64,000 nucleotides of DNA from IMG/VR virus record IMGVR_UViG_3300044858_003284; one strand, given 5' to 3'. Of the stretch, positions 1 to 64,000 are shown one piece after another (the first letter of the stretch is position 1; every line of letters starts with the position of its first letter). The translations under genes and the position numbers were made by a program. The stretch comes from a virus. The notes beneath the pieces were generated by a model, which worked only from the letters and a program-made list of their open reading frames with translations, was not told where the DNA came from and did not search any database.

Positions 1-1
1 T

Positions 2-1744
2 TCAGGAAGTTTTCAAATTCCCCTAGGTATAACTGAAGTTAACCTAACGGGATTTGGTGCGCAAGGTGTTCAAGGTGCAAGAGGAAATACAGGTCAACCT
101 GGTAATATTGGTAATCAAGGAAATAGTGGAAATCCTGGATCAAATGGTGTAGGAGGTCCAGGTGGTGTTGGCGGTAATGCAGGCGCATTAGGTGGAACAG
201 GAACTCCAGGTAATGCAGGAAATCCAGGTAACGCAGGCACAGGTGGCACGGGTGGAAATGGTGGTGCTGGTGGTGTCGGTGGAGCCAGAGGGACAACTTC
301 TACTACAAATATAGCAGTTAGTTGGTCTAATAATACAAACTTTACTGTTCAACCTGAATCTGACGGTGCATCTGAAATTTCTGGATACCTGGCAGGCGGC
401 TACGCATCCGGAAATGGTGGAGGTGGTGGAAAAGGTGCACGCCACGGATCAATGAGTGGAAATTATAGCACAACAGCGCAAGGAGCAGGTTCTGGATCAA
501 TTGTTTATGCAAAATCTCCTAATTCGAATGCACCTTCTCCTGCCACTTATATCAGAGTACCTGTGATGGGAGGTTATGGAGGAAGTGCAGGAAGTTCCGG
601 CGGCGGAGGTAATCCAGGTAATCCTGGATCACCAGGTAATCCTGGATCGGCTGGAACACCAGGAAGTGTATCAGTTTCCGGTGGATCAGGGGGTTTAGCA
701 CCTTCAACATGGCCAGGCAAAGACGGCACATCCGGTAATACGGGTAGTTCAGGAAATCCAGGTAATGCTGGTGCAAATGGAAATACAGGTAGCACGGGTG
801 CAGCAGGAAATTTAACTTATTTCGGATCAACAAATAATTATACATGGAATGGTGGAGCCGGTGGATTAGGTGGTGCAGGAAGTCCTGGAGGTTTAGCGGG
901 ACCTGGATCTCCAGGAGGTTTAGCTGGTTCAGCTGGTAATCCAGGAAATGCTGGTAATCCAGGAAATGCTGGTAATCCGGGAGCAAATGGAAATGGTGGC
1001 TCAGCTGGAAGTGCTGGGTTTGGAAATCCAGGCAACGCAGGAAATACAGGCGGCGGTGGCGGCGGTGGCGGCGGTGGTGCAGCTGCTGTATGGTGGATTC
1101 ATGGCGACTCTCAGATAGGATCTCCACAACTTCCGACTGGTCAAGGCACAGGAAATGGATTTACAAATTTCCCTAGTTCTGGAAACCCTGGTACAAACTA
1201 TATCTCTACACAGTTTAGTGGTGGTTGGAATACTGCAAGATTTCTTTCCGGAACAGGTAATGCTTCAACAGGAACTCCAGGTAATGCAAATAATCCTGGT
1301 TTTGGTACAGGAGGAACTTCAGGTACAACTAATTTTTCTTTCTCTCCTTATCTGTTAAATGAGTATAAAGGCATGACTATTGTAGGAAGTGCAGGTGGTG
1401 ACGGCAATCCTGGTTCAGTAGGAAATTCTGGCAATCCTGGCACATCATCTTCAGGAAGTTCTGGTGGTAATGGAAATGCTGGATCAGCAGGAAATCCAGG
1501 TAACTCAGGTTCTTCAGGAAATTCTGGAACTGGAGCAACTTCTGGTGGTGCATCGTCTTTACCAGTTTCTACTTGGCCAGGAATAGCAGCAAACCTTGGA
1601 ACATTAGGTGCTCCTGGTGAAGCAGGTGAAGTAAAGTCTTATAACTCCGTTACAGTAAATCGTAGAGGAATATATCCAATTTCTATAGGAACAGGAACAA
1701 ATTCAGGATCAATTACAGTATCCTGGAATAGAACAGTTAATTAA
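2..1744 (+). CDS. Gly-rich, collagen-like/polyglycine-II fibre or adhesin protein (5' partial)
   Basis: The frame of ORF 452..1744 stays open back to base 2 (SGSFQIPLGITEVNLTGFGAQG...), so the gene starts before the window. It has long G-X-Y runs (GNPGNAGNPG, GSAGTPG), a poly-Gly tract and a beta-rich C-terminus. Confidence 0.75.
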   Translation, partial: SGSFQIPLGITEVNLTGFGAQGVQGARGNTGQPGNIGNQGNSGNPGSNGVGGPGGVGGNAGALGGTGTPGNAGNPGNAGTGGTGGNGGAGGVGGARGTTSTTNIAVSWSNNTNFTVQPESDGASEISGYLAGGYASGNGGGGGKGARHGSMSGNYSTTAQGAGSGSIVYAKSPNSNAPSPATYIRVPVMGGYGGSAGSSGGGGNPGNPGSPGNPGSAGTPGSVSVSGGSGGLAPSTWPGKDGTSGNTGSSGNPGNAGANGNTGSTGAAGNLTYFGSTNNYTWNGGAGGLGGAGSPGGLAGPGSPGGLAGSAGNPGNAGNPGNAGNPGANGNGGSAGSAGFGNPGNAGNTGGGGGGGGGGAAAVWWIHGDSQIGSPQLPTGQGTGNGFTNFPSSGNPGTNYISTQFSGGWNTARFLSGTGNASTGTPGNANNPGFGTGGTSGTTNFSFSPYLLNEYKGMTIVGSAGGDGNPGSVGNSGNPGTSSSGSSGGNGNAGSAGNPGNSGSSGNSGTGATSGGASSLPVSTWPGIAANLGTLGAPGEAGEVKSYNSVTVNRRGIYPISIGTGTNSGSITVSWNRTVN

Positions 1745-1767
1745 TTATTTTTTGAAAGTGAATTATT

Positions 1768-2364
1768 ATGTTATACAATATTGCGCCAGCTCCAAATTTT
1801 GGACTAACTCAACATGAATTTGTTACTTGGAATGATGGTTTTAGTGAAGAAGAAATCTCCAAAATTATAGAAATTGGAGATGCTTTAGAAAAACTACCAT
1901 CAAAAATAGATGATGACCTTTTACCACCAAAAGATGTTCGTATTAGTGATATATCTTGGATCACTCCAAATCAAGATACTATATGGATATTTGATAAGTT
2001 GTCTTGGATATTAAGGCAATTAAATGGCCAGTTTTATAGATTTAATATTACTGGATTTCATGAACCTTTACAGTATACGACATATTATGGTAGAGAAGAA
2101 GAAGGGGGTCATTATACTTGGCATTGTGATCATGGAAAAGATGCACCAAGAAAACTGTCTGTGGTATTACAGTTAAGTGATTCAACTGAGTATGAAGGTG
2201 GTAATTTAGAAATATTATCGGATACAGGAAAAATATTGACTGTAGAAAAAAAGAAAGGATTTTTAGCAATGTTTCCTTCCTTTAGAACACACAGAGTAAC
2301 ACCAGTTACTTCTGGAATCAGAAAAAGTTTAGTGGTTTGGGCTACTGGTCCAGCGTTTGTATAA
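1768..2364 (+). CDS. 2OG-Fe(II) oxygenase (prolyl-4-hydroxylase/PKHD-like)
   Basis: HxD iron motif (WHCD), RKLSVVLQLS..EYEGG, distal His and Arg (FPSFRTHRVTPVTSGIRKSLVVW). Confidence 0.9.
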   Translation: MLYNIAPAPNFGLTQHEFVTWNDGFSEEEISKIIEIGDALEKLPSKIDDDLLPPKDVRISDISWITPNQDTIWIFDKLSWILRQLNGQFYRFNITGFHEPLQYTTYYGREEEGGHYTWHCDHGKDAPRKLSVVLQLSDSTEYEGGNLEILSDTGKILTVEKKKGFLAMFPSFRTHRVTPVTSGIRKSLVVWATGPAFV

Positions 2365-2372
2365 CCTAAATA
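2365..2372 (+). promoter_or_regulatory. Possible T4-type late promoter variant (CCTAAATA)
   Basis: TAAATA core in the intergenic gap before a structural gene. The same variant occurs at 55137. Confidence 0.4.
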
Positions 2373-2398
2373 TAATAGTTAACTATAAGTAAAATAAG

Positions 2399-2737
2399 AT
2401 GCCGGCAGCCTATTCTAACCTATACATCGAGCAAGGAACTTCTTTCACTACCACAATTACGGTAGATGATGTGTATGGAGATGTGTTTGATTTGACAAAC
2501 TATACCGCTCAAAGTCAAATTCGTAAGTCCCATTATTCGGCCAACACGACAGCAACATTTACAACCTCTGTTAATTCTGGTCAAGGATCAATTACTCTTA
2601 GTTTAACGTCAGCAGTAACGGCAAATATTGCTCCAGGTCGATATGTATACGACACAAAGATTATTGGAACAAATAACAACCAAGTTACTAGAATACTAGA
2701 AGGTATTGTAGACGTTTCCCCATCAGTTACGAGGTAA
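2399..2737 (+). CDS. Small virion structural protein (beta-sandwich, common in T4-like phage fibre regions)
   Basis: NLYIEQGTSF...DLTNYTAQSQIRKS...GRYVYD...TRILEGIVDVSPSVTR pattern; genomic context. Confidence 0.6.
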   Translation: MPAAYSNLYIEQGTSFTTTITVDDVYGDVFDLTNYTAQSQIRKSHYSANTTATFTTSVNSGQGSITLSLTSAVTANIAPGRYVYDTKIIGTNNNQVTRILEGIVDVSPSVTR

Positions 2738-2740
2738 AAA

Positions 2741-2968
2741 ATGTCAAATCAAACGATAGGAACAGTAAGAGTTCAAGTAGGTACATCAGTTAATCCGAGA
2801 GTTAGCACGATTAATTATGGTGGTTCAGGTACAATTAAAGGTGCTACTGATGTGGATGTTAGAGGTGCAGAAGATGGAGAAGTTCTGGTATATAGAGCTG
2901 CAACCGATTCTTTTGTGGTTGCACCAGTATCGGCCGCTGTGGCTGGACTAGACGCAGGAACATTCTAA
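2741..2968 (+). CDS. Small fibre-associated protein ending in LDAGTF
   Basis: GAGG SD upstream; TDVDV..AEDGEVLVY fibre repeat-like motif; C-terminal DxGxF. Confidence 0.55.
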   Translation: MSNQTIGTVRVQVGTSVNPRVSTINYGGSGTIKGATDVDVRGAEDGEVLVYRAATDSFVVAPVSAAVAGLDAGTF

Positions 2969-3205
2969 GTGTCCAATACATCAATACAAATACTTCGGTC
3001 GTATGCAAATACGAGACCAACAACTCTCAATGATGGCGAGTTGGCGTATTCTTTTATAGCCAACACACTCTATATTGGTGATAGGACTGGTCAAATTATT
3101 ACAATCGGTGGCCTCACGACCACCGAAAATGCAGCAAATACTGTAGTTCTAAGAGATTCAAATGGTAATATAAATGTTGCTACCGTAGACGGTGGAAATT
3201 TCTAA
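2969..3205 (+). CDS. Small fibre-associated protein (IQILRS..P..L.DGELAY motif, ends VDGGNF)
   Basis: GTG start with AGGA SD; N-terminus paralogous to the ORFs at 3245 and 5874. Confidence 0.6.
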   Translation: MSNTSIQILRSYANTRPTTLNDGELAYSFIANTLYIGDRTGQIITIGGLTTTENAANTVVLRDSNGNINVATVDGGNF

Positions 3206-3244
3206 ATAGTAATAGTGGTTAACGCCTAATAATAAGGATAAAAA

Positions 3245-5224
3245 ATGGCAAATACAAATATTTTAATTAAACGCTCGTCAAGCACAAGCAAACCAAGTTC
3301 TCTGGCGGCTGGTGAGTTAGGTTATTCGTATCTATCGAATACACTTTTCTTAGGTACTGCTGCCGGTAACGGTGTCATCAACGTTGGTGGCGTCTATTAT
3401 ACCCAAGCAATCGACAATGCAACTTCGGCTGCAACTCCAGATACCCTTGTTAAACGTGATGCTCAAGGTAATGCAACCTTCTCAAACATTACGGTAACAG
3501 GATTCATCTCTGGTACTATTGACGGTGTTGCCAATGCTGCTGTCCGTCTACAGACACCAAGAAGTTTCTCCATTTCTGGTGGCGACATCTCTGCTACCGG
3601 CGTTAACTTTGATGGTACAGGTGCAGTTACATTAAATGCATCACTTAATGCCATTCCAGGTCTAAGTGCTGGTTCATACGGTTCTTCTACTGCCATTCCA
3701 GTTGTTACTGTTGCTGCTAACGGCCGTGTTACAGCCATTTCAACAGAGTCGATTTCTACATCATTTACTTTAAGTGGTGATTCTGGTAGTACAACAATCT
3801 CTGGTGGTGATACACTTACTGTTGTTGGTGGTGCCGGCATTACAAGTACCGTTTCTGGTGACCAAGTAACTCTTGATGTTGATAACACAGTTGTTCGTTC
3901 TAACACAGCAATCACAAGTCAAACAATTGATGGTGATGTAACCATCTCTGGTAACTTAGTAGTTCAAGGTGTACAAACAACAGTTAATACCAACACATTA
4001 AATATTGCTGATCCATTAATTATTTTAGCCGCAAACAATACAACAGATGCACTTGATATTGGTTTCTCTGCTACGTATAATGATGGTACAACCAAGCATA
4101 CTGGTATCTTCCGTGATGCTGGTACAAAAGAATACTATGTATTTGATGAATATACTCCTGATTTGTTTGGTAACAACAGTATTGATGTTGCTCATGCAAG
4201 CTTCAGTACAGCGAACATTCATGCAGGTTATGTCAAGGGTAATTTAATTGCCTCAACAGCCGTATCTGATGGATTCTATGGTAATGCGGGCGCCGTATTG
4301 AATTTGTATCCAAATGAATCATATGCTGTGTCAAGCAACCAATATATCGTTGTTGATCCAACTGCACCAAATCATATTCATCTTCGTGCTGGTGGTACAA
4401 TTGATGCTTCTACTGCTGAATTGTATTTGGGTGGTGAACAAACTAATGTTAATGTAAGTGACACTGCAAAAGAAGTATACATTCGTGCAAACAATGCTCA
4501 TGTAACAACATTTGCTAACAATGGTACATTAATTGTTTCTAATAAAGTTATTGCTAATGGTTTGAATTTAAATGATTACACACAAGCCGCTTTCGATAAG
4601 GCAAATAATGCTGTAGTATCTTCAAGCAACTTCACATTTGGTCAAATGGTTGTTGCGGATGGTGATGATTCTCTAAAGAGTCTTGCCAATGCTTCTTATA
4701 CATTGACTGGATCTTTATCTGCTGCTAAAACAATCACATCACTTTCAGTTGACAATTATGGTCGTGTAACTGCTGCTACTGGTGAAGATATTGCAATTGG
4801 CACTTCACAGATTACTTCTGGTACATTAGGTGTTGCAAGAGGTGGTACAGGCCAAAGTTCGTTTACAAATGGTGCAATTGTAATTGGTAACGGCACCGGT
4901 GCTTTACAAGAACTTGCTAACTCGAACTATACAGCAACAGGTTCTGGTGCTGCTAACAACACAGTATCTTCGTTAAGTGTTGATGCTTATGGTCGTGTAA
5001 CAGCTGCAACGTTCTCTGCAATCTCTGGTCTAACAATTGGCCAAGGCGGTACAGGTCGTTCAACATTTACTACTAACGGTCTAGTATATGGTAACTCTAC
5101 TGACGGACTATTAGTAACTGCAGCTGCTGGTACTTCTGATCAAACATTTAGTAATCAACTTCTTACTGTTACTAATGCTGGTGTTCCGGTTTGGACAAGT
5201 GCTCTTGATGGAGGCACATTCTAA
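3245..5224 (+). CDS. Tail-fibre-like protein
   Basis: Thr/Ser/Gly-rich, with repeated xVDxYGRVTAA and GGTG fibre motifs; ends LDGGTF. Confidence 0.8.
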   Translation: MANTNILIKRSSSTSKPSSLAAGELGYSYLSNTLFLGTAAGNGVINVGGVYYTQAIDNATSAATPDTLVKRDAQGNATFSNITVTGFISGTIDGVANAAVRLQTPRSFSISGGDISATGVNFDGTGAVTLNASLNAIPGLSAGSYGSSTAIPVVTVAANGRVTAISTESISTSFTLSGDSGSTTISGGDTLTVVGGAGITSTVSGDQVTLDVDNTVVRSNTAITSQTIDGDVTISGNLVVQGVQTTVNTNTLNIADPLIILAANNTTDALDIGFSATYNDGTTKHTGIFRDAGTKEYYVFDEYTPDLFGNNSIDVAHASFSTANIHAGYVKGNLIASTAVSDGFYGNAGAVLNLYPNESYAVSSNQYIVVDPTAPNHIHLRAGGTIDASTAELYLGGEQTNVNVSDTAKEVYIRANNAHVTTFANNGTLIVSNKVIANGLNLNDYTQAAFDKANNAVVSSSNFTFGQMVVADGDDSLKSLANASYTLTGSLSAAKTITSLSVDNYGRVTAATGEDIAIGTSQITSGTLGVARGGTGQSSFTNGAIVIGNGTGALQELANSNYTATGSGAANNTVSSLSVDAYGRVTAATFSAISGLTIGQGGTGRSTFTTNGLVYGNSTDGLLVTAAAGTSDQTFSNQLLTVTNAGVPVWTSALDGGTF

Positions 5225-5262
5225 GTAATACTATATAATTTTTTTATAATAGGGAGTTTGAA

Positions 5263-5868
5263 ATGGGTAATGAAAAGTTTGTTAATTATTATATTGAGGG
5301 ATTGATTACTACATTAAATGATTGTTTGATAAGAAACATTTCATTACAAGCGAATGATAGAATCAGTAAAGAAACAATTGAGGAACACACTAAAAAGGTT
5401 GAAGGTTTAAATGGTACTATTGATGCTCTTAAAGTAGATTTAGAGTCTGCTAAAAAGCAACAAACTGATTCTGATAATCAACGTTATCAGAATTTAGAAA
5501 ACAGTATCAAAGACCATTTAAACACAATCAACACATTAAATCAGGAGATTTCTCAGTTAAGAACAATGAAAAGTGAATATGAAAATGTTAAACATCAAGT
5601 ACAGCATGTAGACACTTTCAGAACCGAGTTAAACAAAACACGGGAAGAATTAAATAATGTTCGTGTTGATAATGAAAAAATTATTGCTGATTTAACTAGT
5701 TCGTATGAATTAAAAATTAAAGAACTAAATGATAAGATTGACTATTTACAATTAACTCCTGCTAAAAGAAAAAAAGTTGAGGAAGTAAAAAAAGAAGTTA
5801 CTGAAACACCAACATTGGATGTTTTCAGTAATTCGGAAGATACACTCAAAGATGGCGGAAGTTTTTAA
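5263..5868 (+). CDS. Coiled-coil protein of unknown function (ends DGGSF)
   Basis: Charged heptad-rich sequence; GGGAG SD. Confidence 0.65.
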   Translation: MGNEKFVNYYIEGLITTLNDCLIRNISLQANDRISKETIEEHTKKVEGLNGTIDALKVDLESAKKQQTDSDNQRYQNLENSIKDHLNTINTLNQEISQLRTMKSEYENVKHQVQHVDTFRTELNKTREELNNVRVDNEKIIADLTSSYELKIKELNDKIDYLQLTPAKRKKVEEVKKEVTETPTLDVFSNSEDTLKDGGSF

Positions 5869-5873
5869 GGTAA

Positions 5874-6365
5874 ATGGCAAACACAACAGTACAGTTAAAG
5901 AAATCAGGTGTAACAGGTAACGTACCACCTTCACTATCGTATGGTGAGTTGGCGTTAAACTACGCTGATGGAAAACTGTTCTATAAAGCCTCAAATGGTT
6001 CAATCGCTAGTATTTCTACTAGCCCAGCAACCGATTCTTTCGCTACAATCAATGCTAATTCTTCTCTGATATTAGCAACTTCTCCGTATGATACACTATC
6101 AATTATTCCTGGTAATAACATTACCATATCTACGGATACATTTAATAAAAGAATTACTATTAACTCCACGGCAATTAGTGGCGGGGATTCAACCGATCAA
6201 TTTGCCAGAGATAAAGCCAACTCGGCCAATGTTTTGGCTCAAGCGGCTTTCGATAGAGCAAACACAGGAACAGGAACTTATACGATAACTGGTGGTCAAT
6301 ATATAGACCACGGTTGGATACCCCAAACACCGGGTCCAATATTATTCGATTACGGAACACTATAA
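5874..6365 (+). CDS. Fibre-associated structural protein
   Basis: VQLKKS..P.SL.YGELALNYADGKLFY N-terminal module plus the DKANSANVLAQAAFD coil module. Confidence 0.65.
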   Translation: MANTTVQLKKSGVTGNVPPSLSYGELALNYADGKLFYKASNGSIASISTSPATDSFATINANSSLILATSPYDTLSIIPGNNITISTDTFNKRITINSTAISGGDSTDQFARDKANSANVLAQAAFDRANTGTGTYTITGGQYIDHGWIPQTPGPILFDYGTL

Positions 6366-6368
6366 ATA
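6361..6368 (+). promoter_or_regulatory. T4 late (gp55) promoter TATAAATA
   Basis: Exact T4 late consensus ending 21 nt before the start at 6390. Confidence 0.65.
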
Positions 6369-6389
6369 TACATATAATTTGGAAAAAAT

Positions 6390-8369
6390 ATGGCAGCTAA
6401 CAATTCTACTATAGTTCAAATCCGTAGAGGTACTACGGCACAGACAGCATCTTTTACTGGTGCCTTGGCCGAACTCACGGTTGATACAGACCAAAAAACA
6501 GTTGTTGTTCATGATGGTGTAACACAAGGCGGTACAACACTCGCAACTAAAGCATTTGCTCAAGCGGCTTTTGATGCAGCCAATACAGCCACAGGTACAG
6601 TTGGTCAATTAGCATTTGATAAAGCCAACTCAGCCAATGTATTGGCACAGGCTGCTTTTGATGCAGCCAATACAGCCACAGGTACAGTTGGTCAATTAGC
6701 ATTTGATAAAGCCAACTCAGCCAATGTTTTAGCACAATCTGCATATAATTTTGCAAACACAATTGCTGCAGGTGCTATTGCTAATGTATCATTAACATAT
6801 TCTAATACTGCTTCTGGTACAATACCAGCGGTTAACAGTTTAAAACCAGGTGAACCATCTATCAATTTAAATGATGGTAGAATGTTTATTCAGTTAAACA
6901 ATGGTCAGATTATCGATATATCTTCTGCGCCAACAGGTAATACTTGGCATGTGGCCATGAATGGTAACGATAACTTTAAAGGTGATACACCAAGTGCCGC
7001 TAAGGCAACCATTCGTGCAGCTGTAGCTTTGGCACAACCTGGTGATTCTGTTGTAGTTCATTCAGGAACATACACAGAAATTACACCAATTATTATTCCA
7101 CAAAATGTTCAAGTACAAGGTTCTGGTGAAAGAACTTGTATTATTAAGCCAACAACAACTTCTAATAATGTTTTCTATGTAAACAATAACAGTTATGTAA
7201 CTGGTTTTAAATTCATAGAATATACTGGTGCCGCTGTTTCTTTCCCAACAACTACACTAGAAACAGGTACAGCACAAGCTGGCGGCACAAATACAATTAC
7301 TTTGAATTCTGGTGCATCGACTTACACCGATTATTATAAGAGCATGAAGGTCACTATTACTGGTGGAACAGGATCAGGCCAATCAGCCAATGTAACAGCA
7401 TACAATGGTACAACAAAAGTTGCCACAGTAGATGCAAATTGGTCGACACAACCAAATAACACTTCTGTATATTCTTTAGGCATACCACTTAGAACCACAC
7501 CAGCAGCTACCAGTTCAAGGTATACCACATATATTACCGGTAGTCCATACATCTATAATTGTTCTTCAATCACAACGACAGGAACAGGCATCAGGATCGA
7601 TGGAGATTTGGCGACAGGTAACAAGAGTATTATCTCTGCACAATTCACTCAGGTCAATTCTGGTGGTACAGGAATACACGTATTGAATGATGGTTACACT
7701 CAGTTGGTTTCCATTTATGGTATCTTCTGTGATACGGCATTCTTAGCCGAATCTGGTGGTACTGCTTCGATGGGTAACTGTAACGTAAACTTTGGTAACA
7801 AAGGTTTGGTTGCCAATGGTAAAGGTAAGTTGGCGATGACAGCTAATTTGTCAACCACTAGTGCTGAAGCAACCTTTACAATCGACCTAAATAATGTCGT
7901 AGCGAATAGTGCTTTGGGAATCACAGCAACTATTCCATACACCGGTTTGATTATGAAAATAGATGGAGATGCGGCTGAAAGTTATTATCCTGTTACTGAA
8001 GCAACAACATTAAGTGGTGGTAATACAACAGTAACATTCCAAAACTCAATTGCAAACTCATTCCCAAGTGGAACAGGTGTTAAATTTTATCAGCAAAGTC
8101 AATTGAGAGCATCAGGCCAAACTTTTGAATATGTTGGTGCTGGCACATCGATTAATGCTTTACCTAAGTTAGGTGGTATTGCTAACTCGGCTGCACAGAT
8201 AATTGGAATTGATGAAGGTGCTGTGTTTGCTACTTCAACAGACCAAAGTGGTAATTTTGTTGTATCTGATTTAACAATTAATCAGTCAACATCTACCATT
8301 TCAGGAAGAACTTTCTCGAAAAGTCTTTTTGCTGAAATGACTCCTTATATACTCGCTCTAGAAGGTTAA
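6390..8369 (+). CDS. Tail fibre/spike with Mtd-N-like N-terminus and a pectin-lyase-like beta-helix region
   Basis: VQIRRGTTAQTASFTGALAELTVDTDQKTVVVHDG resembles the N-terminus of Bordetella phage Mtd. WHVAMNGND..G......TIRAA...AQPGDSVVVHSGTYTE is a typical beta-helix cap. Confidence 0.75.
   Translation: MAANNSTIVQIRRGTTAQTASFTGALAELTVDTDQKTVVVHDGVTQGGTTLATKAFAQAAFDAANTATGTVGQLAFDKANSANVLAQAAFDAANTATGTVGQLAFDKANSANVLAQSAYNFANTIAAGAIANVSLTYSNTASGTIPAVNSLKPGEPSINLNDGRMFIQLNNGQIIDISSAPTGNTWHVAMNGNDNFKGDTPSAAKATIRAAVALAQPGDSVVVHSGTYTEITPIIIPQNVQVQGSGERTCIIKPTTTSNNVFYVNNNSYVTGFKFIEYTGAAVSFPTTTLETGTAQAGGTNTITLNSGASTYTDYYKSMKVTITGGTGSGQSANVTAYNGTTKVATVDANWSTQPNNTSVYSLGIPLRTTPAATSSRYTTYITGSPYIYNCSSITTTGTGIRIDGDLATGNKSIISAQFTQVNSGGTGIHVLNDGYTQLVSIYGIFCDTAFLAESGGTASMGNCNVNFGNKGLVANGKGKLAMTANLSTTSAEATFTIDLNNVVANSALGITATIPYTGLIMKIDGDAAESYYPVTEATTLSGGNTTVTFQNSIANSFPSGTGVKFYQQSQLRASGQTFEYVGAGTSINALPKLGGIANSAAQIIGIDEGAVFATSTDQSGNFVVSDLTINQSTSTISGRTFSKSLFAEMTPYILALEG
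6567..6727 (+). repeat. Tandem duplication, 87-bp period (74 bp identical), encoding AQAAFDAANTATGTVGQLAFDKANSANVL twice
   Basis: 6567-6640 is identical to 6654-6727. Confidence 0.9.
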
Positions 8370-8373
8370 TAAA

Positions 8374-8715
8374 ATGGCAACACAAATTCCATTAAATACA
8401 TTTAAAACAACAACGGCTAACGTTACTACATCAACGACTACAGTATATACTACACCTGCTGGTGTAACAACTGTTGTATTGTTGACACAGGTTTCAAATA
8501 TTGATCCTACTAATTCTGTAACTGTTTCGGCCAATCATGTTCGTAGTGGTAATTCAGTATCACTTATTAAAAATACAACCATACCTGTTAGTGATGCTGC
8601 AAGTCTGTTAACTGGTAAATTAATATTACAAACTGGTGATTCATTCTCAATTAGTGCAAGCGCAAATGACAGAGCACAATTGGTATTATCTTATCTCGAA
8701 ACTGCTAACGCTTAA
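8374..8715 (+). CDS. Small beta-rich structural/adaptor protein (paralog family 8374/12638/34082)
   Basis: TTVYTTPAG.TTVV....VSN...IP..D.......L.L..GD.....A pattern. Confidence 0.6.
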   Translation: MATQIPLNTFKTTTANVTTSTTTVYTTPAGVTTVVLLTQVSNIDPTNSVTVSANHVRSGNSVSLIKNTTIPVSDAASLLTGKLILQTGDSFSISASANDRAQLVLSYLETANA

Positions 8716-8723
8716 TATAAAAC

Positions 8724-9803
8724 ATGTCGACCAAATCCAGATTAATTAGTGGCCGTGTACCTGTAACTAGTGCAGCTAACGTTGCAGCTAATAGATATCA
8801 ATACTTAGACCTAAGTTCTGCTGAGCCAAATCTTGGCACAGGTAATACTGGTGATGTATTAATTTATGATAGTACATTTCCAGGTGGTCGTAAGTGGACT
8901 GCTCAAGCTGAGATTCGTGGATCAATTGGTGAAGCTGCATACTCAGAGGCAAATACTGCTTCTGCAAACACATTATATCTTTCTGGTGTTGATGTTGCAC
9001 AGAATAATAGACTTACAGCCGTAGAAACTAATGCTCAGGCAGCCTTTGATGCTGCTAATACAAAGTTGTCAACTTCAGGTGGTACAATTACTGGTTCTTT
9101 AAATGTATCTCAAGATTTGGCCGTTACAGGAAACTTGACTGTATTAGGGACAACAACAACAATCAATACAGCTTCTTTTACTGTTGTCGATTCTTTAATA
9201 ACATTAGGTGTAGGAAATTATACTTCTGATTTATTAGATATTGGTATTAGTGGTCATTACAATGATGGTACGAATGCACATACTGGAATTATCCGAGATC
9301 CTGGAACAAAAGAATGGTACGTGTTTGAGGGTTATACACCGACAGTTGATGCAAACAACAATGTTAATATTAACGATGCTTCATTTGCTAAAGCTAATGT
9401 TAATGCAGACTACTTTAAAGGTAATGTAGCGTTCCCGGATGGTACCACACAAACAACAGCTGCAACAGGCATAGATTCATATGCTAGAACAACGGCAAAC
9501 ACCGCTTCTGCAAACACCATCTATACTCAAGGCGTTGATGTTACACAGAATACAAATATTACCAACATAAATTCTTTAGCACAAGCTGCTTTCAACAGAG
9601 CAAACTCTGGTGCTCGAGCAACAACAAGTAACACAGCTCCAACAAGCAATACTGTTGGTGATTTATGGTTAAGTTTAACAGATGAAACATTGTATATGTA
9701 TTCATATGATGGTGTGAGCAACAATTGGATCGATATATCAGGACCAATATTAATATCAACTAATATTGTTGTTCAATACACCATCACAGCTAATGTAAGT
9801 TAA
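8724..9803 (+). CDS. Fibre stalk protein
   Basis: Shares a ~125-aa module with ORF 16483 (GSLNV.QDLAVTGNLTVLGTTTTINT...NAHTGIIRD..TKEWYVF); C-terminal TAP....GDLW....NNWIDISGP module. Confidence 0.7.
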   Translation: MSTKSRLISGRVPVTSAANVAANRYQYLDLSSAEPNLGTGNTGDVLIYDSTFPGGRKWTAQAEIRGSIGEAAYSEANTASANTLYLSGVDVAQNNRLTAVETNAQAAFDAANTKLSTSGGTITGSLNVSQDLAVTGNLTVLGTTTTINTASFTVVDSLITLGVGNYTSDLLDIGISGHYNDGTNAHTGIIRDPGTKEWYVFEGYTPTVDANNNVNINDASFAKANVNADYFKGNVAFPDGTTQTTAATGIDSYARTTANTASANTIYTQGVDVTQNTNITNINSLAQAAFNRANSGARATTSNTAPTSNTVGDLWLSLTDETLYMYSYDGVSNNWIDISGPILISTNIVVQYTITANVS

Positions 9804-9812
9804 GGATTAAAA

Positions 9813-11231
9813 ATGCCATTAAATGAAGGTCAAACAGTCCAATATACAGTAACTACAACTAATACAGCTGATGGTACTGTATTATATTGGAAAACCACAG
9901 GTAATACGACCAACTCCGATATAGTTGGTGGTAATACTGGAACAATTACAATTACAAATAATCAAGCAGTGTTTAATGTTACTACTTCTGCTGACGTAAC
10001 ATTAGACGGAACAAAAACATTAGGTATTGCTTTGTCTACAGGTTCAGTAAGTGGTCCAACAGTAGGACAAACTACAAATCCGATTACAGTTGAAGATACA
10101 TCGGTACCTCCAACAGCAAAACTATACACCTGGGGTTATAACGCTGCCGGAGAATTAGCACTTAATGATACAGTTAATCGATCCAGTCCAGTTCAAGTAG
10201 GAACGGAAATAAATTGGAGTATATTGAGCTCAAAAGGACTTAGCACACTTGCTATTAAAACCGATGGTACATTATGGGCTTGGGGTAGAAGTTATCAGGG
10301 TGTATTGGGCCTAAACAGTGATGTTTATTCCTATAAATCAAGTCCAGTTCAAGTAGGAACAGATACCAATTGGAGTAAAGTGAGTCATAGTGGAACACAT
10401 GCATTAGCTATTAAAACCGATGGTACTTTATGGGCATGGGGAAAAAATGATTATGGTCAATTAGGACTGAACAACATACTTACTCCATCCTATCGTGGCA
10501 GATCCAGTCCAACACAAGTAGGAACAGGAACCAATTGGATGTCAGTAAGTGCTGCTGAAACTATAACAGCAGCTATTAAAACCGATGGTACTCTTTGGAC
10601 ATGGGGCCGAGATCGGCCCGGAACAAATCCAGTTCCTATGTTGGCTCGACCTGGTGATACTTACATAAGCAGATCCAGCCCCGTTCAAGTAGGAACAGAT
10701 ACTACATGGAGTAAAGTAAATATGGGTGTATCAGTTGCTATGGCAATTAAAACCAATGGCACATTGTGGACTTGGGGAACAGGTCGAGCAATGGGATTAA
10801 ATATTAACTATGGTTATAGATCCAGTCCAACACAAGTGGGATCACTCACAACATGGAGTGAAGCAGTCGTCAATCAAATGAATAGATTTAACAATAATTG
10901 TATTGCTCTAAGAACCGATGGCACGTTGTGGATATGGGGAAATAATCAAGAAGGTCAACTAGGATTTAATAACGCTTCTGACGGAACTCACAAATCTAGC
11001 CCAACTCAATTAGGAACAAACACTTGGACTAGTATATCGTTTGATGATCAAAAAACAGCAGCTGCTGTTAGAAGTGATGGTACTTTATGGGCATGGGGTA
11101 ATAATTTTGATGGACAATTGGGACAAAATAACAGGACATATAGGTCCAGTCCAGTTCAAGTAGGAACAAGAACCAATTGGAGTTTAGTCAGTATGGGATA
11201 TCGAAAAATTCATGCAATTACCAACACATAG
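9813..11231 (+). CDS. Ig/Calx-beta-like domain plus RCC1/BLIP-II-like beta-propeller protein
   Basis: ~50-aa repeats AIKTDGTLWxWG.N..G.LG.N....RSSPxQVG..T.W. Confidence 0.85.
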   Translation: MPLNEGQTVQYTVTTTNTADGTVLYWKTTGNTTNSDIVGGNTGTITITNNQAVFNVTTSADVTLDGTKTLGIALSTGSVSGPTVGQTTNPITVEDTSVPPTAKLYTWGYNAAGELALNDTVNRSSPVQVGTEINWSILSSKGLSTLAIKTDGTLWAWGRSYQGVLGLNSDVYSYKSSPVQVGTDTNWSKVSHSGTHALAIKTDGTLWAWGKNDYGQLGLNNILTPSYRGRSSPTQVGTGTNWMSVSAAETITAAIKTDGTLWTWGRDRPGTNPVPMLARPGDTYISRSSPVQVGTDTTWSKVNMGVSVAMAIKTNGTLWTWGTGRAMGLNINYGYRSSPTQVGSLTTWSEAVVNQMNRFNNNCIALRTDGTLWIWGNNQEGQLGFNNASDGTHKSSPTQLGTNTWTSISFDDQKTAAAVRSDGTLWAWGNNFDGQLGQNNRTYRSSPVQVGTRTNWSLVSMGYRKIHAITNT

Positions 11232-11262
11232 AATAAATATAAAATAAATTTAGGATTATTAC

Positions 11263-12627
11263 ATGCCATTCCCATTATCACCAGCAAATAACCAAACTGC
11301 CTTAGTAAACGGCATTGTTTATCAATGGAATAATGTGCTTGGAGTTTGGAAAAGAAATGGTTCAATTAACTCTGCAACAATTGGTCAATTACTTTTAACT
11401 TCTGCACAACAATCAACAACCAATGGTTCAGGAACTTTAATCGTTTCTGGTGGTGCCGGTATCACAGGTAACGTTTATACTGGTGGAATTTTTATTACTG
11501 GTTCTGCCAACGGAATTACTTTTTCAGATGGTTCAGTACAAACTTCTGCTGGCGCTTCAGCAGCCACAGGTGCAGCTGCTTTTGCTCAAGCTAATGCGGC
11601 CAACCAATATGCTAATTCGGCTTATGCTCAAGCTAATGCAGCCTTTGCACAAGCCAATGCGGCCAATCAATATGCTAATTCAGCATTTGCAAAGGCTAAC
11701 ACAGTTGCAACTGATTTATCAAACTTCACTTCTCTGTTTAGTAGTATTGAAGCAACACAGAATACTAGAATTAGTAATGCTGAAACACAAACACAAGCCG
11801 CATTTGATAAAGCCAACTCTGCCAATGTTCTAGCACAAGCCGCTTTCAATGCAGCCAATACAAAGTTCTCATCTTCAGGTGGTACAATTACTGGAGATAC
11901 TGTTGTATTAGGAAACTTAACAATTACTGGTAACACAGTATATGCAAACACAGAAAACTTAACTGTCAAAGACAACATCATTACATTAAACTCTAATGTA
12001 ACAGGTGTACCTACACTAAGTGCTGGTCTTGAAATTAATCGTGGTTCTTCTACTAATACAAAACTATTATGGTCTGAAGCCAATACATCTTGGGAATTTA
12101 CTAATAATGGTACGACTTATGAAAAAATTCCTGGATTAACATACGTTCAAGCAGCCTTTGATAAAGCCAATACTGCTGAAGGTTCAGTTGGTTTCCTTGC
12201 CTTTGATAAAGCTAACTCAGCCAATGTTCTAGCACAAGCTGCTTTTGATGCAGCTAATACTGCTGGTGGTGCTGATTCATATGCTAGACAAACAGCCAAT
12301 GCTGCATTTGATAAAGCCAACTCTGCAGCACTAGCAGCTAACTCGGCAGGCTCTGTATTAACTTCTACTGTTGATACATTTACTGGTGATGGTTCAACTG
12401 TTGCATACACTTTATCAACAACGCCAGCAACTATTAATTATACAACGGCTGTGGTTGGTGGTGTTACACAACCAAGGTCTGCTTACTCAGTTGTTGGAAC
12501 AACTCTTACATTTACCTCTGCACCAGCCAATACTCAGATTATAGAAGTAACAACCATTGGTACATCCAATACCACACTATATACAGTTAATAATATTATT
12601 AGTCCATTCTTATTGATGGGCGCTTAA
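11263..12627 (+). CDS. Fibre stalk protein (MPFPLSPANNQ family)
   Basis: Ala/Asn coil repeats (AQANAANQYANSA twice; DKANSANVLAQAAF); C-terminal DTFTGDGST..YTL Ig-like module; ends SPFLLMGA. Confidence 0.7.
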   Translation: MPFPLSPANNQTALVNGIVYQWNNVLGVWKRNGSINSATIGQLLLTSAQQSTTNGSGTLIVSGGAGITGNVYTGGIFITGSANGITFSDGSVQTSAGASAATGAAAFAQANAANQYANSAYAQANAAFAQANAANQYANSAFAKANTVATDLSNFTSLFSSIEATQNTRISNAETQTQAAFDKANSANVLAQAAFNAANTKFSSSGGTITGDTVVLGNLTITGNTVYANTENLTVKDNIITLNSNVTGVPTLSAGLEINRGSSTNTKLLWSEANTSWEFTNNGTTYEKIPGLTYVQAAFDKANTAEGSVGFLAFDKANSANVLAQAAFDAANTAGGADSYARQTANAAFDKANSAALAANSAGSVLTSTVDTFTGDGSTVAYTLSTTPATINYTTAVVGGVTQPRSAYSVVGTTLTFTSAPANTQIIEVTTIGTSNTTLYTVNNIISPFLLMGA

Positions 12628-12637
12628 AGGAAATAAA

Positions 12638-12967
12638 ATGCCAATAACATATAAAGTTCTAGGACAAAATAGCCCAACTGCAAATACACTTACAACGGTG
12701 TATACTGTGCCAGCTTTAACCAGTGCTGTATTAAGCACCGTAACAGTATGCAATCAGTCAAGTGTTGGTGCCACATTTCGATTAGCTGTTCGGCCTTCTG
12801 GTGAATCAATTGCAGCTAAACACTATATTAATTATGATACGCCAGTTCCGGCTAATGATACTGTTTCGTTAACACTTGGTATTACATTGGCTGCAACAGA
12901 TGTTCTTTCTGCCAATGCAAATACTTCGACTCTAAGTTTCAATGTATTCGGCAGCGAGATTAGTTAA
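12638..12967 (+). CDS. Small beta-rich structural/adaptor protein
   Basis: YKVLGQ.SP.ANT.TTVYTVPA...; paralog-like to ORF 8374; TAATG coupling to the next gene. Confidence 0.65.
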   Translation: MPITYKVLGQNSPTANTLTTVYTVPALTSAVLSTVTVCNQSSVGATFRLAVRPSGESIAAKHYINYDTPVPANDTVSLTLGITLAATDVLSANANTSTLSFNVFGSEIS

Positions 12968-14706
12968 TGGCAATAACGACAGCAAGCCAATCTCAGATAG
13001 GACAAGAAACAGCCAAGAATAGTCAGATTGTTACAACATCTGTCAGATTGGTCAATTCTGGTGCGTCTACTGGTCCTTCTATTTCATCTATTATTGTTAC
13101 AGATAGTGGATATAATAATCTTGATGATACGGCTGCTGCTACAAGTAATTCATACATTCGTATTCTTGGCACCGGCTTTACTTCAACAGCCAATGTGTTT
13201 CTCAATGGTACCATGGTACCAAAAGCCAATATTACATTTGTAAGTTCTTCTGAGTTGCGTGCTGTATTGCCCGTTTCAAATACAGGCAACTATGCTGTAG
13301 GTGTATTCAATTCAAATTCTGCTGGTGCTTTGTATTCAAGTTCATTTGTTATTTCGACCATGCCACAATGGTTAACATCAGCAACATTAAACAATGCAGC
13401 ATCCGACACACCATTTTCAATTGCACTATCGGCTACATCCGATTCTTCTGTAACTTATGCAAACACCACAGCATTACCTGCAGGTACTACATTGGCGGCA
13501 AATGGATTATTCTCCGGTACAATTAGCACTGGAACTGAAACAACATATTCATTTGATGTCAAAGCAACTGATACTGAAAATCAAGATTCTTCAAGAACAT
13601 TTCAGGTGACAGTAACAGTAGGTCCAGGACCAGGAGCAATGTATACTTGGGGTAGAAATAATAGTGCATCATTAGGACTCAGTGATTCGACTTATCGATC
13701 CAGTCCCACTCAAGTGGGATCAGCAACCAATTGGAAGTTGGTAAGTGTTGGTACCTATGAAACATCAGCCATAAAAACTGATGGTACGTTATGGTATTGG
13801 GGCCGAAATTACTTTGGTGCTGCTGGTCTCAATGATTCAAATATTGTAAAAAATATTCCAACACAAATAGGAACAAATACAAATTGGAATTTATCAACCA
13901 TTGGAACCTACGCTCATTTAGCCATCAAAACTGATGGTACGTTATGGGCATGGGGATCAAATCAACGTGGAGTAATGGGAAACAATGCTGCTCAAATTGG
14001 AACCGGCGCTTCAAGTCCAGTTCAAATAGGCACAAACACCAATTGGAGTTTAGTGGAACATCAAGGGTATAGTGTTTTAGCAATCAAAACTGATGGTACT
14101 TTATGGGCATGGGGAAATAATTCCAATGGTGAATTAGGCCTTGGTGTGGAAGGTACGACTAACAGATCCAGTCCCACACAAGTAGGAACAAATACCAACT
14201 GGAGTTTAATAAAAAATGGACAATATCAGAATGCAGCAATTAAAACTGATGGCACGTTATGGACATGGGGATCTAGTATTTATGGTCAATTAGGACATAA
14301 TAATACGAACACTATTTATAGTCCAACACAAGTTGGAACAGCAACCAATTGGAGATCAATAGATTGTATAAACCACATGACTATAGCCATCAAAACTGAT
14401 GGTACTTTGTGGACATGGGGCCGAAATCAAAATGGCCAATTAGGACACGGTGGTACTGTTTATCGATCCAGTCCAACACAAGTTGGAACATCAACTAATT
14501 GGAAAACATCTTCTGCATCACGACTTGGTCCATCAATGGCTACCAAAACTGATGGCACACTATGGACATGGGGTCAAAATCAAAATGGTCAATTAGGATT
14601 GAATACTATAGAAAATGTATCCAGTCCTGTGCAAATAGGATCAAAAACAACATGGCAAACAATTCGAGCAGGATTTTTTAGTGCTGCAGCCATATCAACC
14701 ACTTAA
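12967..14706 (+). CDS. IPT/TIG-like plus Ig-like domain plus RCC1-like propeller protein
   Basis: IRILGTGF...FVSSSELRAVLP (IPT-like); LPAGTTLAANG.FSGT Ig repeat; RCC1 repeats. Confidence 0.85.
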   Translation: MAITTASQSQIGQETAKNSQIVTTSVRLVNSGASTGPSISSIIVTDSGYNNLDDTAAATSNSYIRILGTGFTSTANVFLNGTMVPKANITFVSSSELRAVLPVSNTGNYAVGVFNSNSAGALYSSSFVISTMPQWLTSATLNNAASDTPFSIALSATSDSSVTYANTTALPAGTTLAANGLFSGTISTGTETTYSFDVKATDTENQDSSRTFQVTVTVGPGPGAMYTWGRNNSASLGLSDSTYRSSPTQVGSATNWKLVSVGTYETSAIKTDGTLWYWGRNYFGAAGLNDSNIVKNIPTQIGTNTNWNLSTIGTYAHLAIKTDGTLWAWGSNQRGVMGNNAAQIGTGASSPVQIGTNTNWSLVEHQGYSVLAIKTDGTLWAWGNNSNGELGLGVEGTTNRSSPTQVGTNTNWSLIKNGQYQNAAIKTDGTLWTWGSSIYGQLGHNNTNTIYSPTQVGTATNWRSIDCINHMTIAIKTDGTLWTWGRNQNGQLGHGGTVYRSSPTQVGTSTNWKTSSASRLGPSMATKTDGTLWTWGQNQNGQLGLNTIENVSSPVQIGSKTTWQTIRAGFFSAAAISTT

Positions 14707-14770
14707 TTAATTCCAAATGATCCATATACCAAAACAAATAAATAATAGAATAAGAATAAAAGGTTTGTAA

Positions 14771-16453
14771 ATGCCAATATTAAAAATACTACCAGACGCA
14801 ATCAGTAACACAGCAAGTTTTGTGTTTGGTAATGTTACTACCACTTCGATTACTGCTAATGGTGTAAACCTTGGTACAGCCGTTGCAGAAGCTTTTGTGT
14901 TGGCCAATAATGCAGCCAAATCAACCACATCGGATACAGCACCATCAAATCCAAAAGTTGGTGATACATGGTTCGATACAGTAACAAACGTTCTTCTCCG
15001 TTACACCAATGATGGTGTCAGTAATAACTGGATCGATATCTCTGGTCCACAAAATACTGGTTACATTTATCAATCATATGCACTTACACCAAATACATCA
15101 ACGATTAATGAAACAACTGGTAACACAGTAATCTATACTGTTACAACTACCAATACAGCCGACAATACAGTATTATATTGGACAAATTCAGGTTCAACTG
15201 TTGCATCCGACTTTAGTGATTCTGCAAATAGTGGTAACGTAACTATCATAAACAATTCTGGAACAATCACAAGAAGCTTATCGGCAGATTTAGTAACAGA
15301 AGGATCAGAAACAATCATATTGAGTTTAAGAACCGGTTCAAATACAGGACCAATTGTTGCAGTTGCATCTTCTGTAACTATTAATGACACATCAGTACCT
15401 CCAGTTATAAGATTGTTTACTTGGGGATTAAATGATACTGGACAATTGGCACTTAATGATACTACCACTAGGTCAAGTCCGGTTCAAGTTGGAACAGGAA
15501 CAGATTGGACCTTTTTGGCTCCAGGAGGAGGAGCATCCACTAAAGCTGATGGTACTTTATGGATTTGGGGATCTACTTCATTAGTAAGTAACAAATCAAG
15601 CCCAACACAAGTTGCAGGTACTACATGGAATAGATTAGGTTCACAAAGTATGGCCACAAAAACCGACAATACGTTATGGTTATGGGGATCAAATACTTAT
15701 GGTCAATTAGGACAAAATAATAGAGTTAGTGCAACGAGTCCAGTTCAAGTTACAGGAACAACTTGGAGTAGAATAGCTGATGGTGTTGTATCTAAATTTG
15801 CTATTAAAACTGACGGCACTTTCTGGTCATGGGGAATGAATTATTCTGGCCAATTAGGAAATGGTCTTGGAGATCGATATAGTCCTTATCAATCTAGGTC
15901 TAGTCCAATACAAGTAGGATCAAATACTAATTGGAGTGAAGTTGTAAGTAATGGTTATAGTGTATTAGCTATCAAAACTGATGGTACTTTGTGGTCTTGG
16001 GGTGAGGGATCTCGAGGATTATTAGGAACAAACAATAACGATGCAAGATCCAGTCCTGTTCAAGTAGGAACAGATACAACTTGGAGTAAAATAACCACAG
16101 GTGGATCAACCTCTTTAGCTATTAAAACAGATGGCACATTATGGGCATGGGGAGCCAATGATTGGGGTCAATTAGGTCTCAATAACTCAACCTATAGATC
16201 CAGTCCAGTTCAAGTGGGTGCAACTACTAACTGGAGTGAAGTAAATACAAATGATTCAGCAGTTATAGCTGTCAAAACCGATGGCACATTGTGGACATGG
16301 GGTTTCAATAGGAATGGTGTTTTAGGAAATAACGATTGGCAACCATTTAATAATGGAAATAAATCCAGTCCAACACAAATAGGAACAAACACCAATTGGA
16401 GTTTAGGTAGAATAGGTGGCAACGGCGTTGCACATGCTATAACCGCCACATAA
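14771..16453 (+). CDS. Short stalk fused to a Calx-beta-like domain and RCC1-like propeller
   Basis: Carries, in one frame, the NNWIDISGP module and the Ig domain that are split between genes elsewhere; RCC1 repeats. Confidence 0.85.
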   Translation: MPILKILPDAISNTASFVFGNVTTTSITANGVNLGTAVAEAFVLANNAAKSTTSDTAPSNPKVGDTWFDTVTNVLLRYTNDGVSNNWIDISGPQNTGYIYQSYALTPNTSTINETTGNTVIYTVTTTNTADNTVLYWTNSGSTVASDFSDSANSGNVTIINNSGTITRSLSADLVTEGSETIILSLRTGSNTGPIVAVASSVTINDTSVPPVIRLFTWGLNDTGQLALNDTTTRSSPVQVGTGTDWTFLAPGGGASTKADGTLWIWGSTSLVSNKSSPTQVAGTTWNRLGSQSMATKTDNTLWLWGSNTYGQLGQNNRVSATSPVQVTGTTWSRIADGVVSKFAIKTDGTFWSWGMNYSGQLGNGLGDRYSPYQSRSSPIQVGSNTNWSEVVSNGYSVLAIKTDGTLWSWGEGSRGLLGTNNNDARSSPVQVGTDTTWSKITTGGSTSLAIKTDGTLWAWGANDWGQLGLNNSTYRSSPVQVGATTNWSEVNTNDSAVIAVKTDGTLWTWGFNRNGVLGNNDWQPFNNGNKSSPTQIGTNTNWSLGRIGGNGVAHAITAT

Positions 16454-16482
16454 TAAACAAAGAATACATTTAGGAACATTAC

Positions 16483-17625
16483 ATGTCTTTTCCATTATCA
16501 CCAGCAAATAATCAAGTTACGCTTGAGAATGGTATATCATATACCTATAATGCATCCAGAGGTGCATGGTTTAGGACACCTGCAACTGCATTAGCTTCAC
16601 TTACAAGTAATACATTTACTGTCCTAAGTTCGATTATATTTTCTGATGGTACTTCACAAACATCTGCTGCAAGTCCTACAGATTCATATGCAAGAACAAC
16701 AGCAAACACAGCAACAAATAATATTACCATTATTCAAGGTGTAGATACAACACAGAACACTCGTATGTCAATCATCGAGGGTGTTGATACCACACAGAAT
16801 ACTAATATTACCATAGCAACCAATGCGGCTACAGGAGCTTTTGCACAAGCTAATGCAACTGCTGGCGGACTAACAACTGCTAATAGTAGAATAGATGTTG
16901 TAGAAGGTGTAAATACATCTCAAAATACTCGTATGGGTATTATAGAAGGTGTAAACACAACTCAAAATACAAACATTACTACAGCAGATACCAAAGCTCA
17001 AGCAGCCTTTGATAAAGCCAACACATCAATCACCACATCAGGTGGTTCAATTAGTGGTTCACTTAATGTTACACAAGATTTAGCCGTTACAGGAAATTTA
17101 ACTGTATTAGGTACGACAACAACAATCAATACATCCTCATTCACAGTCAATGATTCTTTAATACAATTAGGAATAGGAAATTATACTTCTGATTTGTTAG
17201 ATATTGGTATCAGCGCACACTATAATGATGGCACCAATGCACATACAGGAATTATTCGTGACCATGTCACCAAAGAATGGTATGTGTTTAAAGGATATAC
17301 ACCAACACTTGACGCAAACAATAATATTAATATTAGTGATGCATCGTTTTCTAAGGCCAATGTTCAAGCTGATTACTTTAAAGGTAACGTAGCGTTTCCT
17401 GATGGCACAGTTCAAGCAACAGCCGTAAATTTAAGAATGACTGGAGGCACAACTGCACCAGCCAATCCAACTGTTGGTGATTTATGGTATGACACCGACA
17501 TTGATGTATTACTCCGATACACCTATGACGGCACAGCAAACAATTGGGTTGATATTACTGGACCAACAATTGGTAGATCATCGTATATTCGACCAACATA
17601 TTCAATATCTGCTAACGTAGCATAA
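16483..17625 (+). CDS. Fibre stalk protein (MSFPLSPANNQ family)
   Basis: IEGVDTTQNT coil repeats; mosaic of modules shared with ORFs 19077 and 8724. Confidence 0.7.
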   Translation: MSFPLSPANNQVTLENGISYTYNASRGAWFRTPATALASLTSNTFTVLSSIIFSDGTSQTSAASPTDSYARTTANTATNNITIIQGVDTTQNTRMSIIEGVDTTQNTNITIATNAATGAFAQANATAGGLTTANSRIDVVEGVNTSQNTRMGIIEGVNTTQNTNITTADTKAQAAFDKANTSITTSGGSISGSLNVTQDLAVTGNLTVLGTTTTINTSSFTVNDSLIQLGIGNYTSDLLDIGISAHYNDGTNAHTGIIRDHVTKEWYVFKGYTPTLDANNNINISDASFSKANVQADYFKGNVAFPDGTVQATAVNLRMTGGTTAPANPTVGDLWYDTDIDVLLRYTYDGTANNWVDITGPTIGRSSYIRPTYSISANVA

Positions 17626-17634
17626 GGATTAAAA

Positions 17635-19050
17635 ATGCCATTAAATGAATCCAGTTCAAACACTACAGTTCAATATACAGTATCAACAACCAGAGTATCT
17701 GATGGTACGGTATTGTATTGGAGAACCACAGGTAGTGTATCGAATTCTGATATTGTAGGAGGTAATACCGGATCAATTACGATTACAAACAATCGTGCTT
17801 ATATTAATGTCACCATTATTGCAGAAAATGTGACCGAAGGTAATGAAACATTAGGTATTGCAATTTCTACTGGTTCACAAAATGGTCCAACAGTAGTATC
17901 AACTGCAAATTCAATTACTGTTAATGACACATCATTAGATCCATACTATGCTCTGTTCTCCACAGGATATAATCAAAATGGTGAATTAGGCCTCAATGAT
18001 CGAAATGTTTACCGATCCAGTCCAACACAAATAGGATCAAATACTAATTGGAGAGTAATTGCAGCTGGTGGTCCGAGCCAGCAAGCTGGATTTTGTGCAG
18101 GTATTAAAACAGATGGCACCTTATGGTTATGGGGTAACGGTTCTTATGGAAAATTAGGCCAAAATGATACTGTTTCACGATCTTCACCAACACAAGTAGG
18201 ATCTCTAACATCTTGGTCAAATGTTGTTATTGACCGAGGCGCACAAGCTTGCATGGCTATTAGAACTGATGGTACAATATGGACATGGGGAAATAATGCT
18301 TACACGGGAATGCTTGGTCATAATGAAGGTTCCACGTTTTCTTTTACTAATAAAAGCAGTCCAACAAAAGTAGGAACAGACACAAATTGGAGTAAAATTG
18401 GTGCGGCATCTGGTGCCTTTGCAGCCATCAAAACAGATGGTACTTTGTGGACATGGGGTGCTGGTCAATATGGAAGATTAGGCCTTGGTGATACATCTAA
18501 TCGATCCAGTCCAACACAAGTAGGAACAAACACAAATTGGGCCAGCTTGAACAATACAGCTGGTGGTTACTGGATGGGTGCAATTAAAACTGATGGTACT
18601 TTGTGGACATGGGGATATAATGCTCAAAATCAAATTGGTTCAGGTTCACCAACAAGCAGATCCAGTCCTGTTCAACAAGGATCGGGTACGAATTGGTCTA
18701 AGCTTTATGTAGGATCGGACCACGGACTTGGCATTAAAACTGATGGTACATTATGGGGTTGGGGAAATAATTCAAGACAACAATTAACAAATAGTGTGTC
18801 TAATTATGGAACCATAACTCAAATTGGTAATTCAACAAATTGGGCTGATATTGGAACTGGCCAATATGAAACTGTTGGATTGAAAACAGATGGCACCATA
18901 TGGGGTTGGGGTAAAAATACTGTTGGTGCATTAGGATTGAACGGACTTAATAATTCTTATATAAATTCTCCAACACAAATTGGAACAGGAACAAATTGGG
19001 GTGCAGTAGCTGTTGGATCAATGACTTTAATAAGAACAAATTCACAATAA
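17635..19050 (+). CDS. Ig/Calx-beta-like domain plus RCC1-like propeller protein
   Basis: Paralog of ORF 9813 (MPLNE...TVQYTV...DGTVLYW); RCC1 repeats. Confidence 0.85.
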   Translation: MPLNESSSNTTVQYTVSTTRVSDGTVLYWRTTGSVSNSDIVGGNTGSITITNNRAYINVTIIAENVTEGNETLGIAISTGSQNGPTVVSTANSITVNDTSLDPYYALFSTGYNQNGELGLNDRNVYRSSPTQIGSNTNWRVIAAGGPSQQAGFCAGIKTDGTLWLWGNGSYGKLGQNDTVSRSSPTQVGSLTSWSNVVIDRGAQACMAIRTDGTIWTWGNNAYTGMLGHNEGSTFSFTNKSSPTKVGTDTNWSKIGAASGAFAAIKTDGTLWTWGAGQYGRLGLGDTSNRSSPTQVGTNTNWASLNNTAGGYWMGAIKTDGTLWTWGYNAQNQIGSGSPTSRSSPVQQGSGTNWSKLYVGSDHGLGIKTDGTLWGWGNNSRQQLTNSVSNYGTITQIGNSTNWADIGTGQYETVGLKTDGTIWGWGKNTVGALGLNGLNNSYINSPTQIGTGTNWGAVAVGSMTLIRTNSQ

Positions 19051-19076
19051 ATATAGAATACATTTAGGAACAACTC

Positions 19077-20429
19077 ATGTCATTTCCGTTATCACCGTCA
19101 AACAATCAAATAGCATTAGTAAATGGTATTGAATACTATTGGTATGCTAGCAAAGGTGCATGGTATCGCTATGGTGATGGAAGTGCCAATGTAATCACAT
19201 CAAATACATTTCAAGTATTAAGTTCAATCATATTCTCTGATGGTACTTCACAGAGTTCAGCACCAACAAATATTGATTCGTATGCAAGAACAACTGCAAA
19301 CACAGCAACAAACAATATAACAATCATTCAAGGTGTTGATGTTGGTCAAAACACCAGAATGACGATTATAGAAGGTGTTGATACTACACAGAATACCAAT
19401 ATTACCATAGCAACCAATGCTGCAACAGCAGCCTTTGCTCAAGCGAATGCAACAGCAGGTGGTCTTACAACAGCTAATGCTAGAATCACAGTTGCTGAAG
19501 GTGTAGATGTAGGCCAAAACACTCGTATGTCTATTATTGAGGGTGTGGATATAACTCAAAACACCAACATCACCATTATTCAAGGCGTAGACACAACACA
19601 GAATACTAGAATTGATATACTTGAAGGTGTTAATACTACACAGAATACCAACATCACTAATACTGATACCAAAGCACAAGCAGCTTTTGATAAAGCCAAT
19701 GATGCTTACACTTTAGCCAATACAGCAAATGCAGCTGCAGGTTCAGGTGGGGCTAGTTTAACTTCATTCACTGCAACAGTAGACACATTTACAGGTAATG
19801 GCAGTCAAACAGAATTTACATTGTCTGCTGTGCCTGATTCTGAAGATAACACATTTGTATTTTTAAACGGTGTGTATCAAGAAAAAGGTACATACTCTAT
19901 CGCTGGTGCAAATGTTGTTCTTACAGGTGTAGCAACATCTAATGATACGATAGAAGTTACTACAGTTGCTGGTAGTATTATGAATGTAAGCCCTACTGCT
20001 TACTCAACAAGAATATATCAAGGTAACGGATCAACAAACACATTTACAATTTCAGTTGGACACACCGCAAATACAGTCATGGTGTTTAACAATGGTGTAT
20101 GTCAATTCCCTGGTGATGATTATACAGTAAGTGGTACAACATTAACTTATGTGTTAACTCCACAGTCGGATGAAACCATACAGATTCGTGAGATGCCAAT
20201 TGATAAGTTGGTGCCATTAACACAACCTGTCATGCGGAGATACACAGCAAACGGTGTTCAAACACAATTTACTGTAACAGCAGGTCAAACTGCTAACTCA
20301 ATGTTTGTATATGAGAACGGTATCTGCCAGGTACCTGTATCCGATTACACAGTAAGTGGAGTAACATTAACATTTGTAACCGCACCAGTAGCCAATGTGG
20401 TCGTTCAAATTAGAGAGATGTCAATCTAA
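19077..20429 (+). CDS. Fibre stalk protein with three C-terminal Ig-like repeats
   Basis: EGVD..QNT repeats; three [FY]..NG....FT......V..NGV.Q....Y...G..L modules. Confidence 0.7.
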   Translation: MSFPLSPSNNQIALVNGIEYYWYASKGAWYRYGDGSANVITSNTFQVLSSIIFSDGTSQSSAPTNIDSYARTTANTATNNITIIQGVDVGQNTRMTIIEGVDTTQNTNITIATNAATAAFAQANATAGGLTTANARITVAEGVDVGQNTRMSIIEGVDITQNTNITIIQGVDTTQNTRIDILEGVNTTQNTNITNTDTKAQAAFDKANDAYTLANTANAAAGSGGASLTSFTATVDTFTGNGSQTEFTLSAVPDSEDNTFVFLNGVYQEKGTYSIAGANVVLTGVATSNDTIEVTTVAGSIMNVSPTAYSTRIYQGNGSTNTFTISVGHTANTVMVFNNGVCQFPGDDYTVSGTTLTYVLTPQSDETIQIREMPIDKLVPLTQPVMRRYTANGVQTQFTVTAGQTANSMFVYENGICQVPVSDYTVSGVTLTFVTAPVANVVVQIREMSI

Positions 20430-20438
20430 GGATAAAAA

Positions 20439-22175
20439 ATGGCGTTTACACAAATAACAACATCGAATTTAGATAATACAATTACTACAAAGCTGGCAGC
20501 AGCCGAGGCAGCCAATGCAGCCGTTGCAAACATTGTTTCTTTGGCTATCAGTAGTGTGCAAATTGCTGATTCATCGTATAATCTTATAGATGATACAGCA
20601 GCCAATACTGGTGGTGGTTATTTGGTAATTAACGGAACAGGTTTTACAAATCAATGCGTTGTGATTGTTGGTACAACGAATGCTACTAGCACCACATTTG
20701 CAAATACAAAACAACTACGAGCTCAAGTTCCTGGTTTGGCTGCAGCATCATATCCTTTATATGTGGTCGATAGTGTAACTGGTGCAACAGCAATTAAAGT
20801 AAATGGATTAACATACAGTTCATTTCCAGCATGGTCAACAGGATCAACATTAAGTAATCAAGAAGCAAACACAGCCTTTGCGGTTAATCTAAGTGCATCA
20901 TCAGATTCATCGGTAACTTATGCCAACACTACAGCATTACCAGCTGGTACAACATTAGCTGCTAACGGGTATTTTTCTGGTACAGTTACGATTGGTGCTC
21001 AAACAACATATTCATTTGACGTAAAAGCAACTGATGCTGAAAATCAGGACGTAAGTAGAACATTTAGTTTGACGGTAACGTTAACACCATTAAATTATCT
21101 ATATGCTTGGGGTTTTAGTGGTAGCGGTGAATTAGGACTCAATAATACAATTTATAGGTCCAGTCCAACGCAAGTAGGAGCAAGTGGAACTTGGTTAAAT
21201 TTAGCTGGTTATGGAGATTATGGTGGAAGCTCTTTAGCGTCCAAAACTGATGGTACTTTGTGGGCATGGGGATCTAATACTCTTGGCCGATTAGGTCTTC
21301 CAATTTCAACGAGTGGTGCAACATCCAGTCCAACACAAGTAGGAACAGATACAACATGGACTGGTGCATTAACTTCATCAGATAGAGCTAGTTTTGCTAT
21401 TAAAACCGATGGCACTTTATGGTCTTGGGGAAATGCCGGCCTTGGCCAATTAGGGCAAGGTAATAGGGTTTATAGGTCTAGTCCAGTTCAAGTAGGAACA
21501 GGAACAGATTGGAGTAAATTAGGAAGAACATCTAATTCTACTTTTGCTATTAAAACCGATGGCACTCTATGGGCTTGGGGAAACAATAACATGGGACAAT
21601 TGGGGCAAAATAATACAGTTCTTCGATCTAGTCCAACACAAATAGGAACAGGAACAGATTGGAGTAAAATAGGTACTGGTTTTAATGCGACTATAGCTGC
21701 TATTAAAACTGATGGTACCTTATGGACATGGGGTTCTGAATTCGATGGCATTTTAGGTCTTAATTCTTCAAGTGTGCATAGGTCCAGTCCAGTTCAAGTA
21801 GGAACAGGAACAGATTGGAACAATGTAGTAATAGGTAACCAAAGTATGATTGCGAGTAAAACTAATGGCACTTTGTGGGCCTGGGGAGCTAATAATCAAG
21901 GACAATTAGGCCGCAATAATACAGTTTATGTTTCTAGTCCAGTTCAAGTAGGAGGAAACACAAATTGGTCACAATTAGCAGTTGCTTACAGCAATATGGC
22001 AGCAATCAAAACTGATGGTACAATTTGGATTTGGGGTAACCAGATTTTTGGATCACACGGACTTAATGATGCCAGTGCAGTTAGACGATCTAGCCCAACA
22101 CAAATAGGAACGGGAACAAATTGGTCAAAAATACACGGTTTAGGTGGCGGTTGGCTTACAACAAGAAATAGTTAA
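20439..22175 (+). CDS. IPT/TIG plus Ig plus RCC1-like propeller protein
   Basis: DDTAANTGGG..VINGTGF; LPAGTTLAANG; RCC1 repeats. Confidence 0.85.
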   Translation: MAFTQITTSNLDNTITTKLAAAEAANAAVANIVSLAISSVQIADSSYNLIDDTAANTGGGYLVINGTGFTNQCVVIVGTTNATSTTFANTKQLRAQVPGLAAASYPLYVVDSVTGATAIKVNGLTYSSFPAWSTGSTLSNQEANTAFAVNLSASSDSSVTYANTTALPAGTTLAANGYFSGTVTIGAQTTYSFDVKATDAENQDVSRTFSLTVTLTPLNYLYAWGFSGSGELGLNNTIYRSSPTQVGASGTWLNLAGYGDYGGSSLASKTDGTLWAWGSNTLGRLGLPISTSGATSSPTQVGTDTTWTGALTSSDRASFAIKTDGTLWSWGNAGLGQLGQGNRVYRSSPVQVGTGTDWSKLGRTSNSTFAIKTDGTLWAWGNNNMGQLGQNNTVLRSSPTQIGTGTDWSKIGTGFNATIAAIKTDGTLWTWGSEFDGILGLNSSSVHRSSPVQVGTGTDWNNVVIGNQSMIASKTNGTLWAWGANNQGQLGRNNTVYVSSPVQVGGNTNWSQLAVAYSNMAAIKTDGTIWIWGNQIFGSHGLNDASAVRRSSPTQIGTGTNWSKIHGLGGGWLTTRNS

Positions 22176-22181
22176 TTTCAA

Positions 22182-23672
22182 ATGACTCAATATGTCCGTG
22201 CGATTAATATTGCAAACAACTCAATCAAATCATTTGTATTTGATACGAATACAGCAAACACATTAAACTCTGCCGTAGTTGCTGAGTCTGTTGCAATCTC
22301 TGCAAACGTTTCTGCACAAGCCGTAAATACTTTTGTTACTCTACAGGTACAACAAGTTGCAAATATTCCACCATCAATCAACGTTATTTCAATTGCTGAT
22401 TCATCTTATAATGTTACAAGCAATACAACAGCAGAGCCAATCAAAACATATCTAAGAATCACTGGAACTAATTTTCAACCCGGTGTAATTGTTATGGCTG
22501 GATCCAGTAATACAGCACTCTCAACAACGTATTTTAATCCTTTTGCAATTGGAGCTGAGTTGCCATTCCTTCCAACAGGAACATATCCATTGTATGCAAT
22601 TAATAATAATGGAGGCACTGCAATCCGTGTAAATGCAATAACAACGGATAATTTACAAAGACAATTCACAATGGGCAGAGGCACATATGGCAATTTAGGA
22701 CTTAACAATGAAGTTGCAAGATCCAGTCCAACTCAAGTGGGAACATCAACCAATTGGCGGAGTGTAGATTCAAATGAAAACCATACTTTAGGTATTAAAA
22801 CAGATGGTACCTTATGGATGTGGGGTAGATACTTAGGAGCTTCTAGTCCAGTTCAAGTGGGATCGGATACAGATTGGCGTTTTGTATCTACAGGTATTAC
22901 CAATACTTGGGTTGGTTTGAAGTCTAATAATACAATATGGAATGGTACAACCACTTATTCACAAATTGGAGTGGCTACAAATTGGAATACAATAGATCAG
23001 CACGATAATGTTTTTTTAGGTACTAAAACTGATGGTACATTGTGGTCATGGGGAGATGCTGGTCAAGGCGTAAACGGTCGTAATAGTTCTAGTGGATCGG
23101 TTTTTAATGATCCATTACAAATAGGAGCATTGACTAATTGGTCGAATGCTATAACTGGTAATTTTGCTGCTTTAGCTCTTAAAAATGATGGCACATTATG
23201 GTCTTGGGGAAGAAATTTAGACGGACAAGCAGGAACAAATGATGTGATTAGACGATCCAGTCCAATTCAAGTAGGAACAGGTACAAATTGGAATAAAATA
23301 GCTCTCAATCAGGATGGTAGTTCATTTGCTATTAAAACAGATGGTACTTTATGGGCTTGGGGAAATAATAATGTAGGCCAACTTGGCCGCAATAATCTAA
23401 CTGATACTTCTAGTCCAGTACAAGTAGGTACAAATACCAATTGGAGTTCAATAAGTTCTTGGGCTGTTGCTACTAATTCTAGAGCAACAACCGTAGCTCT
23501 TAAAACTGATGGTACTTTATGGGTATGGGGTTCTAATAGTAATGGACAATTAGGACTCAATAGTATAGTTAGTAGATCAAGTCCAACTCAAGTAGGAACA
23601 GCAAATAATTGGATTTTAGCAGCTACAGGTGGTTACAAAACCGTTTTAGTTTCTAGAGGACCATTTTATTAA
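22182..23672 (+). CDS. IPT/TIG plus RCC1-like propeller protein (some blades degenerate)
   Basis: LRITGTNFQPG IPT-like motif; RCC1 repeats; lacks the second Ig domain. Confidence 0.8.
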   Translation: MTQYVRAINIANNSIKSFVFDTNTANTLNSAVVAESVAISANVSAQAVNTFVTLQVQQVANIPPSINVISIADSSYNVTSNTTAEPIKTYLRITGTNFQPGVIVMAGSSNTALSTTYFNPFAIGAELPFLPTGTYPLYAINNNGGTAIRVNAITTDNLQRQFTMGRGTYGNLGLNNEVARSSPTQVGTSTNWRSVDSNENHTLGIKTDGTLWMWGRYLGASSPVQVGSDTDWRFVSTGITNTWVGLKSNNTIWNGTTTYSQIGVATNWNTIDQHDNVFLGTKTDGTLWSWGDAGQGVNGRNSSSGSVFNDPLQIGALTNWSNAITGNFAALALKNDGTLWSWGRNLDGQAGTNDVIRRSSPIQVGTGTNWNKIALNQDGSSFAIKTDGTLWAWGNNNVGQLGRNNLTDTSSPVQVGTNTNWSSISSWAVATNSRATTVALKTDGTLWVWGSNSNGQLGLNSIVSRSSPTQVGTANNWILAATGGYKTVLVSRGPFY

Positions 23673-23691
23673 AATAGATAAATAAATCACT

Positions 23692-25488
23692 ATGGCAAAA
23701 ATAACAGCAAATAATATCTTCGCATCATCAATTACTTCAGATAAACTTGATTCATCTGTTGCAAGTGGTTTAGCTACTGCAACTAATGCAAACACAATTG
23801 CAACGATTGCCTCTACGGTGGCTGCGGCTGCTTTTAGTTCTGCAAATACAATCTCTGCAATTTTAGCAAACACATCAACTCCAATTATCACTTCAATTAC
23901 GATTGCTGATTCTTCTTACAATGCTTTAGATGATACAGCAGCCAATACTACTGGTGGATTCTGTATTATTACTGGTTCAGGATTTGTTTCAACACCAACG
24001 GTGGTGTTTGGTACCACATCAGCCCCTGCAGTATCATTTATAAGTTCAACAACATTACGAGTGCAAATACCAGCACTCACAGCGGCTTCATATCCTGTGT
24101 ATGTGGTAAACAGTAATGGTGGTACGGCCATTCGTATTAATGGATTAACAACGAGTTCTTTCCCAGCATGGGGAACCGCTGCAGCGTTGGCCAATACGGC
24201 GGCCAATACCGTTTTTAGTGTTTCATTAAGCGCCAATTCTGATTCTTCTATAATTTATGCTAACACCACATCATTACCAGCTGGTACCACATTGGCAGCC
24301 AATGGATTATTCTCTGGTACAGTAAGCATTGGTACACAAACAACATATACATTTGATGTAAAAGCAACTGACGTTGAGTTACAAGATGCAACACGAACAT
24401 TTAGTTTAACGGTGACAGTAACACCACCAACAAGATTGTATGTGTCTGGCCGAAATGATTTTGGTCAACTAGGACTCAATGATGCAGAAGTTAGAAACAT
24501 GGGTCCGGTTCAAGTAGGAACAGGAACAGATTGGAACCTAGTAAGTTTTGGTTATCACAATACCTTAGCTACCAAAACGAATGGTACTTTGTGGGCATGG
24601 GGAAGAGATAATGCGGGGCAATTAGGACAAAATACTGCAAACATAAATCGATCTAGTCCAACACAAGTGGGAACAGGAACAAATTGGAATCAAATTAGTG
24701 CAGGCTCTAGTGTTTTTATGGCCACGAAAACTGACAATACATTGTGGCTATGGGGTCTTAATAATTATGGTCAATTAGGACGTAATAATCAAGTCAATTT
24801 TTCGAGTCCGGTTCAAGTAGGAACAGATACAACTTGGAGTAAAATAACCGGCGAAGAACAAAACATGTTTGCAATTAAAACCGATGGCACTCTTTGGGCA
24901 TGGGGAAAAAATGACTTTGGCCAATTAGGACGCAATGATAGAGTATATAGATCCAGTCCAATACAAGTAGGAACAGGAACAGATTGGAATCAAGTTGCTG
25001 CACATAGAAATTGTATATCTGCAATCAAAACTAATGGTACTTTATGGACATGGGGCCGAAATTTTTACGGTCAATTAGGACGCAATGATACTGTTAATCG
25101 ATCCAGTCCAACACAAGTAGGAACAGGAACAGATTGGAGTTTAGTATCTAATGGCAAATATCATACTACGGCCATAAAAACAAATGGTACATTATGGTTA
25201 TGGGGTTATAATAATTATGGACAGTTAGGACTCAATGATAGAGCTCATCGATCTAGTCCAACACAAGTGGGGACAGCGACAAATTGGAGTTTGGTGGATG
25301 GTGGCACATATTCTTCTTTAGCTAAAAAAACTGATAACACATTGTGGTCGTGGGGATATAATAGTACCGGACAATTAGGATTACCTGATAACAATAGCCG
25401 ATCCAGTCCAGTTCAAGTGGGATCAGCAACAAATTGGAATTTAATAAACATGGGACACTATGTTTTATCGGGAATTACCTCAAATTAA
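23692..25488 (+). CDS. IPT/TIG plus Ig plus RCC1-like propeller protein
   Basis: Paralog of ORF 20439; very regular RCC1 repeats. Confidence 0.85.
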   Translation: MAKITANNIFASSITSDKLDSSVASGLATATNANTIATIASTVAAAAFSSANTISAILANTSTPIITSITIADSSYNALDDTAANTTGGFCIITGSGFVSTPTVVFGTTSAPAVSFISSTTLRVQIPALTAASYPVYVVNSNGGTAIRINGLTTSSFPAWGTAAALANTAANTVFSVSLSANSDSSIIYANTTSLPAGTTLAANGLFSGTVSIGTQTTYTFDVKATDVELQDATRTFSLTVTVTPPTRLYVSGRNDFGQLGLNDAEVRNMGPVQVGTGTDWNLVSFGYHNTLATKTNGTLWAWGRDNAGQLGQNTANINRSSPTQVGTGTNWNQISAGSSVFMATKTDNTLWLWGLNNYGQLGRNNQVNFSSPVQVGTDTTWSKITGEEQNMFAIKTDGTLWAWGKNDFGQLGRNDRVYRSSPIQVGTGTDWNQVAAHRNCISAIKTNGTLWTWGRNFYGQLGRNDTVNRSSPTQVGTGTDWSLVSNGKYHTTAIKTNGTLWLWGYNNYGQLGLNDRAHRSSPTQVGTATNWSLVDGGTYSSLAKKTDNTLWSWGYNSTGQLGLPDNNSRSSPVQVGSATNWNLINMGHYVLSGITSN

Positions 25489-25506
25489 ACCAAAAATTTA
25501 ATCCTA

Positions 25507-25535
25507 TTGCCATCAATTCAAGTATCATATATAAT
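25507..25535 (+). promoter_or_regulatory. Sigma70-type promoter (TTGCCA-17bp-TATAAT)
   Basis: -35 at 25507-25512 and perfect -10 at 25530-25535, 17-bp spacer, directly before the sulfotransferase gene. Confidence 0.7.
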
Positions 25536-25567
25536 ATAGTGAATTAATTATTTGAAAGGTTTTACCA

Positions 25568-27331
25568 GTGAAAAACATATATTTTCTTTCAGGACTTCCA
25601 CGTTCTGGTTCAACAGTATTGGCTGCTATTCTTAGTCAACATCCAAGTTTACATACCACATCCACATCCAATCTTTTGGACACTTTAGTTGGTACACTTC
25701 GTGCATGGGCTGATAGTCTAAACACTCGAGCACAAACTGACCAAGCCAAAGAAGAAGATAAGATTCGAAACATCCTAAAGAATGTTTGTGAAACTCAGTA
25801 TGCAGATGTGAATAAACCCATCATACTTGATAAGGCTCGTGGTTGGGCTGACGACACCAACATTCGTACCATGTCAAAAGTGTTTGGTTACAAGCCAAAA
25901 ATTATTGCCACAGTCCGTAACGTAGAAGATTGTGCGGCTTCATTTGTTCGTATTGCTAAACCAGAAAACTTAGATCACTTTCTTCTCAAAGATGATTTGA
26001 TTAAACACCTCAAAGAATCCTATCAAACATTTGAAAAAGGATTTACATTTGCACCAGAATGTTTTTTGATTGTTGACTATGATGATCTAATGAATGATCC
26101 AAAAAAAGAATTAAAACGAGTGCATGAGTTCTTAGAGTTACCTGATTTTGAATATGATTTAAATGCCATCGATGGTACCAATCTACAAGAACGTGATGAA
26201 GAAATTTGGGAAGTAAAAGGTCTACATGACATTCAACCAAAATTGGGTTATCAACACAAACAGGATTCTAAAGAAGTATTGAAACACCGTTACTATGATT
26301 TCGTGCAACCAAGATTTTGGTTAGGTGAGAAAGTCAATCCAAATAAACCGATTCATGACCTTGATTTACAGTTGGCTGCCGGTCTGATGGGTAACTTTGA
26401 AGAAGGTTGGCGTCTAGCACAGAAGTTAGAAAAAGAAGAACCATGGAATAATCGTGCTGCTTTCAATCGTGGTTGGTATCTGATGCAGCATGGTAAACTT
26501 TTAGAAGGTGAAAAATTATTATTCCGTGGTCGTGATGAAGGCGTGTTTGGTAATGAACCTCCTAAGTCACCTATGCCAATGTGGGACGGTAAATCAAAAG
26601 GTACCGTGCTGTTGAATATGGAAGGCGGATTAGGTGACCAGATACACGGTGCTCGTTATGCAAGGGATATTGCAAGAATTGCTGGAGAAGTGATTGTGGC
26701 CTGTTCTGGTTCGTTGGCGACACTATTCCGTGATGTAGAAGGTGTCGTGGCCGTATGTCAAAGTGATGCTGTCTATGGTGTGGTCCATGACTATTGGGTG
26801 CCATCCATGTCCACAATACCTATCCTTGGTTACGAATATAAGGACATATCAGGAAAACCATACATAAATAAGCCGTTAGTAGAACCACATAAAGGTTTGA
26901 GAATTGGTCTACGGTGGCAAGGTAATCCACAGTTTGAACATGAACAACATCGGATATTCCCACCAACAAAACTATTTGATGCCTTAGAAGATGTTGATGC
27001 GGAGTTTATATCTCTGCAACGAGATGAAGGTTCTCAATACAAACCTTATTGGGTAAAAGATGTACCACTAGGTCATTGGGATCAAACTCGTATGGCGGCC
27101 GCATCATGTGATTTGGTTATCACATCATGTACCTCGGTAGCACATCTATGTGGAGCCATGGGTATACCAACATGGATTGTAGTACCTGTATTGCCTTACT
27201 ATTTGTGGGCACCTCCAGGAAATACAACCGTTTGGTATGATTCAGTAAAACTGTATCGTCAAGAAGTATTTGGAGAATGGTCTGCTCCATTTGATCAGAT
27301 CAAAATCGATTTACAAAATTTTAAAAAGTAA
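25568..27331 (+). CDS. Sulfotransferase fused to a TPR-like linker and GT-B (GT9-like) glycosyltransferase
   Basis: GLPRSGST PAPS-binding loop, R...D...S 3'-phosphate motif, VDYDDL..DP; C-terminal half has EGGLGDQI and DLVITSCTSVAHLCGAMGIPTW; GTG start. Confidence 0.85.
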   Translation: MKNIYFLSGLPRSGSTVLAAILSQHPSLHTTSTSNLLDTLVGTLRAWADSLNTRAQTDQAKEEDKIRNILKNVCETQYADVNKPIILDKARGWADDTNIRTMSKVFGYKPKIIATVRNVEDCAASFVRIAKPENLDHFLLKDDLIKHLKESYQTFEKGFTFAPECFLIVDYDDLMNDPKKELKRVHEFLELPDFEYDLNAIDGTNLQERDEEIWEVKGLHDIQPKLGYQHKQDSKEVLKHRYYDFVQPRFWLGEKVNPNKPIHDLDLQLAAGLMGNFEEGWRLAQKLEKEEPWNNRAAFNRGWYLMQHGKLLEGEKLLFRGRDEGVFGNEPPKSPMPMWDGKSKGTVLLNMEGGLGDQIHGARYARDIARIAGEVIVACSGSLATLFRDVEGVVAVCQSDAVYGVVHDYWVPSMSTIPILGYEYKDISGKPYINKPLVEPHKGLRIGLRWQGNPQFEHEQHRIFPPTKLFDALEDVDAEFISLQRDEGSQYKPYWVKDVPLGHWDQTRMAAASCDLVITSCTSVAHLCGAMGIPTWIVVPVLPYYLWAPPGNTTVWYDSVKLYRQEVFGEWSAPFDQIKIDLQNFKK

Positions 27332-27343
27332 TAGGAGATAGTA

Positions 27344-27766
27344 ATGCCAACAAGATCAGGTTATCATATTCGTGTTCAGGATGGTAAAGTAACAGAGTGC
27401 TGGGATAGTGCACCACCAGAAGGTCAAGATGGTTGGTTTGCAGGTGTAGAAGTTACTCCTGACCTCGTACCTAACCGTGAAATTCTTACAACACATACAT
27501 TCGATATTACCAAAAATCCAGTTGAGATTGTTTGGGGTAAGCGTGAGTTGTCGGTTGAAGAGCGTAAAGGTTCTTTAATTGGCCAAGCAGAGTTTCCAGC
27601 CATTCGCCTTGAGAATGAACTACAACGTAAACGTGAGATGCCAGAGTTTGCTGACCAAATCTCGACACTCGAAGCTGAACTTGAAGTTGCTAAGGCAACC
27701 AGAGATGCTCGTGTTATTCAAGTTAATGCAGCCGCTACACATGAGGATGTTGACGCACTAATGTAA
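27344..27766 (+). CDS. Hypothetical protein (possibly fibre-assembly related)
   Basis: Strong AGGAG SD; ORF fills the gap within the operon. Confidence 0.6.
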   Translation: MPTRSGYHIRVQDGKVTECWDSAPPEGQDGWFAGVEVTPDLVPNREILTTHTFDITKNPVEIVWGKRELSVEERKGSLIGQAEFPAIRLENELQRKREMPEFADQISTLEAELEVAKATRDARVIQVNAAATHEDVDALM

Positions 27767-27783
27767 TTTTTTGAAAGTTTGTT

Positions 27784-28500
27784 ATGAATTCATTGTTTTT
27801 TTCTTATAATATGGATGTGGATAAGGCCTACATCATTCGGGTTAAAGGTAATAAAAAATCAGAAGATGTGGCCTTACGTTGTGCTGAATCATGTGAAAAG
27901 GTACAAATGCCTTTTGACTATTGGGATGCGTATGATGGATATTCTCGGCGGATCAAAGAGCCAGAACATTCAAAAAATAATCCAGTAATGAAGATGATGA
28001 AAATCACCGATCATTACTTAACAAGAGGTGAAGTGGCTTGTGCTTTATCTCATATTTCATTGTGGTCTAGATGTGTTGAAATAGATCGACCCATTGTTAT
28101 TCTAGAGCATGATTCAATTATGGTTCAACCATATCTCAAACACGCTGTCTTTAATTCAATCGCATATCTAGGAAATAACGAACAGGTCAACGGTGGTTGG
28201 CCTATTCTGCCTACACCAACTCATGCCTCTGAAGGACCAAACTATCATTTTATCTGTAGGGCTCATGCGTATGCCATCGATCCTGCTGTGGCAAAAAATA
28301 TGTTGGCTCATGTGATTAAGTTTGGCATCTGTGCACCACTTGATATTATCATTCGTGCTGATGTGTTTCCAATTCATCAGATGGGCATCTATGCCTATGA
28401 TGTAAAAGAACGAGAAGAAGATGGCAATCTCAAAACCACTATTCTTGGTCGACCATTAGAAGGCCGTTCAACAATTCGTAATGATAAATTAGAAATATGA
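27784..28500 (+). CDS. Glycosyltransferase family 25-like
   Basis: GEVACALSHISLW..C......VILEHD and AHAYAI.P..A motifs. Confidence 0.8.
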   Translation: MNSLFFSYNMDVDKAYIIRVKGNKKSEDVALRCAESCEKVQMPFDYWDAYDGYSRRIKEPEHSKNNPVMKMMKITDHYLTRGEVACALSHISLWSRCVEIDRPIVILEHDSIMVQPYLKHAVFNSIAYLGNNEQVNGGWPILPTPTHASEGPNYHFICRAHAYAIDPAVAKNMLAHVIKFGICAPLDIIIRADVFPIHQMGIYAYDVKEREEDGNLKTTILGRPLEGRSTIRNDKLEI

Positions 28501-29078
28501 AATATACTGTAAGGTTCCACGACCACACCATCAGAAGTTTTGAACACATTGTTAAATCAATTGCTTTTCCAAAAACAACTATTGAAATTGGATGCTTTGA
28601 AGGTGAAAGCACATTTAATATAGCGGCCATTTGTCATCAACGAAATTCTAATTACAAACACTATGCAATCGATCCTTACGATATAAGTGATGATTTACCA
28701 GAAGAAAACATAGCACAGACCAAAGAAATATTTTTAAGTAATCTAAACGAGTTTGAACCTAAAGGGATTGTTGAGTTCATTAATAAAAAATCATTTGATG
28801 GTTTGATTGAACTATACAACCGTGGTGTCAAAGCCGATTTCATCTATGTTGATGGTGATCATCGAGCACCAGGTGTTCTACAAGATATGGTATTAAGTTT
28901 TGAATTACTCAACTCTGGTGGTGTCATGTTATGTGATGATAGTATGGCATGGAGAAAAGGTGATAATCCATGTGATTCACCTAAACTGGCATTTGATAAT
29001 TTTGTTCAATGTTATTGGAGAAAATTAAAAGTGTTTGAGTTGCCTAGTGGTTATCAAACAGCGATACGAAAAATATGA
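28497..29078 (+). CDS. Class I SAM-dependent methyltransferase (Methyltransf_24-like)
   Basis: IEIGCFEGES, DFIYVDGDH and LL..GGVMLCDD motifs. Confidence 0.85.
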   Translation: MKYTVRFHDHTIRSFEHIVKSIAFPKTTIEIGCFEGESTFNIAAICHQRNSNYKHYAIDPYDISDDLPEENIAQTKEIFLSNLNEFEPKGIVEFINKKSFDGLIELYNRGVKADFIYVDGDHRAPGVLQDMVLSFELLNSGGVMLCDDSMAWRKGDNPCDSPKLAFDNFVQCYWRKLKVFELPSGYQTAIRKI

Positions 29079-29908
29079 TTCATGTTGTATTAAGGACTTG
29101 CAATAGAACTTCTTTACAGTCCGATAGAATCGTAAACAAATCCGAATGTATTCTTCGGTGCCTAAATTCAATCATTACCAATTTAAAGAATATACCAGAA
29201 AAATCATTACACATTATTGATGATAACTCGGTTGCTGAATTTCAGGACACACTCAAAGAATTAATTCGAACACACGATTTCATTACAATTAATTTTTTAC
29301 CACCAAGGAATCAAGAAGGTCTTTCTCCCAAAAAGAAATCAAGGTATTCAGTTCAAGTGGCCTACGAATACATTTATAATTTACCAGAGAATGATTTGGT
29401 GTATATTGTAGAAGATGATTATCTACATTTTCCTGGTGCCATTGAAGAAATGATTGAATCGTGGACATATCTTTCACATATTACGGGATTAGAAGTAGGT
29501 ATTTTTCCACAAGATTTCAATCAGTTATATTATCATCCAAACCATCCATACAATGAAACATATTATAGACCTTGTTTTGTTGTTCCCACACAGCATAGAT
29601 ATTATAGAACAACATGGTTTACACAAGAATCATTTATGATTCAAGCCAAGATATTTAAAAAGTATAAAGAACATTTTGATAAACTATTAATCATTGGTGA
29701 AGAAGAACATCATTGGGAAGGCAATACAATTTCTACGGTGTGGAATAAACCAGAGTTTAAAATGTTTATGCCGATGGGTTCACTAGTGGTACATATGTCA
29801 AACAAAATGGACATACCGTTTTATATAACGAAAGATACCGTAATTAAATTATGGGAAGAAAACAAAACATATTGGTCGTTGGAACAGGATTCTCAGGTTC
29901 AGTTATAG
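29075..29908 (+). CDS. GT-A fold glycosyltransferase (GT2-like)
   Basis: HIIDDNS and VYIVEDDYLH (DxD-type) motifs. Confidence 0.7.
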   Translation: MIHVVLRTCNRTSLQSDRIVNKSECILRCLNSIITNLKNIPEKSLHIIDDNSVAEFQDTLKELIRTHDFITINFLPPRNQEGLSPKKKSRYSVQVAYEYIYNLPENDLVYIVEDDYLHFPGAIEEMIESWTYLSHITGLEVGIFPQDFNQLYYHPNHPYNETYYRPCFVVPTQHRYYRTTWFTQESFMIQAKIFKKYKEHFDKLLIIGEEEHHWEGNTISTVWNKPEFKMFMPMGSLVVHMSNKMDIPFYITKDTVIKLWEENKTYWSLEQDSQVQL

Positions 29909-30852
29909 CCAGAGAACTGGCAAATGATGGTTACAATATTACCATAATTGACCAGAGAGGCCATATTGGCGGCAACTGTTATGATGAGATGGTCGATGGT
30001 GTTCTGGTGCACCGCTACGGACCGCACATCCTACACACAAATAATCGTAAAGTAATTGAATGGTTGTCCCAATACACCGAATGGATTGATTACCAACACA
30101 AAGTCAAAGCATACCACAAAGGTCAATACCTCACTTTACCACCCAATTTAGAAACACAAAAAATACTAGGTGATAAATTATTTGAAACTCTGTATGTGCC
30201 TTATTCTAAAAAGATGTGGGGCTTGCCAACCGAACAAATCGATAGTAGTATATTAAACCGAATTAAAACAAGAAATGATTTAAACGAATTATATTTTCCA
30301 AACGATGAGTATCAATATTTACCTAAAGGTGGATACAGAAAACTCTTTGAGAACATATTAAATCATTCAAACATACAAATTAAATTAAACACCAAGTTCT
30401 CCAAGCAAATGGAAAATGATTATGACTTTGTGTTTAATTCAATGGCAATCGATGAATATTATGATTACTGTTATGGTGAATTACCGTATCGATCAATTAA
30501 GTTTCACTTCACCAAGAAATCATATTTTAATATGCCAACATCGGTAGTGAATTTTACAGATGATGGACCATATACACGAATTACAAAATGGGAGTTGTTT
30601 CCTGAACACGGGTCAGGTGAACGGTATACATTAGAAGAACCTTGTGATTACCGAGATAACAATTATGAACGGTATTATCCGGTCAAAGATTCAGAAGGTT
30701 TAAATCGAGCAATATATAATAAGTATAAGGACATAAAAAACGACAAGGTCCAGTTTATTGGTAGATGTGGATTGTATGTTTACATTGATATGGATATGGC
30801 AATCAGTTCATCATTGGCAATCGTTGATAATTTTATTAAGGAACAAGTATGA
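29851..30852 (+). CDS. glf: UDP-galactopyranose mutase
   Basis: VVGTGFSG FAD motif, HIGGNCYD, HRYGPHILHT, LPYRS, YYP, GRCGLYVYIDMD. Confidence 0.9.
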   Translation: MGRKQNILVVGTGFSGSVIARELANDGYNITIIDQRGHIGGNCYDEMVDGVLVHRYGPHILHTNNRKVIEWLSQYTEWIDYQHKVKAYHKGQYLTLPPNLETQKILGDKLFETLYVPYSKKMWGLPTEQIDSSILNRIKTRNDLNELYFPNDEYQYLPKGGYRKLFENILNHSNIQIKLNTKFSKQMENDYDFVFNSMAIDEYYDYCYGELPYRSIKFHFTKKSYFNMPTSVVNFTDDGPYTRITKWELFPEHGSGERYTLEEPCDYRDNNYERYYPVKDSEGLNRAIYNKYKDIKNDKVQFIGRCGLYVYIDMDMAISSSLAIVDNFIKEQV

Positions 30853-31679
30853 AAAAGATTTTAATTATGGGTTTACCTGGTGCAGGTAAAACAACTCTAG
30901 CCGAAGCACTCAAAAATTACTTAGAAAAACATGGTGAGCGAGCTGATTATGGTGAAATGTTACCTATTACAGGATTTAATGCTCGTGTAACCTGGTTCAA
31001 TGCTGATGATGTGCGTAAGAAGTTTAATGATTGGGATTTCTCAAAAGAAGGTCGTATTCGGCAATCATTAAGAATGGCACAGTTTGCTCTTGAAGCTGGT
31101 GGTGATTATGTTATCTGTGATTTTGTGGCACCTATTCCAGAAATGAGAAACAATTTCAAAGCGGACTGGACAATTTGGGTTGATACAATTGAAGCCGGTC
31201 GTTATGAAGATACCAATAAAATGTTTGTACCACCAGATGTGTATGACTTTCGAGTGATCGAACAAAATGCGGAGAAGTGGGCTGAGTTTATTGGTAACCA
31301 CATTATTGAAAATCGTAGGCGTCCTGTGTTTGACTGGAGAAAAGAAACAGTTCAAATGTTAGGTCGGTGGCAGCCATGGCATGAAGGTCATCGTGCTTTG
31401 TTTGAACGAGCCATTGCTAAAACTGGTCAAGTAGTCATTCAAATTCGTGATTGCCAAGGTTGGCAAGGTTCTAATCCGTTTGCCATCGAACAGGTCAAAT
31501 ACTATATCCGTAGAGATTTAGATCCAATCTATCAAGGCCAATACGAGATTCAGGTGGTACCAAACATTGTCAATATCACCTATGGCCGTGATGTGGGTTA
31601 CAAAATCGAACAAGAAACCTTTGATAAATCAATCACCGACATCTCAGCCACCAAGATTCGTAAGCAAATGGGAGTCTAA
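30849..31679 (+). CDS. cysC: Adenylyl-sulfate-kinase-like P-loop domain fused to an HxGH nucleotidyltransferase domain
   Basis: GLPGAGKTT, NADDVR and ICDFVAP (APS-kinase-like); C-terminal GRWQPWHEGH ... ISATKIR. Confidence 0.75.
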   Translation: MKKILIMGLPGAGKTTLAEALKNYLEKHGERADYGEMLPITGFNARVTWFNADDVRKKFNDWDFSKEGRIRQSLRMAQFALEAGGDYVICDFVAPIPEMRNNFKADWTIWVDTIEAGRYEDTNKMFVPPDVYDFRVIEQNAEKWAEFIGNHIIENRRRPVFDWRKETVQMLGRWQPWHEGHRALFERAIAKTGQVVIQIRDCQGWQGSNPFAIEQVKYYIRRDLDPIYQGQYEIQVVPNIVNITYGRDVGYKIEQETFDKSITDISATKIRKQMGV

Positions 31680-31695
31680 CCTAATGTGGATGATT

Positions 31696-31703
31696 TATAA
31701 ATA
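31696..31703 (+). promoter_or_regulatory. T4 late promoter TATAAATA
   Basis: Exact consensus where structural genes resume after the enzyme cassette. Confidence 0.7.
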
Positions 31704-31738
31704 TAGTATAAATCACCCATATTTTAGGATAGATTCAA

Positions 31739-33448
31739 ATGACCACAAAGATTCTTGGAAACCAGATCACCAGTTACACAATTGACACGGTACAATTAAG
31801 TAATACAGCAACGGCAGCCTTTGCCAAGACACTAGCACCTAAAGTTCTTTATGCCAACGTAGCTAGTAATACTTTTACAGTATTAGATGATACAGCGGTT
31901 AACGTAGGTGGTGGTTATATCGTGGTTACTGGTGCCGAATTTCAATCTGGTGCCACCGTATTAATCGATACAACTCCTGCTTCAGCAGTAACTTATGTAA
32001 ATTCTACAACTTTACAAGTTCAAGTTCCAACAAAATCAGCGGCTTCTTACAATCTCTATGTGGTCAATCCTGATGGTGGTGTTGGTATCAAAGTTTCTGG
32101 TGTTACATATAGTTCTGAACCAGCTTGGGTCACAACAAGCCCATTAGCAAATCAAAATGCAAACACAGCCTTTGGTGTTAATCTAAGTGCTACCAGTGCA
32201 TCATCTTATTCTGTGGCAGCAGGTTCTACATTACCTGCAGGCACAACACTAGCTGCTAACGGATATTTTTCTGGCACGGTAACGATTGGTGCTCAAACTA
32301 CTTATACGTTTAGTGTTGTAGCTACTGACGCTGAATTGCAAGATTCAACAAAAACATTTCAAGTAACGGTAACGGTAACGCCATCAGGAAAAATATATGC
32401 TTGGGGTTTTAACGCAACTTATGCTTTAGGACTTAATGATACAAATAGTCGATCTAGTCCAACGCAGGTTGGATCAGCAACAAACTGGACTGTAATCAGT
32501 GCGGCTCGACATTTTTCTTTTGGAATTCAATCAGATGGTACGTTGTGGTCATGGGGGCAAGATAATAATTTTGGCCAATTAGCTCAAAATGATGGTGGAA
32601 GTTATAAAAATGTCCCGACTAAAGTAGGCAATTCTACGAATTGGAATTTAGTAACGGGTGGATGGTATCACGCAGCAGCTATCAAAACTGATGGTACTTT
32701 ATGGACTTGGGGAAGAAATCATCAAGAACAATTAGGACTTAATGATACAGTTCCTAGATCCAGTCCAACACAAGTGGGAACAGCAAACAATTGGAGTCAA
32801 GTAGCTACAGGAAAAACACATACATTAGCTATCAAAACTGACGGAACTTTATGGGCATGGGGCCAAAATAATATAGGCCAATTGGGTGTTGGAAATTTAA
32901 ATTCATATAATAGTCCAAAACAAGTAGGAACAGGAACGGACTGGAATTTAGTAAGTGCCAACCATAACTCAAGCACAGCCATTAAATCCAATGGCACTTT
33001 ATGGTCATGGGGTCAAAATTCTAATGGTGAATTGGGAATCAATAGCACATCTAATAACCCAAATAGCCCAACACAAGTAGGAACAGGAACCAATTGGAGT
33101 AAAATATACAGAGGACTATACCATATGATGGCTGTTAAAACTGATGGATCTTTATGGTTATGTGGTTATAATGGTTATGGAGAACTTGGACAAACTAACG
33201 TAATTGATCGATCTAGTCCAGTTCAAGTGGCAGGAACCACTTGGAATTTAGTAAGTGGTGGTAAATATACTAGTATAGCCACCAAAACAGACGGTACATT
33301 ATGGTCATGGGGTGCAAATGGTAACTTTGGAAAATTAGGACTTAATGATACACCTGTTCGATCCAGTCCAACACAAATAGGAACAGCAACCAATTGGAAC
33401 AAAATAAGTATGTATATTGATCATGTTTTAGTTAGCACCATTGAGTAA
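31739..33448 (+). CDS. IPT/TIG plus Ig plus RCC1-like propeller protein
   Basis: Paralog of ORFs 20439 and 23692. Confidence 0.85.
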   Translation: MTTKILGNQITSYTIDTVQLSNTATAAFAKTLAPKVLYANVASNTFTVLDDTAVNVGGGYIVVTGAEFQSGATVLIDTTPASAVTYVNSTTLQVQVPTKSAASYNLYVVNPDGGVGIKVSGVTYSSEPAWVTTSPLANQNANTAFGVNLSATSASSYSVAAGSTLPAGTTLAANGYFSGTVTIGAQTTYTFSVVATDAELQDSTKTFQVTVTVTPSGKIYAWGFNATYALGLNDTNSRSSPTQVGSATNWTVISAARHFSFGIQSDGTLWSWGQDNNFGQLAQNDGGSYKNVPTKVGNSTNWNLVTGGWYHAAAIKTDGTLWTWGRNHQEQLGLNDTVPRSSPTQVGTANNWSQVATGKTHTLAIKTDGTLWAWGQNNIGQLGVGNLNSYNSPKQVGTGTDWNLVSANHNSSTAIKSNGTLWSWGQNSNGELGINSTSNNPNSPTQVGTGTNWSKIYRGLYHMMAVKTDGSLWLCGYNGYGELGQTNVIDRSSPVQVAGTTWNLVSGGKYTSIATKTDGTLWSWGANGNFGKLGLNDTPVRSSPTQIGTATNWNKISMYIDHVLVSTIE

Positions 33449-33464
33449 TTAGACTCATTTTGTC

Positions 33465-34076
33465 ATGACATACTCTCAGCTTCCTTTTAATGGACAAACC
33501 AAGATTATCAATGGCGTTAGCTATGTGTATACGTCTGCGAATAATTCTTGGACTGTAGGCACAAGCGTACCAAGTTCAACAGAGATTGTCTATGCTGATA
33601 CTGTATATGTTACTAGCACAAACGGTATTAATTTTTTTGATGGTACAAAACAAACTACAGCCGTAGCATTAGATTCTTGGGTTCGTAGCCATGCCAATGC
33701 GGCTTACAATACAGCCAATGCTTCATTCGCAAAAGCAAATACTGGTGTAACACTCGCACAAGCTGCCTATGATTTTGCCAACAATTTAAGTGGTGGTACC
33801 GCACAAGACGGATTTGCCAGAAACATTGCAAACACAGCTGCAGCAAACACCATATATACTCAAGGTGTTGATATCACTCAAAATACCAACATCACAAATT
33901 TAAATTCTCAAATAACTATACTCAATGGTATCAATTTAACACAGAATAATGATATTAATACTGCAACCACATTAGCACAATCTGCATACAATATAGGTGT
34001 TGCAGCAAATACAGCAGCAGGCTCAGCCGCTTCAACAGGCAAAGCAATTGCTCTTTCAATAATTTTTGGAGGTTAA
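33465..34076 (+). CDS. Short fibre stalk protein ending TGKAIALSIIFGG
   Basis: FFDGTKQTTA and TQGVDITQNTNIT modules shared with other stalks. Confidence 0.65.
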   Translation: MTYSQLPFNGQTKIINGVSYVYTSANNSWTVGTSVPSSTEIVYADTVYVTSTNGINFFDGTKQTTAVALDSWVRSHANAAYNTANASFAKANTGVTLAQAAYDFANNLSGGTAQDGFARNIANTAAANTIYTQGVDITQNTNITNLNSQITILNGINLTQNNDINTATTLAQSAYNIGVAANTAAGSAASTGKAIALSIIFGG

Positions 34077-34081
34077 TTTAA

Positions 34082-34456
34082 ATGGCAGCACCAAATATAT
34101 TATCAGTTACTTCAATTACAGGAAAATCGGTGAGTTCACGGCCTGCAAATACTGCCACATACAGTATATTATCAAATGCTGCCGGCAGTAATCGTGTTTA
34201 TAAAATTAATTCAATCATTTGTTCAAATCAAAACGGCGCATCTACAATTACTGCAAACGTATTTTATAACACGGCAGCCAATGGTGCTGGTGCAAATAAT
34301 GCGTTGATTCTTTTAGCAAGTGTTCCTGCTCTTTCAACTTTAGTGGTATCAGACAAAACAACCTCGTTTTATTTGGAAGAAAATGCTTCAATTACTGTTT
34401 CTTCGGGAACAAGTAATGGTATCTCATTCTTAGTGAGTTATGAAGATATAGCATAA
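34082..34456 (+). CDS. Small beta-rich structural/adaptor protein
   Basis: MAAPNIL.VTSITGKS...YKINSI...VPALSTLVV...YLEE...SYEDI. Confidence 0.65.
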   Translation: MAAPNILSVTSITGKSVSSRPANTATYSILSNAAGSNRVYKINSIICSNQNGASTITANVFYNTAANGAGANNALILLASVPALSTLVVSDKTTSFYLEENASITVSSGTSNGISFLVSYEDIA

Positions 34457-34458
34457 TT

Positions 34459-35448
34459 ATGGCTAATTTAGGTAAATTTAGAGGCCTAAGTGCTACTGCC
34501 AATACAACTTTTGCTTCTGGTGTATTCACACTTGCTCGACACTATCAACAAGTAAAACAAAATCTTTGGCCATTTCCTGTATTTGGTCCAATTGATTATT
34601 TAATTGTTGGTGGTGGAGGTCCAGGTGGCCCAACCAATAATGCTGGTGGTGATATTCTGGTACATTCTGGCGGCGGTGGTGGTGGTCAAGTTCGAGAGTT
34701 TCTTGCTCAATATTTACTTTCAAAAGGAGCTTTTCCTGTTGTCGTTGGCACAGGAGGAACCGCACCCGCACAAACAAATACTTCAGGTATAACACCAGGT
34801 GGTGATTCTAGTTTTAATGGAATAACTTCTACTGGCGGTGGGCAAGGAGCAAATCCACCAAGCACCGCAGCTGGAGGTTCAGGAGATTTTAACGTTGCTG
34901 CTGGTCTAAGAGGTGGTGGAGCTTTTTATTTTAGGTCTCAAAGTGGATTTCCTAAAGTGCTTGTTTTTAGAGGAGCCGGATCAGGAGGATCTTCAGCATA
35001 TGGATCAACAACAACGGGAGCAACAATTGGTGCTGGTGGAGGTGGAGGCTCTGCTTCTGCAACAGGTACTCATATTGGAGGAGATGGTGTTACCTCAGTT
35101 ATAACAGGATTAGGATACGGTGGTGGAGGAAACACAGCTCAACGAGTTAATTTGCCAGCAACAGGTTATTTCGGTACTGCACAGTTTGGAACAAAACTGA
35201 CATTTGGTGGAGGTGGTTGGACTAGTTCATCTGACGGTTCTTCATCGTTTGATCCTAGACCAAATTCTGGAGGAGGAGGACAAGGAAGAACCGCTGGTAC
35301 AAACTTTGCTGGGGTACCTGGAGCTGCAGGTATTGTTGTCATTCGTTATCCAACAGGAGCAATTAGTGCCACAGGTGGTACAATAACAACAAGTGGAGGC
35401 AATACGATTCACACATTTACAACTAATGGAACGTTTACTGTATTATGA
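34459..35448 (+). CDS. Glycine-rich adhesin-like protein
   Basis: IDYLIVGGGG, multiple GGGG runs, GIVVIRYP, HTFT.NGTF. Confidence 0.75.
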   Translation: MANLGKFRGLSATANTTFASGVFTLARHYQQVKQNLWPFPVFGPIDYLIVGGGGPGGPTNNAGGDILVHSGGGGGGQVREFLAQYLLSKGAFPVVVGTGGTAPAQTNTSGITPGGDSSFNGITSTGGGQGANPPSTAAGGSGDFNVAAGLRGGGAFYFRSQSGFPKVLVFRGAGSGGSSAYGSTTTGATIGAGGGGGSASATGTHIGGDGVTSVITGLGYGGGGNTAQRVNLPATGYFGTAQFGTKLTFGGGGWTSSSDGSSSFDPRPNSGGGGQGRTAGTNFAGVPGAAGIVVIRYPTGAISATGGTITTSGGNTIHTFTTNGTFTVL

Positions 35449-37544
35449 TAGAAAATAATTTAGGTAAACTTATAGGCGTTACTCCCACAGTAAATTCAAC
35501 TACTGCTTCTGGTATTTTTACTTTAGATCAACAATATGACCAAGTTTCAAAAGACCTTTGGCCAGCTGCATTTAGAATTGATTATTTAATTGTTGGTGGA
35601 GGAGGATCAGGTGGTGGCCTCAGCGGAGGTGGTAATCCAGCTAACTTTAGCATTACCGATTCTTGGTTTCATTCTGCTGGCGGAGGTGGTGGTGGTGCAG
35701 TATTAGAATTTACCAATAAAGGTATTGCACCAGGAACTTATTCTGTGGAAGTTGGTCGAGGAGGTCAAACTTCAGTCGGTGGTACTTTTCGGGAAAGAGG
35801 ATTTCCCTCTAGATTTATGAATATAACTGCTGGCGGTGGAGGAGCAGGTGCAATAGTTCCTTTTGATTCTAGTAGTGATTCTGCTCGTTTTGGTCAAAAT
35901 GGCCAAGACAATTCTTCTTCAGGTGGCGGATCAGTATATCACACTTATGCTTCCGGATTTGGTCAAAATGGATATGCAATACAAAATGGTATAAGAGATG
36001 GAGTAGGATCTAACGGAGCCATGTCTGCAGTAACTTTTTCTGCTTCAACATATGGAGGTGGAGGTGGTGGAGCAGGTGGCGCAGGATCCACTTTTACCGG
36101 CGGCACTGGAAAAATTTCCACTATAACTGGTTTATATTACGGTGGAGGAGGTAATGCAGTCTTTACTGCAAATACTCCTACTGTGCGAGTATTAAACACT
36201 TACGGTACAAATAGTACCGGTGGCCAAGGATATTATAGTGGCGTTAACAACGGTACTTATGTTCCAGCAAGGAGCAATTCTGGTGGTGGCGGTGGTGCAC
36301 AATTTAAATGGAGAAATGAACAGTTTATATCTGACGATGGAGTTCCAAGACATGGTGCTAATGGTGTTGTAGTTATTCGATATGTCACAGGAGAATTAAG
36401 TGCTATTGGTGGAAATATGAGTACCAATGGAATTTATACACTACACACTTTTACCAGTAATGGTACAATAACAATCAGTAGTGTTACTTCAAATTTATAT
36501 TCATGGGGATTAAATTTATATGGTCAATTAGGACAAAATAACACGAGTTATCGATCAAGTCCAACACAAGTAGGAACAGAAACAGATTGGAATTTAATAA
36601 GTATTGGTTTTTCTAGTGTTGTAGCCACTAAAACAAACGGTACTTTATGGTCATGGGGACTTAACCAGTATGGACGATTAGGACTTGGTGATAGAGCTTA
36701 TCGATCCAGTCCAACACAAATAGGCACAGGAACCAATTGGAATAATATAAATCATGGAGATATTTCAGTTGTAGCAACAAAAACTGATGGTACTTTGTGG
36801 ACATGGGGATCAAATCAAGACGGTGTATTAGGACAAAATAACATGGTTTATCGATCCAGTCCGGTTCAAGTAGGAACAAACACCAATTGGAGTAAAATAT
36901 CCTCAGGTATAAATGCCATCTTAGCCACCAAAACTGATGGTACTTTATGGGCATGGGGAACTAATAGTCAAGGCGAATTAGGACTTAATGATAGAATTAA
37001 TCGATCCAGTCCAGTTCAAGTGTCATTTGATACAAATTGGAGTAAAATTTTTAACAAAAAAGGAATTTCACTAGCCATTAAAACTGACGGCACTTTATGG
37101 TCTTGGGGTTCAAATTTTTATGGCCAATTAGGACTTAATGATAGAATTAATCGATCCAGTCCAACACAAGTTGGAATAGCAACAAATTGGAGAGATATAT
37201 CTTTTGGTGCAGCTATAAAAACCGATGGCACCCTATGGTCATGGGGAAGAAATCAACTTGGCCAATTAGGACAAAACAATTTAATTTATAGATCCAGTCC
37301 AGTTCAAGTGGGAACAGCAAATAATTGGCTAACTGTTTCATCTGGAACAACATCAGATCGATCAGAAAATATGTCTGCCATTAAAACAGATGGTACTTTA
37401 TGGTCATGGGGACAAAATCTAGATGGTGTTTTAGGAACTAATAACACAACTTATAGATCCAGTCCTGTTCAAGTAGGAACTGATATCACTTGGTCAAATG
37501 TTTCAGTTGGTTATGGTACTATGTTGGCCACCAAAAAATCTTAA
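35445..37544 (+). CDS. Glycine-rich domain fused to an RCC1-like propeller
   Basis: N-terminal half paralogous to ORF 34459; C-terminal half has RCC1 repeats. Confidence 0.85.
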   Translation: MIENNLGKLIGVTPTVNSTTASGIFTLDQQYDQVSKDLWPAAFRIDYLIVGGGGSGGGLSGGGNPANFSITDSWFHSAGGGGGGAVLEFTNKGIAPGTYSVEVGRGGQTSVGGTFRERGFPSRFMNITAGGGGAGAIVPFDSSSDSARFGQNGQDNSSSGGGSVYHTYASGFGQNGYAIQNGIRDGVGSNGAMSAVTFSASTYGGGGGGAGGAGSTFTGGTGKISTITGLYYGGGGNAVFTANTPTVRVLNTYGTNSTGGQGYYSGVNNGTYVPARSNSGGGGGAQFKWRNEQFISDDGVPRHGANGVVVIRYVTGELSAIGGNMSTNGIYTLHTFTSNGTITISSVTSNLYSWGLNLYGQLGQNNTSYRSSPTQVGTETDWNLISIGFSSVVATKTNGTLWSWGLNQYGRLGLGDRAYRSSPTQIGTGTNWNNINHGDISVVATKTDGTLWTWGSNQDGVLGQNNMVYRSSPVQVGTNTNWSKISSGINAILATKTDGTLWAWGTNSQGELGLNDRINRSSPVQVSFDTNWSKIFNKKGISLAIKTDGTLWSWGSNFYGQLGLNDRINRSSPTQVGIATNWRDISFGAAIKTDGTLWSWGRNQLGQLGQNNLIYRSSPVQVGTANNWLTVSSGTTSDRSENMSAIKTDGTLWSWGQNLDGVLGTNNTTYRSSPVQVGTDITWSNVSVGYGTMLATKKS

Positions 37545-37566
37545 AAAAACTAACTAAATGTCACGG

Positions 37567-37574
37567 TATAAATA
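37567..37574 (+). promoter_or_regulatory. T4 late promoter TATAAATA
   Basis: Exact consensus upstream of the AGGAG SD of gp13. Confidence 0.75.
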
Positions 37575-37594
37575 CCTTGATATAGGAGATTAAT

Positions 37595-38368
37595 ATGCCG
37601 GCCGTAACAAATAGACAAACACTAAAAGAATATTGTTTGAGAAGATTAGGTTTTCCTGTTATTGAAATTAACGTGGATGATGACCAGATAGAGGACCGTA
37701 TTGATGATGCTCTACAATACTGGCAAGATTATCATTTTGATGGCTTACAAAAAGTATATTATATTAAAGCCATAACACAAACCGATATCAATAACAAATA
37801 TCTAGATTTAACAAACGTAAGAGATGATGCTAATAATGCTCTAGACATTGTTGGTATAACTCGTATATTTCCAATTACTGATTCTCAAGCCACAATCAAT
37901 ATGTTTGATTTGCGGTATCAATTACGTTTAAATGAGTTGTATGATTTCACTTCTGCATCATATATCAATTATACACTAACACATCAACATCTACGTTCTT
38001 TAGAAATTATGTTTTCTGGAGAAGTACCAATTCGTTTTCAAAGACACATGCGAAAACTTTTTATTGATTGGGCATGGGGTCGTTCAGCCGCTCCAGTAGG
38101 ATCAATTGTTGTTGCCGAGTGTTGGGCTAATATTAATCCTGATGTTTATAATCGTGTATGGAATGACCGTTGGGTTAAAGAATATGCCACAGCACTTATC
38201 AAAAGAACATGGGGAAATAATCTAAAGAAATTTTCTGGTGTTCAATTACCTGGTGGTGTAACACTAAATGGTAAAGAAATATTTGATGAAGCAGTTTTAG
38301 AAATAAAAGATTTAGAAACTGAAATGCAAAACAATTATTCTCTACCTATAGATTGGTACATGAACTAA
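37595..38368 (+). CDS. gp13: Neck protein gp13
   Basis: LKEYCLRRLGFPVIEINV.DDQIEDRIDDALQYW..YHFDG; WVKEYATALIKR.WG.NLKKF.GVQLPGGVTLNG. Confidence 0.93.
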   Translation: MPAVTNRQTLKEYCLRRLGFPVIEINVDDDQIEDRIDDALQYWQDYHFDGLQKVYYIKAITQTDINNKYLDLTNVRDDANNALDIVGITRIFPITDSQATINMFDLRYQLRLNELYDFTSASYINYTLTHQHLRSLEIMFSGEVPIRFQRHMRKLFIDWAWGRSAAPVGSIVVAECWANINPDVYNRVWNDRWVKEYATALIKRTWGNNLKKFSGVQLPGGVTLNGKEIFDEAVLEIKDLETEMQNNYSLPIDWYMN

Positions 38369-48153: not shown

Positions 48154-48696
48154 ATGGCATTTAATGTAGCAGAATTTAGATCAAATATGATTGGTGACGG
48201 AGCCCGTCCCAATCTATTCCAGGTCTCTCTCGTATTTCCAACTATTGCAGCAGGCGGTACAGCAGCAGGTCAAAAAGCCACGTTTCAAGCTAAATCGGCT
48301 CAATTACCTGGTGCAACAATTGGTACCGTTCCTCTGTATTATTTTGGTCGTGAATTAAAGTTTGCTGGTAATCGTACCTTTACTGACTGGACATTACAGA
48401 TCATTAACGATGAAGATTTCACAATTCGCAATGCGATGGAATCTTGGATGAATTCTATTAACAGTCACGCTGGTAACCTACGTAATAACCAAGCTGCAGC
48501 ACCGTCTGGTTATTCTGTTGACGCTAGTGTTACTCAGTATGGTAAAACTGGCGATACCTTGAAATCGTATAAGTTTGTTGGAATGTTTCCTGTTGATATT
48601 GCTCCAATCGATTTGGACTGGGGCTCGAATGATGTTATCGAAGAATATGCGGTAACATTTGCCTATCAATGGTGGGAAGCTGAACAGACTAGTTAA
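48154..48696 (+). CDS. gp19: Tail tube protein gp19
   Basis: GARPNLF.V, AQLPG, FAGNRTF..WT..IINDEDF, IEEY.VTFAYQWW. Confidence 0.96.
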   Translation: MAFNVAEFRSNMIGDGARPNLFQVSLVFPTIAAGGTAAGQKATFQAKSAQLPGATIGTVPLYYFGRELKFAGNRTFTDWTLQIINDEDFTIRNAMESWMNSINSHAGNLRNNQAAAPSGYSVDASVTQYGKTGDTLKSYKFVGMFPVDIAPIDLDWGSNDVIEEYAVTFAYQWWEAEQTS

Positions 48697-48711
48697 TATA
48701 CATCATTATAC

Positions 48712-48733
48712 GGAGAGAATTTCGGTTCTCTCC
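48712..48733 (+). terminator. UUCG hairpin after gp19 (terminator or stabiliser)
   Basis: GGAGAGAAT-TTCG-GTTCTCTCC stem-loop with a T-run a few bases downstream. Confidence 0.7.
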
Positions 48734-48764
48734 ATTATGCTTTTTTGAATTGGAATAAATTACT

Positions 48765-50411
48765 ATGGCAAATAAATTCTCACTTTTTGGCTTTACAATA
48801 GCACGAAATAAGGAAGAAGAATCCCAAGAAGTGCAACAATCTTTCACGCCTCCAGCAAATGAGGATGGCGCTCTTACTATTACTTCTGCCGCTTATTATG
48901 GTACATATGTTGATCTAGATGGTACAGCAAAAAATGATGTAGAACTTATTTCACGTTATCGTGAAATGTCGATGCAGCCAGAAATTGAGTCTGCAATTGA
49001 TGATATTGTAGGTGAAGCCATTTGCCAAGACGATGACGGTCAAATTATCAAGTTAATACTAGATGATTTGAAACAACCAGACAAAATTAAAAAAGCCATT
49101 AAAGATGAATTTGAAGTGGTAATGCGTCTATTGAATTATAAAAATATGGCACAAGATATTTTCCGTAGATACTATGTTGATGGTCGTTTAAATTACCACA
49201 TTATTGTGGATAAATCACAACCAATGCAAGGTATCAAAGAACTACGTTATATTGATCCACGAAAATTAAGAAAAATTCGTGAGATGAAAAAAGAAAAAGA
49301 CCCAAGAACTGGTGTGGAAGTAATGAAAGTTATTAATGAATACTATGTGTTCAATGATAAAGTTACCACCGGTGCTTCTTCTAATTTTGGTCCAGTTGGT
49401 ATAAGAATTACAACAGACTCTATTATTTCAGTTGTGTCTGGTCTGATGGATTCTCGCCGTGCTGTTGTGTTATCTTATCTACACAAAGCAATTAAGCCAC
49501 TCAATCAGTTGCGTATGATTGAAGATGCGACAGTTATCTATCGTATCTCACGAGCACCAGAACGCCGTATATTTTATATTGACGTAGGTAATTTGCCAAA
49601 ATTAAAAGCAGAACAATATCTGCGTGATATTATGGTCAAGTATAAGAACAAGTTGGTCTATGATGCCAACACAGGTGAGATTCGTGATGACCGTAAATTC
49701 TTATCAATGATGGAGGATTTTTGGTTACCACGCCGTGAAGGTGGTAAAGGCACAGAGATCACCACATTACCTGGTGGTCAAAATTTAGGTGAGCTGGAAG
49801 ATGTTAAGTATTTTGAAAAGAAACTATACAAGTCACTTAATGTTCCTATCTCTCGTTTAGAACCAAACCAAGGTTTTTCTCTTGGTCGTGTGGCAGAAGT
49901 TACCCGTGATGAGTTAAAGTTTTCTAAATTTGTTGACCGTTTACGTAACAAATTTTCAGATTTGTTTGACCAAGCAATGCGTGTTCAATGTGTATTAAAA
50001 GGCATTTGTACCGCTGAAGAATGGGATAACTTTAAAGAATACATTCACTATGACTTCATTAAAGATAATAACTTTACAGAACTCAAAGATGCCGAGTTAA
50101 TGAAAGAACGGTTAACTCTTTTGAGTGCTGTTGATCCATATACTGGTCGTTATTTCTCACAATCTTGGATTCAACGAAATGTCTTACGTTTAACTGATGA
50201 TGAGATTAAAGAGATGCAGATTGAGATGGACGAAGAAAAAGAAGCTGGTCTTGGATTACCAGTTGGTGTAACGAATGATGTGGCACAGGCACAAATGATG
50301 TCGGATGTACCACAACAACCTACACATCCGGACGATTTAGAAGCACAGGCGCAAGCCAAAAAACAACAAGAAGATATCAACACAATAACAAAATTGAAGC
50401 GAATATTATAA
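48765..50411 (+). CDS. gp20: Portal protein gp20
   Basis: YLHKAIKPLNQLRMIEDA.VIYRISRAPERRIFYIDVGNLPK.KAEQY; EDFWLPRREGGKGTEITTLPGG. Confidence 0.97.
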   Translation: MANKFSLFGFTIARNKEEESQEVQQSFTPPANEDGALTITSAAYYGTYVDLDGTAKNDVELISRYREMSMQPEIESAIDDIVGEAICQDDDGQIIKLILDDLKQPDKIKKAIKDEFEVVMRLLNYKNMAQDIFRRYYVDGRLNYHIIVDKSQPMQGIKELRYIDPRKLRKIREMKKEKDPRTGVEVMKVINEYYVFNDKVTTGASSNFGPVGIRITTDSIISVVSGLMDSRRAVVLSYLHKAIKPLNQLRMIEDATVIYRISRAPERRIFYIDVGNLPKLKAEQYLRDIMVKYKNKLVYDANTGEIRDDRKFLSMMEDFWLPRREGGKGTEITTLPGGQNLGELEDVKYFEKKLYKSLNVPISRLEPNQGFSLGRVAEVTRDELKFSKFVDRLRNKFSDLFDQAMRVQCVLKGICTAEEWDNFKEYIHYDFIKDNNFTELKDAELMKERLTLLSAVDPYTGRYFSQSWIQRNVLRLTDDEIKEMQIEMDEEKEAGLGLPVGVTNDVAQAQMMSDVPQQPTHPDDLEAQAQAKKQQEDINTITKLKRIL

Positions 50412-50414
50412 ATA
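50407..50414 (+). promoter_or_regulatory. T4 late promoter TATAAATA
   Basis: Exact consensus overlapping the gp20 stop codon. Confidence 0.65.
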
Positions 50415-50432
50415 TTTTTGGAGAAAAAACAA

Positions 50433-50651
50433 ATGGATACAAAACAAATTATTGATTATGCATACCAAGGAAACGGTGTTGATTTTAAAGACGCTCTATA
50501 TTCGGCAATTCACGACAAAGTGACTGCTCATATTGAAGCCAAGAAACAAGAGATTGCACAAAATTTGATTGGTCAAAACGATGAACCAACCGAAGCAACT
50601 GCACAAGATACAGCAATTGTAACACAGGAAACAGAGAGTGAAAACACTTAA
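50433..50651 (+). CDS. Small acidic prohead core protein (gp67-like by position)
   Basis: Follows gp20; ATG at 50433 with GGAG SD. Confidence 0.55.
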   Translation: MDTKQIIDYAYQGNGVDFKDALYSAIHDKVTAHIEAKKQEIAQNLIGQNDEPTEATAQDTAIVTQETESENT

Positions 50652-50859
50652 AGAGTTTCAACAATATCGATTGGAAGAAGCTAAACTGCCAGCGGATCCG
50701 CCAGCAGTAATGATTATGAAAAGACAATCCATTCGACAGTTTGGTGACGGCCAAAGAGTGGCTCTTTATTATGTGGATAAAATTAATAAATACATTACCA
50801 TACCATATAACGCTTCACAATGGTCATTAACAATACCAGAAGAATTTAAACAGGAATAA
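50638..50859 (+). CDS. Hypothetical head-region protein
   Basis: MKTLKEF start typical of T4 head-internal proteins; DPPAV.IMKR..IR.F.DGQRVALYY. Confidence 0.55.
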   Translation: MKTLKEFQQYRLEEAKLPADPPAVMIMKRQSIRQFGDGQRVALYYVDKINKYITIPYNASQWSLTIPEEFKQE

Positions 50860-50862
50860 AAA

Positions 50863-51393
50863 ATGCCAAATTCATTTACATATCAAGTAATAAAGGATAC
50901 TACAGAAAGTGCAGTGATTAAAATTACTGGAAATTTTGATGGTTCTGGCCAAGAAGATAACACTGCTCGTATTCAAGCAAACACATTATATGGAGCATTA
51001 GATGCAAATAATGTTCCTTTACGCTCAATTTTAAGCCAAAGTAATACAGCAAAACCTTTTTATGGTTTGTCGGTAAATCGTATGTGGTATACCGTTACTA
51101 CAGGAGGCCAAGTTCAGTTACAATGGACGGCATCATCATCTTTACCTATTTGTAATATTATTGGTAGTGGTGAGTATGACGGTTCATCAAACTGGCCTAC
51201 TATTCCAAACAACGCAGAAGGTACTGCAGGATGTAATGGAAACATCGGTGTATCTACAAAAGGTATGACAGCAAATGGTGCGTACACAATTATAATGGAT
51301 ATACGTAAACATAACGAATACTATCAGCGTGGTCAATTTAATGATCCGGCTGCATTTAATTTTGGTAGTTATTCTTTAAGACCTGCTCCATAA
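50863..51393 (+). CDS. Hypothetical beta-rich virion protein
   Basis: AGGA SD; located in the head-gene block. Confidence 0.55.
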   Translation: MPNSFTYQVIKDTTESAVIKITGNFDGSGQEDNTARIQANTLYGALDANNVPLRSILSQSNTAKPFYGLSVNRMWYTVTTGGQVQLQWTASSSLPICNIIGSGEYDGSSNWPTIPNNAEGTAGCNGNIGVSTKGMTANGAYTIIMDIRKHNEYYQRGQFNDPAAFNFGSYSLRPAP

Positions 51394-51830
51394 TGAGTGG
51401 GTTTGTTTCAAAACTTCTTTCTAATAATGTTTTAGAAGCTAGAAACATATTAGACGAAAGATTAAAAGAGTTAATCGAAAACAAGATTAACCAAATAAAA
51501 CTCCGCATGGCGGCAGAGATGTTTGAAGATTGTGGTGCCGATGTAGCTTTTGAAATAGAAGATATAACAGAAGGCAACATAATGAAAATGGGTAGAACCA
51601 AGGTGGTTCGAATCCGTATTCGTGCTGGTAAGGTACAAAGACGTAAAAAGTTGTCTGCAGTTCCAGGTTTTACCATCCGTGGTGGTAAAATGATTCGAAT
51701 GAGTCCAATGGAACGTAGACACCGTAAAATGGCTGCCAGAAGAGCTAGATTTAAAAGACGAGCCAAGATGAAACAGGCTCTGAGAAAAAGAAGAATATCA
51801 CTCAGAAAAAGAGGAACATACGGATTATGA
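51393..51830 (+). CDS. Basic prohead core protein (gp68-like)
   Basis: Extremely Arg/Lys-rich C-terminus; directly upstream of gp21. Confidence 0.65.
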   Translation: MSGFVSKLLSNNVLEARNILDERLKELIENKINQIKLRMAAEMFEDCGADVAFEIEDITEGNIMKMGRTKVVRIRIRAGKVQRRKKLSAVPGFTIRGGKMIRMSPMERRHRKMAARRARFKRRAKMKQALRKRRISLRKRGTYGL

Positions 51831-52471
51831 AATTAATCAAAGAAATAACCGAAACCGTTAGTTATCTTGTAGAAGATGCTGACGGTAAAAAATCCTTACA
51901 TATAGAAGGACCTTTTCTTGTGGCCGAGAAAAAGAACCGCAATGGTCGTCTATATGAATACAATACCATGAAAAAAGAAGTTGCTCGTTATACGGAAGAA
52001 TACATTAACAAGCATCGTGCTTTTGGAGAATTAGGTCATCCAGAGTCACCATCTATTAACTTAGATCGTGTATCCCACATGATTACTTCACTAAAAGAAG
52101 ATGGTACACAATGGATCGGTAAAGCAAAGATTTTAGATACTCCTATGGGCAACATCGCCAGAAGTCTTATTGAAGGCGGTGCTCAACTAGGTGTATCTTC
52201 CCGAGGCATGGGCTCACTAAAGAATGTCAATGGAGTTAATGTCGTTCAGCCCGATTTTTATCTAGCCACAGCGGCAGATATAGTAGCAGACCCTTCTGCG
52301 CCTGGAGCATTTGTTCAAGGTATCATGGAAGGTAAAGAATGGATGTTGGTCAATGGTGTTTGGACTGAAGTAGAATACTCTCAAGCCGTCAATGAAATTA
52401 AGAAGGCATCAAGCAGAGAAATCGAAGAAGTAAGTCTACGCATTTTTGAGAACTTCATGAAAAAACTTTAA
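51827..52471 (+). CDS. gp21: Prohead core protease gp21
   Basis: MKLI.E, KNRNGRLY, GELGHP, LDRVSH, GVSSRGMGSL, DIVADPSAPGAFV. Confidence 0.97.
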   Translation: MKLIKEITETVSYLVEDADGKKSLHIEGPFLVAEKKNRNGRLYEYNTMKKEVARYTEEYINKHRAFGELGHPESPSINLDRVSHMITSLKEDGTQWIGKAKILDTPMGNIARSLIEGGAQLGVSSRGMGSLKNVNGVNVVQPDFYLATAADIVADPSAPGAFVQGIMEGKEWMLVNGVWTEVEYSQAVNEIKKASSREIEEVSLRIFENFMKKL

Positions 52472-52472
52472 A

Positions 52473-52480
52473 TATAAATA
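52473..52480 (+). promoter_or_regulatory. T4 late promoter TATAAATA for gp22/gp23
   Basis: Exact consensus upstream of an AAGGAG SD. Confidence 0.8.
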
Positions 52481-52508
52481 TCCAATATAAATCAAGGAGA
52501 TTTTCAAA

Positions 52509-53696
52509 ATGGCAAAATTTAATCTGTCTGAAGCCGCTAAAGAAATTCTTGCTGCATCTGTAGCAAGCAAAAAGTCTGGCCAAGATAAACCACAAAAATT
52601 AACTGGTGATGTTGCTTACGGTACAAAAGAAGTTGGCGACATTGGTACAGAAGTCACCAAGACAACAGATGCTGCTCCAGATGCTTCCAAAGGCGCTCCA
52701 ACAGCAACTCCTCCTGGTGCAACACCTCCTGTAGGTTCTGAGCCAATGAAGAAACTGGCCAAGCAACCCCAAGAGCAAGGTTCTACCGAGCAACCAGAAG
52801 GCAAGGCTGCTTCACAGAAGTTTGCTAAGAATCCTGGTGCCACATTCCAATCTTACGGTGAAGAAACTGAAGCTGAAGAAGAAGTTATTGCTGAAGCTGA
52901 AAAAGAAGGTCACGAAGATGAGAAAGAAGATAAGGCCATGATCAAGAAGATGATGAACAAAGAAAAAATGAAAGAAGATATGAATGCTCTTCTTTCTGGT
53001 GAGAATCTTTCTGAAGAATTCGTTGCTAAAGCTACCACAATTTTTGAAGCTGCCGTTATTGCTCGTGCAGAAGAAGTTATTGCTGAAGCTGAAGCCGAGT
53101 TGTTAGAGCAATTCGAAAGTGCTATCGAAGAAGTTAAAGAAGATTTGGCAACCAAGGTTGACGATTATCTTAACTACGTTGTTGAAGAATGGATGAAAGA
53201 AAATGAAATCGCTATCGAAAAAGGTCTCCGTGCCGAAATCGTAGAAGATTTTATTGACGGTCTACGTAATCTATTTGTTGAACATTACATTGACATTCCA
53301 CAAGAGAAGGTTGATGTTGTAGGCGAACTCACAACACGTGTTGAAGAACTCGAAGCTTCTTTAAATGAGCAAATCAATAAAGGTATTGAGCTCAAGAAAG
53401 AATTAAACGAACAGAAAAAAATTGAGGCTATCTACACAGCGTGTGAAGGCCTGACGCAAACCCAAGTAGAAAAATTAAAATCACTCGCAGAGGGTGTGGA
53501 ATTTACTACTGAGGAAGAATTTGCTGGAAAACTATCAACATTGAAAGAATCATATTTCAAAGCTGAAGTTAAAGTGGCAGACAATTCCGCTCTAGATGAT
53601 GAAGTTCAAATTGAAGAAGATAAGAAAGAAACAAAATCTTTCGATCCTTTAATGGAACAATATGCAAAAACAATTTCACAAACTTTGGTTAAATAA
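52509..53696 (+). CDS. gp22: Prohead core scaffold gp22
   Basis: LSEEF..KA.TIFEAAV, VDDYLNYVVEEWM.EN..AIE.GLR.EI; acidic coiled coil. Confidence 0.93.
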   Translation: MAKFNLSEAAKEILAASVASKKSGQDKPQKLTGDVAYGTKEVGDIGTEVTKTTDAAPDASKGAPTATPPGATPPVGSEPMKKLAKQPQEQGSTEQPEGKAASQKFAKNPGATFQSYGEETEAEEEVIAEAEKEGHEDEKEDKAMIKKMMNKEKMKEDMNALLSGENLSEEFVAKATTIFEAAVIARAEEVIAEAEAELLEQFESAIEEVKEDLATKVDDYLNYVVEEWMKENEIAIEKGLRAEIVEDFIDGLRNLFVEHYIDIPQEKVDVVGELTTRVEELEASLNEQINKGIELKKELNEQKKIEAIYTACEGLTQTQVEKLKSLAEGVEFTTEEEFAGKLSTLKESYFKAEVKVADNSALDDEVQIEEDKKETKSFDPLMEQYAKTISQTLVK

Positions 53697-53726
53697 CCAA
53701 TAATATACAACAAAGGAAAACAAAAA

Positions 53727-55052
53727 ATGTATATGACTGAAGAACTACAAAAGAAATGGACACCAGTTTTGGAGCATCCAGAACTCGAAGCCATTAAAGA
53801 CCCATACAAGAAGGCTGTTACAGCTCTTGTTTTGGAAAATCAACATCAAGCTATGGCACAAGACCGTATGGCCTTGAACGAAGTTTCTGTAACTGGTCCA
53901 GAGAATGCTACTGGTAACGCCATTCAGAACTTTGATCCAATCTTGATCAGCTTGGTTCGCCGTGCTCTTCCAAACCTAATCGCTTATGACGTTGCTGGTG
54001 TTCAGCCAATGACAGGCCCAACAGGCTTGATCTTTGCAATGCGTGCTCGTTATAGCACACAAGACGGAACTGAGGCTTTCTTCAATGAGCCAAATACACA
54101 GTTCTCTGGTTCTGTATCGGCACAAAACCCATACGGTTTCCAAGGTACAACAGCACAAGATACAGCTAACACATTCCAAAATCCAACAGCATTGACAACT
54201 ACCTCTGGTATCGCAATGCCAACAGCTAACGCTGAAATTTTGGGTTCTGATAGTGGTAATGCTTTCCAACAGATGGCATTCTCTATCGAGAAGGTAACTG
54301 TAACTGCTCAAAGCCGTGCTTTGAAAGCTGAGTATTCTTTAGAACTCGCACAAGACTTGAAGGCAATTCATGGTCTTGATGCTGAAACAGAATTGTCAAA
54401 CATTCTGTCTACAGAAATCCTCGCCGAAATCAACCGTGAAGTTATCCGTACCATCTATACGACTGCCGTTGCCGGTGCTCAGTATGGTACAACAACTGCT
54501 GGTTATTTTGACCTCGATACAGATTCCAACGGTCGTTGGTCTGTTGAGCGTTTCAAAGGTCTGATTTTCCAAATCGAGCGTGATGCTAACGTAATCGCTA
54601 AGCAAACACGTCGTGGAAAAGGTAACGTATTGATCGTTTCTTCTGACGTTGCTTCTGCTATGGCAATGGCTGGTGTATTGCAATATACTCCTGCTTTGTC
54701 TGCTGATTTGCAAGTAGATGACACAGGCAATACATTTGCTGGTTTACTCCATGGTCGTATCAAGGTCTACATCGACCCATACTTCGGTGGATACACAAGC
54801 AACCAAGAACTCGTAACCATCGGTTACAAAGGTTCTAGCCCATACGATGCTGGATTGTTCTATTGCCCATACGTTCCATTACAGATGGTTCGTGCTGTAG
54901 ACCAGTTCACATTCCAACCAAAGATTGGTTTCAAAACCCGTTACGGCATGGTAGCCAACCCATTCGCCAAAGGTTCTTTGGTAGGCAATGGTGCATTGAC
55001 AGAGCGTTCAAACGTTTACTATCGTTTGTTCGGTGTCAAGAACTTGATGTAA
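53727..55052 (+). CDS. gp23: Major capsid protein gp23
   Basis: GVQPMTGPTGLIFAMR, SRALKAEYS.ELAQDLKAIHGLDAE, FQPKIGFKTRYG. Confidence 0.98.
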   Translation: MYMTEELQKKWTPVLEHPELEAIKDPYKKAVTALVLENQHQAMAQDRMALNEVSVTGPENATGNAIQNFDPILISLVRRALPNLIAYDVAGVQPMTGPTGLIFAMRARYSTQDGTEAFFNEPNTQFSGSVSAQNPYGFQGTTAQDTANTFQNPTALTTTSGIAMPTANAEILGSDSGNAFQQMAFSIEKVTVTAQSRALKAEYSLELAQDLKAIHGLDAETELSNILSTEILAEINREVIRTIYTTAVAGAQYGTTTAGYFDLDTDSNGRWSVERFKGLIFQIERDANVIAKQTRRGKGNVLIVSSDVASAMAMAGVLQYTPALSADLQVDDTGNTFAGLLHGRIKVYIDPYFGGYTSNQELVTIGYKGSSPYDAGLFYCPYVPLQMVRAVDQFTFQPKIGFKTRYGMVANPFAKGSLVGNGALTERSNVYYRLFGVKNLM

Positions 55053-55101
55053 TAGTAGCCGCAAGGCACTTTAAAAAGTCACCTACAAGAGTGACATTTA
55101 T

Positions 55102-55132
55102 AGAGACCTCCTACACGGAGGTCTCTTTTTTT
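55102..55132 (+). terminator. Rho-independent terminator after gp23
   Basis: AGAGACCTCC-TACAC-GGAGGTCTCT followed by a T-run. Confidence 0.9.
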
Positions 55133-55173
55133 ATGACCTAAATATTGATGTGTCTAAAAGGATATTTTAATAG

Positions 55174-55707
55174 ATGAGTGCTATCACAAGAACACCAGAA
55201 AATACTGGTTATCTACAACCGTCAAAGTTTCTTTTAACTTTTGATCGAATACCAAACTGCCAGTATTTTTGCCAATCAGTAAACATACCAGGAATGAGTA
55301 TAGGACAGGCACAAATGACCTTTCCTATTGTGGATGTCTTTGCACCTGGAAACAAAATGATGTATAACCAATTAAACATCAACTTTCCTGTTGACGGAGC
55401 GATGTTGTCATGGAAAGAAATCCATGGTTGGTTCCGCTCCATCGCATCTCCAGAGAGTTTTTCTGAGAGGAATAGGTTATCACAACAGCAAACCAAGTTT
55501 GGCAGCAAAAAACCAAGTTATTATTCTGATGCCATACTAACGGTATTGTCTGCTTTGAACAATCCTGTAGTAAAAGTCCAGTTTATTAATGTGTTTCCCA
55601 TCTCATTATCTGACATACAGTTTGATACCAGACAAACGGCAGAGGATGTAATCTCATGTGATGCCACTTTTGTCTTTGATTATTTTAATTTTTTACCATT
55701 GGAATAG
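55174..55707 (+). CDS. gp3: Tail tube terminator/completion protein gp3
   Basis: F......IP...YFCQSVNIPG, W.EI..W, YSDA.L, F...FPISLS...FD. Confidence 0.85.
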   Translation: MSAITRTPENTGYLQPSKFLLTFDRIPNCQYFCQSVNIPGMSIGQAQMTFPIVDVFAPGNKMMYNQLNINFPVDGAMLSWKEIHGWFRSIASPESFSERNRLSQQQTKFGSKKPSYYSDAILTVLSALNNPVVKVQFINVFPISLSDIQFDTRQTAEDVISCDATFVFDYFNFLPLE

Positions 55708-55708
55708 C

Positions 55709-55738
55709 TTGACAAGTTAACATTAGTTGTGTTAGTAT
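55709..55738 (+). promoter_or_regulatory. Sigma70-type early promoter (TTGACA-18bp-TAGTAT, extended TG) for the uvsY operon
   Basis: Perfect -35 at 55709-55714; TGn extended -10 at 55733-55738. Confidence 0.65.
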
Positions 55739-55769
55739 GTGAAATTGGTGTTAAACTATTGAAAACATT

Positions 55770-56204
55770 ATGGAAAACTTAGAACAAATATTGAAACATT
55801 GGGAAAAAGACGTTGAGATGGACCAAACCGAACCAGGTAAAGAACTTCTCCGTATACCAATTCTACACAACAAGTATCTCTCAATACTAACCAAACACAA
55901 GATTGCCTCAAAGAAGGCTCACTTTGACTATCTCCGTATGAGAAAGGTCAAATGGGAATATTATACAGGCAAGATGTCACAAGAGGAACTTCAGGAATAC
56001 GGTTGGGAACCATTCCAGTTCACTCTCAAATCAGATATCAGTACCTATCTCGAAGCAGACACCGATTTAATAAAACTACTAGAAAAGAAAGTATACCATG
56101 AAGAATGTGTATCGGTTCTAGAATCGGTCATGAATGAATTAAAACAACGAACCTGGCAATTGCGTGATTTTATCAGCTGGGAAAAATTTATAGGCGGACA
56201 ATAA
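55770..56204 (+). CDS. uvsY: Recombination mediator UvsY
   Basis: IP.LH.KY, K.EYY.GK, YLEAD.DL, R.WQ....I.W.KF..G. Confidence 0.9.
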   Translation: MENLEQILKHWEKDVEMDQTEPGKELLRIPILHNKYLSILTKHKIASKKAHFDYLRMRKVKWEYYTGKMSQEELQEYGWEPFQFTLKSDISTYLEADTDLIKLLEKKVYHEECVSVLESVMNELKQRTWQLRDFISWEKFIGGQ

Positions 56205-56842
56205 TGGCATTTTTAGTTGCAAACATACCACCAGTCAAATGTTTTGTTCGTAAAGAGTTTCTATACAACAACGAAAAAGGTCATGGTGAATTAGAACCTT
56301 GTGTATGGATGACTGCCAAAGCCATCAAAGGTCAGGCATTTCGTATTGAGTGTATGTTAACCGACTATGGTGCATTGTTCGATAAGTTACCAATCTCGGC
56401 CTATGTTTGGAAGCCAGTAGAAGAATATCTGCCTCTTGACAATTTACAAATATGGGATTGTTTATCATATGACATGGCAGTGATTGAGAAATCGAATCTG
56501 CGTGGTCTCAAAGTAAAATATTTTGGTAAAGACAAACAGTTTCACTTTGGCAAATACCTTTTTACAATCGATTTTGCGGCACCGGATTTCAATCGTATTG
56601 ACACCAGTTTTTCAGAAGGTGTGCAAGAACACAAATCATATAACTTTATACAACTAGACAATGGCCAATTTGCCTGTCAACCAAATAATCGGTGCCTGTG
56701 GTATGATGTATCACTGGTGCCACCAGTAGTAAAGACTCCAGATTTTAAAATACCAACAGAGGTTTATTCAGTAGAGAATGTATCGAAGTGGAGTGTTGGC
56801 ACTCCAGATTCATGGTTCTACCAGTTTGATGAAAAAGAATGA
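56204..56842 (+). CDS. Conserved hypothetical phage protein
   Basis: ANIPP..CFVRKEFLY...GHGE; EHKS...I.LDNGQFA.QPNNR; coupled to uvsY and uvsW. Confidence 0.7.
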   Translation: MAFLVANIPPVKCFVRKEFLYNNEKGHGELEPCVWMTAKAIKGQAFRIECMLTDYGALFDKLPISAYVWKPVEEYLPLDNLQIWDCLSYDMAVIEKSNLRGLKVKYFGKDKQFHFGKYLFTIDFAAPDFNRIDTSFSEGVQEHKSYNFIQLDNGQFACQPNNRCLWYDVSLVPPVVKTPDFKIPTEVYSVENVSKWSVGTPDSWFYQFDEKE

Positions 56843-58326
56843 GTGAATTAGTTATTGCCAAAAAAGATGAAGTATATGCCAAGATAACTTGTGAGAAACA
56901 TATCGCAAAAGAGTTATCGGAGTTCTTTACATTTTTTGTGCCAGGTTACCAGTTTGTTCCTGCCTATCGTAATCGTGTGTGGGACGGGAAAATCCGCATG
57001 TATAACCTACAAACAAATCAAATCTATCTTGGTTTGTTACCATACATTGAAGAATTTTGTAGAGAGCGTGAATACAATTTTGAATATGGTGATCCAAGAC
57101 CAGACATTGAAGATGAATATTCAGTCTATCATGCCAAAAAGTTTATTGAATCACTAGACATACATTCTCGTGGTGAACCAATTGAAGTAAGAGAACACCA
57201 ACTCAATGCGTATATCCATGCCATGCAAAAACGCCGAGCGTTGTTACTTTCACCAACGGCATCCGGTAAATCTCTCATCATCTATCTACTCTTTCGTCAA
57301 CTTCACCAATATCAAAATCTAAAAGGCCTTGTTATTGTTCCGACCACTTCTCTAGTTGAACAGTTATATTCTGATTTTGGTGATTATAATGACGGTGAAA
57401 TGACGAATGTTCACCGTATCTATCAAGGTAAAGAAAAAGAAACGAATAAAGCTCTTACAATTTCTACATGGCAATCTTTATACAAAATGCCAAAAGAATA
57501 CTTTCATCAGTTTGATTATATTATTGGTGATGAAGCACATCTATTCAAAGCACAATCTTTAACAACCATTTTAACCTCTTGTGTCAATGCCAAATATCGA
57601 ATTGGTCTAACAGGTACATTAGACGGTACCAAAACACACAAACTGGTGTTAGAAGGTTTGTTTGGTGCCGTTAAGAAAGTTATCAGTACCAAAGAGTTGA
57701 TTGATAAACAGCAACTCTCAAATTTTGAAATTAAGTGTTTAGTATTAAAACATACCGATGAAGAATGTTTAATGGTAAAAGACTACACTTATCCTGAAGA
57801 AATTCAATATTTAATATCACACGAAACTAGAAACAAATTCATTAAAAATCTTGCAGTTAGCTTAGGTAAAAATACTCTTGTATTGTTTCAAATGGTTGAC
57901 AAGCATGGTAAAATATTATATGATATGATAAGACAAACAGAGAAGATTGGCAATAGAAAAGTTTTCTTTGTTTATGGCGGTACTGATACAACAGACCGTG
58001 AAGAAATAAGAAAAATTATGGAGATAGAACAAGATGCAATCGTAGTAGCATCTTTTGGTACATTTAGCACTGGTATTAATATTAGAAATCTACACAATAT
58101 TATATTTGCTATGCCAACCAAATCTTCAATTAGAACATTACAAAGTATTGGTAGAGGTCTTAGGCAAAATGAAGGCAAAGAAGTAGCCACATTATATGAC
58201 GTAGCCGATGATTTAAGATATAAGAAACATATGAATTATACACTAAAACATTTCGTGGAAAGAACAAAGATATATAATGAGGAGAAGTTCCCATTCAAAA
58301 TCTATAAGATAGGACTAAAAAAATGA
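56839..58326 (+). CDS. uvsW: UvsW DNA helicase
   Basis: SPTASGKS, GDEAH, GLTGT, FSTGINI.NLHN, LQSIGRGLR. Confidence 0.96.
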   Translation: MSELVIAKKDEVYAKITCEKHIAKELSEFFTFFVPGYQFVPAYRNRVWDGKIRMYNLQTNQIYLGLLPYIEEFCREREYNFEYGDPRPDIEDEYSVYHAKKFIESLDIHSRGEPIEVREHQLNAYIHAMQKRRALLLSPTASGKSLIIYLLFRQLHQYQNLKGLVIVPTTSLVEQLYSDFGDYNDGEMTNVHRIYQGKEKETNKALTISTWQSLYKMPKEYFHQFDYIIGDEAHLFKAQSLTTILTSCVNAKYRIGLTGTLDGTKTHKLVLEGLFGAVKKVISTKELIDKQQLSNFEIKCLVLKHTDEECLMVKDYTYPEEIQYLISHETRNKFIKNLAVSLGKNTLVLFQMVDKHGKILYDMIRQTEKIGNRKVFFVYGGTDTTDREEIRKIMEIEQDAIVVASFGTFSTGINIRNLHNIIFAMPTKSSIRTLQSIGRGLRQNEGKEVATLYDVADDLRYKKHMNYTLKHFVERTKIYNEEKFPFKIYKIGLKK

Positions 58327-58703
58327 ACACAATAAAAATAGTTCGACTAAAGAATGGTGAAGATATTATCGGTGATGTAACTGCTAATGGCATTCAATAT
58401 TATGACATTGAAGAACCAATGGCATTTGAAGTTGATTACCGTGGTGATCATTCTGGATTGGTAATGCGTCATTGGCTGCCAGTTCAACTACTCAAAAAGA
58501 ATCATATTCAATTAAACGTGCACGATGTCCTCTGTGTTTTAGAACCAGACGAAGAATTCTCTGAGTATTATGTCAATACTGTGGAAAAAATTAAACGTTT
58601 GTTAGAAGCAAAGAATTCAATAAAAGATATGTCTGACGAAGAAATTAATCAGATAGTTGATGAATATAATATGATAAACCAAGGTAATGATACATTACAT
58701 TAA
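58323..58703 (+). CDS. Conserved hypothetical protein (Sm-like fold) found before gp55 in T4-like phages
   Basis: IVRLKNGEDII...P......W.P pattern; position between uvsW and gp55. Confidence 0.65.
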   Translation: MNTIKIVRLKNGEDIIGDVTANGIQYYDIEEPMAFEVDYRGDHSGLVMRHWLPVQLLKKNHIQLNVHDVLCVLEPDEEFSEYYVNTVEKIKRLLEAKNSIKDMSDEEINQIVDEYNMINQGNDTLH

Positions 58704-58778
58704 ACCTTTTCTTCAAACCAGGACATACTCGACTTTACACACTTGTCAAGCGAATGTCAATAACATTATGTGGTAAAC

Positions 58779-59315
58779 ATGGCGACTAAACAAAAACATT
58801 ATATAAACAATGCTGATTTCCTACAGGCACTAATTGATTACAAGAAGGCACAGAAAGATGCCAAGAAGAATAAACTGCCTCCTCCGCCAATTCCAAATTA
58901 CATAGGTGAGTGTTTTATGAAGATAGCAGAAGGTCTATCACACAAACCTAACTTCATTAACTATACCTATCGTGATGAAATGATGGCAGATGGTATTGAG
59001 AACTGCCTCATGTATTTCGATAACTTTGATCCTAGTAAATCTAAAAATCCTTTTGCTTACTTTACACAGATTATCTACTATGCTTTTCTACGAAGAATTG
59101 GTAAAGAAAAGAAACAATTATATGTAAAGTATAAAGCCACAGAACAAATGGGTATCTTGGATGAATTTGAAATGATGGAGTTTGAAGATGGCACTTCACG
59201 GCAATTTGAATTGTATGATAATATTGCCGAGTTTATTGAAAACTATGAAGAAGCCAAAGAAAATAAAAAAGCGGTAAAGAAGCCAAAGGGTATTGAAAAG
59301 TTTTTAGGAGAGTGA
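58779..59315 (+). CDS. gp55: Late sigma factor gp55
   Basis: HYINNADFL.AL, YIGECF.KIAEGLS..PNF.NYTY.DEM..DGIENCL.Y..NFDP.KS.NPFAYFTQI; ATG at 58779. Confidence 0.96.
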   Translation: MATKQKHYINNADFLQALIDYKKAQKDAKKNKLPPPPIPNYIGECFMKIAEGLSHKPNFINYTYRDEMMADGIENCLMYFDNFDPSKSKNPFAYFTQIIYYAFLRRIGKEKKQLYVKYKATEQMGILDEFEMMEFEDGTSRQFELYDNIAEFIENYEEAKENKKAVKKPKGIEKFLGE

Positions 59316-59321
59316 TATAAT
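59293..59321 (+). promoter_or_regulatory. Sigma70-type promoter at the end of gp55 (TTGAAA-17bp-TATAAT, TGn)
   Basis: -35 at 59293-59298, -10 at 59316-59321 with extended TG. Confidence 0.5.
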
Positions 59322-59478
59322 GTATAAAGTAACTTATATGTTGGAAGATTATGTTCTTTCAAAAGAGTTTGAAAAATTTGATTCTGCGGCTTTATTTTCT
59401 ATCAAACAGCCCGTAGATTCTATATTGGAAATTAAATATTATGATAACAATCAACAAAGAAAACCAGACCGTACCTAA
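59320..59478 (+). CDS. Small hypothetical protein (52 aa, MYKVTYMLED...) absent from the ORF track
   Basis: AGGAG SD 9 nt upstream; open frame to the TAA at 59476-59478. Confidence 0.55.
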   Translation: MYKVTYMLEDYVLSKEFEKFDSAALFSIKQPVDSILEIKYYDNNQQRKPDRT

Positions 59479-60220
59479 AGTTGTTGTTGTTTCTGGTGGG
59501 TTTGATCCATTACATTCAGGACACATCTCTTATCTAAATCAAGCCAAATCACTAGGTGATATACTTGTTGTTGGTATCAATAGTGACGAGTGGTTGATTC
59601 GTAAAAAAGGTCGAGCGTTTATGAATTGGCACGACCGATCAAGAATAGTCAAAGAACTCAAATCAGTTGATTTTGTTGTAAGCTTTGATGATTCAGATGA
59701 TAGTGCGATTAGATTAATTGATACAGTGAAAAAAACTTGGCCAAATAGTAATATTATATTTGCAAATGGTGGTGATCGAACGGCAGAAAACATACCAGAA
59801 ATGTCCGTTGAAGGTATTGAGTTTGCTTTTGGTGTTGGTGGAGAAACAAAATTAAATTCTTCTTCTACTTTACTTGAAGAATGGAAATCACCTAAGACAC
59901 AAAGATCGTGGGGTTTCTATCGTGTGTTATATGAAACACCAAATGTCAAAGTTAAAGAATTGGTAGTTGAACCAGGTCAATCGTTGACAATGCAACGACA
60001 TCAATATAGAAATGAACATTGGCACATTGTAGAAGGTGTGGCAACTGTAATTGAAGAAAGACCATCCTCGAATTCAAAAAACACATACTACAAACACAAT
60101 GCAGTAAACATACCAACTGGTGTGTGGCATCAATTACAAAATAATGAAACTCAGCCATTAAAGATTGTGGAAATTCAATATGGCACAAAATGTGAAGAAG
60201 ATGACATTGAAAGAAAATAA
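59441..60220 (+). CDS. Cytidylyltransferase-like (HxGH) domain fused to a mannose-6-P-isomerase-type cupin
   Basis: SGGFDPLHSGH...GINSDEWL.RKKG...FANGGDR; R.WG.Y, V.PG..L..Q.H..R.EHW..V.G, H.L.N, EIQ.G....EDDI.R. Confidence 0.88.
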   Translation: MITINKENQTVPKVVVVSGGFDPLHSGHISYLNQAKSLGDILVVGINSDEWLIRKKGRAFMNWHDRSRIVKELKSVDFVVSFDDSDDSAIRLIDTVKKTWPNSNIIFANGGDRTAENIPEMSVEGIEFAFGVGGETKLNSSSTLLEEWKSPKTQRSWGFYRVLYETPNVKVKELVVEPGQSLTMQRHQYRNEHWHIVEGVATVIEERPSSNSKNTYYKHNAVNIPTGVWHQLQNNETQPLKIVEIQYGTKCEEDDIERK

Positions 60221-60599
60221 GTATAAAATTATCAATATTAATTTAACATCAGTTGATAGTAGTGATCCTATATCCGATGTTCCTTGTGGAAGTTGTACCA
60301 AGTGTTGTGAAGTATTAACTCCATTTTTAACACCAGAAGAAGTATCATCTGGACGTTACCCTCTCAGCCTTATACAGCCAGATAAAAAAATGTTTTTGGA
60401 AAATCCAAATGTTGGACCATTGGTCGCAATGTTTAAGAAAACACCAACAGGAGGATGTGCGATGTTTATTGATGGTAAATGTTCAATCTATGAATATCGA
60501 CCAAAGTCTTGCAGGCAATTTGATTGTCGCAGACATCATCATCCAGTAACCAATGAAGTGGCTAAAGAAAAATTTGGTATAGAAAGTGTTAAACAATGA
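60201..60599 (+). CDS. YkgJ/CxxCxxCC-family Zn/Fe-chelating protein
   Basis: CGSCTKCC ... C.MF..GKCSIYE.RP..CR.FDC; probable ATG at 60201. Confidence 0.8.
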   Translation: MTLKENKYKIININLTSVDSSDPISDVPCGSCTKCCEVLTPFLTPEEVSSGRYPLSLIQPDKKMFLENPNVGPLVAMFKKTPTGGCAMFIDGKCSIYEYRPKSCRQFDCRRHHHPVTNEVAKEKFGIESVKQ

Positions 60600-61666
60600 A
60601 AGTAGCAGTTATAACTGATCAGCATTTTGGTGCTCGTAATGATTCAATACATTTTTTAGATTATTATGAACGATTCTATCGTGATACTTTTTTTCCAACT
60701 CTTGAAGAACACGGCATTAATACTGTCCTTATATTGGGTGATACTTTTGATCGTAGAAAATATGTAAACTTTTTTTCACTCAAACGTACCAGAGAAATGT
60801 TTTTTGACAAACTATATGCTAGAAACATTCAGGTACATATGTTGGCTGGCAATCATGATACATACTTTAAGAATACCAATGATGTAAATTCGGTAGACCT
60901 GTTATTACAAGAATACACAAACATTAAAGTTATTTCTAAACCAACCACAATCACAGTTGGTGAAACAGATATTTGCATGATGCCATGGATCTGTTCAGAA
61001 AATTACCAACAATCATTGGAAGAAATAAAAAATACGCCTGCCGAAATTTGCATGGGCCACTTTGAAATTCAAGGCTTTGCAATGCATCGTGGCATGCCAA
61101 GTCAAGAAGGATTAAGTCGTGAATTATTCAGAAAGTTTAGTCTTACTTTTAGCGGTCACTATCATCATCGGAGTTCAGCTGACAATATACATTATCTTGG
61201 AAACCCGTATGAACTTACTTGGCAAGATTATAATGACCCTAGAGGTTTTCATCTTTTTGATCTTATCAGCCGTGACCTTACTTTCATAAAAAATCCAAAT
61301 GTAATGTTTCACAAAATCATTTATGATGATAAAGAAGAAACAATTACCGACATCATCAATAAAGATTTAACAAAATATACCAACACATATGTAAAGGTTG
61401 TGGTAATCAACAAAACAAATCCACATCTGTTTGATAAGTTTTTGGCCAGATTATATGATGTAAACCCAATCGATATTACCATTGCTGAGGACTTTACTGA
61501 CTTGACAGAAGGCCTTGAAGATGATATGATTGATCAAGCAGAAGATACTCTAACTATTCTGAACAAGTATGTTGATACCATTCAAGAAGAAAGTATCGAC
61601 AATGACCGATTGAAAAACATTCTGCGTGAACTTTATGTGGAAGCCTTGAATACTGAACAAGCATGA
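60596..61666 (+). CDS. gp47: Recombination endonuclease gp47 (Mre11/SbcD-like)
   Basis: ITDQHFG, LGDTFD.RK, GNHD, GHFE, SGHYH. Confidence 0.95.
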   Translation: MKVAVITDQHFGARNDSIHFLDYYERFYRDTFFPTLEEHGINTVLILGDTFDRRKYVNFFSLKRTREMFFDKLYARNIQVHMLAGNHDTYFKNTNDVNSVDLLLQEYTNIKVISKPTTITVGETDICMMPWICSENYQQSLEEIKNTPAEICMGHFEIQGFAMHRGMPSQEGLSRELFRKFSLTFSGHYHHRSSADNIHYLGNPYELTWQDYNDPRGFHLFDLISRDLTFIKNPNVMFHKIIYDDKEETITDIINKDLTKYTNTYVKVVVINKTNPHLFDKFLARLYDVNPIDITIAEDFTDLTEGLEDDMIDQAEDTLTILNKYVDTIQEESIDNDRLKNILRELYVEALNTEQA

Positions 61667-63378
61667 TTTTATTTGAAAAAATAAGATATAAAAATATCTT
61701 ATCAACTGGTAATTCTTTTACAGAAATACAACTAAACAAATCACCCAACACACTTATCATTGGCCAAAATGGTGCTGGTAAATCGACCATTCTGGACGCC
61801 TTATGTTTTGGTTTATTTGGTAAACCATTTCGTAAAATCAATAAACCAAACCTGTTGAACTCAATCAATCAACAACAATGTGTGGTTGAGATTGAATTCA
61901 CGATTGGTAAAAAGATGTATAAGATTGTCCGTGGTATTAAACCTAATGTCTTTGAAATCTACTGTAATGGCCAGTTACTCAATCAAGATGCCGCTTCACG
62001 GGACTACCAAGAAATACTTGAGAAGCAAATTCTTAAATTAAATTTCAAATCATTTACACAGATTGTTATCCTTGGCTCTGCTTCTTTTGTGCCATTCATG
62101 CAACTTTCGGCATCTGATCGTAGGTTAATTATTGAAGATTTATTGGACATTCAAATCTTTTCTTCAATGAATTCGATTGTCAAAGAACGATTGGCAGTCA
62201 TTAAAGATAGTAGCCAAAAATTAAAGTATCAAATGGATTTGACTGCTGAGAAGATTAAGATGCAGAGAGAATCGATTGAAGAACATAAAAAACACAATGA
62301 TGACGAGATTCAAAAGAAACAAAAAGAAATAGAAGATTCTGAATCACAATGCCAAAAACTTGGTGGTGAAATTGTTCTTATTCAAAAACATATTGATGTG
62401 TTGAATAGTAAAGTTTCTGATCAAATGGCAATACAAAAGCGAAGCACCAAATTGGTACATTACGAATCTAAACTAGAATCTCGTTTAAAGAAAATTGAAA
62501 AAGATGTTTGTTTTTACCACGATCATAGTGACTGTCCAACTTGTAAACAAGATATTGATGAAGAATTTAGGCAAAAACAAATTTCTAATTTACAACAAAC
62601 TAAAGGTGAGGTTGATGCCGCCTTGGTTGATATAGAGAAACAGATTGAAGATACTAGTAATCGGATGTCTGAAATACAAAAAATACTTACACACATACAG
62701 GCACACAACAATGAAATTATCAAACACAATACTACCGTATCAACAATACATTCTTACATTGATAAACTCAGGAAAGAAATTGGTGATTTGGCAACCAAGA
62801 AAGATTCGTTAGAAGATGAAAATGCCAAACTCAAAGAACTAAAAACTGAGTTGGCTGAGTTTCTCAAACAACAAGAAGGGTATTCGGTCGAGAAACATTA
62901 TTTTGATTATTCTTCCGTATTACTAAAAGATACCGGTATTAAAACAAAGATTATCAAACAATACTTACCTATCATGAACAAGTTGATTAATAAGTATTTG
63001 ACTGCCATGGATTTCTTTGTGAACTTCAACATCAATGAAAACTTTGAAGAAACAATCAAATCAAGACATCGTGACGAATTCTCATATGCCAATTTCTCCG
63101 AAGGTGAGAAGATGCGTATTGACCTGGCATTATTATTTACATGGCGCCAGATTGCCAAATTGAAGAATAGTACCAACACCAATCTATTGATACTTGATGA
63201 GGTGTTCGATTCAAGTCTTGATACGGTTGGCACCGAAGAATTTCTAAAACTGATTCATGAAATGGGAACAGACACCAATGTATTCGTTATCTCACACAAA
63301 GGCGATCAGTTGTTTGATAAGTTTAGAAGTATAATTAGATTCGAAAAGAAAAACAATTTTAGTCAGGTGGTAATATGA
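61663..63378 (+). CDS. gp46: Recombination ATPase gp46 (Rad50/SbcC-like)
   Basis: GQNGAGKST, CPTC zinc hook, FSEGEK.RIDLA, LILDEVFD, ISH. Confidence 0.96.
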   Translation: MILFEKIRYKNILSTGNSFTEIQLNKSPNTLIIGQNGAGKSTILDALCFGLFGKPFRKINKPNLLNSINQQQCVVEIEFTIGKKMYKIVRGIKPNVFEIYCNGQLLNQDAASRDYQEILEKQILKLNFKSFTQIVILGSASFVPFMQLSASDRRLIIEDLLDIQIFSSMNSIVKERLAVIKDSSQKLKYQMDLTAEKIKMQRESIEEHKKHNDDEIQKKQKEIEDSESQCQKLGGEIVLIQKHIDVLNSKVSDQMAIQKRSTKLVHYESKLESRLKKIEKDVCFYHDHSDCPTCKQDIDEEFRQKQISNLQQTKGEVDAALVDIEKQIEDTSNRMSEIQKILTHIQAHNNEIIKHNTTVSTIHSYIDKLRKEIGDLATKKDSLEDENAKLKELKTELAEFLKQQEGYSVEKHYFDYSSVLLKDTGIKTKIIKQYLPIMNKLINKYLTAMDFFVNFNINENFEETIKSRHRDEFSYANFSEGEKMRIDLALLFTWRQIAKLKNSTNTNLLILDEVFDSSLDTVGTEEFLKLIHEMGTDTNVFVISHKGDQLFDKFRSIIRFEKKNNFSQVVI

Positions 63379-63920
63379 GTATATTAAGAGAACACACGAA
63401 TGCCAAACATCGTGAAGCTGAAGCAAAACCATTTGTTCAATATTTACTACATGGTAATATCACAAAAGAACATTATGCTTTGTATTTAAAACAGATGTCG
63501 GTTGTTTACGGTGCAATAGAATATTTTGCTGAAATGTCTTTTCTATTATTGGATCTAAAAGATATAAAAAGGACAAGTTACATTTATGATGATTTGTATG
63601 AATTGGGACATACAGTAATTGAACCAATATTACCTGCCACGGAAAAGTATCGACAACACATTGTCGATTTATATTACTCAGATAGGAAAAAAGATATATT
63701 TGCTCATGTCTATGTTAGGCATATGGGAGATTTATATGGAGGCAAAGCAATTTCTAAAAGAGTTCCAGGTTCAGGCAAAGCATATCAATTTGAAGATAGA
63801 CCAGGTTTGATTAAAGCGATTGATGCCAAATTAAGTTTTGATTTAGTTGATGAAGCATTAAAAGGATTCGATTTATCTATGGGAATATTTGATGAATTAC
63901 AGGAGAAAATAAATGAGTGA
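63375..63920 (+). CDS. Heme oxygenase (biliverdin-producing family)
   Basis: LRE.T...H..AE..F (proximal His); AHVYVRHMGDLYGG distal helix. Confidence 0.88.
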   Translation: MSILREHTNAKHREAEAKPFVQYLLHGNITKEHYALYLKQMSVVYGAIEYFAEMSFLLLDLKDIKRTSYIYDDLYELGHTVIEPILPATEKYRQHIVDLYYSDRKKDIFAHVYVRHMGDLYGGKAISKRVPGSGKAYQFEDRPGLIKAIDAKLSFDLVDEALKGFDLSMGIFDELQEKINE

Positions 63921-64000
63921 AATATTTAAATATGACACAGAAACAGCCGCCAAGGTTGAGGTAAAGAAACAACAATCAAAATATTTTAAATTGGTTCATG
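63913..64000 (+). CDS. Start of next gene (3' partial, function not assignable)
   Basis: AGGAG SD and ATG at 63913; frame open to the window end. Confidence 0.55.
   Translation, partial: MSEIFKYDTETAAKVEVKKQQSKYFKLVH

What the first reader, a model, noticed from the sequence alone, without database searches (positions are those of the whole stretch)
9770..17660. An Ig-like domain split across two genes by an identical in-frame stop junction (twice) but intact in a third paralog
Seen: ORF 8724 ends ...NNWIDISGP...YTITANVS* and ORF 16483 ends ...NNWVDITGP...YSISANVA*. Each is followed in the same frame by the identical TAA GGA TTA AAA ATG CCA TTA AAT GAA (9801-9827; 17623-17649), starting an RCC1-head gene MPLNE...TVQYTV...DGTVLYW. 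In ORF 14771 the same elements are contiguous: NNWIDISGP...YALTPNTSTINE...TVIYTVTTTNTADNTVLYW (about 15030-15180). The apparent first beta-strand of the head's Ig/Calx-beta-like domain is therefore encoded by the upstream stalk gene. Inference: either donor-strand complementation, as in chaperone-usher pili, lets stalks capture separately translated and possibly swappable propeller heads, or occasional UAA readthrough makes a fusion. Caveat: the 9-nt spacer contains the SD, so the frame match alone could be a by-product of SD spacing.
Basis: partly seen in the sequence, partly recalled or inferred. Interest (0 to 1): 0.82.

Follow-up and report, generated by a model that had tools for sequence, protein, structure and literature searches.

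The report
Phage fibre with a nicked docking domain
In a T4-like freshwater phage, one old gene split cut a small beta-sandwich domain so that its first strand ends the fibre-stalk gene and the rest starts the receptor-binding head gene; the cut is conserved in over 100 head variants and is where stalks and heads get reshuffled.

Summary
Stalk genes 8724-9803 and 16483-17625 each end in a 9-residue tail. A TAA and 9 nt follow, then head genes 9813-11231 and 17635-19050. Paralog 14771-16453 has the same elements in one uninterrupted frame.

Repeat phasing in homologous tandem arrays, an AlphaFold2 model and a Calx-beta superposition all make the stalk tail strand A of the head's first domain.

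"Twice" is not two events. All 19 split-head domains form one clade (100/100), so there was one fission, later duplicated.

The in-frame spacing comes from a generic stop-inside-Shine-Dalgarno cassette that also sits at an unrelated gene boundary. Readthrough has little support: TAA in 18 of 18 junctions, no RNA structure, no fused form found.

New here: at least 115 head clusters (RCC1 or glycine-rich) start at exactly this nick. The stalk tail keeps the domain's consensus residues despite synonymous change. Recombination breakpoints between related genomes fall on the junction.

The most likely mechanism is inferred, not shown. The stalk tail completes the head's domain in trans and docks exchangeable heads, with the two genes translationally coupled.

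Closest known kinds: T-even gp37/gp38 fibres, and beta-strand complementation in pili. I class it as a new variant of a known kind.

The parts
8724..9803 (+). Stalk gene A (359 aa), fibre shaft, no Pfam family
   Evidence: ORF. PHROG structural-protein hit phrog_697. No Pfam hit.
9663..9734 (+). Three-stranded beta-meander at the stalk end (GDLW...NNWID). I read it as a foldon-like trimer clamp; that reading is inference.
   Evidence: Strands 15-18, 23-29 and 34-38 of the 169-aa model, pLDDT 81-87. Many invariant columns in alignment A3.
9741..9773 (+). Variable linker between the meander and the tail strand
   Evidence: pLDDT 63. Two diverged sequence types among relatives.
9774..9800 (+). 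Stalk A tail QYTITANVS, which is strand A of the head's Calx-beta-like domain
9801..9827 (+). Junction: TAA stop inside the SD (AAGGA), 9-nt spacer, ATG and first four head codons. Identical to 17623-17649.
9813..11231 (+). Head gene A (472 aa). Residues 1-100 are the domain without strand A (9813-10112). A 7-blade RCC1-like propeller follows.
   Evidence: Pfam PF25390 8.3e-73 and PF00415 2.3e-42. Domain limits.
14771..16453 (+). Fused paralog C (560 aa): short stalk, meander, intact domain and RCC1 propeller in one chain
15074..15406 (+). Intact Calx-beta-like domain of paralog C. Strand A (SYALTP) is at 15074-15091.
   Evidence: AF2 pLDDT 91-98 over residues 101-210. Foldseek and VIA matches to CALX/NCX1 CBD.
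16483..17625 (+). Stalk gene B (380 aa). Its tail strand TYSISANVA is at 17596-17622.
17623..17649 (+). Second copy of the junction cassette
17635..19050 (+). Head gene B (471 aa): nicked domain plus RCC1 propeller
20427..20441 (+). Control: the same kind of stop-in-SD cassette (TAAGGATAAAAAATG, 9-nt gap) between two unrelated genes. Here it carries a second in-frame TAA.
   Evidence: The orthologous boundary in L048 uses TAAGGATTAAAAATG.

Best explanation
This is a two-piece tail fibre of a T4-like myovirus, created by one ancient gene fission. A stop-SD-start cassette was placed in the loop between strands A and A' of the first Calx-beta-like domain of a stalk-domain-head fibre gene. Since then the stalk polypeptide ends with that domain's strand A, 8-9 residues on a roughly 10-residue linker behind a foldon-like beta-meander. 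The head polypeptide starts, after likely Met removal, exactly at the next residue of the same domain. Shown here: the cut lies inside one domain; it is conserved across a large clade; the tail is under protein-level selection; the junction is a recombination boundary. Inferred: the stalk tail inserts into the head's incomplete beta-sandwich in trans (beta-strand complementation) and holds an RCC1-propeller or glycine-rich head on each stalk chain. Also inferred: the TAA-in-SD cassette couples translation so that both pieces are made together, and the generic tail-and-socket plus the conserved junction DNA let heads be exchanged between stalks by homologous recombination.
For: (1) One domain is cut. 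Tandem copies of the domain in about 70 other proteins begin at the position of SYALTPN. The consensus of 73 intact copies is P-T-Y-[SA]-[VI]-[TS]-P-[SN]-x-[TS]-[ST]-[VI]-N-E-G, with Y at 90% and E at 100%. The stalk tails supply the Y..I..N part and the heads supply the [LV]-N-E part.
(2) The AF2 model of the fused paralog has strand 102-107 at block pLDDT 97. In the AF2 model of pair A joined through the stop, the tail forms strand 52-57 at pLDDT about 91. The superposition on CALX-CBD1 (3ead_B: Z 8.9, rmsd 3.2, 101 aligned) spans model residues 50-163, so it includes the tail.
(3) The tail is selected as protein. In 18 distinct junctions Y is invariant with TAC x10 and TAT x8. N is invariant with AAC x7 and AAT x11. 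I is 17 of 18, using three codons. The conserved hydrophobic positions alternate.
(4) The nick is clean and old. At least 115 of 120 head clusters start M-[PAS]-[LVI]-[NG]-E at the same residue. All 19 split domains form one clade at 100/100.
(5) The junction is a module boundary. Window pair A against L001 pair b is 31-61% identical upstream and 90-96% identical over the whole head, switching at the junction. Against L001 pair a the stalk tail is about 100% identical and the head falls to about 55%. RCC1 and Gly_rich_2 heads both follow the same junction.
(6) Split pairs and a fused paralog coexist in at least 3 genomes.
(7) The phage is T4-like: sheath, portal and gp23-like capsid protein.
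Against: No binding has been shown. The joined-chain AF2 model is steered by an alignment full of intact homologs, so it shows compatibility, not assembly. The split-clade domain sits on a long branch (0.3 + 1.13 changes per site). It has also replaced a near-invariant F of the family (DF becomes DI), which could mean it adapted to fold without strand A. The two stalk-tail types pair with the same heads, so there is no co-variation to support a specific interface. Stalk oligomeric state and stalk:head stoichiometry are untested. Conservation of the junction DNA is explained by ribosome-binding-site function alone.
Confidence: 0.58

Rival explanations
1. Independent pieces. After the fission the head folds and works without strand A. 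It attaches to the virion through another surface, or to another protein. The stalk tail is kept for a different reason, such as capping the stalk, a chaperone contact, or simply as homology for recombination.
For: The split-clade domain is on a long branch and lost a near-invariant F. There is no co-variation between tail type and head type. Many beta-sandwiches tolerate loss of an edge strand (general knowledge).
Against: The tail keeps exactly the family's strand-A consensus, with synonymous codon turnover. The nick removes no residue of the domain in at least 115 head clusters. Gene order and 9-nt coupling are invariant.
Confidence: 0.25
2. Occasional readthrough of the UAA produces a covalent stalk-GLK-head fusion that is the functional or nucleating species.
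For: Stop and start are in frame. The 9-nt spacer never carries a second stop in 18 junctions, while two generic cassettes in the same window read GGATAAAAA. No indel was seen in the spacer. The joined chain models well, with the junction loop at pLDDT 77.
Against: The frame match is intrinsic to the cassette and recurs at an unrelated boundary. The stop is UAA in 18 of 18 junctions; UAA is read by both release factors and is the least leaky stop (established knowledge). There is no RNA structure (z 0.27 and -0.61) and no tRNA gene in the window. Spacer changes are K-to-E, K-to-R and one synonymous change, which shows no protein-level pattern. No fused protein above 51% identity was found among proteins of 827-2360 aa.
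Confidence: 0.07
3. Artefact or decay: a sequencing or assembly error, or a recently broken pseudogene.
For: None beyond the in-frame stop itself.
Against: The same junction is present in independent viral and metagenome contigs, with 18 distinct sequences. Both flanking genes are intact, and the cassette supplies a canonical SD and ATG.
Confidence: 0.02

Closest known systems
T-even (T2/T6-type) distal tail fibre: gp37 stalk plus separately encoded gp38 adhesin
   Same: Both are in T4-like myoviruses. The adhesin gene lies directly downstream of the fibre gene. The adhesin has a conserved attachment end and a variable specificity part, and recombination in the conserved flanks swaps specificity (PMC3157838; here). 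Relatives carry glycine-rich heads at this junction.
   Different: The heads show no gp38 homology; their PHROG hits are RCC1 families only. Attachment is predicted to use a nicked Calx-beta-like domain shared between the two genes rather than a gp38 N-terminal domain. An unsplit paralog coexists in the same genome.
Donor-strand complementation in chaperone-usher pili
   Same: An Ig-like sandwich lacking one strand is completed by a strand from another polypeptide. This is the proposed mode of joining (established knowledge; here inferred).
   Different: Pilins lack the C-terminal G strand and receive an N-terminal extension, assisted by a chaperone and an usher. Here the N-terminal strand A is missing and the donor is a C-terminal tail. 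The assembly is cytoplasmic. There is no sequence relationship.
PilC/PilY1 C-terminal beta-strand complementing PilK-family minor pilins in type IV pili
   Same: A short C-terminal peptide of one protein completes the sheet of its partner to hold an adhesin on a fibre tip. In related systems the same strand is part of the partner's own chain, so the strand is fused in some systems and supplied in trans in others (PMC12918778).
   Different: The fold and the machinery are different. In the pilus the adhesin donates the strand, whereas here the stalk would donate it to the adhesin. The pilus case is supported by experiments and this one is not.
Calx-beta (CBD) domains and bacterial Ig-like adhesin repeats
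   Same: The fold matches: CALX-CBD1 at Z 8.9 and NCX1 CBD1 at Foldseek E 1.9e-4. The domain occurs as tandem arrays in large surface proteins.
   Different: There is no Pfam Calx-beta hit on the window's proteins even at E 10. No Ca-binding function is implied.

Membership tests
Calx-beta / Ig-like beta-sandwich | Seven-strand sandwich superposable on solved Calx-beta domains | tested here: met
   VIA: 3ead_B Z 8.9, rmsd 3.2, 101 aligned, model range 50-163. Foldseek: NCX1/CALX CBD1 at E about 2e-4.
Calx-beta / Ig-like beta-sandwich | Pfam PF03160 match above the gathering score | tested here: not met
   No hit on the window domains at E up to 10. Only precomputed Pfam labels on homologs (PF03160, PF13927, PF18134), two of them marked faint.
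RCC1-like beta-propeller | Pfam RCC1/WD40_RLD repeats above threshold | tested here: met
   PF25390 at 8.3e-73, 4.7e-51 and 1.3e-65; PF00415 at about 1e-42 for the heads at 9813, 14771 and 17635.
Chaperone-usher donor-strand complementation | An incomplete Ig-like fold completed by a strand of another chain | tested here: inconclusive
   The strand is encoded in the other gene and fits in the joined-chain model. Assembly in trans is not shown.
Chaperone-usher donor-strand complementation | The missing strand is the C-terminal G strand and the donor is an N-terminal extension | tested here: not met
   The missing strand is N-terminal strand A and the donor is the stalk's C-terminal tail.
Chaperone-usher donor-strand complementation | Dedicated periplasmic chaperone and usher | not tested
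   This is a phage virion protein assembled in the cytoplasm. No search for these proteins was made.
T-even gp37/gp38 two-component fibre | T4-like myovirus with the adhesin gene directly downstream of the fibre gene | tested here: met
   Sheath phrog_23, portal phrog_213 and major head protein phrog_138. 9-nt gap between stalk and head genes.
T-even gp37/gp38 two-component fibre | Adhesin homologous to gp38 | tested here: not met
   The PHROG scan of the heads returns only RCC1 families at E up to 1e-3.
T-even gp37/gp38 two-component fibre | Recombination at conserved flanks exchanges adhesins | tested here: met
   Identity switches at the junction between the window and L001.
Programmed stop-codon readthrough | Leaky stop and stimulatory context or structure | tested here: not met
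   UAA-G in 18 of 18 junctions. Fold z-scores 0.27 and -0.61.
Programmed stop-codon readthrough | Suppressor tRNA available | tested here: inconclusive
   No tRNA gene in the 64-kb window. The rest of the 176-kb genome is not held.
Programmed stop-codon readthrough | Extended protein detected | not testable with these tools
   Needs virion proteomics or a western blot.

The most novel reading that the evidence does not exclude
A natural, non-covalent tag-and-socket system for phage receptor-binding proteins. An 8-9-residue C-terminal strand on a trimeric stalk plugs into any of more than 100 head variants that lack strand A. Heads would then be interchangeable at the protein level as well as by recombination. 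Either stalk of one virion, or stalks of co-infecting phages, could carry either head, giving combinatorial fibres and a portable split-domain docking pair for engineering.
Probability: 0.3. Interest if true: 0.8.

Novelty: new variant of a known kind. Interest (0 to 1): 0.62.

Why it matters
Host range in tailed phages is set by fibre tips, and how tips are exchanged is a central question. Here a large uncultured freshwater clade of T4-like phages appears to have standardised one interface. The interface is a domain nicked at one exact residue, and stalks of many lengths on one side meet RCC1-propeller or glycine-rich heads on the other. This gives a precise, testable docking hypothesis built on a 9-residue peptide and a roughly 100-residue socket. 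It explains why recombination breakpoints fall where they do. It also offers a natural split-domain pair that could be used to retarget phage fibres. The work settles that the in-frame stop is a by-product of ribosome-binding-site design rather than a recoding signal.

Tried and rejected
- Complex prediction of head residues 1-105 with the last 60 stalk residues, each as an alignment: score 0.01 against a mark of 0.32, and the partner's own fold was uncertain. This gives no verdict and is not used as evidence either way.
- Megablast of 8000-20000 against deposited phages: no match.
- No whole genome is held for the window.
No read-level check of population variants or expression at the stop was possible, and read laying was not used.
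- P0083, which starts VNEGQ, looked like an independent split. It is a gene call truncated by the contig end; the frame upstream is open and encodes strand A.
- Relaxed Pfam scans of the stalk end and of the domain gave only sub-threshold noise: Y_Y_Y at E 0.054 and DUF7827 at E 0.11.
- A PDB profile search of A1 gave nothing below E 0.017.
- RNA folding of both junctions: no structure beyond shuffles.
- Earlier scan notes searched by sequence: nothing.
- Literature searches for strand complementation in phage fibres found no phage case.
- One script call was lost and was rerun.
- Spacer substitutions (3 changes) are too few to test for protein-level constraint.
Full report
**Context.** The window is part of a T4-like myovirus. 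PHROG scans identify a tail sheath (phrog_23, 2.7e-125), a portal (phrog_213, 1.6e-204), a gp23-like major head protein (phrog_138, 3.3e-160) and a scaffold protein. They also identify a helicase and an SbcC-like nuclease subunit. GC content is 37.6% and nearly all genes are on the + strand. The protein clusters it encodes lie on a contig of 176,303 bp. No deposited phage matches at megablast level, and no whole genome is held for the window. Positions 8374-22175 are a tandemly duplicated fibre module of stalks, RCC1-propeller heads and small beta-sandwich genes.

- The 27-mer at 9801-9827 is repeated exactly at 17623-17649 and nowhere else, with 0 of 100 shuffles matching.
- Stalk A (8724-9803) ends in QYTITANVS and stalk B (16483-17625) ends in TYSISANVA.
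- Each is followed by TAA, the 9 nt GGATTAAAA, and an ATG that opens a head gene starting MPLNE.
- Read through the stop, both pairs align collinearly with the single-chain paralog C (14771-16453) over the stalk end, the roughly 110-residue domain and the propeller.

**The cut lies inside one domain.** Three independent lines agree.
- Repeat phasing. The N-terminal 230 residues of C find 266 proteins. Many carry 3-6 tandem copies of the domain, and the repeat unit starts at residue 102/103 of C, at SYALTPN.
- Family consensus. In 73 intact copies from other proteins the consensus is P-T-Y-[SA]-[VI]-[TS]-P-[SN]-x-[TS]-[ST]-[VI]-N-E-G, with Y at 90% and E at 100%. The stalk tails supply Y-x-I-[TS]-[AS]-N-V-x and the heads supply [LV]-N-E.
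- Structure prediction. AlphaFold2 on C residues 1-230 (106-row alignment) gives residues 101-210 at block pLDDT 91-98, with strand A at 102-107, A' at 111-113 and B at 119-127. Foldseek and VIA-align place the domain with Calx-beta domains: NCX1 at E 1.9e-4, and CALX-CBD1 3ead_B at Z 8.9, rmsd 3.2 and 101 aligned.

I also folded pair A as one chain, with the TAA read as Q, which is a linker trick. The tail forms strand 52-57 at pLDDT about 91 and the junction loop scores 77. The Calx-beta superposition spans model residues 50-163, so it includes the tail. The alignment behind that model is rich in intact homologs. The model therefore shows that the tail is compatible with the strand-A position, not that the two chains assemble.

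**One event, not two.** A maximum-likelihood tree of 45 domains puts all 19 split-head domains on one side of a branch with support 100/100. They are separated by a long branch from the fused C-type domains and from other intact domains. Intact domains are the rule in the wider family. The split is therefore a derived, single fission that was later duplicated. The two junctions in the window are paralogs.

**How widespread it is.**
- A scan of viral contigs for the conserved NNW[IV]D[IV][ST]GP motif is blind to the junction itself. Together with exact-pattern scans it recovered the junction in many freshwater viral and metagenome contigs.
- Every split junction has TAA plus exactly 9 nt. The spacer variants are GGATTAAAA, GGATTAGAA, GGACTAAAA and GGATTAAGA.
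- In the protein database, at least 115 of 120 listed clusters related to the head's first 100 residues start at M-[PAS]-[LVI]-[NG]-E. That is exactly the nick. They carry either RCC1 propellers or Gly_rich_2 heads.
- A small second residue predicts removal of the initiator Met (established MetAP specificity). The two chains together would then contain every residue of the domain.
- No longer protein (827-2360 aa) is more than 51% identical to this domain, so no fused revertant of the split clade was found. This is weak evidence.
- Fused C-type genes coexist with split pairs in at least three genomes.

**The stalk tail is under protein-level selection.** Across 18 distinct junction sequences:
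- Y is invariant while its codon is TAC x10 and TAT x8.
- N is invariant with AAC x7 and AAT x11.
- I is 17 of 18, using three codons.
- The conserved hydrophobic positions alternate, as expected for a strand with one buried face.
- The linker just upstream has diverged into two types.

A tail that no longer took part in a fold would not be expected to keep precisely the family's strand-A signature.

**The junction is a recombination boundary.** I compared the window with a related genome, IMGVR_UViG_3300023174_000089, locus L001.
- Window pair A has the stalk end of L001 pair a: about 100% identity from -240 to 0. The head then decays to about 55%.
- Window head A is the head of L001 pair b: 90-96% identity over the whole gene, against only 31-61% upstream. 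The switch falls at the junction (the head is 94% identical).
- L001 has the gene order 113-aa gene, stalk a, head a, stalk b, head b. The window has 113-aa gene, stalk A, head A. This looks like a crossover between two junction cassettes.
- Both stalk-tail types occur with the same head-start types across contigs, and the types are intermixed on the head tree.

So heads are exchangeable genetically, and the tail-to-domain interface cannot be pair-specific.

**Why the stop is in frame.** The cassette TAAGGAT[AT]AAAAATG embeds the stop in the Shine-Dalgarno sequence. By construction it puts the ATG 12 nt after the T of TAA. It recurs at 3245 and at 20427-20441, the latter between an unrelated fibre gene and a TIG/He_PIG/RCC1 gene, where it contains a second in-frame TAA. 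It is also at the orthologous boundary in L048. The frame match and the conservation of the spacer are thus explained by ribosome-binding-site design and probable translational coupling.

**Readthrough.** UAA is the stop in all 18 junctions. No RNA structure stands out (z 0.27 and -0.61). The window has no tRNA genes. The three spacer substitutions show no protein-level pattern. One small point keeps readthrough from being excluded: the split junctions never carry a second in-frame stop in the spacer, while two generic cassettes in the same window do.

**Mechanism proposed.** A stalk, probably trimeric, ends in a foldon-like three-stranded meander at 9663-9734. Behind it come a flexible linker and the 9-residue tail. 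Each tail inserts as strand A into the incomplete Calx-beta-like domain at the N-terminus of a head monomer. The two genes are translated in a coupled manner. The steps shown are the domain cut, its conservation, selection on the tail, and recombination at the junction. The steps inferred are trans insertion, stoichiometry, trimer state and coupling. The one complex prediction I ran gave no verdict and is listed only under things tried.

**Comparison with known systems.**
- By function and genomic logic, the closest known system is the T2/T6-type distal fibre. There the gp38 adhesin binds the tip of gp37 through a conserved N-terminal attachment domain, and recombination in conserved motifs swaps specificity (PMC3157838). 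The heads here are not gp38 homologs.
- By proposed chemistry, it resembles donor-strand complementation of chaperone-usher pili, with the opposite strand and polarity. It also resembles the recently described C-terminal beta-strand of PilC/PilY1 that completes PilK-family minor pilins. In related type II secretion systems that strand is built into the PilK homolog itself (PMC12918778).
- I found no report of a phage fibre joined through a gene-split domain in the held library.

**Verdict.** The readthrough idea is unlikely. The strand-donation idea is the best-supported reading but is unproven. It is a new variant of the two-component fibre theme.

Noticed in passing
L001:1123-7419 versus window 8374-11231: The related genome carries stalk a, head a, stalk b and head b where the window has only stalk A (like a) and head A (like b). 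This is as if a crossover between two identical junction cassettes had deleted one head and one stalk.
   Followed up: partly
window 20427-20441: A stop-in-SD cassette, TAAGGATAAAAAATG, lies between unrelated genes. It has the same 9-nt in-frame spacing but carries a second in-frame TAA. The split-domain junctions always have TTA or CTA at that codon.
   Followed up: partly
window 11263-11300, 16483-16520, 19077-19115: Three fibre genes share an N-terminus, M-[SP]-F-P-L-S-P-[AS]-N-N-Q. It is probably a common attachment module. The same N-terminus heads fused C-type proteins in other contigs (P0039, P0063, P0074).
   Followed up: no
L040:9537-10600 and 11790-12960; L050:5490-6570: In relatives the same nicked domain is followed by glycine-rich heads (Pfam Gly_rich_2) instead of RCC1 propellers. 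This is reminiscent of the glycine-rich motifs of gp38 adhesins.
   Followed up: partly
window 9813-10112 and 17635-17940: The split-clade domains replace the family's near-invariant D-F with D-I (SDIVGG) and sit on a long branch. This may reflect adaptation after the fission.
   Followed up: no
L055, L056, L064: The NNWVDVSGP motif also occurs in an unrelated protein context, followed by SAPYAVDNWEF... So the meander motif is not restricted to these fibres.
   Followed up: no
P0002, P0023, P0032, P0034 and others: Metagenomic proteins of 600-975 aa carry 4-6 tandem copies of this Calx-beta-like domain. None of the window's copies reaches a Pfam threshold, so the family seems poorly covered by Pfam.
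   Followed up: partly
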